Position numbers and translations under genes: made by a program
Origin: a virus
Lineage: Duplodnaviria; Heunggongvirae; Uroviricota; Caudoviricetes
Virus record (IMG/VR): IMGVR_UViG_2534681675_000028
DNA length: 34,318 bases
Strand: one strand, 5' to 3'
In this document: piece by piece, positions 1 through 34,318 of the stretch
Layout of the letters: every line of letters starts with the position of its first letter
Position numbering within the stretch: the stretch's first letter is position 1
Notes under the pieces: model-generated
What the model saw: the letters and a program-made list of their open reading frames with translations, nothing else
What the model was told of the DNA's origin: nothing
Database searches by the model: none

Positions 1-906
1 CTATATTTCCAGACATCTGTTATCACTTAACCCATTACAAGCCCGCTGCCGCAGATATTCCCGTGGCGAGCGATAACCCAGCGCACTATGCGGATGCCAT
101 TCGTTATAATGCTCGAACGCCTCTGCAAGGTTCTTTGCTGCCGTTAACCCGTCTGGTTTGGGCATGTTACTGATGTAGTCACGCTTTATCGTTTTCACGA
201 AGCTCTCTGCTATTCCGTTACTCTCCGGACTCCGCACCGCCGTGTTCTTCGGTTCAAGTCCCAACATCCGGGCGAACTGGCGTGTTTCATTAGCCCGGTA
301 GCATGAACCATTATCCGTCAGCCACTCCACTGGAGACGACGGAAGATCGTTGCCGAAGCGGCGTTCCACCGCTCCCAGCATGACGTCCTGTACTGTTTCA
401 CTGTTGAAGCCGCCGGTAGTGACCGCCCAGTGCAGTGCCTCACGATCACAGCAGTCCAGCGCGAACGTGACACGCAGTCTCTCTCCGTTATCACAGCAGA
501 ACTCGAACCCGTCAGAGCACCATCGCTGATTGCTTTCTTTCACGGCCACTCTGCCTGTATGTGCCCGTTTCGATGGCGGTACAGCAGGTTTTCGCTCAAG
601 CAACAGCGCATTCTGGCGCATGATCCGGTAAACACGTTTGGCATTGATCGCAGGCATACCATCAAGTTCTGCCTGTCTGCGAAGCAGCGCCCATACCCGA
701 CGATAACCATACGTGGGCAGCTCTCCGATAACATGGTGTATACGGAGAAGCACATCCGTATCATCAGTGTGACGACTGCGGCGGCCATCCATCCAGTCAT
801 CGGTTCGTCTGAGAATGACGTGCAACTGCGCACGCGACACCCGGAGACAACGGCTGACTAAGCTTACTCCCCATCCCCGGGCAATAAGGGCGCGTGCGCT
901 ATCCAC
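1..906 (-). CDS. insD: IS2 transposase OrfB (InsD), DDE integrase-like
   Basis: 301-aa ORF whose sequence I recognise as IS2 InsD; stop codon at window positions 1-3. Confidence 0.9.
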
Positions 907-1229
907 TTTTTTGCCCGTCCATATTCAACGGCTTCTTTGAGGAGTTCATTTTCCATCGTTTTCTTGCCGAGCAGGCGCTGGAGTTCTTTAATCTGCTTCA
1001 TGGCGGCAGCAAGTTCAGAGGCAGGAACAACCTGTTCTCCGGCGGCGACAGCAGTAAGACTTCCTTCCTGGTATTGCTTACGCCAGAGAAATAACTGGCT
1101 GGCTGCTACACCATGTTGCCGGGCAACGAGGGAGACCGTCATCCCCGGTTCAAAGCTCTGCTGAACAATTGCGATCTTTTCCTGTGTGGTACGCCGTCTG
1201 CGTTTCTCCGGCCCTAAGACATCAATCAT
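864..1229 (-). CDS. insC: IS2 OrfA (InsC), HTH transposase subunit
   Basis: ORF 864-1274 trimmed to the internal Met ([13 protein letters not shown]...), giving about 121 aa; overlaps insD as expected for IS3-family frameshifting. Confidence 0.85.
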
Positions 1230-1320
1230 CTGTTCTCCAATGACTAGTCTAAAAACTAGTATTAAGACTATCACTTATTTAAGTGATACTGGTTGTCTGG
1301 AGATTCAGGGGGCCAGTCTA

Positions 1321-1468
1321 CGGCAGAAATCCGGGGTATGGTGACGACAGTTACAGACCAGTCTGCATCGCAATCTGGATCAAAGTATTCAGGCTGAATG
1401 CGGGGACACCCGTGACGGTGTCGGTTTCAGGTAATGCAGTGACGGTTATCTGGATGTCGAAGGCGTAA
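1321..1468 (+). pseudogene. 3' remnant of a phage gene (possibly host-specificity/tail fibre J-like C-terminus) whose 5' part is cut off by IS2
   Basis: Reading frame is open from the IS2 boundary to a stop at 1466-1468 (…[21 protein letters not shown]); lies immediately upstream of a lom remnant as in lambda J-lom order. Confidence 0.3.
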
Positions 1469-1473
1469 ACACG

Positions 1474-1760
1474 ATGAAGATGCCACAACTACCGGCAAAA
1501 CTGAGTGCCGGGTATCTTCATGCCCGTTCTGATATGTCCGGCAGTGATGATTTAACCGGGTTCAATGTGAAATACCGCTATGAATTTACGGACACGCTGG
1601 GGCTGGTGACGTCATTCAGCTATGCAGGAGACAGGAATCGCCTGCTTACCCGTTACAGTTATACCCGCTGGCATGAAGACTCCGTGCGTAACTGCTAATT
1701 CAGCATGATGGCGGGTGTGGCTTACAGCCGTGTTTCCACCTTCTCCGGGGATTCGTAATT
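1474..1760 (+). pseudogene. lom: lom-like (Ail/Lom/PagC family) outer membrane protein remnant, lacking signal peptide and with internal deletion and premature stops
   Basis: Translation [44 protein letters not shown]…[10 protein letters not shown] then out-of-frame MAGVAYSRVSTFSGD matches my recollection of lambda Lom; no signal peptide, stop after RN. Confidence 0.6.
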
Positions 1761-1912
1761 AGCTTGCTAAGCATGCGATGTCAGGCTGATTAGTGAAGTG
1801 ATGTTGTTCGCATTTTGTCAGGGAGGGGGTATTGAGACTTTTTTGGAGAGTAGAGATCTGGTGTGGTTGTAAAAATTGTTGTTGGCATTGAGAGCTGAAA
1901 ATATACCAGGCT

Positions 1913-1948
1913 CTAAAAAACTAAGGGGTTACCATTTGGTAACCCCTT
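1913..1948 (-). terminator. Rho-independent terminator downstream of the tRNA-Ser 3' end
   Basis: Perfect 11-bp stem AAGGGGTTACC/GGTAACCCCTT with 4-nt loop; on the minus strand it is followed by a T6 run. Confidence 0.6.
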
Positions 1949-1956
1949 ATCTTATT

Positions 1957-2016
1957 TGGCGGAAGCGCAGAGATTCGAACTCTGGAACCCTTTCGGGTCG
2001 CCGGTTTTCAAGACCG
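1957..2016 (-). other. att core: 3'-terminal 60 nt of a tRNA-Ser (anticodon UGA, long variable arm, CCA end) without the 5' half
   Basis: Reverse complement reads CGGTCTTGAAAACCGGCGACCCGAAAGGGTTCCAGAGTTCGAATCTCTGCGCTTCCGCCA; sequence beyond 2016 does not continue the tRNA; directly adjacent to int. Confidence 0.7.
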
Positions 2017-2156
2017 AAGAAAAATAAAGAAAAATCAGTATAATACGCAAAATAGCCGAAAAGTTAATCAGACTTAACACCAAGAAAAATCAAGATGTTA
2101 GGGAGTTATTCAGAGTTAATATACCAGGTCTTTTGCCAGAAAATTTTCTGGATTGT

Positions 2157-3176
2157 CTACTTACTGACCACAAGCGGCAAATCCAGTGTTGGCGTGATTT
2201 TGGTTTTACGATCGTAAATCAACACCTGATTTTCTGTTTTGTGTCCACTGAAAATTTGTTTGTCGCGACTGCTGCCTTCGTAATCTGAAATTCCTTTGGC
2301 TTTTATGTCATGGAAGTTGCACCCAAACGGAACACCGGCTTTTTGCTCGGCTGCACGTTTAGCCTGATTCCACCAGTTGTTCAGCGTTTTAGCTATGACC
2401 TTCCCGCCTTTGGTTGTGTTGATCACATACTCGCATGTGCCGGAAGATACATTTCGGGCTAACTGGATCGCCGTACGTAATCGTGGAGACCATTCCTTGA
2501 TTTGTTTGGTGCCGGTCTTGTTTTGCTCAATGTAAATCCCTTTGTCCATAATATCCTGCCATTTCAGCTCGAGCACATCACCGAGCCTTGCCGCACAGAG
2601 ATAGGATATCTCCATTGCAATACGTAACTGTGGAATTGCTTCCGCATATATCGCAGCATACTGTTCATCGGTGATGTAAACAGTACGGGCTTTAAGCGTG
2701 AATTTTCTGACTCCTTTGCATGGATTATTTTTCACATACCCACGCTCATATCCCCATCCGTATACGCGACTCAGACTTGCCAGTTCATGGTTTGCCTGGG
2801 TCTTGCTCTCAAGCCCCCGCTTATCCATGAAAATTCTTACCTGCTCAATTTTTACATTATCAGCAAGCATTTTCCCGAATACCGCCAGTAATGCCCTTTG
2901 ATGTTGCCGATAATCTTTTTGGGTTCGGGGGGCCAGTTCTGTAAATGCAGGGGAGTCCATAAACATGTGCCATAATTTAGCTACGGTCATTATGTCGTGG
3001 AGTTTTGCCTTTTCCAGTTCATAATTTTGCCAGACTTTAGCCACGCTGGTTTCCCGCACTCTTCCTAGCTTTATCGTCCTTGTGCTTCCTTTGGGCTTCC
3101 ATACGTAACTGTAACCATTCGATCTAACGCGCGGTGGCAGTACATTATCTTTTTTGTCTTTTCTTGGTCTTCCCAT
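2157..3176 (-). CDS. int: Phage integrase, tyrosine recombinase (lambda Int family)
   Basis: 339-aa ORF; N-terminus MGRPRKDKKDNVLPP… and overall layout resemble lambda Int; adjacent to the tRNA-derived att core. Confidence 0.9.
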   Translation of the reverse strand: MGRPRKDKKDNVLPPRVRSNGYSYVWKPKGSTRTIKLGRVRETSVAKVWQNYELEKAKLHDIMTVAKLWHMFMDSPAFTELAPRTQKDYRQHQRALLAVFGKMLADNVKIEQVRIFMDKRGLESKTQANHELASLSRVYGWGYERGYVKNNPCKGVRKFTLKARTVYITDEQYAAIYAEAIPQLRIAMEISYLCAARLGDVLELKWQDIMDKGIYIEQNKTGTKQIKEWSPRLRTAIQLARNVSSGTCEYVINTTKGGKVIAKTLNNWWNQAKRAAEQKAGVPFGCNFHDIKAKGISDYEGSSRDKQIFSGHKTENQVLIYDRKTKITPTLDLPLVVSK

Positions 3177-3396
3177 TATTCAGTGCCTCAAAATCGGGTT
3201 CAGCAGAAACCAGTTCAGATACTTTTGACATTGCTGTTAGTCCACGTGGAATATCACAGCGTAGAACTATCGGCTCGTTTTTAGGCCCGATTAAAAATGG
3301 GATGCCGTGCAGTCTTAACTGGTGTTGCTGTCTTGTGTATCGCTTGTATTTCGTGATCTCTTGAATCTCTGCTGGCGATAGAGTTAATTCATACAT
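3145..3396 (-). CDS. Putative excisionase/small DNA-binding protein
   Basis: 83-aa ORF between int and the early-left operon, overlapping the int start as xis does in lambdoid phages; call is from position only. Confidence 0.35.
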   Translation of the reverse strand: MYELTLSPAEIQEITKYKRYTRQQHQLRLHGIPFLIGPKNEPIVLRCDIPRGLTAMSKVSELVSAEPDFEALNNGKTKKRQKR

Positions 3397-3462
3397 GTGG
3401 TCACATGCCTTACAGCATGACCGCCGCCAATATAATTCGGAGGCGGCGATCAGGGTTGAACA

Positions 3463-5946
3463 TTAAAAATCAGCCTGACTCGGGATCAGTTTTTGTATTG
3501 TAGCTGTAACGTATTTTGCCTGGTGACGGGCGTCATCCAGTGCATTGTGGTGCACGCCTTCGAATGGAATAACGGTTCTGGCATCAAAGTCGATTGTTTT
3601 TCCCAGCTCAACGATTGTGCGTACATCGCGATCGTTGTGGTAGCGCCACGGGCAGGGGATGTCCAGACGTTCGTATGAGGTGCGCAAAATTGCGTTATCG
3701 AAAGTTGCACCATTACCCCATACCTGAACGAATTTTTCATCTGAGTATTCGTTGATGAACTCCCGAAACCGCGAAAGGGCATCCTTCAGTTTTACCTGGT
3801 CTGTTAAAATGGCAGCTCTGGCTTCACTGGACTGCTTCAGCCACCATTCGATGGTTCCACCGTCAGGAACAGCCCCTGTATTCATTGCGTCAGTCAGACT
3901 GATAACGATATAAAATACTGGCCCGATTTCCCCTGTTTGTGGGTCGAAGAAAACCGCACCAATAACCACGATGGGCGCATTGGTGTTGGTTCCCATTGTT
4001 TCAAGGTCGATCATCAGGTGGTACCACACTCTGCTGGTGGATGTGATAACGTGATGACCGTTCACCGCAATTAAGGGATCTGCCGTCTCGCCAGTTTCAT
4101 TATCGCTGGCGTGGTCCTGAGCGCTGCCAGCATTCTCCTTGTGTGGATGTTCAGCGCCTTCCATTTCCTCCGGATCATTTTCCTGAACTTCAACCTGATT
4201 CTCTTCATCGAATGTTTCCTGGTATGTTGCGTCGCCCATCACCGCACCACAATCAGGGCAGTTGCCGCCGCCGGTCTGACCGCAGGCGGTGCAGACTTTT
4301 TCCGCTTCCTGTTGCGCTACTGGCTCAGGTTGTTTCGTTTCTGGCTCGTTTTGTAACGCATTTGGGCTGTTTTGTTCCGCGTTCTGGTCGTTCTGTTCCG
4401 TTTCTTGCTGGTTCTGATTCACAGAATCGCGGGTTTCAATCCCCTTCACCCATTTCGGATCATTCGGGTCGCTAATCCCTGCAACAAATTCACTACGTGA
4501 TACAGCAAGCAACTTATCGGCGTCAGGCTGGCTGATATTGGCTGCCTGCATAATTTTGTTTACTTCGTCAGCGGTAACTTTTACCGGCTCCGGTTGTGCG
4601 ATCGTGTCAGATGCACCAGTATTTTGTTGTGAACCTGAGTATGTACCGTTTTTGCGGGCAAAATATTCTTCTTTCGTGATTTCAGTAGCCCCTGCAGCCA
4701 GCGCCTTATTCAGACCAGAAAGTTTGTTTGCACGACCGTATTTTTCGCCATCCTTGTCGGTGAAGAGGAAGTAGAACGGCCCCTCACGCTCTACAGATGA
4801 TTCGACTTCCACTTTGCATTCGGTTTTTTCGTTGTCGTGAATTGCCGTTTCCACTGCGTCAGTTTCTGGTACTGGCGACGAGAGAGTATTAGCTGTGCCC
4901 TGATTTGTTCCTTCGTCATCTTCAAACACGCCCTTTGTAGTCAGGTATTCAGTGATGTATTTGTTCAGTGCCACGGGATCTTTGTGAATGTCGATCGGGC
5001 GTTCACGGACAAGGCCAAAAATAGTCTGGCGGCTGTAGCGAAGCGCATCAGGTTGTTTGCGCATTGATGCGGAGATGCGCTTCCAGTCTTCGCGATCTCT
5101 GGCGATAACTTCATTTTTAGCCCAGCGAAGGATGCTGCCGTCAATGTTTCCGGCATCCGCATCACCAGGCCAGAGATAGTAGGCCAGCTCCCTGTCCAGG
5201 GTTTTCCATGTCTGCTTGTATTCGCGATGAATGGCGGCAGTTACAGGAGGGATTTTTTCTGCTGGGTTTTCAGTGTGCTGTCGGTTGGCTTTGGCGCGGG
5301 CAAGATCAACAACAGACGTGTATTTTCCAGTCTCTTTGCGCTCTGCGTCCTGCCGTTTTTTCCAGTTACGTAATTCAACCTGAATTTCGGGCCATTTGGT
5401 ACCCGGCTTACATTTGTGTTTAACCCATCCGATAGCGAACAGTTTGCGTTCCGGATACATAGCGTTAATTTCAGGCGTTTTCATCAGTGCTTCAACGATA
5501 TGCCCGTCAAAGGTAGCCACGTCTTCTTGCAGTAATTCCTGCGCGTCAATCGCCATATCAACGGTGATGTTTTCACATGTACCGAACTTAACCAGGACCG
5601 CGTTCTGTACTTCAAGGGACAGCTTGTCAAAATTGACGTTAATAGGATCGGATTCTGGTTCGACCGGAATAAAGGAAGCGGATTCCTCATCCCAGTGGTT
5701 TTCCTGCATATATTCGGTATCCCAGGAGTCGATAGCAGGGCGGGGCATGCCGGGTTTATCTTCGCAGACAAGAAATTTATAAGCGCAGTCCTGAGCAGCA
5801 GGATATTGCTCCAGGAATTGCCAGGTAAATTTGGCACGGGCGCGGCGTTCATCACCGGCTTCAATGGCAGTGGCTACAGCAACTGCGCCCTCTTCTTTTA
5901 TTGCCTGTTCGTCCGGAATGGCGGCGCAAATAAAGACTTTACTCAT
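3463..5946 (-). CDS. Large prophage exonuclease: N-terminal region, acidic Q/E-rich linker with Cys4 zinc ribbon, C-terminal DnaQ-like DEDDh 3'-5' exonuclease domain
   Basis: 827-aa ORF; C-terminus has the Exo motifs MIDLETMG, WGNGATFDNAIL and HNALDDARHQAKY; CTACGQTGGGNCPDCG zinc ribbon. Confidence 0.7.
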   Translation of the reverse strand: MSKVFICAAIPDEQAIKEEGAVAVATAIEAGDERRARAKFTWQFLEQYPAAQDCAYKFLVCEDKPGMPRPAIDSWDTEYMQENHWDEESASFIPVEPESDPINVNFDKLSLEVQNAVLVKFGTCENITVDMAIDAQELLQEDVATFDGHIVEALMKTPEINAMYPERKLFAIGWVKHKCKPGTKWPEIQVELRNWKKRQDAERKETGKYTSVVDLARAKANRQHTENPAEKIPPVTAAIHREYKQTWKTLDRELAYYLWPGDADAGNIDGSILRWAKNEVIARDREDWKRISASMRKQPDALRYSRQTIFGLVRERPIDIHKDPVALNKYITEYLTTKGVFEDDEGTNQGTANTLSSPVPETDAVETAIHDNEKTECKVEVESSVEREGPFYFLFTDKDGEKYGRANKLSGLNKALAAGATEITKEEYFARKNGTYSGSQQNTGASDTIAQPEPVKVTADEVNKIMQAANISQPDADKLLAVSRSEFVAGISDPNDPKWVKGIETRDSVNQNQQETEQNDQNAEQNSPNALQNEPETKQPEPVAQQEAEKVCTACGQTGGGNCPDCGAVMGDATYQETFDEENQVEVQENDPEEMEGAEHPHKENAGSAQDHASDNETGETADPLIAVNGHHVITSTSRVWYHLMIDLETMGTNTNAPIVVIGAVFFDPQTGEIGPVFYIVISLTDAMNTGAVPDGGTIEWWLKQSSEARAAILTDQVKLKDALSRFREFINEYSDEKFVQVWGNGATFDNAILRTSYERLDIPCPWRYHNDRDVRTIVELGKTIDFDARTVIPFEGVHHNALDDARHQAKYVTATIQKLIPSQADF

Positions 5947-6039
5947 TTTGTTTTAACCTCATTACAGATTTAAGGGTGAACAAATCCCTGCCATTGCTGG
6001 CATATAAAAATGAAACCGGATATTAATTACGGTGCTGTT

Positions 6040-6231
6040 TTAAAGTCCTGCCGGTATTTCGTTATTATTAGTGTGAGTAGTTTTATCTACCGGATAACAG
6101 TTACCGGGAATTTTTTGTTCTGCTGCTGCAGCCATGCATTCTTTCATTGAACCGTATAAGCCAGTCACCAGCTCAAGAGATTCGCCGGAAACAAGATAAA
6201 CTGTCAGAACGAGTGCAAATGTTGTATTCAT
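6040..6231 (-). CDS. Hypothetical small protein with hydrophobic N-terminus (early-left operon)
   Basis: 63-aa ORF; start overlaps stop of the upstream gene (ATGA); AAAGGA Shine-Dalgarno 8 nt upstream. Confidence 0.4.
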   Translation of the reverse strand: MNTTFALVLTVYLVSGESLELVTGLYGSMKECMAAAAEQKIPGNCYPVDKTTHTNNNEIPAGL

Positions 6232-6416
6232 TGTTTATATCCTTTTTGCAGCAGGTCCAGACGAGCCAGCATTGAAGGAATGCATACTTCATTTAACAGG
6301 TCCTGCTCGAGTTTTCTCTGCTTAATGGCGTCTTCAATAAATGTTTTGTCTCCAGTGATAACGCCAATTTCGAAACGAAGTTCAGACGTGATGGCATTAC
6401 ATGATAACTTTTCCAT
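6228..6416 (-). CDS. Hypothetical small protein (early-left operon)
   Basis: ORF 6228-6521 trimmed to the internal Met (MEKLSCNAITSELRF…) that has a GAGG Shine-Dalgarno; the longer N-terminal extension has none. Confidence 0.4.
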   Translation of the reverse strand: MEKLSCNAITSELRFEIGVITGDKTFIEDAIKQRKLEQDLLNEVCIPSMLARLDLLQKGYKQ

Positions 6417-6993
6417 TATCGCGTCCTCAACAATGAATTTTGTGATGCGGTGCCTGGTGCCTCCAGGTGACGTTAACCAGTTAACAATTAACGCCGGATA
6501 CAGAGAATCCACCCATAACACTGTTTTTGGTTTTAACTGTTCCGCGTGCGCTGAGCCGCATTCACCGCATCACAAAATTCACTTTTAAAAAAGGGCGGCA
6601 GAGCAGTCACGGAGTAAAACTGATACCGCCAAATGTCACCAGAATATTGATAACAGAGGGCGTTGTAGCGGGGTTGTCACTTAAGCGTATGGTCAACCTG
6701 ACAACCCGGTGTCCTCAACGGGGAAAGGCGTCCCTCCCACCCCCGCCATACTTACCGCCGCGCCATTTCGCGGGTCGCCACAACCGGAAGCGCACGGTCG
6801 AATTAAATTTAACGACACCGTGCAGTGAGACGAACTTCGCCGTGCGCTTTCGTGTTGTGTGCCTGCTTTTAACCACGTCAGGCGAGGTGGTTTCCGTCAT
6901 TCCCCAACGACAGGAAATCTGTATAATCTGGGTATCCCCAACGATCCAAGGAAATCATATGACAGAGCAAAGAGCACAAGCAGGTGATGGTGT

Positions 6994-7200
6994 ATGGACC
7001 GGGATGATATTCTTGACAGAATTTTTTATGGCTATTTTCTTGAGCAACTGTTTTCTGTAGCGACTGGTCGTCTCGATAAACTTCTCTCAGTAGTGAGTAT
7101 TATCCTCGGTTCATCTGTCATTGGCGGATTCATTCCGGAAATTTCTGGCGTTTTTATTGTTGTGATCGCAACCGTCCAAACGATTTATGGATTCGGATAA
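6994..7200 (+). CDS. Small protein with C-terminal hydrophobic/transmembrane segment, opposite in orientation to the surrounding early-left genes
   Basis: 68-aa ORF with AGGTGA Shine-Dalgarno 6 nt upstream; AT-rich; C-terminal LLSVVSIILGSSVIGGFIPEISGVFIVVIATV. Confidence 0.35.
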   Translation: MDRDDILDRIFYGYFLEQLFSVATGRLDKLLSVVSIILGSSVIGGFIPEISGVFIVVIATVQTIYGFG

Positions 7201-7215
7201 AAGTCAGGTAATACC

Positions 7216-7440
7216 ATGAGAAAATCCGCAGAATATTTGCAGCTTTTTGATGATGCAGAAAAATATTCTGATTCGGAATTGAAAATTCAGTTAAAAACTC
7301 TGGAAAAAACAGATAATCATATTTGGTCATCACTTAAAGATATTGCGATCTTAAAAACACAGATCAAAATAGGCGTCTCCATCGAACAACAAGAGAAGTT
7401 GCCCACAAAATCCAAATTGATGCGATTTCTTTGTGGTTAG
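7216..7440 (+). CDS. Hypothetical 74-aa protein, second gene of the plus-strand pair
   Basis: ORF with AGGTAA Shine-Dalgarno 5 nt upstream, 15 bp after the previous gene; AT-rich. Confidence 0.35.
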   Translation: MRKSAEYLQLFDDAEKYSDSELKIQLKTLEKTDNHIWSSLKDIAILKTQIKIGVSIEQQEKLPTKSKLMRFLCG

Positions 7441-7529
7441 GAATATCCAGATTGTTAAAGAGCATGCCGGAGGTTTATCCGTGTCCGGCGCACGCACTTC
7501 ATCTGCGGAGAACTACTTGAGCTCATTGG

Positions 7530-7745
7530 TCAGTAGTTTTCAATCACTCGCGAAACGTTTAATGCCGCGCTTTTTGCCAGAGTGGTAATATCCTGCTCCG
7601 CTGACACCAGTTCTTTAGAGAGGCGCTCTTTGTAGTCAGCGGCCTGCTTCAGGTCATTAATGGCGCGTATCTTTCCGCACATCCATTCGTAAATTTCATC
7701 CTCGGTATAGTCTGGTGCGATGATGACGGGTTCTCGTTTCTGCAT
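7530..7745 (-). CDS. Hypothetical early-left protein
   Basis: 71-aa ORF with GAGG Shine-Dalgarno 7 nt upstream. Confidence 0.45.
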   Translation of the reverse strand: MQKREPVIIAPDYTEDEIYEWMCGKIRAINDLKQAADYKERLSKELVSAEQDITTLAKSAALNVSRVIENY

Positions 7746-7774
7746 ACTGATTCCTCGCGGTGCCGCTTCGCTTA

Positions 7775-7903
7775 TCAGTCGTTAGATTTTGCCGAACTGG
7801 AAAGCGCCTGTTTAAACTCACTGAAGCTGAGAGCTTCTTCGCCTTCGGCAAGGCCTTCGAAGTATTCTTCGTAAGCCTTTTCCATGATTGCGTCGAAATC
7901 CAT
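7775..7903 (-). CDS. Small acidic 42-aa protein (MDFDAIMEKAYEEYFEGLAEGEE…), not in the ORF track because it is under 60 aa
   Basis: Manual translation of the minus strand; AGGTGA Shine-Dalgarno; start overlaps upstream stop (TGAtATG), typical operon packing. Confidence 0.35.
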   Translation of the reverse strand: MDFDAIMEKAYEEYFEGLAEGEEALSFSEFKQALSSSAKSND

Positions 7904-7904
7904 A

Positions 7905-8060
7905 TCACTCACCTGAATTTCTTTCCAGCCAGCGACGCGCGCCAGCTTCGGTTTTAAACGTTTTGCTTCTGGTATACGTCATCGCGGTGAACGTGCCGTC
8001 CTGGTTGGGAAACACGCCGTACACCAGAGATTCGTTGTTGCCAAGATCGATAGTATCCAT
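7905..8060 (-). CDS. Small 51-aa early-left protein (MDTIDLGNNESLVYGVFPNQDGTFTAMTYT…), possibly Rac YdaF-like
   Basis: ORF 7905-8141 trimmed to the internal Met, which has a well-spaced GAGG Shine-Dalgarno; first gene downstream of the putative OL/pL region. Confidence 0.4.
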   Translation of the reverse strand: MDTIDLGNNESLVYGVFPNQDGTFTAMTYTRSKTFKTEAGARRWLERNSGE

Positions 8061-8242
8061 GCTGACCTCATTTCCCCTTAACGCCGGGGTAGCGGAACAA
8101 AAACCTGCTGCATAGTTATTAAAGTTGAACCCTGCCGTCATGTTCTTACGCCTCGGGCTGGCTACTTAACCCCTGACCACTGCCGGGTAACTCTAGGTAT
8201 TGCCCTGCGTTCTGTGGGGCGGGGTGGGTTGGCATGTATATA

Positions 8243-8283
8243 ATGTACTTTATGTTCAGTGTTGTAAAGTACTTTGAGTACAT
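8243..8283. promoter_or_regulatory. OL-like operator cluster (ATGTACT / AAAGTACTTT / GAGTACAT motifs) at the head of the early-left operon
   Basis: Repeated and palindromic GTAC-centred motifs; the same ATGTACTCAAA motif recurs, inverted, in the repressor/cro intergenic region. Confidence 0.4.
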
Positions 8284-8358
8284 TTTATGTGTAAAAAAAT
8301 GAGATGGGAAAAAGTGAAGCACAAACCCGGAGGGGGACGCTACCGGATTTATGCTGGT

Positions 8359-8778
8359 TTAAGAGGCTTTTTGTTTTTTCTTTCGTGCTAACTCTTCGTA
8401 AATTGCATTGTACTTTTGTTTTTTCTCCTCAAGAGTTTTTAAAAGTTCATCTGTCTCACTGTCAGGGAGCTCGTCCAGAAGATCAATGATGATTTTTTGT
8501 CTTGGATTTAACTCCTGATAGAAACGTACCTGTCCACTTTCTTCTGTATCCTCTCCCAAAAGATAGGTTGGTGTTGTTCCAATGAGTGTTGCTAATTCCC
8601 TTAATTTCTCTCGGCGAGGAATTGTTTCGCCATTAAACCATTTGCTAACCGCTTTTGGTGTTAATTTCATTCGACGGGCAATTTCTGCCTGCCTTCCATG
8701 TTGTTCATAACCAGCGTTTTCACAGGCTAGCGCAAGCCTACTGGCGAACTCTTTACGCGCTTTATCTTCATGAACCAT
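8359..8778 (-). CDS. Prophage repressor (CI-like function), XRE-family HTH, no S24 peptidase domain
   Basis: 139-aa ORF with HTH (QAEIARRMKLTPKAVSKWFNG); divergent from a cro-like gene; no Shine-Dalgarno upstream (possibly leaderless like lambda cI). Confidence 0.7.
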   Translation of the reverse strand: MVHEDKARKEFASRLALACENAGYEQHGRQAEIARRMKLTPKAVSKWFNGETIPRREKLRELATLIGTTPTYLLGEDTEESGQVRFYQELNPRQKIIIDLLDELPDSETDELLKTLEEKKQKYNAIYEELARKKKQKAS

Positions 8779-8857
8779 AAGTTCAATGATATTCGCTCTT
8801 GAATGTACTGTCAGTTCTGTTATAGCATGTACTCAAAGTTCACATTGTGAGGGTGAT
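8779..8857. promoter_or_regulatory. OR-like operator/divergent promoter region between repressor and cro-like gene
   Basis: 80-bp intergenic region containing two ATGTACT motifs (TGAATGTACTG, AGCATGTACTCAAAG). Confidence 0.45.
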
Positions 8858-9112
8858 ATGAACCAGAAAACACTTGAAGATGTAATCAAAACTGTTCGCG
8901 TTTCTGTTGTGGCCGACGTTTGTGGTGTCAGCCAAAGAGCAATCTACAAATGGATGGATAACGGAAAATTGCCTCGCACTGAATATACCGGCGAAACAAA
9001 TTATGCTGAAAAAATCGCTCATGCATCAAACGGATTATTTTCTGCCGATGCAATTTTAACTATTGGCAGAAATAAAACTACTACGAAAAAGCTGTTGGGA
9101 GTTGATTCATGA
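8858..9112 (+). CDS. Cro-like HTH regulator (YdaS-like by recollection)
   Basis: 84 aa from the ATG with a GAGGG Shine-Dalgarno; HTH (VADVCGVSQRAIYKWMDNGKLP); divergent from the repressor. Confidence 0.6.
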   Translation: MNQKTLEDVIKTVRVSVVADVCGVSQRAIYKWMDNGKLPRTEYTGETNYAEKIAHASNGLFSADAILTIGRNKTTTKKLLGVDS

Positions 9113-9534
9113 AAATCAAGCATGAGCACATCCGCATGGCGATGAATGCCTGGTCGCATCCGGACGGCGAAAAAGTTCCGGCAGCTGAAATAACCCGGGC
9201 TTATTTTGAACTGGGTATGACGTTTCCGGAACTGTACGACGATTCACACCCAGAAGCCCTGGCTCGCAATACTCAGAAGATTTTCCGCTGGGTGGAGAAA
9301 GACACCCCTGATGCGGTTAAAAAAATTCAGGCGTTGTTACCAGCGATCGAAAAAGCAATGCCACCTCTGCTGGTGGCCCGAATGCGCAGCCACAGTTCAA
9401 CCTGGTTTCGGGAGCTGGTGGAGACGCGGGAACGACTGGTGAGAGACGCTGATGATTTTGTCGCAGTGGCGATCGCTGGTTTCAATCAGATGAATCGTGG
9501 TGGTCCGGCGGGAAATGCCGTGGTGATGCACTAA
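9109..9534 (+). CDS. CII-like early regulator (YdaT-like by recollection)
   Basis: 141-aa ORF starting MKIKHEHI…; start overlaps the cro-like stop (ATGA); position equivalent to cII. Confidence 0.5.
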   Translation: MKIKHEHIRMAMNAWSHPDGEKVPAAEITRAYFELGMTFPELYDDSHPEALARNTQKIFRWVEKDTPDAVKKIQALLPAIEKAMPPLLVARMRSHSSTWFRELVETRERLVRDADDFVAVAIAGFNQMNRGGPAGNAVVMH

Positions 9535-9557
9535 AAGCACGGTGTTCGGAGTTTTTT

Positions 9558-10505
9558 ATGAGCAGCAAGCTTCATGGTCTTGTCTGGGAAGGGTGTGCCT
9601 TCACCGGCATGATCTTATCCAGGGTGGCAGTAATGGCTCGCCTTGCAGATTACAGCAATGACGAAGGTGTGTCATGGCCTGCAGTGGAGACCATTCGTCG
9701 TCAGATTGGGGCAAAGAGTGAATCAACGGTTAAAGCGGCGATAGCGGAACTGGAAAAGAACGGCTGGCTGACGAAGGAGGAACGTAAGGTCGGTGGGCGT
9801 AATGAAAGCAATATCTACCGTCTTAATGTGGAAAAACTCGAAGCAGCAGCAGCGGCGGCGCGTGAGGCATATAAACCGAAAAGAAAAATTAACCCGGTAA
9901 AAAATGACCCGTCAAATATTGACCCCTCAACGGTTGACCCCTCAAATTTTGATGGATCAACCGTTGATAAAAAACATTCGGTTAGGGGGACGATGGTTGG
10001 CCCCGATCCGTCAGTATTAAAACCTGATCCGCCAGATAAAAGATCTTCTTGTCCGGACGCTTCGCAACCGGACCCGCAGATGGCTGAACAGGATTTTTTA
10101 ACCCGACACCCTGACGCGGTTGTGTTCAGTGCGAAAAAACGCCAGTGGGGCAGCCAGGAAGATTTAGCGTGTGCGCAGTGGATCTGGGGGCGAATCGTGA
10201 GTCTTTACGAGCAGGCTGCCAGCGATGATGGCGAAATCATGCGACCGAAAGAACCAAACTGGACTGCATGGGCCAATGATGTGCGCACAATGCGGATGCT
10301 GGATGGCAGAACTCACAGACAAATTTGCGAAATGTTTGGTCGGGTACAGCGGGATCCATTCTGGGTAAAAAACATCATGAGTCCGGCAAAACTCCGGGAA
10401 AAATGGGATGAGCTGGTTATTCGTCTGGGGCGTTCGCCTGTACAGCGTTGCGTGAATCACATTTCTGAACCGGATACCGAAATTCCGCCGGGGTTCAGGG
10501 GGTAA
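9558..10505 (+). CDS. Replication initiator (lambda O-like function), winged-helix N-terminus, with origin iterons inside the gene
   Basis: 315-aa ORF in the O position; contains four 11-bp iterons spaced 15 bp apart, encoding the repetitive NDPSNIDPSTVDPSNFDGSTVD. Confidence 0.65.
   Translation: MSSKLHGLVWEGCAFTGMILSRVAVMARLADYSNDEGVSWPAVETIRRQIGAKSESTVKAAIAELEKNGWLTKEERKVGGRNESNIYRLNVEKLEAAAAAAREAYKPKRKINPVKNDPSNIDPSTVDPSNFDGSTVDKKHSVRGTMVGPDPSVLKPDPPDKRSSCPDASQPDPQMAEQDFLTRHPDAVVFSAKKRQWGSQEDLACAQWIWGRIVSLYEQAASDDGEIMRPKEPNWTAWANDVRTMRMLDGRTHRQICEMFGRVQRDPFWVKNIMSPAKLREKWDELVIRLGRSPVQRCVNHISEPDTEIPPGFRG
9906..9961. repeat. Four direct iterons (TGACCCGTCAA, TGACCCCTCAA, TGACCCCTCAA, TGATGGATCAA) on a 15-bp period: putative replication origin
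   Basis: Direct reading of the sequence; iteron starts at 9906, 9921, 9936 and 9951. Confidence 0.55.
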
Positions 10506-10547
10506 GTGTTGATTTGAGGTCATGAAGTTATTTTCTCAGGAGAGTTT

Positions 10548-10949
10548 ATGGGGGCTATTTATACCGAAGAACAGCGGGAAAGATTACAGCGTCACATCGT
10601 TGACCTTGTACGTAAAAACGGGCGTATGAAAATGCCACAACTGGCATCGGCAACATATGCTTCACATGATTCCATTCGCCGGTACCTGAAGATGCTGGTG
10701 AGCCAGGGCGAAGTGTATGTTGTCAGCGGAAAAGGGGTATTCCTTTCAGAGAGAGTTTACCGTGAATGGCTGGCAAGTTCGGCAAAAAAATCAAGGGTTA
10801 TCCGCAAACCAGCACAAAAACAGGGTAAGGCCGGAGTACAACCCTACGACCGGCACCAGAACGTAATTTGCCGGGAATGTCGTAACAGCGAATCAATGCA
10901 GCGGGTACTGGCTTTTTACCGGGGTGGATTTCAGGAGCTCGTATCGTGA
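10548..10949 (+). CDS. Hypothetical protein
   Basis: 133-aa ORF with CAGGAGAG Shine-Dalgarno; family not recognised. Confidence 0.5.
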   Translation: MGAIYTEEQRERLQRHIVDLVRKNGRMKMPQLASATYASHDSIRRYLKMLVSQGEVYVVSGKGVFLSERVYREWLASSAKKSRVIRKPAQKQGKAGVQPYDRHQNVICRECRNSESMQRVLAFYRGGFQELVS

Positions 10950-11254
10950 AAAAGTGGGTGCGTGCCGAGATACTGATTCTACGGCAGTGTGCGGGAACAA
11001 TGACGGTGGAATGTATCGGGATGCTTATTGGTCGTAGTGAGGCTGCGGTCAGAACGAAAGCGCGGGAACTGGGTATTAGTATGATGTTACGGGGTGATTA
11101 TCACCAGTCAGCAAAATATCCGCAGAGTGATATTGAGCTGGCGCGACAGCTGCATCAGCTTGGCGTGTCCAGGAGAGAAATCGCCAGAAAATTTGGAATG
11201 CCGCTGCGCACAGTGAATAACTACGTTTATTTCGACAGGAGGGTGTCTGCGTGA
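10946..11254 (+). CDS. Hypothetical DNA-binding protein with two HTH-like segments
   Basis: 102-aa ORF; GTG start overlapping the upstream stop, CAGGAG Shine-Dalgarno. Confidence 0.5.
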   Translation: MKKWVRAEILILRQCAGTMTVECIGMLIGRSEAAVRTKARELGISMMLRGDYHQSAKYPQSDIELARQLHQLGVSRREIARKFGMPLRTVNNYVYFDRRVSA

Positions 11255-11484
11255 AAATCCTGTATCAGGATTACGGCCCGGTGGGACAGGTGGTTATCAG
11301 CAGTACTGTAATGGAGTTCCGGAAGCATAACCGTGTGGTGGATGCAGTACTGTTAGCCTGTCCGGGGATATCGGCGAGCCGTGCAGGTGTGTTTTTTATG
11401 AAGACGAAGTTATATGGCAGTACAGCGTGGATAAAGAAGGCGTACCGGGTAGCGTTACAGGAGGTAAACAGTGAGCGAAATTAA
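11251..11484 (+). CDS. Hypothetical protein
   Basis: 77-aa ORF; GTG start overlapping the upstream stop, CAGGAGGG Shine-Dalgarno. Confidence 0.45.
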   Translation: MKILYQDYGPVGQVVISSTVMEFRKHNRVVDAVLLACPGISASRAGVFFMKTKLYGSTAWIKKAYRVALQEVNSERN

Positions 11485-11932
11485 CTGTCAGGCACTGCGA
11501 GAGGCGGCAGAGAAAGCAACTAAAGGAAGCTACATCGTAGGGCATACGTCTGTTAACCAGCATGGCAATTTAACAGGAGTTTTTGTTTGTCAAAAATGGA
11601 AAGGAGAACCCGGTGGCGTGATTGCAGAATGTCATGTTAACTGCCTGGTTGAAACAGATGCTCAGGCTTACGCAAACGCTGAATTTATTGCTGCCTTTAA
11701 TCCAAAGGTTGCGCTGGCGATACTGGATAAGCTGGAAGCTAAAGACAAGCGCATTGCAGAACTGGAGGCGAGGGAAATCCAGTTACCTGCTGGCTTCGAC
11801 CTTCGATATGGACACCCGATAAATGCTGATGAGCGACATGTGATGATACCTAAAGAAAATGGCAACTGGATTCATCGGACTGACTTAGAGCACTCACTAC
11901 GTGTTGCAGGGATTCGTATTAAAGGAGACTAA
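11471..11932 (+). CDS. Hypothetical protein, possibly ead/Ea22-like
   Basis: 153-aa ORF with AGGAGG Shine-Dalgarno; family assignment by recollection only. Confidence 0.45.
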   Translation: MSEINCQALREAAEKATKGSYIVGHTSVNQHGNLTGVFVCQKWKGEPGGVIAECHVNCLVETDAQAYANAEFIAAFNPKVALAILDKLEAKDKRIAELEAREIQLPAGFDLRYGHPINADERHVMIPKENGNWIHRTDLEHSLRVAGIRIKGD

Positions 11933-11933
11933 C

Positions 11934-12290
11934 GTGGAAATAAAACCAGAAGATGAGTTAAGTAATATTGTTTTATTTCCGGTAAAAGAGGATGACCCAC
12001 GTAATCAGGTTAATTTTCTTTATGAGCCATCGGAAAGACCATATTGTCATCACGACTCTGTCCGGGTTGACGAAAAAGAGCGTCAGGTCCGCTGTAAAAT
12101 CTGCGGTGCAGTTGTGGAGCCATTTGACTGGATGCTCTCTGTGGCGAAAAGAGAAACCAGACTGGCAGATGATGTAAGGATCTTGCGCCAGGAGGAACGG
12201 GAAAGGCGGAGAAATATAGAAAAGCTAATTCAGATTGAGCGTAACGTGAAAGCGCGGATACGCAGGGCGACAAAATCCAGAACAGAATAA
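11934..12290 (+). CDS. Hypothetical zinc-ribbon protein (C-x-HH … C-x2-C), basic C-terminus
   Basis: ORF 11901-12290 trimmed to GTG 11934, which has an AAAGGAG Shine-Dalgarno 6 nt upstream and follows the previous stop. Confidence 0.45.
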   Translation: MEIKPEDELSNIVLFPVKEDDPRNQVNFLYEPSERPYCHHDSVRVDEKERQVRCKICGAVVEPFDWMLSVAKRETRLADDVRILRQEERERRRNIEKLIQIERNVKARIRRATKSRTE

Positions 12291-12338
12291 TTAAATTTAG
12301 CACTGTTAAAAATTTAATCCTTAACCGGAGGTATATCA

Positions 12339-12533
12339 ATGTCAAACGCACAGAAAGTTATTAACGCTGAAAAATATAACGAGTGGGTGAAAAAGTTCTC
12401 AGAGCAGATTTTTAAAATTACTGGCGACGAGAATGCGGCAAAAAATGAATTAGAGCCGTGGACACCTGAAGGTGTCGCCCCAAATTATTGCTGGTGGATG
12501 TTGATCCAGTTGATGCTGCAAATGAAGCGATGA
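12339..12533 (+). CDS. Hypothetical small protein
   Basis: 64-aa ORF with GGAGG Shine-Dalgarno. Confidence 0.45.
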   Translation: MSNAQKVINAEKYNEWVKKFSEQIFKITGDENAAKNELEPWTPEGVAPNYCWWMLIQLMLQMKR

Positions 12534-12585
12534 GTTATCACAACGATTAATGTCAGGAGGCCGCCCGAAAGGGCGGTAATGAAAA

Positions 12586-13276
12586 GTGACTGAATTAACC
12601 AAAGAGCAATTAATCGAAGAAGCCAAATTAAAAATAGCGATTGCGAAATGCCACCCCAATTCAGGGATGGCACGGGTAGAGGGCGAGTTATTCAAAATTG
12701 CACTGGCATCGCTGGTAGCAGAACCGCTGGTGCCCGTCATGTATAAAGGAATGAAACTGTTAACAAAAGAGGGGCTTGAGCTTATTCGTGACGGTATTGC
12801 GGAGGCTACGGGACTGGAAGCAATGTGTATGGCTGATGCTTTGCTGTCTGGGGGGGGGGGCAGTGCCGTCAGTGCCGAAAGAAATGTATTGGCAGGATGC
12901 ACCAGTTGAAAGTAGCAGCAAAGCAGCTGCATACGCTACAGGCTGGAAAGCCTGCCGCGAAGCCATGCTTCAGTCCGGAAACTTTCGGGATAATAAGAAT
13001 TCGTCAACCAACAATTTTCGGGAAATCCCGGAAACGTCAACCAGCTCTCAGGGAACTCCGGCTGGCTGGATAAGCTGTAGTGATGCAGTTCCTGCTGAAT
13101 ATTGCGATGTGATTCTGCGCGATGATCTCGGGAATGTATTCCCCGGTTCATGGGATAAGGTTTTTTGCCCCACTCGTGGCGGGAATAAGATGGCTTTTGT
13201 GGACAAAGACGGCGTCGAAGTAGAGAGCTCAACCCACTGGATGCCGCTACCAGAATCGCCGAAGGTGGTGAAGTGA
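12586..13276 (+). CDS. Ea22-like/DUF551-type protein split into two overlapping ORFs (12586-12909 and 12776-13276) at a G11 homopolymer
   Basis: Two ORFs in frames +1 apart meet at the G run 12850-12860; removing one G gives a single ORF (…LLSGGG|AVPSVPKEMYWQ…); C-terminus has the HWMPLPE motif I associate with DUF551. Confidence 0.5.
12850..12860. repeat. G11 homopolymer inside a coding region
   Basis: Direct reading: ctg followed by ten g. Confidence 0.9.
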
Positions 13277-13450
13277 TGGAAAATGAATTCGAAAATGCTA
13301 TCGCCACGGTGCAGCCAAAATCAATAGTTGAGTAGACTTACTCTGAGGCTTGACTACGAGGTTACCATTAGGTGTAATTTAGAGTAAGTTGGTAGCCTCA
13401 GTTGTCGAAGAGGCATAATGGTGATTGTTAGTTGATGCAATAATTAAGGA

Positions 13451-13942
13451 ATGTTAATGCCTACTAATGCTGAACAACCAGTATCAATTAGTAAACCGAA
13501 GACCGTTACACTTCGTGCTTTTGAAATAAAAAACACTGCACTTTCGAAAAGTTCTAGCGAAGCTAAGGCCGATTTGATAGCAAGGCTTAGTCAAGTAAAA
13601 CAGGCAAAAGATAGATGCATGTTGTTAAATCCAGAAGATCCTAAGCAGGAAAGAGATGTTCTTTCGTATTTTAAAGAATCTCCTGTTACTGATTCAGTAT
13701 TTTGCACTATGTTAAGGATTACATCTGACAAAGAAATCCAACACATAACAGATTCTCTTTTTGAGAAAGAGGTCTTTTCTCTGGATGATATAGAAACATC
13801 TCATTTAGATGTGTCAGCAATATGTAAAGGCCATTACTATTTTTGCATGAGTGATGATTTTTTAGTTACAAATCTCCCATTAAATAAAACGATTGTGCGT
13901 TTACAAACGTATCTGAGTTGGTTTACAAATAATGAGCTTTAA
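13451..13942 (+). CDS. Hypothetical protein, gene A of an AT-rich accessory cassette
   Basis: 163-aa ORF; markedly AT-rich relative to flanking phage genes; family not recognised. Confidence 0.5.
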   Translation: MLMPTNAEQPVSISKPKTVTLRAFEIKNTALSKSSSEAKADLIARLSQVKQAKDRCMLLNPEDPKQERDVLSYFKESPVTDSVFCTMLRITSDKEIQHITDSLFEKEVFSLDDIETSHLDVSAICKGHYYFCMSDDFLVTNLPLNKTIVRLQTYLSWFTNNEL

Positions 13943-13957
13943 GAATTCACCCCACTA

Positions 13958-14470
13958 GTGTCAGCAAAAGGGAAAACGAAACTTAGTGATTTAAAAGCCA
14001 TAATCGTTAAAGATCCAGAACCGTTAGTACCGACTGCTATGTGTGATGAGTCTGGTGTTAGAAGTAAAAAGGGAGAAATTACGGTTAGCGAAGGTCATAA
14101 ATCTATCAAGTTAACACAAAAAGTTCTGGATATTATCAGGAGTTCGATGTCAGACTCTGAACAACTTAATGATATGATGCTGAGTCAAATGATTTCTGCT
14201 GAATTGTTAATAAAATTTAAAAAGCCACGCAGAATGACAGATGATGAATATAGTAGAGCTTTAGGGGCTTATTTGAAACCCGTTAGCGATCTTGATAATG
14301 TATCATTTAAGCGAAAAGATAACAAAACAGAAGTGAAAGGCAAGGATTTGCTGTTAACAAAGTCTGTAAGTATTGAAACGACACAGTCAGGTAAATTAGT
14401 TGAGCATCATTTGCTACAAGAGATGAGCAAGTTTTTGCTAGAGTTAAGCAATGAAAAAAATAGCGGTTAG
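13958..14470 (+). CDS. Hypothetical protein, gene B of the cassette; same reading frame as gene A, separated by a single TAA; no evident Shine-Dalgarno
   Basis: 170-aa ORF; in-frame continuation after the TAA at 13940-13942 reads EFTPLVSAKGKTK…. Confidence 0.4.
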   Translation: MSAKGKTKLSDLKAIIVKDPEPLVPTAMCDESGVRSKKGEITVSEGHKSIKLTQKVLDIIRSSMSDSEQLNDMMLSQMISAELLIKFKKPRRMTDDEYSRALGAYLKPVSDLDNVSFKRKDNKTEVKGKDLLLTKSVSIETTQSGKLVEHHLLQEMSKFLLELSNEKNSG

Positions 14471-14912
14471 CGTATTATCAATATTGCTGCTCACATTGTT
14501 GGCTAGTTCAGTCTGGGATGTTCGTCCGGACGGTTTTTTTGCGTCGACAGTTTTTACAATTTCTGGAATAATGTTCTCAATTGGATTAGGGCTAATTGTG
14601 AATTTTAGCACATCCGGTGTAAGGAACCGTGGATACATTCTGCGTATTAGACGTAATGTAATGAGGGTGAGGAATTCATTTCTATTATATTTTGGTTTGT
14701 CGACTTTTTCTTACATAGCAAATCAATATCTTACTGCTTTTGAGTTTTCTTTAACCTTTGGTGATGGTATCAAAACATGTTTTAGCGCATCCATATTCTT
14801 TTGCTTGCTTATAATTTATTCCTCTATATATTTTGTTGTTAATTTTATAGAGTTGCAAAAACTCAATAATGATATTTTTGATAAAGTCAATGCGGAAATA
14901 ACTAACAAATGA
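14451..14912 (+). CDS. Small polytopic membrane protein (about 4 predicted transmembrane helices), gene C of the cassette
   Basis: 153-aa ORF overlapping the end of gene B by 20 nt; four long hydrophobic segments; AT-rich. Confidence 0.55.
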   Translation: MKKIAVSVLSILLLTLLASSVWDVRPDGFFASTVFTISGIMFSIGLGLIVNFSTSGVRNRGYILRIRRNVMRVRNSFLLYFGLSTFSYIANQYLTAFEFSLTFGDGIKTCFSASIFFCLLIIYSSIYFVVNFIELQKLNNDIFDKVNAEITNK

Positions 14913-15123
14913 AATGGCTTTTGTGTGCATGTTAAATAAAGAATACATGGCATCATTTAATGATGTCATGTGTAACGAGCGAAAAGCCTTTTGAACGGTT
15001 TTCATAAGTTATATTGAAAGATAAAATTGCTGCGGGTGCTTGAGGCTATCTGCCTCAGGCATGAACACCAACGGCAGATAGATAAAAGCCCCACCCGACT
15101 ATAAATCGAAGTGAGGCCCCTAT

Positions 15124-15336
15124 ATGCTCGTCACATACAGATTGCCTCTTACGGACCGAAAGGTCAAGGAGAAGCAGGCTATGAAGCAGCAAAAGGCGAT
15201 GCTAATCGCCCTGATCGTCATCTGTTTAACCGTCATAGTGACGGCACTGGTAACGAGGAAAGACCTCTGCGAGGTACGAATCCGAACCGGCCAGACGGAG
15301 GTCGCTGTCTTCACAGCTTACGAACCTGAGGAGTAA
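15124..15336 (+). CDS. mok: mok-like reading frame (N-terminally extended, in frame with hok)
   Basis: ORF in the same frame as hok sharing its stop codon, the arrangement I recall for chromosomal mok/hok pairs. Confidence 0.5.
   Translation: MLVTYRLPLTDRKVKEKQAMKQQKAMLIALIVICLTVIVTALVTRKDLCEVRIRTGQTEVAVFTAYEPEE
15181..15336 (+). CDS. hok: Hok/Gef-family type I toxin (51 aa)
   Basis: MKQQKAMLIALIVICLTVIVTALVTRKDLCEVRIRTGQTEVAVFTAYEPEE closely resembles Hok (…[25 protein letters not shown]…); AGGAG Shine-Dalgarno. Confidence 0.8.
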   Translation: MKQQKAMLIALIVICLTVIVTALVTRKDLCEVRIRTGQTEVAVFTAYEPEE

Positions 15337-15403
15337 GAGACCTGGCGGGGAGAATTCCCTCGCCACCTCTGATGTGTCAGGCTTCCTCAACGCACCCGCA
15401 CTT

Positions 15404-15430
15404 AACCCGCTTCGGTGGGTTTTGTTTTTT
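15404..15430 (+). terminator. Rho-independent terminator after hok
   Basis: Hairpin AACCCGC-TTCG-GTGGGTT followed by TTTGTTTTTT. Confidence 0.6.
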
Positions 15431-15502
15431 CTGTGCATTCTGGTTTACAATTCGCACGCCAGCCTGAACAACTGGCACCTGCTGCGCCAGCAGAGACAAC
15501 CG

Positions 15503-15781
15503 ATGGCGCACGATACCAAATTACACAATTCTGATGATTCTGCCGTCTTTGCCAGCAGGCACGGGCTGCGTTCTCACGCATTCAAATATGACTGGTATCA
15601 GCACGATCCCTGTACTGAAGAACAGGCCGAATGGCTGATTCATAACTACCGCAGACGTGGGTATGAGTTTAAGAAAGCCCTCAGTCTCGATTATCGTCAC
15701 TGGATAATCTACGTCAGGCTCCCTTATTCCGAACGCCCGCCGCGTCCATCCCGCACATTCCAGCAACGGATCTGGAGGTAA
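15503..15781 (+). CDS. Hypothetical nin-region protein
   Basis: ORF 15374-15781 trimmed to the ATG at 15503, because the upstream part overlaps the hok terminator. Confidence 0.4.
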   Translation: MAHDTKLHNSDDSAVFASRHGLRSHAFKYDWYQHDPCTEEQAEWLIHNYRRRGYEFKKALSLDYRHWIIYVRLPYSERPPRPSRTFQQRIWR

Positions 15782-15782
15782 C

Positions 15783-16832
15783 GTGCGGGTATTACTTCGA
15801 CCTGTTCCGGTGCCGGAACTCGGGCTGGTGGTCCTTAAGCCGGGCCGTGAATCTATGCAGGTATTTCATAATCCCCGGGTACTGGTGGAGCCGGAACCGA
15901 AAAGCATGCGCGGTCTGCCGTCCGGAGCTGTTCCTGCCGTTCGCCAGGCGCTGGCGGAAGATAAATCATTACTGCCATTTTTCAGCGATGAGCGGGTGAT
16001 TCGTGCTGCTGGCGGCGCTGGTGCACTGTCTGACTGGCTGTTGCGTCATGTCAAATCCTGCCAGTGGCCTCATGGTGACTATCATCACAGTGAAACCGTC
16101 ATACATCGTTACGGTACCGGCGCGATGGTGTTGTGCTGGCACTGCGACAACCAGTTGCGTGACCAGACCTCCGAATCACTCGGGCAACTTGCTCATCAAA
16201 ACCTGTCGGCATGGATGATTGACGTCATACGCCACGCAATGAATGGCACACAAGAGCGGGAATTATCGCTGGCTGAATTGTACTGCTGGGCTGCTGTAAA
16301 TGATGTAGTGGATGCCATGACCGAAAATATGGCGCGTCGAATCCTGAAGCGTCCGGGTGAAAAAATCCGCTCAATATACCGCGAGAGCGACATCATACCG
16401 GGAGAACCGACAGCCACCAGCATACTGAAGCAGCGCACAAAAAATATTGCGCTACCACCTTACGCCCACCAGCAACAGAACCCACCACAGGAAAAGACGG
16501 TGGTCAGCATCGCCGTTGATCCGGAGTCTCCTGAATCTTTCATGAAGCGACCTAAACGTCGCCGTTGGGTAAATGAGAAATATACGCGCTGGGTGAAGAC
16601 TCAGCCGTGTGCGTGTTGTGGTCAACCAGCCGACGATCCCCATCACCTGATTGGTCATGGTCAGGGCGGAATGGGAACAAAGGCCCACGATATTTTTACA
16701 CTACCGCTGTGCCGGGAGCATCACAACGAACTTCATGCGGATCTGCTGGCGTTCGAAGAAAACCATGGTTCCCAGATTGATTTAATTTTTCGTTTTCTTG
16801 ATCACGCCTTTGCAACCGGCGTGCTTGGGTAA
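15783..16832 (+). CDS. DUF968-type prophage protein with C-terminal HNH-like Cys/His motif (YdfU-like by recollection)
   Basis: 349-aa ORF; GTG start with GGAGG Shine-Dalgarno; C-terminal CACCGQ…HHLIGHGQGGMGTKAHD…CREHHNELH. Confidence 0.6.
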   Translation: MRVLLRPVPVPELGLVVLKPGRESMQVFHNPRVLVEPEPKSMRGLPSGAVPAVRQALAEDKSLLPFFSDERVIRAAGGAGALSDWLLRHVKSCQWPHGDYHHSETVIHRYGTGAMVLCWHCDNQLRDQTSESLGQLAHQNLSAWMIDVIRHAMNGTQERELSLAELYCWAAVNDVVDAMTENMARRILKRPGEKIRSIYRESDIIPGEPTATSILKQRTKNIALPPYAHQQQNPPQEKTVVSIAVDPESPESFMKRPKRRRWVNEKYTRWVKTQPCACCGQPADDPHHLIGHGQGGMGTKAHDIFTLPLCREHHNELHADLLAFEENHGSQIDLIFRFLDHAFATGVLG

Positions 16833-16844
16833 AAGAGGTTACTG

Positions 16845-17216
16845 ATGCGTATAGAGTTTGTTTTGCCTTACCCGCCGACGGTGAACACCTACTGGCGACG
16901 TCATGGCAGCACATATTTTGTATCAAAAGCCGGTGAGCGTTATCGCCGTGATGTGGCGTTCATTGTTCGCCAGCAGCGGTTGAAATTAAACCTCTCCGGA
17001 AGGCTGGCGATAAAGATTATTGCAGAGCCACCGGATAAGCGCCGTCGTGACCTGGACAATATCCTGAAAGCACTGCTGGATGCGCTGACACATGCGGGGC
17101 TGCTTATAGACGACGACCAGTTTGATGAAATCAATATTGTGCATGGTCTGCCTGTTTGCGGTGGGCGACTGGGTGTGAATATATTCGTAATAAGAGGATG
17201 TAATGATGTTGCGTGA
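16845..17216 (+). CDS. rusA: Holliday junction resolvase RusA
   Basis: 123-aa ORF; YWRRHG…[22 protein letters not shown] matches RusA motifs as I recall them. Confidence 0.85.
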
Positions 17217-17577
17217 TATTCAGCTGGTTATGGAGCGGTGGGGAGCATGGGCAGCAAGTAATCATGAAGATGTAACATGGTCCTCGATAGCTGCTGGTTT
17301 TAAAGGATTAATCCCGACTAAAGTGAAATCACGTCCTCAGTGTTCTGATGATGACGCCATGATAATTTGTGGCTGTATGGCACGATTAAACAAGAATAAT
17401 CAGTATTTGCACGATTTGTTGGTGGATTATTACGTAGGTGGAATGACATTTATGGCTCTTGCACGTAAGCATAGATGTTCTGATGGGCTTATTGGTAAAA
17501 GACTTTATAAAGCTGAAGGTATTATTGAAGGAATGCTTATGGCTCTGAATGTCCGGTTAGATATGGATATGCGGTAG
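17203..17577 (+). CDS. Q: Late-gene antiterminator Q (phage 21/82-type, QuuD-like)
   Basis: 124-aa ORF; [34 protein letters not shown]…[16 protein letters not shown] matches my recollection of QuuD. Confidence 0.85.
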
Positions 17578-17670
17578 GGATATATAGTGACGAGGGTTAT
17601 GTTTTCCGTGTTTATAATTAATATGTTTATTTTTTGATGGTCATGAATTTTATGGAAGGTAAACAAAATG

Positions 17671-17699
17671 TTGCCAGGTGAATTGAAAATATTGATAAT
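17671..17699 (+). promoter_or_regulatory. Sigma70-type promoter (TTGCCA, 17-bp spacer, GATAAT) downstream of Q: candidate late promoter pR' or cargo promoter
   Basis: Direct reading: -35 at 17671-17676, -10 at 17694-17699; about 30 bp upstream of the next start codon. Confidence 0.45.
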
Positions 17700-17730
17700 C
17701 AATCATCATCATTAAATAAAAGGAGTGTTT

Positions 17731-18549
17731 ATGTGGATTGTGTTAGCACTGTCACTGTCAACTCTCAGTTGGCATAAGGTAGTGGCTTTTTCATTGTTGA
17801 CGGTGTCTGTTGTCCTGGCTGTGCTTAATGATATTATTGATTGGCCGGTGTTGTTTTTTGTTGCTACAATCGTTTTTTTTATTATTTTGAAGTTCAACTG
17901 GAAATATAACGCCTGGGCTAAATCCATATATGAAGCTGGCATAGTTTTATCAGCCATAGCATTATCTTTCCATTTATGGCCAGGGTTTCACAATCCTGTA
18001 GTGCTAAAGTCTGTCACTGTCGGACCTCAAAGCACTCCCTATACAATGTATTTTAATTTTGATAAAGCGCTGGTGCCATTTTTGTTAGTCCTGTGTACAG
18101 CTTCTTTGTTTAAAAAAGAAGTGAAATCAGAAGTGTCTTTGTGGAAATGGGGGGCTCTGTTGCTCTCTGTTCCTCTTATACTGTTTTTGGCTGTTTTTTT
18201 TGGTGGGTTAAAGCCAGAGATTCATTTTCCAGAGTGGTTGCCAGAGTTTATATTGGCTAATTTGTTTTTTGTGTCTCTGGCAGAGGAGTCATTATTTAGA
18301 GGGTATATTCAATCACGGCTATCAGAAGTGACGTCTCCATTGGTTGCGTTAATTGTGGCGTCTTTGTTGTTTGGTTTTTATCACTATTCAGGTGGTGCTT
18401 TACTTGTATTATTTGCCACGTTATCTGGTGTTGTGTATGGATTGTCATGGATGTGGAGTGGGTGCTTGTGGGTGGCAACCCTTTTCCATTTTGGTCTGAA
18501 TCTGTGTCACTTGTTATTCTTTACCTATCCATTCTTAAAACATAATTGA
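17731..18549 (+). CDS. CPBP-family (CAAX protease / Abi, PF02517-type) intramembrane metalloprotease
   Basis: 272-aa polytopic ORF with AGGAG Shine-Dalgarno; conserved motifs EExxxR (AEESLFRGY), FxxxH (FGFYHY) and HxxxN (HFGLNLCH). Confidence 0.75.
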   Translation: MWIVLALSLSTLSWHKVVAFSLLTVSVVLAVLNDIIDWPVLFFVATIVFFIILKFNWKYNAWAKSIYEAGIVLSAIALSFHLWPGFHNPVVLKSVTVGPQSTPYTMYFNFDKALVPFLLVLCTASLFKKEVKSEVSLWKWGALLLSVPLILFLAVFFGGLKPEIHFPEWLPEFILANLFFVSLAEESLFRGYIQSRLSEVTSPLVALIVASLLFGFYHYSGGALLVLFATLSGVVYGLSWMWSGCLWVATLFHFGLNLCHLLFFTYPFLKHN

Positions 18550-18688
18550 TTTTTTTCTATGGCTTTAAATTTATAACACTGAAAAATAGCAGTATGTGAC
18601 ATTTGCATGAAAAATATGCACGGCAAAGCATTTACGTACGTAAAAAATCATGTATGCTTTTAAGAGTGGTTATTTCACCGCATAGCCT

Positions 18689-18714
18689 GAACCCGCCTCT
18701 GAGCGGGTTTTTTG
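18689..18714 (+). terminator. Rho-independent terminator after the CPBP gene
   Basis: ACCCGC-CTCTGA-GCGGGT followed by TTTTTTG. Confidence 0.65.
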
Positions 18715-18836
18715 TGCCCGCAAAGTAGCGCAGTGCGTTAAATGTGCTGGTAGTTATTAATACTGGTCTTTCTGCTTGCTGGCTTTTTAGACAAGAGTTA
18801 TTGGTATGTCACGTTAACCAGAAAAGGGAAAAAGAC

Positions 18837-19034
18837 ATGCTAAAACAGCAGGATATGACCGAAACCGCCAGAGTGGTGTTTAATGAATTAAGCGTCACCG
18901 AACCGGCGACCGTCGGGGAGATTGCGCAGAATACTTACCTTTCACGCGAGCGCTGCCAGTTAATACTGACTCAGCTTGTTATGGCGGGTCTGGCAGATTA
19001 TCAGTTCGGTTGTTACAGACGCCTTCCGCAGTGA
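18837..19034 (+). CDS. Small hypothetical protein, possibly winged-helix DNA-binding
   Basis: ORF 18744-19034 trimmed to the internal ATG (MLKQQDMTET…) preceded by AAGGGAA. Confidence 0.4.
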   Translation: MLKQQDMTETARVVFNELSVTEPATVGEIAQNTYLSRERCQLILTQLVMAGLADYQFGCYRRLPQ

Positions 19035-19184
19035 AGGCTTTTTAATTTGTGGTAATGGGCGGCTGGTGGGTGTTAGCGGCACCTGCCAGCCATCTGCTCA
19101 TGCGTTGGGGTCACAAGCAAACCTCAGGCCCATCTGCTTTGCGCAAAAGCGGTATGAGCCTATCAGAGAAGTGCTTATTGATCT

Positions 19185-19734
19185 ATGGCTAATACTGTAA
19201 AAATATCCAGCTGCGAGTTAATCAACGCTGATTTCCTGGAATTTATCCAGACCTTACCGGAAAACTCTGTCGATCTGATAGTCACAGACCCGCCATACTT
19301 TAAAGTGAAGCCCGAGGGCTGGGATAACCAGTGGAAGGGCGACGATGATTACCTGAAATGGCTGGATCAGTGTCTGGCGCAGTTCTGGTGGGTATTAAAA
19401 CCCGCCGGAAGTCTTTACCTGTTCTGTGGTCATCGCCTGGCATCTGATATCGAAATCATGATGCGTGAGCGCTTTAATGTGCTGAACCACATTATCTGGG
19501 CGAAGCCGTCCGGGCGCTGGAACGGGTGCAACAAGGAAAGCCTGCGGGCGTATTTCCCGGCAACAGAGCGCATTCTGTTTGCGTCCGGGAGATTTGGTTG
19601 CCGACTTTTTCATGGGGTCAGGCTCCATAATAAAAGCAGCGCTGGCACTTGGGGGCATGGCGTTAAGCGTTGAACTTGAGTCTGAACGTTTTGAGCATAC
19701 TGCGGGTGAAATAGTTACGTTGGCAGATAATTAA
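19185..19734 (+). pseudogene. DNA N6-adenine (beta-class) methyltransferase with an apparent frameshift near 19585
   Basis: N-terminal frame has DPPY (motif IV); the +1 frame downstream reads RPGDLVADFFMGSGSIIKAALALGG (motif I, FxGxG); the two frames do not join without an indel. Confidence 0.6.
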
Positions 19735-19848
19735 ATCACTGCACAATAAGCTAATGAATTGATGTTAACTTCCCGTATTATTGGGCTACTTCGAGAGAAA
19801 GGTGCATTACATTTCAGATGTATTTCATCTCACATCCGAGGAAGCAAT

Positions 19849-19924
<76 letters not shown>

Positions 19925-19927
19925 TAT

Positions 19928-20002
<75 letters not shown>

Positions 20003-20281
20003 ACATTTGATAGAGGCGTATTGCAGCACTGGCGTATTTTTATTACGTGAGGACAGATTGTTTTTTTAGGAACTCTCAGTTTTCGGGCTATGTTTTGAGG
20101 CCAGGTTAGCCTCAGTGCTGATTTTTTACAATACCGGAATGGTGCATTATTGGTTGGGTTACGTAGTGAGCCCTATGGCAGGTACCGGTGATGCACCATT
20201 CCGATGTTGTAAACATCACTTAGAGTAAGTTATAGAACAATTTGCTACTAAGTAAAACCTGAAACCTGGGAATACATCTTT

Positions 20282-20307
20282 ACCGCCACACTTGGCGGTT
20301 TTTTTTT
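20282..20307 (+). terminator. Strong Rho-independent terminator downstream of the tRNA pair
   Basis: ACCGCC-ACACTT-GGCGGT followed by a T9 run. Confidence 0.7.
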
Positions 20308-20405
20308 ATTCTGTTTTTTCATGGCTCGCTACGGCGGCCTTTTTCATGTATACCCTGGCGGTTATTATGATGGCTTGTTTATTTGTTCATAAGAGGATTG
20401 ATACA

Positions 20406-20888
20406 GTGGTCACTTATGCTGATATCAGGGCAAAACGGGCCGAAATACTGAAAGCTAAGCAGGAATACATTCAGCGGTTGCGGGATACAGCCACAAGGCT
20501 GGTCAATGCCTATGAGTCTTCACTGGCGTTGCCGGAACTGCAATGGCGAGACATTGAGGGTGAGTTACATCCTTACGTCTATATTTGCTTCAATGGCTTC
20601 AGTGTCCGACCGGAGGATTTGCAGGTAGACCTTAGGGACGGAGTTGCGTTTAAATTATACACAGTTGTTGATGACAATCCCCGCCAGTCTGCAAGTATGG
20701 AAGTTGGTGTAAAGATTGTGCTGCTTGATGGCGATAACCTGACGATTTCAGTTAATGGTTATGGGGACAGAACATTTTCGCACGTAGATACCGATGCAAA
20801 AATTAACGAGGTATGCGAGTTCATCAAAGACAGTATTTTAATGTCGATGAATGATGTGAATTTGGCAAAGCATCTCTGCCGAAGATAG
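20406..20888 (+). CDS. Hypothetical cargo protein in the slot between the tRNAs and the lysis cassette; start uncertain
   Basis: ORF 20292-20888 in the track begins inside the terminator; GTG 20406 has an AAGAGGA Shine-Dalgarno; an alternative ATG at 20346 would add an N-terminal hydrophobic segment but has no Shine-Dalgarno. Confidence 0.4.
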   Translation: MVTYADIRAKRAEILKAKQEYIQRLRDTATRLVNAYESSLALPELQWRDIEGELHPYVYICFNGFSVRPEDLQVDLRDGVAFKLYTVVDDNPRQSASMEVGVKIVLLDGDNLTISVNGYGDRTFSHVDTDAKINEVCEFIKDSILMSMNDVNLAKHLCRR

Positions 20889-21098
20889 AAGGCAGGAGTC
20901 GTAAAAAGGAATCGTTCGAAAATCTCAGAATCACCAGGCTGCGCATTTGCGTGGCCTTTTTTGTATCCGCGCCACGCCCGGCGCATATCAAAAACCACAG
21001 AGCCTTTCAGGGGTGAGCTTACGGGATGGTCAGTGTGACTTTCTCTGTGGGCTGGTCACCCCCGGGCGCAGGCTCACCCACTAAAAGGAAAAGTCACG

Positions 21099-21524
21099 AT
21101 GTTTGGTATTTTCAAAAAGAAAACACGCAAGGCCATTACCGAAGTGAAGAAGATGGAGAACCGCGACGCAGTGGAGGCGACCGTCTGGGGTGCGTATTCC
21201 ATTGCATACGCTGACGACACCTGTGACTCGAAAGAAATCGCGGTACTGGAGAAAACCATTGCAGCACTTCCTGCCTTTGCGCCGTTCTCCGGTGAGATTG
21301 CACAAATGAGTGCAAATATCCGCGCCCGTTATGAAGCGTCGCCGCGCTCTGCCAATGCTGAAGCCCTTCGCCAGCTGGCTGATGTCGCCGGTACTGATGA
21401 CGCAGTGAATGTGCTGTGCCTGTGTCTGGATATTGCAGACCAGGATGGCATTGGGCCGGAGGAAGAAGTACAGCTCAAGAAAATTGCTCAGGCGCTTCAG
21501 TTACCGCTGGAGCAGTACCTGTGA
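21099..21524 (+). CDS. TerB-like (tellurite-resistance TerB / DjlA N-terminal domain family) protein
   Basis: 141-aa ORF; family assignment by recollection of prophage TerB-family proteins. Confidence 0.5.
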   Translation: MFGIFKKKTRKAITEVKKMENRDAVEATVWGAYSIAYADDTCDSKEIAVLEKTIAALPAFAPFSGEIAQMSANIRARYEASPRSANAEALRQLADVAGTDDAVNVLCLCLDIADQDGIGPEEEVQLKKIAQALQLPLEQYL

Positions 21525-21673
21525 AAAGTGCGCGCCTTGTACTGGCTGCCATCCTGCTGTTTCTGGTAGTGGTGGTGGATTTTACCGGACGGCTGATGTC
21601 GGTACTGGCAGATGGTGTGCTGGTGGTGATGGTGTTGGTCGTGCTCCGGCCTTTACTGCGCAAATCTGAATAA
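21521..21673 (+). CDS. Small hydrophobic protein (50 aa, two hydrophobic stretches), apparently translationally coupled to the TerB-like gene
   Basis: GTG start overlaps the TerB-like stop (GTGA); LVLAAILLFLVVVV and GVLVVMVLVVL segments; under 60 aa from its start. Confidence 0.35.
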   Translation: MKSARLVLAAILLFLVVVVDFTGRLMSVLADGVLVVMVLVVLRPLLRKSE

Positions 21674-21723
21674 CACCACGCAAAAGGCATCTGCGGGTGC
21701 CTTTGATTGGGTGTTGTTTTTAC

Positions 21724-21748
21724 GGGCCGCTGGTGGCCTTTTTTGTTT
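21724..21748 (+). terminator. Putative intrinsic terminator upstream of the holin gene
   Basis: GGCC-GCTGGT-GGCC hairpin followed by TTTTTTGTTT; preceded by a second 7-bp hairpin at 21683-21704. Confidence 0.4.
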
Positions 21749-21784
21749 CCATTATACAACGCCCGCATCTGCGAGGTGGGGGTT

Positions 21785-22000
21785 ATGAAATCCATGGACA
21801 AAATTTCAACGGGCATTGCCTATGGCACCTCCGCAGGCAGTGCTGGCTACTGGTTTTTACAGTGGCTTGATCAGGTCAGTCCGTCACAGTGGGCTGCGAT
21901 TGGTGTATTAGGGAGTCTGGTTCTGGGCTTCCTGACTTATCTGACAAATCTGTACTTCAAAATAAGAGAAGACAGAAGAAAGGCTGCGAGAGGTGAATAA
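21785..22000 (+). CDS. S: Class II holin of phage 21 type (S21-like pinholin) with dual-start motif MKSMDK
   Basis: [71 protein letters not shown] matches my recollection of S21; GAGGTG Shine-Dalgarno. Confidence 0.85.
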
Positions 22001-22497
22001 TGCCTCCATCATTACGAAAAGCCGTTGCTGCTGCTATTGGTGGCGGGGCTATTGCTATAGCATCTGTGTTAATCACTGGTCCAGGTGGTAACGATGGTCT
22101 GGAAGGTGTCAGTTACATACCATACAAAGATATTGTTGGTGTATGGACTGTATGCCACGGACACACCGGAAAAGACATCATGCTCGGTAAAACGTATACC
22201 GAAGCAGAATGCAAAGCCCTCCTGAATAAAGACCTTTCCACGGTCGCCAGACAAATTACCCCGTACATCAAAGTCGATATACCAGAAACAACGCGCGGCG
22301 CTCTTTACTCATTCGTCTATAACGTGGGTGCTGGAAATTTCAGAACATCGACTCTTCTTCGCAAAATAAACCAGGGTGATATCAAAGGCGCATGTGATCA
22401 GCTACGGCGCTGGACATACGCTGGCGGTAAGCAATGGAAAGGGCTGATGACCCGTCGTGATATTGAGCGTGAAGTCTGTTTGTGGGGGCAGCAATGA
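22000..22497 (+). CDS. R: SAR endolysin (lysozyme, R21-like) with N-terminal signal-anchor-release segment
   Basis: 165-aa ORF whose start overlaps the holin stop; hydrophobic Gly/Ala-rich N-terminus ([20 protein letters not shown]); lysozyme-like body. Confidence 0.8.
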
Positions 22498-22961
22498 GCA
22501 GAGTAACCGCGATTATCTCCGCTCTGATTATCTGCATCGTCGTCTGTCTGTCGTGGGCGGTCAATCATTACCGTGATAACGCCATCGCCTACAAAGAACA
22601 GCGTGATAAAAAAGTCAGTGAGCTGAAGCAGGCGACTGCCACCATCGCTGACATGCAGCAGCGTCAGCGTGATGTTGCTGCGCTCGATGCAAAGTACTCG
22701 AGAGAATTAGCCAATGCGCAAGCTGAAAATGAAACTCTGCGTGCTGATGTTACCGCTGGTCGTAAGCGCCTGCGGATCAACGCCACCTGTCCAGGCTCCG
22801 TGCGTGAAGCCACCGCCACCGCCCGCGTGGGCAATGATGCCAGCGTCGAACTCTCTCCAGTTGCTGGACGAAACGTTCTCGGTATCAGAGACGGAATCAT
22901 CAGCGACCAGGCAGCATTGAGAACGCTTCAGGAATATATCCGTACTCAGTGCCTGAAATAG
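22494..22961 (+). CDS. Rz: Rz i-spanin
   Basis: Start ATG overlaps the endolysin stop (ATGA); N-terminal transmembrane segment then coiled-coil-like body. Confidence 0.75.
22714..22920 (+). CDS. Rz1: Rz1 o-spanin lipoprotein embedded in the +1 frame of Rz
   Basis: [22 protein letters not shown]… has a lipobox followed by a proline-rich stretch ([10 protein letters not shown]), resembling lambda Rz1. Confidence 0.75.
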
Positions 22962-23417
22962 TTTTTTCAATGCGTTGTATCGTCGCCGTATTTCCGCATT
23001 AACAGAGACCGCAGCCCTATGGGGAGACTCCTCTGCGCGAGTGTGCGGGGATAATCAAAAACGATACACACCGGGGTTTACTGCGTTAACGGAGCGCGGC
23101 GTTGTCCCCTCATAGTCGCCTGGCCGGTGCGATGGTGGAAGAAACCGGAACACATTACAAAATGATAACAATTATCATTTTTCGGGTCCTCCTGGCGGGG
23201 TGGGCCTGTACACGGGGCGGGTCGGCGCGGAAAAAAGCGCATTTTTGTGATTTTATCGTCATCATCATCATGTATGTAAACTGTTGTTTTTAATGTAATT
23301 GATACAAAAAAGATGATGGTTGTGGCCAATTTTTGTTCGACATCTTTGTGTGGCGGCATTTCTTTACAAAAAAAACAGAATCACTTCTGTTCAGAGGGGT
23401 ATGTGGAGGAGGCGTAG

Positions 23418-23894
23418 ATGGACGGCGAGCTGAAAAATATGAAGTTAAATATTAATCAACTGGCAGCCCTTTCAGGCCTGCACCGGCAGACCGTTACCGC
23501 AAGAATGGCGGATGTTCCTCTTGCTCCGGGCAGTAATGAGAAGAAAAAACTTTATCTCCTGACGGACCTGATTACTGCGCTGCTGGCAAAAACACCATCT
23601 ACCGAAGATGAGGAGATGAATCCACACGATCGCAAGGCATGGTATCAGTCCGAGCGCGAGCGTCTTAAATTTCAGCATGAAACTGTTCAGCTTGTCCCTG
23701 TCAGTGATGTCAGGCGGTCGTTTTCCGTCGTGGTGAAAGCCATTGTGCAGATACTGGAAACCTGGCCTGACAGGCTGGAGAGGGACAGGGGGTGGACTGC
23801 ATCACAACTGAACGAAGTGCAGATCGTTGTTGATGAGATCCGTGACACGCTGGAAAAGGCAGTGATTGCCTGCTGTGATGAGGCTGATATGTGA
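23418..23894 (+). CDS. Terminase small subunit
   Basis: 158-aa ORF with GGAGGAGG Shine-Dalgarno, immediately upstream of and overlapping the large terminase. Confidence 0.65.
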   Translation: MDGELKNMKLNINQLAALSGLHRQTVTARMADVPLAPGSNEKKKLYLLTDLITALLAKTPSTEDEEMNPHDRKAWYQSERERLKFQHETVQLVPVSDVRRSFSVVVKAIVQILETWPDRLERDRGWTASQLNEVQIVVDEIRDTLEKAVIACCDEADM

Positions 23895-26014
23895 ATCCGG
23901 TTAACGAGTGCCATAGCCGCGCATCCGATATCTGGCGCGAAGTGGCCTCGCTGTTTCGCCCGCCTGGCCGGTTACCAGTAGCGGAAGCCATCAGGCGTTA
24001 TATGCGGGTACCACGGGGAGCCAACACTTCAGGTCCGTGGGAGTCATCGCTGACGCCCTATATGATTGACCCCATTAATACATTATCAGCCCGTGAATAT
24101 GACGCGGTGGTGTTTGTCGGACCGGCGCGAACCGGGAAAACCGAAGGGCTGATTGATGGCTGGATTGTGTACGGCATCATCTGTGATCCGGCGGATATGC
24201 TGGTGGTGCAGATGACTGAGACGAAGGCGCGTGAGCATTCCAGAACGCGTCTTTCCAGGACGTTTCGCCACAGTCCGGAGGTCAGTAAGCGCCTCAGTCC
24301 TTCCCGTAATGACAACAACGTCCACGACAAAATGTTTCTTGACGGCTCATTCCTGAAAATTGGCTGGCCGTCGATCACCGTATTTTCCTCCTCGGATTAC
24401 CGTCGTGTGGCGCTGACGGATTATGACCGTTTTCCTGAGAACGTCGACGGTGAAGGGGATGCCTTCACGCTGGCATCAAAGCGTACCACCACCTTTATGT
24501 CCTCGGGGATGACCCTGGTCGAAAGTTCGCCCGGGCGGGATATCACCGATACCAAATGGCGTTGTGGTGGCGCACATGAGGCACCGCCAACAACGGGGAT
24601 CCTGTCACTGTATAACCGGGGAGACCGCCGCCGGTGGTACTGGCCGTGTCCGCACTGCGGGGAATATTTTCAGCCGGTGATGGATAACATGACCGGTTAC
24701 CGGAATAACCCTGATTTTGTGGCTGCCGGGCAGGCGGCCCGCCTGATGTGTCCGCACTGCCGCGGCCTGATTGCTCCGGAACAGAAGCGTGAACTGAATA
24801 ACCAGGGGATCTGGCTGCGGGAAGGCGAACGGGCAGCGGCGGATGGCAGTATTACCGGAACCCCTCGAAATTCCAGAATAGCAAGTTTCTGGATGGAGGG
24901 GCCGGCAGCGGCGTTTCAGACCTGGGAACAACTGATTTTTAAGCTGCTGGCGGCAGAAGAAGAGTATGAGCGAACCGGCAGTGAAGAGACCCTGAAAGCG
25001 GTGGTAAACACCGATATCGGACGACCCTATCTGCCCCGTTCAGCCACGGAACAGCGTAAAAGTGAACTGCTTGAACAGCGTGCCGAGCCGTTTCCCCGGC
25101 GATCTGTGCCGGATGGTGTGCGTTTTATTGAGGCAACGGTTGACGTACAGGGCGGTAAAAATCGCCGTTTTGTTGTGCAGATCACCGGATACGGAGAACA
25201 GGGGGAACGCTGGATTGTTGATCGCTACAACATCCGGCATTCACTGCGCTGCAGTCCCAATGGTGAAAGTCTGCCGGTTGATCCGGCGGCATATCCGGAG
25301 GACTGGGATTTGTTGCTGACGGATGTGCTCCATAAAACATGGCCGCTGGCTTCTGATCCGGATGTGCGCATGCGTCTGATGGCCATGGCGGTGGATACGG
25401 GAGGGGAAGCCGGGGTGACAGATAATGCCTATCGTTTCTGGCGTCGTTGCCGGAGTGACGGACTGAGCAACAGGGTGTTTCTGTTCAAGGGGGATGGTCT
25501 TCGCCGTGACAGGCTGATTAACCGTACCTTCCCGGATAATACCGGCAGAAGTGCCCGCCGTGCCAGAGCCAGTGGCGATGTCGCGCTGTGGCTGGTTCAG
25601 ACGGATGCGTTTAAGGACCGTGTAAATAATGCCCTGTGGCGTGACACACCAGGGCCGAACTATATCCACTTTCCCGACTGGCTGGGGCGGTGGTTTTACG
25701 ATGAGCTGACCTATGAAGAGCGCGGCAGTGACGGAAAATGGCGAAAACCGGGCAGGGGCGCTAACGAGGCGTTTGACCTGCTGGTGTATGCGGATGCGCT
25801 TGCCGTTCTGCATGGTTACGAAAAGATCCGCTGGCCCTCCGCACCGGACTGGGCACAGCGGGAAACGTGGCTCGTTTTTCCGCAGGAGCGTTCTGGTGAA
25901 ACGGCATCCCCGGAACTGACGGCCGGGGCAGAAAAACGCCGTCGTCGGAAGAAAAAACTGCGGACGGAGCGTGCGGAAGATAATCCATGGATAACATCAG
26001 GAGGCTGGTTGTGA
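23891..26014 (+). CDS. Terminase large subunit (lambda gpA family)
   Basis: 707-aa ORF; Walker A GPARTGKT; size and position as lambda A. Confidence 0.85.
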   Translation: MNPVNECHSRASDIWREVASLFRPPGRLPVAEAIRRYMRVPRGANTSGPWESSLTPYMIDPINTLSAREYDAVVFVGPARTGKTEGLIDGWIVYGIICDPADMLVVQMTETKAREHSRTRLSRTFRHSPEVSKRLSPSRNDNNVHDKMFLDGSFLKIGWPSITVFSSSDYRRVALTDYDRFPENVDGEGDAFTLASKRTTTFMSSGMTLVESSPGRDITDTKWRCGGAHEAPPTTGILSLYNRGDRRRWYWPCPHCGEYFQPVMDNMTGYRNNPDFVAAGQAARLMCPHCRGLIAPEQKRELNNQGIWLREGERAAADGSITGTPRNSRIASFWMEGPAAAFQTWEQLIFKLLAAEEEYERTGSEETLKAVVNTDIGRPYLPRSATEQRKSELLEQRAEPFPRRSVPDGVRFIEATVDVQGGKNRRFVVQITGYGEQGERWIVDRYNIRHSLRCSPNGESLPVDPAAYPEDWDLLLTDVLHKTWPLASDPDVRMRLMAMAVDTGGEAGVTDNAYRFWRRCRSDGLSNRVFLFKGDGLRRDRLINRTFPDNTGRSARRARASGDVALWLVQTDAFKDRVNNALWRDTPGPNYIHFPDWLGRWFYDELTYEERGSDGKWRKPGRGANEAFDLLVYADALAVLHGYEKIRWPSAPDWAQRETWLVFPQERSGETASPELTAGAEKRRRRKKKLRTERAEDNPWITSGGWL

Positions 26015-26223
26015 GCACAGAAGAAGCCAGAGAAATGATACAGCGGTACCGTGAAGCGGAAATGGCCGTACTGGAGGGGAAGTCTGTCACCTTCAACGGA
26101 CAGCAACTGACGCTGGAAAGCCTTTCTCAGATCCGCGCCGGACGTCAGGAGTGGGAACGCAGGCTTGCCGCGATGGTGAGCCGCAGGCGGGGAAAACCGG
26201 GATTTAAACTGGCGAGGTTTTAA
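26011..26223 (+). CDS. Head-tail joining protein (lambda gpW-like)
   Basis: GTG 26011 with AGGAGG Shine-Dalgarno, overlapping the terminase stop; about 70 aa ending RRRGKPGF…, like lambda W; the track ATG at 25987 lacks a Shine-Dalgarno. Confidence 0.55.
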   Translation: MSTEEAREMIQRYREAEMAVLEGKSVTFNGQQLTLESLSQIRAGRQEWERRLAAMVSRRRGKPGFKLARF

Positions 26224-27725
26224 TGGCAATTATTGATGATGTGATAGGCGTGTTCTCTCCAGGCTGGAAAGCGACCAGACTGCGTTCAAGGGCGTTAATC
26301 ATGGCCTATGAGGCGGTGAAACCGACCCGGACACATAAAGCCCGGCGTGAAAATCGATCTGCTGATCAACTCAGTAAATATGGCGCGGTTTCCCTGCGGG
26401 AGCAGGCCCGTTTTCTGGATATCAATCATGACCTGGTGATTGGTGTGTTTGACAAGCTTGAAGAGCGGGTGATTGGTGCCAGAGGAATTACTGTGGATCC
26501 TCAGCCATTACGAAAAAACGGGGAAATGGCGGCAGAGCTGGCTGCGGATATCCGCCGGTTGTGGGCTGAATGGTCCGTGAGTCCCGATGTGACAGGGCAG
26601 TATACCCGTCCCGTGCTTGAGCGTTTACTGCTGCGGACCTGGCTGCGGGATGGTGAAGTGTTTGCGCAGATGGTCAGTGGTGCGGGAAACGGTCTGGAAC
26701 GGACGGCGGGAGTGCCATTCTGGCTTGAAGCGATGGAGCCGGATTTTGTTCCTATGCGCAGTGATGAATCCGCCGGGCTGAATCAGGGGGTTTTTCTTGA
26801 TGAGTGGGGCAGACCGAAAAAATATCTGGTTTATAAAAATTATCCGGTCAGTGGTCGGCAGAGTGATACGAAAGAAATCGCCGCCGGAAAAATGATCCAC
26901 CTGAAGTTCACTCGTCGTCTGCATCAGACGCGAGGCTCATCCATGTTATCGGGGGTGCTGATGCGGATCAGTGCCCTTAAGGAGTATGAGGATGCGGAAC
27001 TGACAGCGGCGCGTATTGCTGCGGCGCTGGGACTGTATATCCGTAAAGGTGACGGACAGGACTATGAAGATCCGGGGAGCAAAGAAACCGAGCGGGAAGT
27101 CCATATCACCCCGGGAATTATTTATGACGATTTGCGCAAGGGCGAGGATATCGGCATGGTCAAATCCGATCGTCCCAATCCCAACCTTGAAACTTTCCGC
27201 AACGGCCAGTTGCGTGCAGTGGCAGCTGGCAGTCGTCTGAGCTTTTCCAGTGCGGCGCGTAACTATAACGGCACCTACAGCGCCCAGCGGCAGGAGCTGG
27301 TCGAGTCCACGGATGGTTACCTGATCCTGCAGGACTGTTTTATTGGTGCGGTAACCCGCCCGGTGTACCGGACATGGCTGAATATGGTGGTTGCGGCAGG
27401 TCTGCTGAAAATTCCGGCGGATGTGGAGATGAAGACGCTATATAACGCGACGTATTCCGGTCCGGTGATGCCGTGGATTGACCCGGTTAAGGAGGCTGAA
27501 GCCTGGCGGATACAGATCCGGGGTGGTGCCGCGACGGAATCCGACTGGATCCGCGCAGGCGGGCGCAACCCGGATGAGGTCAAACGTCGCCGTAAGGCGG
27601 AAACTGAGGAAAACCGCAGGCTGGGGCTGGTCTTTGATACTGACCCCGCCAACGACAAAGGAGGCAACAGTGCCGGAACTGAACAACAGCGTCAGCAGGC
27701 CACCGACAGCCAGCATGAAGAATAA
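26223..27725 (+). CDS. Portal protein (lambda gpB family)
   Basis: 500-aa ORF after the W-like gene; start overlaps the W stop (TAATG). Confidence 0.8.
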   Translation: MAIIDDVIGVFSPGWKATRLRSRALIMAYEAVKPTRTHKARRENRSADQLSKYGAVSLREQARFLDINHDLVIGVFDKLEERVIGARGITVDPQPLRKNGEMAAELAADIRRLWAEWSVSPDVTGQYTRPVLERLLLRTWLRDGEVFAQMVSGAGNGLERTAGVPFWLEAMEPDFVPMRSDESAGLNQGVFLDEWGRPKKYLVYKNYPVSGRQSDTKEIAAGKMIHLKFTRRLHQTRGSSMLSGVLMRISALKEYEDAELTAARIAAALGLYIRKGDGQDYEDPGSKETEREVHITPGIIYDDLRKGEDIGMVKSDRPNPNLETFRNGQLRAVAAGSRLSFSSAARNYNGTYSAQRQELVESTDGYLILQDCFIGAVTRPVYRTWLNMVVAAGLLKIPADVEMKTLYNATYSGPVMPWIDPVKEAEAWRIQIRGGAATESDWIRAGGRNPDEVKRRRKAETEENRRLGLVFDTDPANDKGGNSAGTEQQRQQATDSQHEE

Positions 27726-29694
27726 ATCCTGGTTCAGGATGCAGGCGGGTGGTCAGGGTGAGGCGGATATTTATATTTATGACGAGATTGGTTTCTGGGG
27801 CGTCACCGCGAAGCAGTTTGTCAGCGATATGAATGCCCTGGGTGATATCACCCACATTAATCTCCACATCAACTCACCGGGTGGCGATGTCTTTGAAGGC
27901 ATCGCCATTTTTAATGCCCTGAAAAATCACGGTGCGGCCATTACCGTGTATGTGGATGGCGTTGCCGCCTCGATGGCATCCCTGATTGCGATGGCCGGTG
28001 ACACGGTCATTATGCCGGAAAATGCCTTCATGATGATCCATAAACCCTGGGGGATCAGCGGTGGTGATGCGGAGAAAATGCGCACTTATGCCGAACGTCT
28101 GGACAAACTTGAGTCGGTTATGGTGCCGGTATATGCGCAGAAAACCGGAAAAACTACCGATGAAATTGCCGCCATGCTGGCGGATGAGACCTGGATGTCC
28201 GGTGCCGAGTGTCTGGCACACGGATTTGCTGACCAGGTGACGCCAGCCGTTAAGGCAATGGCATGTATTCAGTCAACACGTACAGAGGAATTTAAAAAGA
28301 TGCCGGAATCCATCCGAAATATGATCACGCAGCCACACAACAGTGCCCCGCGTGATACCACAGTGACAATCCCTGCACCGGCGGTAACAGAACCATCACC
28401 GGTACCGGCAGTGTCTGATGAGGCGACCATTCGCGCCCGCGTTATGGCTGAGCAGAAAGCCCGCATGTCAGGCATTAACGATCTGTTTGCCATGTTTGGC
28501 GGGCGCTATCAGGCGCTTCAGGCGCAGTGTGTGGCCGATCCTGACTGTTCGCTGGAAATGGCCCGCGAGCGCCTTCTGAATGAAATGGGCAAGGAGTCCT
28601 CGCCGACCAACAAAAACACACCGGCCCATATTTATGCCGGAAACGGCAATTTTGTGGGAGACGGGATCCGCCAGGCGATGCTGGCCCGTGCCGGATATGA
28701 AAATGTCGAGAAGGATAATGTCTATAACGGGATGACCCTGCGTGAATGGGCTCGCATGTCACTGACCGAGCGTGGTATTGGGGTGGCCAGTTATAACCCC
28801 ATGCAGATGGTCGGGCTGGCGCTGACGCACAGCACCTCTGATTTTGGCAATATTCTGCTGGATGTGTCGAACAAGGGGCTGATCCAGGGCTGGGAGGAAT
28901 CAGAAGAAACCTTCCAGAAGTGGACCCGTAAGGGACGCCTGTCAGACTTCAAAACAGCGTATCGCGTGGGGATGGGCGGTTTTGGTTCTCTGCGTCAGGT
29001 TCGTGAAGGGGCGGAGTATAAATACATCACCACCTCAGATCGCAAGGAGACCATTGCTCTGGCCACTTACGGGGAGATTTTCTCCATCACCCGCCAGGCC
29101 ATTATCAATGATGACCTGAATATGCTGGTTGACGTGCCGATGAAGATGGGGCGTGCGGCGAAGGCAACGATTGGTGACCTGGTTTACAAGGTGCTGACGG
29201 ATAACCCGAAACTGTCAGACGGTAAGGCGCTGTTCCATGCCGATCACAAAAATATTGCCACCGGCGGGATCTCCGTTTCCGGGCTGGATGCGGCCCGTCA
29301 GATGATGCGCCTGCAGAAAGAAGGCGATCGCGCCCTGAATATCCGTCCGGCCTTTATGCTGGTGCCGGTGTCACTGGAGACGGTGGCGAACCAGACCATC
29401 AAATCGGCCAGTGTGAAAGGGGCGGATGCAAACGCCGGTGTCATTAACCCGATCCAGAACTTTGCCGAAGTAATTGCGGAAGCGCGTCTTGATGCGGCAG
29501 ATCCGAAAACCTGGTACCTGGCTGCGGCACAGGGCACCGACACCATTGAAGTGGCCTGGCTCGATGGTGTGGACACCCCCTACATTGACCAGCAGGAAGG
29601 TTTCACCACTGACGGTATCGCCACAAAAATCCGTATTGATGCCGGTGTGGCACCACTTGACTGGCGCGGGCTGGTGCGTTCGTCGGTGGCCTGA
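27670..29694 (+). CDS. Prohead protease (ClpP/S14-like) fused to scaffold and major capsid protein
   Basis: GTG start with AGGAGG Shine-Dalgarno; N-terminal ClpP-like region (INSPGGDV…GVAASMASLIAMAGD…MMIHKP); long C-terminal region in the capsid position. Confidence 0.7.
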   Translation: MPELNNSVSRPPTASMKNKSWFRMQAGGQGEADIYIYDEIGFWGVTAKQFVSDMNALGDITHINLHINSPGGDVFEGIAIFNALKNHGAAITVYVDGVAASMASLIAMAGDTVIMPENAFMMIHKPWGISGGDAEKMRTYAERLDKLESVMVPVYAQKTGKTTDEIAAMLADETWMSGAECLAHGFADQVTPAVKAMACIQSTRTEEFKKMPESIRNMITQPHNSAPRDTTVTIPAPAVTEPSPVPAVSDEATIRARVMAEQKARMSGINDLFAMFGGRYQALQAQCVADPDCSLEMARERLLNEMGKESSPTNKNTPAHIYAGNGNFVGDGIRQAMLARAGYENVEKDNVYNGMTLREWARMSLTERGIGVASYNPMQMVGLALTHSTSDFGNILLDVSNKGLIQGWEESEETFQKWTRKGRLSDFKTAYRVGMGGFGSLRQVREGAEYKYITTSDRKETIALATYGEIFSITRQAIINDDLNMLVDVPMKMGRAAKATIGDLVYKVLTDNPKLSDGKALFHADHKNIATGGISVSGLDAARQMMRLQKEGDRALNIRPAFMLVPVSLETVANQTIKSASVKGADANAGVINPIQNFAEVIAEARLDAADPKTWYLAAAQGTDTIEVAWLDGVDTPYIDQQEGFTTDGIATKIRIDAGVAPLDWRGLVRSSVA

Positions 29695-29716
29695 TAACCG
29701 CGTTATCACAATCACT

Positions 29717-29737
29717 GCCCGAAAGGGCTTTTTTTAT
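29717..29737 (+). terminator. Rho-independent terminator after the capsid gene
   Basis: GCCC-GAAA-GGGC hairpin followed by a T7 run. Confidence 0.55.
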
Positions 29738-29780
29738 GCCTGAAAACAGCCCCCCGGGGGCTGTCCGGAGAGACAGCATT

Positions 29781-30107
29781 ATGGCTAAAAATTTTGTACA
29801 GGACGGCACCACCATTGAGCTGGTGAATGCCGGGGATCAGACCATTCTGAGCGGTGCCGCTGTGGTGGTTGGCAGCATGGTGGCAGTGACCATTACCGAT
29901 ATTCCTGCCGGGAAGACTGGTGACGGGTTCGCCGAAGGCGTGTTCCTGCTGCCCAAACAGTCTGCCGACGATATTCAGGCCGGTGTGGCGGTTTATCTGA
30001 AGGACGGGACTGTGCAGCCTGCCGCAGACGGTGCAGTGGCGGCGGGAATGGCATGGGAGCATGCGCCGTCAGGCACCACCACGGTGGCGGTTAAAATCAA
30101 TGCCTGA
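29781..30107 (+). CDS. Small head protein, possibly decoration/DUF2190-like
   Basis: ORF 29736-30107 trimmed to the ATG at 29781 (GGAGAG Shine-Dalgarno); Gly/Ala/Val-rich beta-type sequence; position after the capsid gene. Confidence 0.45.
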   Translation: MAKNFVQDGTTIELVNAGDQTILSGAAVVVGSMVAVTITDIPAGKTGDGFAEGVFLLPKQSADDIQAGVAVYLKDGTVQPAADGAVAAGMAWEHAPSGTTTVAVKINA

Positions 30108-30381
30108 TCTGTTTGCGCGAATGTGCAGCCGGATGGACCTGGCGACCGTACGCATGATGGGGAAAACGGCGGAGATTAACGGCGTAGTGTATGACGTGAT
30201 ACCGGAGTATGAGTCTGCGGATATGGGGGCGCTTTCCGGCAGTCAGTTGTCACTGGTGGTGTTTTCAGCGCAGTACCGGCCGGCCCGCGATGATGTGGTT
30301 GTGTTTGACGGTCGCTCACTGGTGGTGACCCGTTATGACACGTACAACGGTAATCCCCGGATTTTTGTCGAACAGGAATAA
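30100..30381 (+). CDS. Head-tail connector/head completion protein (gpFII-like)
   Basis: Start overlaps the upstream stop (ATGCCTGA); size and position as lambda FII; weak resemblance by eye. Confidence 0.45.
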   Translation: MPDLFARMCSRMDLATVRMMGKTAEINGVVYDVIPEYESADMGALSGSQLSLVVFSAQYRPARDDVVVFDGRSLVVTRYDTYNGNPRIFVEQE

Positions 30382-30383
30382 GT

Positions 30384-31007
30384 ATGGCGATAAAAGGTCT
30401 GGCGCAGGCCATGAAAAATCTGGATGCGATTAACCGCCGTGCCGTTCCCCGGGCTGCCGCCACGACGCTTAACCGTGTGGCGGAGTCCATCATCGCGAAA
30501 ACGGCCTCTTCGGTTGCCCGGGAGCTGGCGGTCCCACACCGTCTCATCCGTGAGCGTATCCGCCTGCAACGGGCCAGCGCAGACAGGGTTTATGCGAAGG
30601 TCATCATCAACACCGGTAATCTGCCCGCCATAAAACTGGGGACGGCCAGCGTGCGGCTTTCCCGCAGAAAGCGGCGAAAGAAAGGTGAGCGTTCGGTCAC
30701 GAAAGGCGGTAGCAGTGTGCTGATTGTCGGGAAACGACGGATCCCGAATGCTTTTATTACCCGGCTGGAAAATGGCCGGTGGCATGTGATGCAGCGTATG
30801 CCGTGGGCATCATCGTCCACCGGTGCGGACAGCAAAGGGAGGACGAAACGCCACCGTCTGCCGATCGAAGTGGTGAAGATTCCGACTGCCGGACCGCTGG
30901 CAGAAACCTTTGAACGTGAACGGGACCGGATGTACCGGGAAAAATTACCGGTGCAGATGATGAAAGCCATGACGCATCAGTTACGCCTGGTGCTGAAAAG
31001 AAAATGA
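30384..31007 (+). CDS. Minor tail protein Z-like
   Basis: 207-aa ORF immediately upstream of the U-like gene, as in lambda. Confidence 0.6.
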   Translation: MAIKGLAQAMKNLDAINRRAVPRAAATTLNRVAESIIAKTASSVARELAVPHRLIRERIRLQRASADRVYAKVIINTGNLPAIKLGTASVRLSRRKRRKKGERSVTKGGSSVLIVGKRRIPNAFITRLENGRWHVMQRMPWASSSTGADSKGRTKRHRLPIEVVKIPTAGPLAETFERERDRMYREKLPVQMMKAMTHQLRLVLKRK

Positions 31008-31019
31008 CAGGGAGGGTGT

Positions 31020-31418
31020 ATGAAACACCGTGAAATACGGGCGGCAGTTCTGTCTGCCCTGAAAGAAAATATTTCTGAGCGGGTGAGCTGGTTTGACGGC
31101 CGCCCGGTTTTTATTGATGAACAGGAACTACCTGCTGTTGCTGTTTACCTGACTGATGCGTCTGCTGCTGACGAGTTCGTTGATGAGGGGACCTGGGAGG
31201 CGACACTGCATATTGAAGTTTTTCTCAGGGCAAAAGAACCGGACTCGGCACTGGATATGTGGATGGAAGAGAAAATCCTTCCTGCGCTGGAGGCGGTTCC
31301 CGGCCTCAGTGCGTTACTGCTGAAGATGAATCTTCAGGGGTATGACTACCGCCGGGATGATGAGTTTATGATGTGGGGATCGGCAGATCTCCTGTGGAAA
31401 ATTACCTACGAGATGTGA
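31020..31418 (+). CDS. U: Tail terminator protein U
   Basis: [14 protein letters not shown]…PAVAVYLT…LHIEVFL…GYDYRRDD…ITYEM closely parallels lambda gpU. Confidence 0.9.
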
Positions 31419-31425
31419 GGACGAT

Positions 31426-32175
31426 ATGGCAATACCAAATCCTCTTGAGCCGGTGAAAGGTTCCGGCACCACACTATGGGTGTACACCGGCACTGGTGAT
31501 GCTTATGCAAACCCGCTGTCAGACGATGAGTGGACGCGCCTGGCAAAAATAAAGGATCTGACACCCGGCGAGATGACGGCAGAATCCTACGATGATAACT
31601 ATCTGGATGATGATGATGCGGACTGGGTATCCACCGGGCAGGGGCAGAAATCAGCAGGGGATACCAGTTTTACGCTGGCCTGGAAGCCCGGCGAGAAAGG
31701 GCAGCGCGATTTGATCGCCTGGTTTGACAGCAGTGAGAGCCGAGCCTACAAAATCCGTTTCCCGAACGGCACGGTGGATGTGTTCCGTGGCTGGGTGAGC
31801 GCCATTGGTAAAGCGGTGACCGCCAAAGAGGTGATCACCCGTACCGTGAAGATCACCAATATCGGCCGTCCGTCGCTGGCGGAAGATCAGGGGGACATCA
31901 CGCCGGTCACCGGTATTACCGTGACGCCATCAACGGGCAATGTGGCAAAAGGTCAGAATATCACCCTGACTGTGGCCGTTCAGCCGGAAGGGGCGACGGA
32001 TAAAACCTTCCGCGCCACGTCAGCGAATCAGAATTTCGCCACCATTACCGTGAAAGGGAACACGATCACGGTGAAAGGTGTTGCGGCCGGTAAAGCGCAG
32101 ATCCCTGTGGTGACCGGAAATGGTCAGTTTGCGGCAGTGGCAGAAATTACCGTCACGGATGGTGTTGCGGGTTAA
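31426..32175 (+). CDS. V: Major tail protein V with C-terminal Ig-like domain
   Basis: [25 protein letters not shown]…[17 protein letters not shown]…AAVAEITVT closely parallels lambda gpV. Confidence 0.9.
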
Positions 32176-32195
32176 GCTGAGGGAGTGATAAAAGC

Positions 32196-32627
32196 ATGTT
32201 TCTGAAAACAGAACAATTTGAATATAACGGCGTGTCCGTCACCCTTTCCGAACTGTCTGCGCTGCAGCGTATTGAGCATCTTGCCCTCCTGAAACGGCGG
32301 GCAGAAGAGGCTGAAGCCAGCGGCAACCTGCAGGTGAGCGTGGAAGACCTTGTCAGAACCGGGGCGTTTCTGGTGGCGATGTCCCTGTGGCATAACCATC
32401 CACAGAAAACGGAGTCACCGTCAATGAATGAGGCTGTGATGCAGATTGAGCAGGAAGTCCTGACCACCTGGCCTGCTGATGCCATTGCCCGGGCGGAAGA
32501 CGTGGTGTTGCGTCTGTCCGGGATGAGTGAGCCTGTTCATGTGGATACGGATATCACCGAAGTGGCGAAAAATAATGCGCTTACTGATGATGATTTTTCT
32601 GCGGGAAAGTCTTCGACGGCGAGCTGA
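32196..32627 (+). CDS. G: Tail assembly chaperone G
   Basis: MFLKTEQFEYNGVSVTLSELSALQRIEHLAL… closely parallels lambda gpG. Confidence 0.9.
   Translation: MFLKTEQFEYNGVSVTLSELSALQRIEHLALLKRRAEEAEASGNLQVSVEDLVRTGAFLVAMSLWHNHPQKTESPSMNEAVMQIEQEVLTTWPADAIARAEDVVLRLSGMSEPVHVDTDITEVAKNNALTDDDFSAGKSSTAS
32603..32609 (+). other. Programmed -1 ribosomal frameshift slippery heptamer GGGAAAG (G to GT)
   Basis: gcG GGA AAG lies in the G frame 18 nt before the G stop; the -1 frame continues as VFDGELNFALRLAREMGRPDWR…, lambda T-like. Confidence 0.85.
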
Positions 32628-33058
32628 ATTTTGCCCTCAGACTGGCGCGTGAGATGGGGAGGCCTGACTGGCGCACCATGCTTGCCGGGATGACATCCAC
32701 CGAATATGCCGACTGGCACCGTTTTTACCGCACGCATTATTTTCAGGATACCCAGCTGGATATGCATTTTTCCGGGCTGATGTACGCCGTACTCAGCCTG
32801 TTTTTTTGCGATCCGGATATGCATCCGGCGGATTTCAGTCTGCTTGCACCCCGACGTGATGATGAGCAGACGGAGATGCCGGATGAGGACGATATGCTGA
32901 TGCGGAAAGCGGCAGGACTTTCTGGTGGTGTCCGCTTTGGGGCTGACGGGAAGGAAATCGTTACGGTCAGTGATGACATGCGGAGCAGTACAGAGGATGA
33001 AGCCATGCTGATGATGGTGTCTGAGGGAATTCCAGGAGGTGTACGCTATGGCGGGTAA
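32610..33058 (+). CDS. T: T portion of the G-T frameshift fusion tail assembly chaperone
   Basis: -1 frame open from the slippery site to the stop at 33056-33058; sequence parallels lambda gpT. Confidence 0.85.
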
Positions 33059-34318
33059 TTTTGCCGATCTGACAGCTGTTCTTACACTGGATTCAACCCG
33101 TTTTTCTGAAGAGGCTGCACGGGTAAAGAAAGAACTGGGTGAAACCAGTGACCTTGCGGATTTGATGGCCGGGCGTGTCAGCCAGTCTTTTAAGAAACAG
33201 GCCACTGCCGTTGAACAGGGCCTGAGCCGTCAGGCGCTGGCTGCACAAAAAGCCGGGATTTCCGTCGGGCAGTATAAAGCGGCCATGCGTACCCTGCCAG
33301 CACAGTTTACGGATATCGCCACGCAGCTTGCCGGTGGTCAGAATCCCTGGCTTATTCTGCTGCAACAGGGCGGTCAGGTGAAGGACGCCTTCGGCGGGAT
33401 GCTCCCCATGTTCAGGGGGCTTGCCGGTGCGATCACCCTGCCGATGGTCGGGGTCACCTCGCTGGCGGTGGCGACAGGTGCGCTGGCGTATGCCTGGTAC
33501 CAGGGGGATTCCACGCTTTCAGCGTTTAATAAAACCCTGGTTCTTTCCGGTAATCAGTCCGGACTGGCTGCCGATCGCATGCTGACGCTCTCCAGAGCCG
33601 GACAGGCAGCAGGGCTGACGTTTAACCAGGCGAGTGAGTCACTGGCAGCCCTGGTGAATGCCGGTGTGCGTGGTGGTGAACAGTTTGATGCCATCAACCA
33701 GAGTGTGGCGCGTTTTGCTTCTGTATCCGGTGTGGAAGTGGACAAGGTTGCAGAGGCTTTGGAAAGCTGACCACCGACCCGACGTCGGGACTGATGGCTA
33801 TGGCGCGCCAGTTCCGTAACGTGACGGCAGAGCAGATTGCGTATGTTGCGCAGCTGCAGCGTTCGGGTGATGAGGCAGGGGCCTTACAGGCGGCGAACGA
33901 TATCGCCACAAAAGGCTTTGATGAGCAGACCCGTCGCCTGAAAGAAAACATGGGGACGCTGGAAACCTGGGCGGATAAAACCGGGAAGGCATTCAAATTG
34001 ATGTGGGATGCCATCCTGGATATCGGTCGTCCTGAATCCTCAGCGGATATGCTCGCCAGTGCGCAGAAGGCATTTGATGAGGCGGATAAAAAATGGCAGT
34101 GGTACCAGAGCCGGAGTCAGCGCCGGGGAAAGACCTCCTCTTTCCGTGCCAACCTTCAGGGTGCATGGGATGACCGTGAAAATGCCCGTCTGGGGCTGGC
34201 GGCAGCCACGCTGCAGTCGGATATGGAAAAAGCCGGTGAACTGGTGGCAAGGGACCGGGCTGAGCGTGAGGCGTCACAGCTGAAGTATACCGGAGAGGCG
34301 CAGAAGGCGTATGAGCGC
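33048..34318 (+). CDS. H: Tail tape measure protein (lambda gpH-like), with an apparent 1-nt deletion at 33759; runs off the window
   Basis: ATG 33048 with AGGAGG Shine-Dalgarno; …QALAAQKAGISVGQYKAAMRTLPAQFTDIATQLAGGQNPWLILLQQGG… parallels lambda H; frame breaks at GCTTTGG, then continues in the +1 frame (LTTDPTSGLMAMARQF…) to the window end. Confidence 0.8.

Follow-up and report, generated by a model that had tools for sequence, protein, structure and literature searches.

A putative single-gene cassette of phage family phrog_5091 in the late cargo region of a tailed phage, at the site that holds stxAB in Shiga toxin-converting phages

Shiga toxin and other late-expressed genes are carried by lambdoid phages downstream of Q/pR′, so an inventory of this site helps in reading the prophage content of STEC. 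In the Stx-converting members, Q and the tRNAs precede stxAB, and the lysis genes follow it. The region downstream of pR′ is a known moron insertion site (Tree et al. 2014, PMC4104026), and the lambdoid moron concept itself goes back to Juhala et al. 2000, as cited in PMC4104026. Here, we analyse a gene found at this site in a 34,318-nucleotide stretch of DNA from a tailed phage (IMG/VR record IMGVR_UViG_2534681675_000028), hereafter called the window. A first-pass annotation had placed an unrecognised protein of 160–198 residues at 20308–20888, in the toxin slot between the tRNAs and the lysis genes.

The genes surrounding the open reading frame largely agree with this placement; Q, the tRNAs, tciA, tciB and the lysis genes are all on the + strand. 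Antiterminator Q (17203–17577; Pfam Phage_antitermQ, E = 3e-51) is followed by the best pR′-like promoter of the promoter scan (17671–17699; TTGCCA, 17-nt spacer, GATAAT; 10/12 positions), and late transcription that is resistant to terminators presumably originates from the two, crosses the cargo region and would also drive the gene. The cargo region of the window is 4 kb long and also contains genes for a CPBP protease and a small winged-helix protein, a DNA methyltransferase pseudogene with a frameshift (19185–19734), the tRNAs, tciA and tciB. The tRNAs lie upstream of the gene, as annotated, and are tRNA-Thr(TGT) at 19849–19924 and tRNA-Gly(TCC) at 19928–20002 (ARAGORN; Rfam tRNA, 65 bits each). 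Downstream are tciA (21099–21524; TerB family, 141 aa; Pfam TerB and phrog_632; 85% identical to P1 TciA) and tciB (21521–21673; Pfam DUF3927, 50 aa), which overlaps tciA. The lysis genes follow at 21785–22961, comprising an S21-type holin with an MKSM dual start (21785–22000; Pfam Phage_holin_2_1), a lysozyme (22000–22497; Pfam Phage_lysozyme), and Rz with an embedded Rz1 (22482–22961; Pfam Phage_lysis and the open reading frame list). The gene is upstream of the lysis cassette, as claimed, but does not abut it, with tciA and tciB intervening. Its status as cargo, in the moron site downstream of Q/pR′, also holds. An Rfam scan of 17000–23500 found no sRNA family, AgvB/AsxR types included.

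The reading frame runs uninterrupted on the + strand from TTG 20292 to TAG 20886–20888 (198 codons). The 3′ end given in the first-pass annotation is exact, and its 5′ coordinate, 20308, has no in-frame start codon. The translation matches phrog_5091 with E = 7.6e-41 (residues 39–192 in 198-aa numbering against profile positions 2–161 of 164), a word-index search returned 23 homologous clusters, and an exhaustive HMMER profile search returned 118 clusters at the 50% identity level. Pairwise dN/dS across alleles of the phrog_5091-family gene is 0.14–0.33. Given the profile match, the homologous clusters and these dN/dS values, the frame is a genuine gene under purifying selection and not a chance frame. 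All 59 sampled relatives likewise matched phrog_5091 and no other PHROG. By sequence, the window protein is a new member of a known but uncharacterised phage family. In PHROGs v4 this family is listed as ‘unknown function’, with no name, Pfam entry or structure, and literature searches returned nothing useful. The 27 of 5426 complete E. coli genomes that carry the gene all annotate it as ‘hypothetical protein’. Other searches for homologues were less productive: scans of genome contigs gave none and then only 2 loci, and rerunning the word-index search with a profile added just 3 more distant proteins. A 2983-aa match in the exhaustive search (P0034) was rejected, as it aligned low-complexity ‘TVTDDDGDSD’ repeats with the TVxDD motif of the family. 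The family as a whole carries no homology link to any function.

Four in-frame start candidates are available: TTG 20292 (198 aa), ATG 20346 (180 aa), ATG 20367/20370 (173/172 aa) and GTG 20406 (160 aa). PGAP selected ATG 20346 for this open reading frame in a 99% identical genome, giving a product of 180 aa. We rejected the two longest readings. TTG 20292 lies inside the stem-loop of a terminator (20282–20299), and its frame is broken by a 1-nt indel in L002 and L003 (loci from the comparative set are labelled L plus a number); ATG 20346 reads ATA in L002 and has no counterpart in L012 or L014. On these alignments, both readings are artefacts that run through terminator T-tails from starts that are not conserved.

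The two remaining starts are conserved. The inner start, GTG 20406, is preceded by a strong SD sequence (AAGAGGA, 20391–20397, 8-nt spacing), coincides with the residue at which the PHROG alignment starts, and has a GTG or ATG at the equivalent position in 20 of 20 diverged sequences (the window plus 19 loci). It opens the core CDS (20406–20888, +), the 160-aa portion that matches phrog_5091 and folds. The upstream sequences of the 19 loci define a long-form CDS (20367–20888, +), which yields 173 aa from ATG 20367 or 172 aa from ATG 20370 and has a weak SD-like GGCGG in front of it (20357–20361). In the window, these ATG codons stand 12–13 codons 5′ of GTG 20406. Across the family, these upstream sequences keep an outer in-frame ATG 11–13 codons 5′ of the inner start, preceded by GAGGT in Hafnia-type and L021/L022-type loci or by AGGTGAT in the distant ‘PRGG’ subfamily. 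Since each of the two conserved in-frame starts has its own SD-like motif, long and short isoforms may both be made.

The choice of start decides whether the protein looks like a membrane protein. Kyte–Doolittle maxima over 19 residues are 2.19 for the 198-aa form, 1.59 for the 180-aa form and 0.99 for the conserved starts. The N-terminal hydrophobic segment suggested earlier is thus confined to the two longest readings, where it arises from read-through of terminator T-runs, and disappears with the conserved starts. From either conserved start (173/172 or 160 aa), we found no transmembrane segment or signal peptide. A lipoprotein reading of the sequence ‘MMAC’ was rejected because the pseudo-lipobox cysteine is not conserved. 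The product is a 160–173-aa protein of about 18–20 kDa with a mildly acidic pI of 5.2–5.6, and is predicted to be soluble. This removes a misleading annotation, in that the 180–198-aa ‘membrane’ forms are artefacts.

The toxin slot itself invites the idea that the gene encodes a virulence factor, secreted or anchored in the membrane, that would be the functional counterpart of Shiga toxin. For one allele, the positional claim is borne out literally. In E. coli E200086 (L002), the gene starts about 60–100 nt after tRNAs Ile2(CAT), Arg(TCG) and Arg(TCT), and this ileZ-argN-argO block is 92% identical to more than 170 Stx2-phage records, with homology stopping ~40 nt past the last tRNA. In the Stx2a phage F723, the same block is followed by 90 nt and then stx2A. 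It is position only that speaks for such an analogue, together with the fact that several carrier strains are STEC. Against it, neither conserved start gives a signal peptide, a lipobox or a transmembrane segment, the pseudo-lipobox cysteine varies, no similarity to any toxin family was found, and the family also occurs in prophages of Serratia, Xenorhabdus, Enterobacter, Limnobaculum and Chromobacterium. Compared with Shiga toxin and the AB5 architecture, in which A and B subunit genes come with signal peptides and RIP or B-pentamer domains, we find a single gene, with no Pfam match and no hydrophobic N-terminus from the conserved starts. We consider a toxin analogue highly improbable.

The boundaries of the inserted DNA can be placed with some precision. 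The terminator scan identified an intrinsic terminator that closes the tRNA block (20282–20308, +; stem-loop 20282–20299), ACCGCCA-CACT-TGGCGGT followed by T9, which is kept in L003, L037 and L038. Beyond it lies the left cassette junction (20323–20349, +), a degenerate UACG-tetraloop hairpin (20323–20339) followed by T5 (GGCTCGCTACGGCGGCCTTTTTCATGTAT); alignments with pPE4, JLK-2012 and L002/L003 show the window copy of the hairpin to be one G short. The sequence GGCTCGCTACGGCGG(G)CCTTTTTCAT(A/G)TAT just 5′ of the window gene is the terminator found immediately before the tciA leader in pPE4, and JLK-2012 has a UUCG-loop version of it directly 5′ of its tciA leader. The right cassette junction (20936–20965, +; hairpin 20936–20957) is a second intrinsic terminator from the scan, AGGCTGCGCATTTGCGTGGCCT followed by T6, and megablast homology to pPE4 and PPyecE_EH1910 picks up from about 20942. 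The gene is absent from JLK-2012 (between the tRNAs and tciA), pPE4 and L037–L039, with clean junctions and with homology resuming at the terminators. Because the left terminator sequence precedes tciA in the gene-less phages and homology resumes at the downstream terminator, we assign the insert to roughly 20350–20960. The alignments delineate a cassette of a single gene, ~0.6 kb long, placed between two intrinsic terminators in a lambdoid prophage, and the insert is flanked by two similar hairpin–T-run–TAT sequences. The GC content is 0.43–0.48 across the gene, compared with 0.53–0.56 in tciA and the holin region. In pPE4, gp31 and gp32 occupy the same slot; as candidate homologues they were rejected by hhalign, with a probability below 1%.

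A gene plus a terminator is the classic moron layout, and the cassette, as delineated, conforms to it, with its own promoter a 9/12 candidate only. The promoter scan found a weak sigma-70-like site at 20341–20368 (+; TTTTCA, 16-nt spacer, TATTAT), of which the −35 element is the terminator T-tail. The region as a whole contains 13 sigma-70-like sites against 10.3 ± 3.3 in shuffles, which is not above expectation, and a promoter function for 20341–20368 is doubtful. A weak site of this kind could nonetheless permit expression from the prophage.

That site matters for one alternative, a lysogenic-conversion moron that is expressed from its own prophage promoter and protects the lysogen through a defence such as superinfection exclusion or abortive infection. 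The moron layout and the sigma-70-like site would fit this role, as would the patchy and rare occurrence of the gene (27/5426 genomes) and the company that it keeps in other phages, where neighbouring cargo includes PixA, GhoS-like genes and antirepressors. The site, though, matches a promoter only weakly, coincides in its −35 element with the T-tail and belongs to a class of sites that is not enriched over shuffles; no PADLOC model matches the protein; and in several relatives the gene is embedded in, or overlaps, late operons, as in L028 with its 8-nt overlap with a Dit-like gene. We regard a lysogen-protecting role as unlikely, while giving it some weight.

In the reading that we prefer, the gene would be a late one. 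The flanking terminators, the orientation shared with late genes, the overlaps with such genes seen in some relatives and the failure to find a convincing promoter together suggest that most of its transcription probably comes from Q-modified RNA polymerase, resistant to terminators, in the lytic phase.

Relatives of the gene were found in E. coli, Salmonella, Citrobacter, Hafnia, Serratia, Enterobacter, Klebsiella, Xenorhabdus, Yersinia, Limnobaculum and Chromobacterium, and the roughly 118 clusters of relatives are mostly from Enterobacterales. They occupy twelve distinct neighbourhoods, in which the gene is always co-oriented with late genes and has no constant neighbour, and every one of these sites is a module junction or accommodates further obvious cargo. 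In the window, L001–L003 and L006–L019, the gene lies between tRNA genes and tciA. In phage CharmingMan, it lies between Q with an HNH gene and tciA, where the protein is 28% identical and TciA 88% identical. Elsewhere it is found downstream of Q and next to a holin gene (Hafnia L004, L021 and L033), between a methyltransferase and a holin gene (Xenorhabdus L030), after Q and PixA (L031), and between the lysis cassette and terS (L022 and L023). Four distant members lie within myovirus tail modules, between TMP and a Dit-like gene (Chromobacterium L028 and L035, with an 8-nt overlap with the Dit-like gene in L028), between gpV and gpW (L032), and between TAC and TMP (L034).

The recurrent arrangement beside tciA raises the possibility of a three-gene module, in which the protein is a functional partner of TciA (TerB) and TciB (DUF3927). 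The gene adjoins tciA-tciB in 17 of the 18 tabulated E. coli-type loci (L001–L003 and L006–L020), the sole exception, L020, being a frameshifted copy without a tciA match, and the adjacency extends to CharmingMan, despite a homologue of only 28% identity. Each part also occurs without the other, with tciA-tciB lacking the gene in P1, JLK-2012 and pPE4, and the gene lacking tciA-tciB in Hafnia, Xenorhabdus, Chromobacterium and L021–L023. A terminator stands between the gene and tciA, and their synonymous divergence is uncoupled: compared with L009, the gene has a dS of 0.06 and tciA one of 0.95, and compared with L014, the values are 1.14 and 0.28, respectively. The dN/dS of the gene is about 0.27, against 0.03–0.1 for tciA. 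As judged from these divergences, the two genes have uncoupled histories and the gene is under weaker constraint. We hold a partnership with TciA and TciB to be improbable. The spread of contexts instead indicates a gene that is mobile alone among late-operon cargo sites, and because this lone gene moves between phages without a constant neighbour, its product, predicted to be cytoplasmic, probably acts on its own.

The distant members in tail modules (L028, L035, L032 and L034) are what might be predicted of an accessory protein of the virion or its assembly, for instance one that is injected or that helps to build the tail. Arguing the other way, the family in siphovirus-type lambdoids lies between Q and the lysis genes and is missing from close relatives, hence dispensable; its members span siphovirus-type and myovirus-type genomes; it matches no structural-protein profile; and the tail-module sites also hold obvious cargo in the form of antirepressors, DUF4431 and a GhoS-like gene. 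A role in the virion or its assembly accordingly seems to us a poor prospect, and we note that the location of four distant relatives inside myovirus tail modules is compatible with it as well as with carriage as cargo.

The window allele differs from the others at its 3′ end. DNA alignment locates an allele-specific 1-nt deletion in an A-run at 20858–20860 (about 20859, +), where the window has GTG-AATTT and other alleles have GTGAAATTT. The deletion swaps the usual C-terminal tail, ...KFGKASLPKIEGWSRKKESFENL, for ...NLAKHLCRR, altering the last 9 residues and removing 14. With this C-terminal frameshift the window allele may be impaired, and the whole gene might be decaying as part of a degrading cargo region, given that internally frameshifted copies are found in L019 and L020 and that the nearby methyltransferase gene (19185–19734) is a pseudogene. 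The truncation, though, is limited to a variable tail that is modelled at low confidence (pLDDT < 50 at residues 153–160), the ends of family members differ widely, and the same allele is present at 97–100% identity in 8 complete genomes and several viral contigs. Decay in the window is therefore an explanation to which we attach little probability.

To the sequence libraries the protein is as unfamiliar as the first-pass annotation had it. Pfam and NCBIfam scans gave nothing above noise, a RepB_C match at 14 bits being rejected as merely a 23-residue helix. No family among the PADLOC-DB 2.0 defence-protein HMMs matched at E ≤ 1, the best hit of a profile search of PDB sequences had E = 0.23, and the sequence-library searches revealed no recognisable catalytic family. 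Homology to capsid, tail, terminase, replication or lysis proteins, which would have given the protein a structural or housekeeping role, was absent in Pfam, PHROGs, NCBIfam, PDB sequences, BFVD and PDB folds.

The AlphaFold2 model of the 160-aa form, built from a 15-sequence alignment, has a mean pLDDT of 87.2 and a pTM of 0.79. It comprises a long helix (residues 4–39), eight antiparallel β-strands (46–124) and a second long helix (130–159). In the model of the 173-aa form, residues 1–9 are disordered and the fold is unchanged. Foldseek searches with the model against the PDB and BFVD gave no match at E ≤ 1e-3. In its weak structural neighbours, the helices lie on a single face of the sheet, an arrangement that is common in adaptors, chaperones and inhibitors. 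Within this fold class, the comparators are the two-layer helix/antiparallel-sheet adaptors, namely the CapZ subunits, the FP domain of PI31/Fbxo7, T3SS chaperones of the CesT/SicP type and YbjN-like proteins; the likeness, as modelled, is a resemblance of class and no evidence of homology.

Residues conserved across the family are Y36, S39-L40, W47, Y57, a TVxDDxPR(GG) hairpin and a CxxIKD motif in the last helix, and these could mark a binding surface or pocket. Y36, S39, W47, Y57, TVxDDxPR(GG) and CxxIKD could equally mark a small-molecule or catalytic site. The predicted fold class, with helices on one face of the sheet and the other face free, and the missing catalytic signature suggest that the protein probably acts through partner binding rather than as a catalyst.

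Taken as a whole, our best explanation is that the gene is a moron cassette encoding a late-expressed protein that binds a partner in a phage–host or phage–phage conflict, and we give this reading a probability of about 0.5. Its two parts differ in strength. The anatomical part, concerning the cassette and its place in the late region, is very probable. The functional part, which we infer, is tentative; rarity, patchiness, mosaic exchange and relaxed constraint point to conflict as the likeliest arena, for example counter-defence or late-phase host takeover. A more specific version is a shade more doubtful still, and would make phrog_5091 a novel family of late effectors with a fold absent from solved structures and with dual-start isoforms, which would bind directly to, and so neutralise, either a rival phage or a host factor of immunity or physiology. 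If the effector reading were true, the stx slot would be a general hotspot for conflict genes and not a toxin site only. The gene is one among very many uncharacterised phage accessory genes, and a clean, small candidate for functional screens of defence, anti-defence and host takeover. Its appeal to specialists lies in a confidently predicted but unmatched fold, a pair of conserved starts and its place in the stx site.

Several described systems share parts of this arrangement. The dual start recalls those of the holins lambda S107/S105 and S21 71/68 (the window has the S21 type at 21785), which likewise have two conserved in-frame starts with SD-like motifs; the holin starts are 2–3 codons apart, whereas those of the phrog_5091-family gene are 11–13 codons apart and its product is predicted to be soluble. 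Among the proteins of similar fold class, T3SS class I chaperones (CesT/SicP-like) are encoded beside their cognate effector, unlike the window gene and its relatives, which are adjoined by tRNAs, tciA/tciB, holins, and terminase or tail genes and by no effector. Compared with stxAB, with which it shares the site, the phrog_5091-family cassette is one gene in place of an A/B pair, without signal peptides, without sequence or fold similarity to stxAB, and with no adjoining sRNA family of the AgvB/AsxR type detected, in contrast with Stx phages.

The closest parallel in gene order is phage P1, which has the succession dmt - trnT - (plp, upl) - tciA - tciB - tciC. The window repeats its methyltransferase, tRNA-Thr, cargo slot and tciA/tciB; in P1, which has no member of the family, the slot is filled by plp and upl, which are on the opposite strand and unrelated to the window protein. 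Like the classical lambdoid morons, the cassette is present in only some collinear phages, is bounded by terminators and has a lower GC content than its neighbours. Unlike them, its own promoter is only a weak candidate, and its expression may hang wholly on Q-dependent read-through.

The gene for the phrog_5091 family protein, which lies on the + strand between two terminators, carries a pair of in-frame start codons separated by 11–13 codons (window 20367–20408). Equivalent sites are present in the Hafnia locus (L004), the Xenorhabdus locus (L030) and loci L021–L023 and L031–L035, and a Shine–Dalgarno-like motif precedes each of the two starts, a layout that is kept from close through very distant family members. 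Because both starts and their motifs are conserved across the family, the sequences suggest that the cargo protein may be made as a long and a short isoform. The exhaustive HMMER search also returned P0034, a giant metagenomic repeat protein of 2983 aa, with an E-value of 2e-25. We rejected this protein, since its score arises from 21 ‘TVTDDDGDSD’ repeats that give a low-complexity match to the TVxDD motif, and the case is a warning for automated family expansion.

The two ends of the cassette (window 20323–20349 and 20937–20965) resemble one another, each with a hairpin, a T-run and a (C/G)AT..TAT sequence. In phages that lack the cargo gene, the sequence of the left junction, 20323–20349, is found as the terminator ahead of the tciA leader, and this identity, together with the likeness of the flanks, hints at a role of terminators as recombination junctions in cargo exchange.

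In genome L001 the cargo region matches the window at 99% identity, yet the lysis cassette is different and has extra inserts (L001 7946–8281 and 8673–9680), which include a gene for an IraM anti-adapter on the opposite strand; this comparison shows a rapid turnover of cargo immediately downstream of tciB. Distant family members have neighbours that are typical cargo: a gene for a GhoS-like antitoxin, encoded on the other strand (L034 6513–6797, - strand), and a gene for a PixA inclusion-body protein (L031 6156–6698).

Between Q and the tRNAs lie two further cargo genes, encoding a CPBP/Rce1-like intramembrane protease (window 17725–18549; phrog_13291; Pfam E = 6e-19) and a 65-aa winged-helix-like protein (18837–19034; phrog_331). 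The latter accompanies the methyltransferase again elsewhere, even in Xenorhabdus. A frameshift in the window leaves this DNA N6/N4 methyltransferase (19185–19734) as two fragments, one of 162 aa and one of 51 aa, and PGAP annotates it as a pseudogene in L001; it is unbroken in the E. coli-type locus L003 and in L030 (348–372 aa).

Directly 3′ of tRNA-Gly is a conserved non-coding block of ∼300 nt (20003–20312), containing an imperfect hairpin of ∼40 bp (roughly 20124–20214) followed by the terminator at 20282–20299 and its T9 run. The block folds much more strongly than shuffled sequences (z = -6.1), and 56 more E. coli genomes without the cargo gene hold a copy after tRNA-Gly at ∼77% identity. 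RNAalifold on four sequences retained 49 pairs, with three compensatory changes, four broken pairs and many one-sided changes that preserve wobble pairing. Rfam returned no family match. The block is a candidate for a structured RNA or for the trailer of the tRNA operon. PGAP places a dubious ‘hypothetical protein’ across the equivalent block in some genomes.

Among phages, TerB-type tciA genes appear in 86 records, some of them from jumbo Erwinia phages. The lambdoid prophage of the window and phage P1 have one gene order in common: a methyltransferase, then tRNA-Thr, a cargo slot and finally tciA and tciB. In P1 it reads dmt–trnT–plp/upl–tciABC, and TciA of the window (tciA/tciB region 21099–21673) is 85% identical to that of P1.

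Follow-up and report, generated by a model that had tools for sequence, protein, structure and literature searches.

The closest described counterpart of the gene pair analyzed here is the tciA-tciB pair of phage P1, which was named in the 2004 annotation of the P1 genome and is followed there by a third gene, tciC (GenBank AF234173). All three genes were scored as nonessential by genome-wide CRISPRi (PMC10695390), and the tci region is one of the variable regions among P1-like phage-plasmids (PMC9603915). TerB proteins are also encoded by ter operons, to which tellurite resistance, phage inhibition and colicin resistance are ascribed in work cited by one account (PMC7371120). According to another source and references therein, the TerB protein of these operons is cytoplasmic and is reported to be membrane-attached and co-localised with TerC (bioRxiv 10.1101/2024.08.29.610257). 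The same source describes DjlA, which is composed of an N-terminal transmembrane helix, a TerB-like domain and a J domain (bioRxiv 10.1101/2024.08.29.610257). Finally, a TerB-like protein, SngA, acts together with a helicase and an ATPase in Shango, a proven anti-phage defence system (PMC10250203).

The window, by which we mean the whole analyzed stretch of 34,318 nucleotides, is a lambdoid prophage, and its positions 20900-21780 (881 bp) match the E. coli strain N96 chromosome at 100% identity. The gene order, from 5' to 3', is Q antiterminator, a CPBP-type protease gene, an IS66 element, a truncated DNA methyltransferase gene, tRNAs, a 198-aa ORF, tciA, tciB and a phage-21-type lysis cassette. 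The interval between Q and S of lambdoid phages is a classic hot spot for the insertion of accessory genes, for example stx, and here, in an E. coli lambdoid prophage, tciA and tciB form an accessory ('moron') cassette within it. The features of the locus are the following.

19849-20002: tRNA-Thr and tRNA-Gly genes
20292-20888: moron ORF of 198 aa, PHROG 5091
20936..20957, plus strand: terminator-like hairpin with T-run, which terminates the upstream 198-aa moron ORF (scan: 9 pairs, 6 GC, T-run; fold)
20969..20984, plus strand: small GC hairpin GCGCC-ACGCCC-GGCGC directly 5' of the leader (read from the sequence)
20991..21098, plus strand: conserved structured leader of about 110 nt, candidate cis-regulatory RNA (covariation, RNAalifold, MFE, covariance model)
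21099..21524, plus strand: tciA, 141-aa TerB-family protein, ATG start, RefSeq WP_000466938.1 (Pfam, PHROG, AF2, Foldseek)
21509..21512, plus strand: GGAG, a Shine-Dalgarno-like motif 8 nt upstream of the tciB GTG and still inside tciA, at its 3' end (kept in 83 of 84 loci)
21521..21673, plus strand: tciB, 50-aa DUF3927 hydrophobic peptide, RefSeq WP_000833650.1 (Pfam, PHROG, pN/pS)
21668..21721, plus strand: composite hairpin with T-run, the first terminator-like structure 3' of tciB (fold, z = -2.7)
21724..21746, plus strand: second terminator-like hairpin with T-run, between the cassette and the holin gene (scan and fold)
21785-22000, plus strand: class II holin gene of phage-21 type (S21), 112 nt 3' of tciB (Pfam/PHROG)
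22000-22497: SAR-type lysozyme gene (R21), followed by Rz/Rz1

The tciA-tciB cassette is bracketed by terminator-like hairpins, and the block of DNA that is conserved with the type-2 lambdoids described below begins at the upstream one (20936..20957). The composite hairpin on the other side has an inner stem at 21683-21704 and an outer stem that takes in the stop codon of tciB; the 112-nt gap between tciB and the holin gene (21673-21785) contains hairpins only and no ORF. A scan for sigma-70-like promoters returned none in 20957-21099, a consensus scan being weak evidence, and the annotated neighborhood contains no ter genes besides that for TerB (no terC, terD or terZ).

The earlier note had described the ORF at 21099-21524 as TerB-like, and an HMM search agrees: TciA passes the cut-off of the Pfam TerB family (PF05099, COG3793) with 27.3 bits against 24.4 (E 4.8e-6). 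It also matches PHROG 632, 'tellurite resistance', end to end (E 1.6e-63), and its RefSeq product name is 'tellurite resistance TerB family protein'. A profile built from 12 divergent phage homologues matches the structure of KP-TerB (2JXU) over residues 14-138 (E 8e-18). The AF2 model of TciA is a six-helix bundle (pLDDT 88.2, pTM 0.83) in which residues 1-20 form an unstructured basic tail; the best Foldseek matches of this model are the TerB-like structures 2H5N (probability 1.00, TM 0.53-0.59) and 2OU3, with weak E-values (0.03). Two acidic motifs of the AxADG-x5-E type, at residues 36-46 and 111-122 (ADG/DxxxxxE at 37-46 and 113-122), constitute a putative metal site; among the 12 divergent homologues there is no variation at D39, E46 or E122 and hardly any at G117. 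The window allele carries G40D, a change also present at 16 of 84 related loci, and the pN/pS of tciA is 0.07. TciA is a full-length homologue of ter-operon TerB, a cytoplasmic six-helix bundle with putative metal-binding-type motifs.

The second gene begins with a GTG codon (21521-21523) that overlaps the TGA stop of tciA (21522-21524), giving the sequence GTGA, and ends with TAA at 21671-21673. The same GTGA overlap occurs in 83 of 84 related loci. The translational coupling of the two genes that had been suggested from the window alone is upheld; the 50-aa ORF, its GTG overlapping the TerB-like stop and its two hydrophobic stretches are likewise borne out by the sequence. The stretches comprise residues 6-19 and 25-42 and lie on either side of a conserved D-F-T-G-R motif. 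D31-G32 is conserved, and the near-invariant W43-P44 of the family reads R43-P44 in the window allele. When modeled alone by AF2, TciB is one continuous helix over residues 2-47 (pLDDT 90) and not a hairpin. TciB scores 49.2 bits against Pfam DUF3927 (PF13064, cut-off 25), matches PHROG 1470, 'TciB-like', with an E-value of 1.9e-23, and is named 'DUF3927 family protein' in RefSeq. At 50% identity the DUF3927 family amounts to 153 clusters in a set of 1.84 billion representatives, and its members are always stand-alone; five candidate natural TerB-DUF3927 fusions (P0056, P0244, P0275, P0314 and P0377) were rejected as frameshifts or chimeric assemblies.

The gene pair is therefore already known and catalogued, being named tciA/tciB in P1 since 2004 and annotated in RefSeq and PHROGs, and this averts a false claim of a new lysis or defence module. 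The existing names did not appear in the earlier note.

We examined how widely the two genes occur together. In 82 of 83 related loci tciB follows the TerB gene, and 596 of 5426 complete E. coli genomes (~11%) carry tciA-tciB, with 173 of the places on plasmids. A DUF3927 peptide is encoded at -7 to +4 nt from the TerB stop in lambdoids of types 1 and 2, P1, the N4-like phages SP-076 and SP-058, the jumbo Machinavirus phages of Erwinia and Salmonella, Pseudomonas phage ZY21 and Pantoea phage LIET2; TerB-DUF3927 is carried by at least five very different phage groups. Type 2 of the lambdoids includes Evi and JLK-2012, whose TciA is just 42% identical to that of type 1; the two types have the leader and part of tciB in common at the DNA level. 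In ZY21 the full 62-aa ORF at the DUF3927 position is absent from the annotation. Five of the seven tested membrane peptides encoded 3' of TerB pass the Pfam cut-off for DUF3927. In data with one genome per species, in which DUF3927 loci were found with an 8-sequence TciB alignment, TerB lies directly upstream at 15 of 19 loci, the remaining four being truncated remnants. That a TerB protein and a small membrane peptide are paired is confirmed: they make up a conserved two-gene module, whose genes stay side by side and translationally coupled in very different phage families.

The pairing has exceptions among TerB-carrying phages. Vibrio phage MS02, the sole such case among the phages examined, encodes TerC and TerD beside TerB and has no DUF3927 peptide; PMBT3 lacks the peptide as well, and so does AF, which has a different ORF with one transmembrane segment instead. 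Between SP-076 and SP-058 the tciA alleles have been exchanged and tciB is nearly constant; together with the divergent TciA of lambdoid types 1 and 2, which have the leader and part of tciB in common, this argues against a tightly co-evolving interface between TciA and TciB. An association of the pair with tRNA genes was considered and rejected: the window, P1, JLK-2012, Evi, the jumbo phages and ZY21 have tRNAs on its flanks, but a tRNA occurs within 3 kb at only four of the 19 species-representative loci and at none of the N4-like loci. We treat proximity to tRNAs as co-location in accessory regions.

The P1 locus resembles that of the window in gene order, in the start-stop overlap and in the presence of tRNA genes nearby; TciA of P1 is 85% identical to that of the window over all 141 residues, and TciB, a DUF3927 peptide in both, is 45% identical. 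The two loci differ in that P1 has tciC, which the window does not, and in that the P1 pair lies downstream of Pban whereas the window pair lies between Q and S. P1 also lacks the structured leader (the covariance model has no match in the P1 locus, L003), and the coding region of tciA is the sole part in common at the DNA level. KP-TerB of terZABCDEF is homologous to TciA over nearly the whole length and agrees with it in helical fold class and acidic motifs; in the ter operon it is accompanied by the multi-pass TerC and other ter genes, whereas in the window the partner is a 50-aa peptide and no other ter genes are present. The likeness to DjlA is that a short hydrophobic element holds a TerB fold at the cytoplasmic face of the inner membrane, but in DjlA this anchor is fused and the J domain is the output, whereas in the window a separate gene would supply the anchor and there is no output domain. 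Shango shares a TerB-like domain with the window, but its enzymatic partners are absent here.

These comparisons narrow the question to a putative function that would be exerted at the membrane in lytic growth, without dependence on the lysis genes. The reading that we favor, at slightly better than even confidence, is that tciA-tciB is a P1-type accessory cassette that stands outside the lysis cassette and in which TciB is the membrane partner of TciA in a membrane-protective, lytic-phase function. TciB would anchor or partner TciA at the inner membrane, taking the place that TerC has for TerB in ter operons; we propose it as the partner because the phages examined encode TerB followed by DUF3927 or, in the case of Vibrio phage MS02, TerC and TerD without the peptide. 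The pair would be made in the course of lytic development; in lambdoids its message would be the late transcript antiterminated by Q, and the leader would gate translation of tciA through pairing of CCUUU with the tciA Shine-Dalgarno sequence. A lytic-phase role is supported by the position of the P1 pair downstream of the C1-repressed Pban, by the presence of the module in N4-like and jumbo phages and by the lack of a promoter-like site upstream of it here; judging from position, the pair in the window prophage would be expressed at the same stage. TciAB may then protect the infected cell at the membrane, through exclusion of superinfecting phages and/or tolerance of membrane-depolarising attack such as that by pore-forming colicins or abortive-infection systems. 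Ter systems show Phi and PacB phenotypes (phage inhibition, resistance to pore-forming colicins), and these roles are proposed in analogy to them, as is protection of membrane energisation; a membrane-level protective role is our best guess. A membrane-stress or defence module, as the earlier note had offered, is on the same analogy plausible. PADLOC-DB 2.0 contains no family that matches TciA, TciB or the upstream ORF at E<=1, NCBIfam gave no match, and a literature search found no functional study of any TciA or TciB.

Several other explanations have to be weighed against this reading. One is that the small ORF is an untranslated open frame that arose by chance in GC-rich, valine-codon-rich sequence, and tciB is indeed short, starts with GTG and has a low-complexity hydrophobic content. 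Its product nevertheless belongs to a Pfam family at 49.2 bits, and homologues down to ~30% identity occupy always the same position in unrelated phage families. Purifying selection is also specific to the frame, with a pN/pS of 0.42 in frame (0.25 for codons 2-35) as compared to 0.83-0.90 in the other two frames, and both the GGAG motif and the start-stop overlap are conserved. By this sequence evidence tciB is a real gene, and a chance ORF is extremely improbable. The position of the pair raises another possibility, namely that it is an accessory regulator of lysis in which TciB resembles an antiholin or holin and TciA tunes the time at which the S21 pinholin triggers. The pair does lie upstream of the holin, as had been noted: the class II holin gene starts 112 nt beyond tciB, at 21785, shares its strand and belongs to one late transcription unit with it, and TciB is small and hydrophobic. 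Moreover, Ter systems are linked to resistance to membrane depolarisation, and depolarisation triggers holins. However, lysis genes are adjacent to the pair only in lambdoids, and there with differing types of cassette, which leaves the proposed lysis regulator unsupported. In P1 the pair belongs to the C1-controlled ban operon, downstream of C1-repressed Pban promoters; N4-like phages have it among replication genes, near the dUTPase gene, and jumbo phages and ZY21 among tRNA genes, without lysis genes nearby in any of these phages. Within the lambdoids the module is followed by at least three unrelated lysis cassettes: S21/R21 in the window, a different holin together with an L-Ala-D-Glu endopeptidase in pPE4, and in Evi one of the lambda-S type. 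Two terminator-like hairpins separate tciB from S, neither TciA nor TciB matches any holin family in Pfam or PHROGs, and one locus (L230) carries a natural, precise deletion of tciAB with the lysis cassette and the downstream region intact. The adjacency of the pair to the holin is positional, not functional, and we consider a role in lysis very unlikely.

Lysogenic conversion is a further candidate, according to which the module would act in the lysogen and give the host tellurite or colicin resistance or anti-phage defence, as the names in the databases imply. PHROGs assigns both genes to the category 'moron, auxiliary metabolic gene and host takeover', the layout with terminators on both sides is moron-like, and the phenotypes ascribed to ter operons in work cited by one account, i.e. 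tellurite resistance, phage inhibition and colicin resistance (PMC7371120), are of the appropriate kind. On the other hand, the tci names were assigned 'by homology' only, and terC, terD and terZ are absent here; it has been argued that a TerB unaccompanied by further ter genes should not confer tellurite resistance (PMC8421299). Nor is there a promoter-like site between the upstream terminator and the ATG of tciA, a PADLOC match or the helicase and ATPase partners of Shango, and the module occurs in N4-like and jumbo phages as well. It is doubtful that the module acts in the lysogen in particular, given that it is also found in phages without lysogeny genes in the stretches examined and that no promoter-like site is seen, and lysogenic conversion as a whole seems to us rather unlikely, if a possibility of some weight. 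The pair could also be a device for ion or metal homeostasis, in which TciB would form an oligomeric cation pore through its conserved, membrane-embedded D31 and D20, gated by the TerB domain, and would adjust Mn2+, Ca2+ or Mg2+ or the membrane potential to suit phage development. This would account for conserved acidic residues within the hydrophobic segments of TciB and for the conserved acidic pairs of TciA, and it is in line with the occurrence of TerB beside metal-homeostasis proteins of the TerC/Alx family in a Vibrio phage. The proposal is purely inferential, however, with no structural or homology link to any channel found and with AF2 returning TciB as a monomeric helix only, and we regard it as unlikely.

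The leader 5' of tciA may matter more than the gene pair itself. We refer to this form as type-a; its predicted pairings in the window are listed below.

20995-21002 with 21043-21050, plus strand: helix a
21003-21007 with 21084-21088, plus strand: anti-SD CCUUU paired with SD AAAGG
21011-21018 with 21072-21079, plus strand: helix b
21023-21033 with 21052-21062, plus strand: helix c

Approximately 165 nt 5' of tciA are conserved between lambdoids with two very different tciA alleles, and about 105 nt of the leader are recognizable 5' of tciA in jumbo phages. A 17-nt core of the leader is present in at least 120 IMG/VR contigs, and a TerB gene comes next in 102 of the 108 that could be evaluated, the rest being deletions or chance matches. 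In helix a, the 8 nt immediately 5' of the anti-SD pair with the apical loop of helix c. Both sides of this helix change between groups: it reads CCACAGAG/CTCTGTGG in lambdoids and CCGTAGAG/CTCTACGG in jumbo phages, and further variants are CCGCAGA/TCTGCGG, CGCAGAG/CTCTGCG, CCAAGAG/CTCTTGG and CCACAA/TTGTGG. Since helix a crosses helices b and c, the leader would form a pseudoknot or two alternative states.

We scored the structure on an alignment of 32 sequences, many of them closely related and the same from which the structure was derived: 93.2% of leader cells are paired, as compared to at most 52% when the partners are slid, seven pairs are changed on both sides, and the covariation score is 0.125 versus 0.090 for shuffled alignments, none of the 500 attaining the observed value, while slid controls gave no more than 0.072. 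Helix b hardly varies in this set, and its covariation is supplied by two divergent members only. RNAalifold independently predicts the CCUUU:AAAGG helix and next to it a pair that covaries, being AU in 24 sequences and GC in 7. The MFE z-score of the leader is -2.7, it scores 132 bits against its own covariance model, and frequent G-U pairs indicate that it is the sense strand that folds. Rfam 15 yields no match to the leader at gathering scores and none in 20985-21100 at E<=10, and the literature search found no paper containing these leader sequences; the RNA appears to be undescribed.

Leaders that sequester a ribosome-binding site precede the phage T4 I-TevI gene and other homing-endonuclease genes. 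The tciA leader resembles these in that an inserted gene in a strongly transcribed operon has its SD paired in a hairpin; it differs in being a conserved multi-helix family of ~110 nt, with the loop-to-5' pairing of helix a, which precedes many unrelated genes and has no evident internal promoter. Another comparison is offered by the yybP-ykoY Mn2+ riboswitch, which is located upstream of TerC-family genes. Here the likeness is that of a structured leader before a Ter-related gene, but the tciA leader has no sequence or structure match to it (Rfam, E<=10), and its sister leader precedes genes unrelated to metals.

This sister was found by searching with the covariance model of the leader, which detected a divergent 'type-b' leader in at least 120 further viral contigs. 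Type-b leaders lie directly 5' of at least 12 unrelated ORFs, several of which have a weak tail-tip-like domain. Still more distant members of the family are located 5' of an HNH-AP2 endonuclease gene, which is a further likeness to the homing-endonuclease leaders of T4, and of a KilA-N/P63C gene. Helix a of type-b has only 5-6 bp and is not significant in any single sequence; its support comes from type-a and the divergent members. No internal promoter is evident by eye in leaders of either type. Several phages contain both types (L099, L100 and L171), with type-a and tciAB before the lysis cassette and type-b with a variable gene after it.

It is plausible, by analogy, that these leaders gate or insulate the translation of cassettes inserted in heavily transcribed late operons, and the leader could respond to a signal or to the promoter from which the transcript originates. 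If this is true, a conserved leader common to unrelated accessory genes would represent a general rule for the expression of cassettes in late operons. We propose tentatively, and with somewhat less than even confidence in the two parts jointly, that type-a and type-b leaders are an undescribed family of cis-regulatory RNA and that leader-tciA-tciB is a self-contained mobile unit whose products would form a minimal membrane-tethered TerB device for lytic growth.

Several leader-bearing phages are tractable, namely phi80, HK639 and the mEp series. In phi80 an unannotated type-b leader lies 5' of ORF x171.28, near cosQ, and in HK639 one lies 5' of gene 13, a moron between tail genes with annotated terminators on either side; the type-b leader is also unannotated in mEp043, mEp213, mEp237, mEp390 and others. 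By eye, a GCGC...GCGC hairpin like that at 20969..20984 of the window precedes the type-b leaders of phi80 and HK639 too.

The tciA gene is preceded by a conserved structured 5' leader of the type-a class, which is accompanied by a hairpin:

20991-21098, structured 5' leader of tciA
20969-20984, accompanying hairpin

This leader contains helices that covary and an anti-SD/SD helix, and a loop pairs with the 5' segment in the manner of a pseudoknot. Leader 20991-21098 has no match in Rfam. It is common to lambdoid prophages carrying either tciA allele and to the jumbo Machinavirus phages.

Comparison of the window with the related loci L085 and L086 reveals DNA-level conservation in 20935-21112 and 21543-21642, that is, in the leader and in part of tciB, while the tciA gene between these flanks is replaced by an allele that is only 42% identical. 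Similarly, the N4-like phages SP-076 and SP-058 (L084 and L090) encode near-identical TciB proteins and very different TciA proteins. Taken together, these sequence comparisons suggest mosaic exchange, in which tciA alleles would be swapped between conserved flanks. The window alleles have unusual residues of their own. TciA carries G40D (21216-21218) in its first acidic motif, at an otherwise near-invariant position, a change also present in 16 of 84 related loci. In TciB, residue 43 (21647-21649) is R at an otherwise near-invariant position occupied by W in most family members, directly before the invariant P44.

A divergent sister of the leader, type-b, forms a family found in at least 120 viral contigs, where it directly precedes at least 12 unrelated accessory genes, including phi80 ORF x171.28, HK639 gene 13, an HNH-AP2 endonuclease gene and a KilA-N/P63C gene. 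A terminator usually lies 5' of this leader, which is unannotated in every sequence record examined. Members of the type-b family include:

L100, 5062-5159
L099, 6028-6123
L355 (phi80), 3001-3089
L356 (HK639), 2501-2596
L298, 10637-10751
L313, 220-339

The tciAB pair adjoins phage tRNA genes in the window (19849-20002), P1, JLK-2012, Evi, jumbo phages and Pseudomonas phage ZY21 (outside the window, loci L003, L086, L085, L087, L094 and L088). Such adjacency is limited to 4 of 19 species-representative loci and is absent from the N4-like phages; it probably reflects co-location within accessory regions.

In the stretch that separates the tRNA genes from the tciA leader, the window contains a further gene flanked by hairpins:

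20282-20299, terminator-like hairpin
20292-20888, 198-aa ORF (PHROG 5091, function not assigned) with a hydrophobic N-terminus
20936-20957, terminator-like hairpin

This ORF, which is absent from JLK-2012, looks like a separate moron inserted at this point. The Q-to-S region, between antiterminator Q and holin S, holds three more features within about 17200-19700 (3121-7685 of record L002):

CPBP-type protease gene ("lysostaphin resistance A-like")
IS66 element, opposite strand
truncated DNA methyltransferase gene

The IS66 element may affect late read-through from pR'. In other parts of the prophage, two RNAs were recognized by Rfam:

15034-15183, + strand, sok antitoxin RNA (102.9 bits)
6593-6644, - strand, DicF sRNA (77 bits)

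Within the DUF3927 family, the only multi-copy architecture seen is that of P0355, a 140-aa protein with two DUF3927-like units in tandem. At 986-1174 of L088 (Pseudomonas phage ZY21), the annotation gives the DUF3927 gene only a 39-aa ORF; a 62-aa ORF whose GTG start lies 3 nt past the stop of TerB scores 33.5 bits against DUF3927.

Record PP818812.1, which bears the name "Actinobacillus phage vB_Apl-pPE4", shares 94% DNA identity with the E. coli prophage region described here, and JAEWMQ010000075.1, a contig of a "Bacillota" MAG, carries a 93% identical tciA; the host or bin assignments of these records look doubtful.

Follow-up and report, generated by a model that had tools for sequence, protein, structure and literature searches.

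The late region of the prophage and its tape-measure gene

The window, the whole 34,318-nt stretch of DNA that was analysed, is a lambdoid E. coli prophage in which an integrase gene (2157-3176) is followed by early, lysis and head genes, and then by Z, U, V, G, T and the start of H (Table 1). Its last base is also the last base of AEZI02000026.1 (546,598 nt), a contig of the draft assembly GCA_000194175.2, of which the window forms the final 34 kb; drafts of the AEZI accession range were presumably produced by a combination of 454 and Illumina sequencing. Immediately upstream of the tape-measure gene are the tail assembly chaperone genes G (32196-32627) and T (32654-33058). A lambda-type -1 slippery heptamer, GGGAAAG, is located at 32603-32609 near the 3' end of gene G, and the programmed frameshift of the G/GT pair looks intact from its sequence. 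At the opposite end of the window is an IS3-family element, which reaches about 15-25 times the single-copy depth in related strains and is thus a high-copy insertion sequence in this lineage. In the sequencing runs X25 and X26, one contig has 21 letters (GATTTCTGCACCCTCAAATCA) in place of 221 nt at 12331-12553 and another matches the window; the difference reflects either a small polymorphic cassette or a paralogue within the early region.

Table 1. Features of the window, and matching copies of the prophage in other assemblies (all positions in window coordinates)
Feature	Positions	Strand	Basis or observation
IS3-family element: orfA (HTH_Tnp_1), orfB (rve)	1-1320	-	Domain matches
Tail assembly chaperone genes G and T	32196-33058	+	ORFs; Pfam Phage_TAC_2, Phage_tail_T; intact
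5' fragment of lambda gpH-like tape-measure gene	33048-33770	+	240 codons and premature TGA
Stretch common to several lambdoid prophages per genome	33419-34318		Contig depths in related strains; contig ends within it
Frameshift site, T3 (T4 in every relative)	33758-33760	+	Alignments with N96, 06-00048 and 08-00022; run contigs; sister assemblies
Continuation of tape-measure frame, -1/+2 relative to 5' fragment	33761-34318	+	Open up to the end of contig and window
Second private difference	34121	+	C in window; all resolved copies of this prophage have A
Copy in GCA_037486725.1 (L018; 11 further similar places)	16223-34318 (18,096 nt)		Extra T at 33758; A for C at 34121
Copy in GCA_053046425.1 (L019; 3 further similar places)	16223-34318		Extra T at 33758; A for C at 34121
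Copy in GCA_036681285.1 (L017; 5.19-Mb contig)	16256-34318, two alignment pieces		Extra T; A at 34121; mismatch at 22780, at the overlap of the pieces
Copy in GCA_054591655.1 (L020)	16223-33834 (17,612 nt)		Extra T only
Copy in GCA_037486345.1 (L012; 13 further similar places)	From 29654 on		Extra T; A at 34121
Copy in GCA_054591655.1 (L013)	From 29654 on		Extra T

The tape-measure frame starts with the ATG at 33048 (the first possible start being a GTG at 33039) and is closed by a TGA at 33768-33770, giving a product of 240 residues (P0002) with the C-terminus ...VDKVAEALES*. This product aligns to residues 1-238 of intact 870-aa relatives and matches Pfam TMP_2 (PF06791, E=3.6e-59) over positions 2-179 of the 208-position profile; the frameshift truncates the domain, which in an intact relative spans positions 2-207. 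The downstream frame translates from 33761 as ...KLTTDPTSGLMAMARQF..., also written ...KLTTDPTSGLMAMARQFRNVTAEQIAYVAQLQR..., and aligns to residues about 250-424 of the intact protein; its earliest in-frame ATGs are at 33794 and 33800. In window coordinates, codons start at 0 mod 3 in the upstream part and at 2 mod 3 in the downstream part. A single uninterrupted frame of about 850-870 codons is absent from the window, the TGA standing within it; an intact frame of 870 aa is present in N96, 06-00048 and the sister loci L007-L011 and L016-L018. The Tape_meas_lam_C domain (PF09718), found in N96 (P0003) and in L016-L018, belongs to a region past the end of the window.

At the site of the break, the window reads GCTTTGG (33756-33762; GCAGAGGCTTTGGAAAGCTGA at 33750-33770), with a run of three Ts, and the three nearest complete-genome relatives (N96, 06-00048 and 08-00022) read GCTTTTGG. 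Every relative compared has TTTT, so that one T is missing from the window. In an alignment of 132 nt, this one-base gap is the sole difference of the window from two of the three nearest complete-genome relatives. The original prediction, of a lambda H-like tape-measure gene broken at GCTTTGG by the loss of a single base from a T run and resuming downstream in the +1 frame, agrees on most points with these results: the sequence and the ORF translation contain the break, the window has TTT where its relatives have TTTT, and the identity of the gene is supported both by the TMP_2 match and by comparison of the intact sister protein with lambda gpH. The frame does resume, remaining open to the end of the window, but the shift is -1/+2 and not +1.

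Lambda gpH (NP_040595.1) is encoded at the same gene position, after V, G and T, and both it and this lineage have the Pfam domains TMP_2 and Tape_meas_lam_C. The intact sister protein of strain N96 (P0003) and lambda gpH have 85% identity across 870 alignment columns, this lineage differing by an 11-residue insertion near the N-terminus and by divergence at about residues 330-410. The residues AEAFGKLTTD that had been attributed to lambda at the break point are indeed there, lambda gpH reading VDKVAEAFGKLTTDPTSGL at the aligned position. Lambda, with the codons GCC TTC at the break, lacks a T run there, and the run of four Ts is thus a character of this prophage lineage. The window copy differs further in being split after residue 238 by the missing T.

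Distribution of the shortened T run

Sister assemblies, which are independent NCBI assemblies, were found by exact look-up of the T protein and the portal protein of the window; the T protein is identical in other assemblies. In the sister assemblies, the same prophage copy is continuous from unique DNA into the tape-measure gene. TTTT is present in L007-L013 and L016-L020, and every complete sister copy encodes a tape-measure protein of 870 aa, with M, L, K and I downstream; the intact tape-measure protein (P0018) is present on 8 contigs. The exact 240-aa product is recorded, in a collection of 153 billion gene positions, on AEZI02000026.1 only. Because sister copies identical over about 18 kb have TTTT, TTT is not a lineage trait; judged from these sequences, the allele is private to one draft contig and is not inherited within the prophage lineage. 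The same lesion in independent assemblies or reads of the lineage, by which a genuine pseudogene would be recognised, was not found.

The site was examined with a 63-mer spanning it in 63 complete E. coli genomes, where the TTT form was found at none of 96 places; all 96 were matched at 98.4% identity, corresponding to the TTTT form. TTTT was also found in clean contigs of all 12 runs examined, and the Logan contigs of near-identical strains (X25-27, X42 and X3) all have TTTT, with the copies merged; run contigs mostly merge three or four paralogous copies and drop minority variants, and so cannot alone speak for this copy. Unique segments of this prophage were not found in the raw-read runs X23, X24, X43 and X44 of the same studies. 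Of two 2011 runs considered as candidate source samples, X15 has no unique part of the prophage, and in X42 the unique part is present and the tape-measure stretch merged. The truncated rexA-like product, tried as a clade marker, had no exact match, its gene start probably having been called differently.

TTT words were searched for with a 61-nt stretch, nearly all 31-mers of which are TTT-specific. Such 31-mers were found only in runs X61, X62 and X63 (both sampled words) and in X64 (one word). X61 and X63 are highly fragmented, at 76,205 and 16,339 contig records, respectively, and have numerous further single-base deletions over this kilobase. The samples of these two noisy runs are also represented by clean runs (X66 and X67), which have TTTT at full depth; thus, TTT also arises as platform noise at this site.

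The contig end and other homopolymers

The frameshift site is 560 nt from the end of AEZI02000026.1 and lies in the multicopy stretch of Table 1, which in related strains has about 2.7-4 times the depth of neighbouring single-copy prophage DNA: 111.6 versus 40.8 in X25, 177.7 versus 45.6 in X3, and 60.9 versus about 19-23 in X42. The raised depth indicates that this tape-measure segment is common to three or four prophages per genome, and it is because of this that the contig ends inside the tape-measure gene.

At the second private difference, the C of the window encodes Arg (in ...SQRRGK...) and A encodes Ser. A is the base in N96, L007, L009-L012 and L016-L019, and C is found also in merged multicopy contigs of X1-X3 and X25. 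That the window has the base of merged contigs where resolved copies have A suggests that paralogous prophage copies have been blended into the final few hundred bases of the contig. The window keeps the bases of its own copy at 33567 (G) and 33724 (T), and the contig appears to shift from a copy-specific to a paralogue-blended consensus somewhere between 33724 and 34121, an interval within which the T run at 33758 falls. The two private differences both lie in the terminal 561 nt of the compared 18,096 nt, for which the probability under random placement is about 0.001.

Among the 305 homopolymers of at least 4 nt in 16223-34318, only the run at 33758 differs from the sister assemblies. N96, which is 99.8% identical to the window over the late region, has only three indels relative to it in 18839-34318: T9 in the window and T8 in N96 at 20299, A8 and A7 at 23368, and T3 and T4 at the present site. 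The T9 and A8 of the window agree exactly with Illumina-type contigs of X25-27, and long single-copy contigs of these runs have zero mismatches to the window. At 20299 and 23368, both near gene starts, N96 thus stands apart from the window and X25-27, and a discrepancy on the N96 side or real variation is more likely there. The G11 tract at 12850-12860 lies within coding sequence. Independent Illumina-type contigs have G12 there in X3 and X27 and, at low depth, G13 in X25 and X26, which shows the length of the tract to be truly variable and not a mistake restricted to this assembly. Two accessory genes of the prophage contain stop codons that are shared with sister strains and are spanned by contigs with zero mismatches.

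These observations bear on a further suggestion of the original prediction, that an artefact at the T run would support sequencing error as the cause of the other homopolymer disruptions. That suggestion fails, since the length of the G11 tract differs between independent runs and since Illumina-type contigs have the same T9 and A8. The T run at 33758 gives no grounds for treating other oddities of the window as sequencing noise: both the G11 tract and the two accessory genes split by nonsense mutations recur in independent data.

Origin and significance of the missing base

The missing T had been predicted to be either a real defect or an artefact, a framing that holds, and the evidence favours the latter. 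With a probability of about 0.8, the missing base would be an error in the consensus where a draft contig ends, and not a mutation of the bacterium; the case is strong but circumstantial. A consensus slip within a repeat of three or four copies, at a contig end and beside a paralogue-derived base, is an expected kind of error. Few copy-specific reads, or mixed reads from paralogous copies, may have been available for the last few hundred bases, and the consensus would have taken a one-base undercall in the T4 run together with the base of a paralogue at 34121. The real gene would probably be an intact 870-codon tape measure of the lambda gpH type, as in the sister strains, and the tail module of the prophage would not be broken at this point. 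Three considerations count against an artefact. Some copy-specific reads were in use near the site, since the contig keeps its own haplotype up to 33724. Real decay is known from this prophage, namely in the two accessory genes with shared stop codons. In addition, the accuracy of the assembly elsewhere, including the correct T9 and A8 runs, means that a platform-wide homopolymer problem is not evident, and a run of four Ts is a weak site for error.

A real lesion in the isolate, with a private frameshift and a paralogous copy carrying TTT taken together, is unlikely. Slightly less probable by itself is a frameshift private to the strain, in which one T has truly been lost and a 240-aa N-terminal fragment of gpH is made. 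Such a frameshift is what the deposited sequence shows, in an assembly that is error-free where checked against sister strains outside the contig end and in a prophage of which two accessory genes already contain nonsense mutations shared with sister strains; in E. coli strains rich in prophages, lambdoid prophages disabled by a single frameshift are frequently encountered, for example in the prophage pool of O157 Sakai. However, the allele is absent from all sister assemblies, complete genomes and clean run contigs, it is one of only two differences in 18 kb, both of them close to the contig end and in a repeat, and the matching single-copy contigs have no private SNPs, so that a private indel in one gene is unlikely beforehand. 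The more specific proposition that the deletion is real, very recent and the first disabling change, the 18-kb late region being otherwise identical to functional-looking sister copies, is correspondingly improbable.

Much less probable is a chimeric contig end, in which the last ~600 nt would come from the tape-measure gene of a paralogous prophage that truly carries TTT. The C at 34121 is the paralogue state, and a switch of copies between 33724 and 34121 is plausible, but the merged multicopy contigs of sister strains have only TTTT and no clean run contains the TTT 31-mers, with the proviso that contigs can drop minority variants. Programmed recoding, by which slippage of the ribosome or of RNA polymerase at the T run would yield a full-length tape measure, has a negligible probability and was rejected for lack of both conservation and a slippery motif at the shift point: beyond the openness of both frames on either side of the site nothing speaks for it, every relative has one continuous frame in place of the two-frame layout, the -1 shift required at GCU UUG has no X XXY YYZ heptamer (GCT TTG GAA AGC TGA), three Ts are far too few for slippage in transcription, and the true programmed site of the module, GGGAAAG in G/T, is elsewhere.

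On the preferred reading of a consensus error, the frameshift is probably absent from the organism, and as a matter of quality control the prophage should not be scored as tail-defective on this evidence. If the deletion were real, the 240-aa fragment would be without most of the protein, including the Tape_meas_lam_C domain, with at best a restart product from the ATG at 33794 or 33800. There would be no tail initiator or length ruler, and, by analogy with lambda gpH, filled heads without tails would be expected. Replication, DNA packaging and cell lysis would still be possible, and tails would form only with the tape measure of a co-resident lambdoid prophage. The tape measure would then have to come from the two or three other lambdoid prophages of the genome that share this gene segment, and the strain would offer a natural test of complementation between prophages, or of gene conversion as a means of repair; the lesion would otherwise be a case of ordinary prophage decay.

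The setting resembles that of the Sp prophage pool of E. coli O157:H7 Sakai, where several near-identical lambdoid prophages are likewise present in one genome, morphogenesis genes commonly carry single frameshifts or IS insertions, and complementation or recombination between paralogues can occur. Finished genomes confirm the lesions of the Sakai prophages, which members of a lineage have in common; the present one is absent from every sister strain. Parallels are also found among draft errors at contig ends and homopolymers, such as the indels of pyrosequencing, Ion Torrent and nanopore data and the merging of repeats. The present case differs in that the affected run has no more than 4 nt and in that longer homopolymers of this contig are correct. 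In other respects the site has the features of this class: a one-base homopolymer change private to one draft, a multicopy repeat setting 560 nt from a contig end with the base of a paralogue nearby, and the same TTT words appearing as noise in error-prone runs of other samples.
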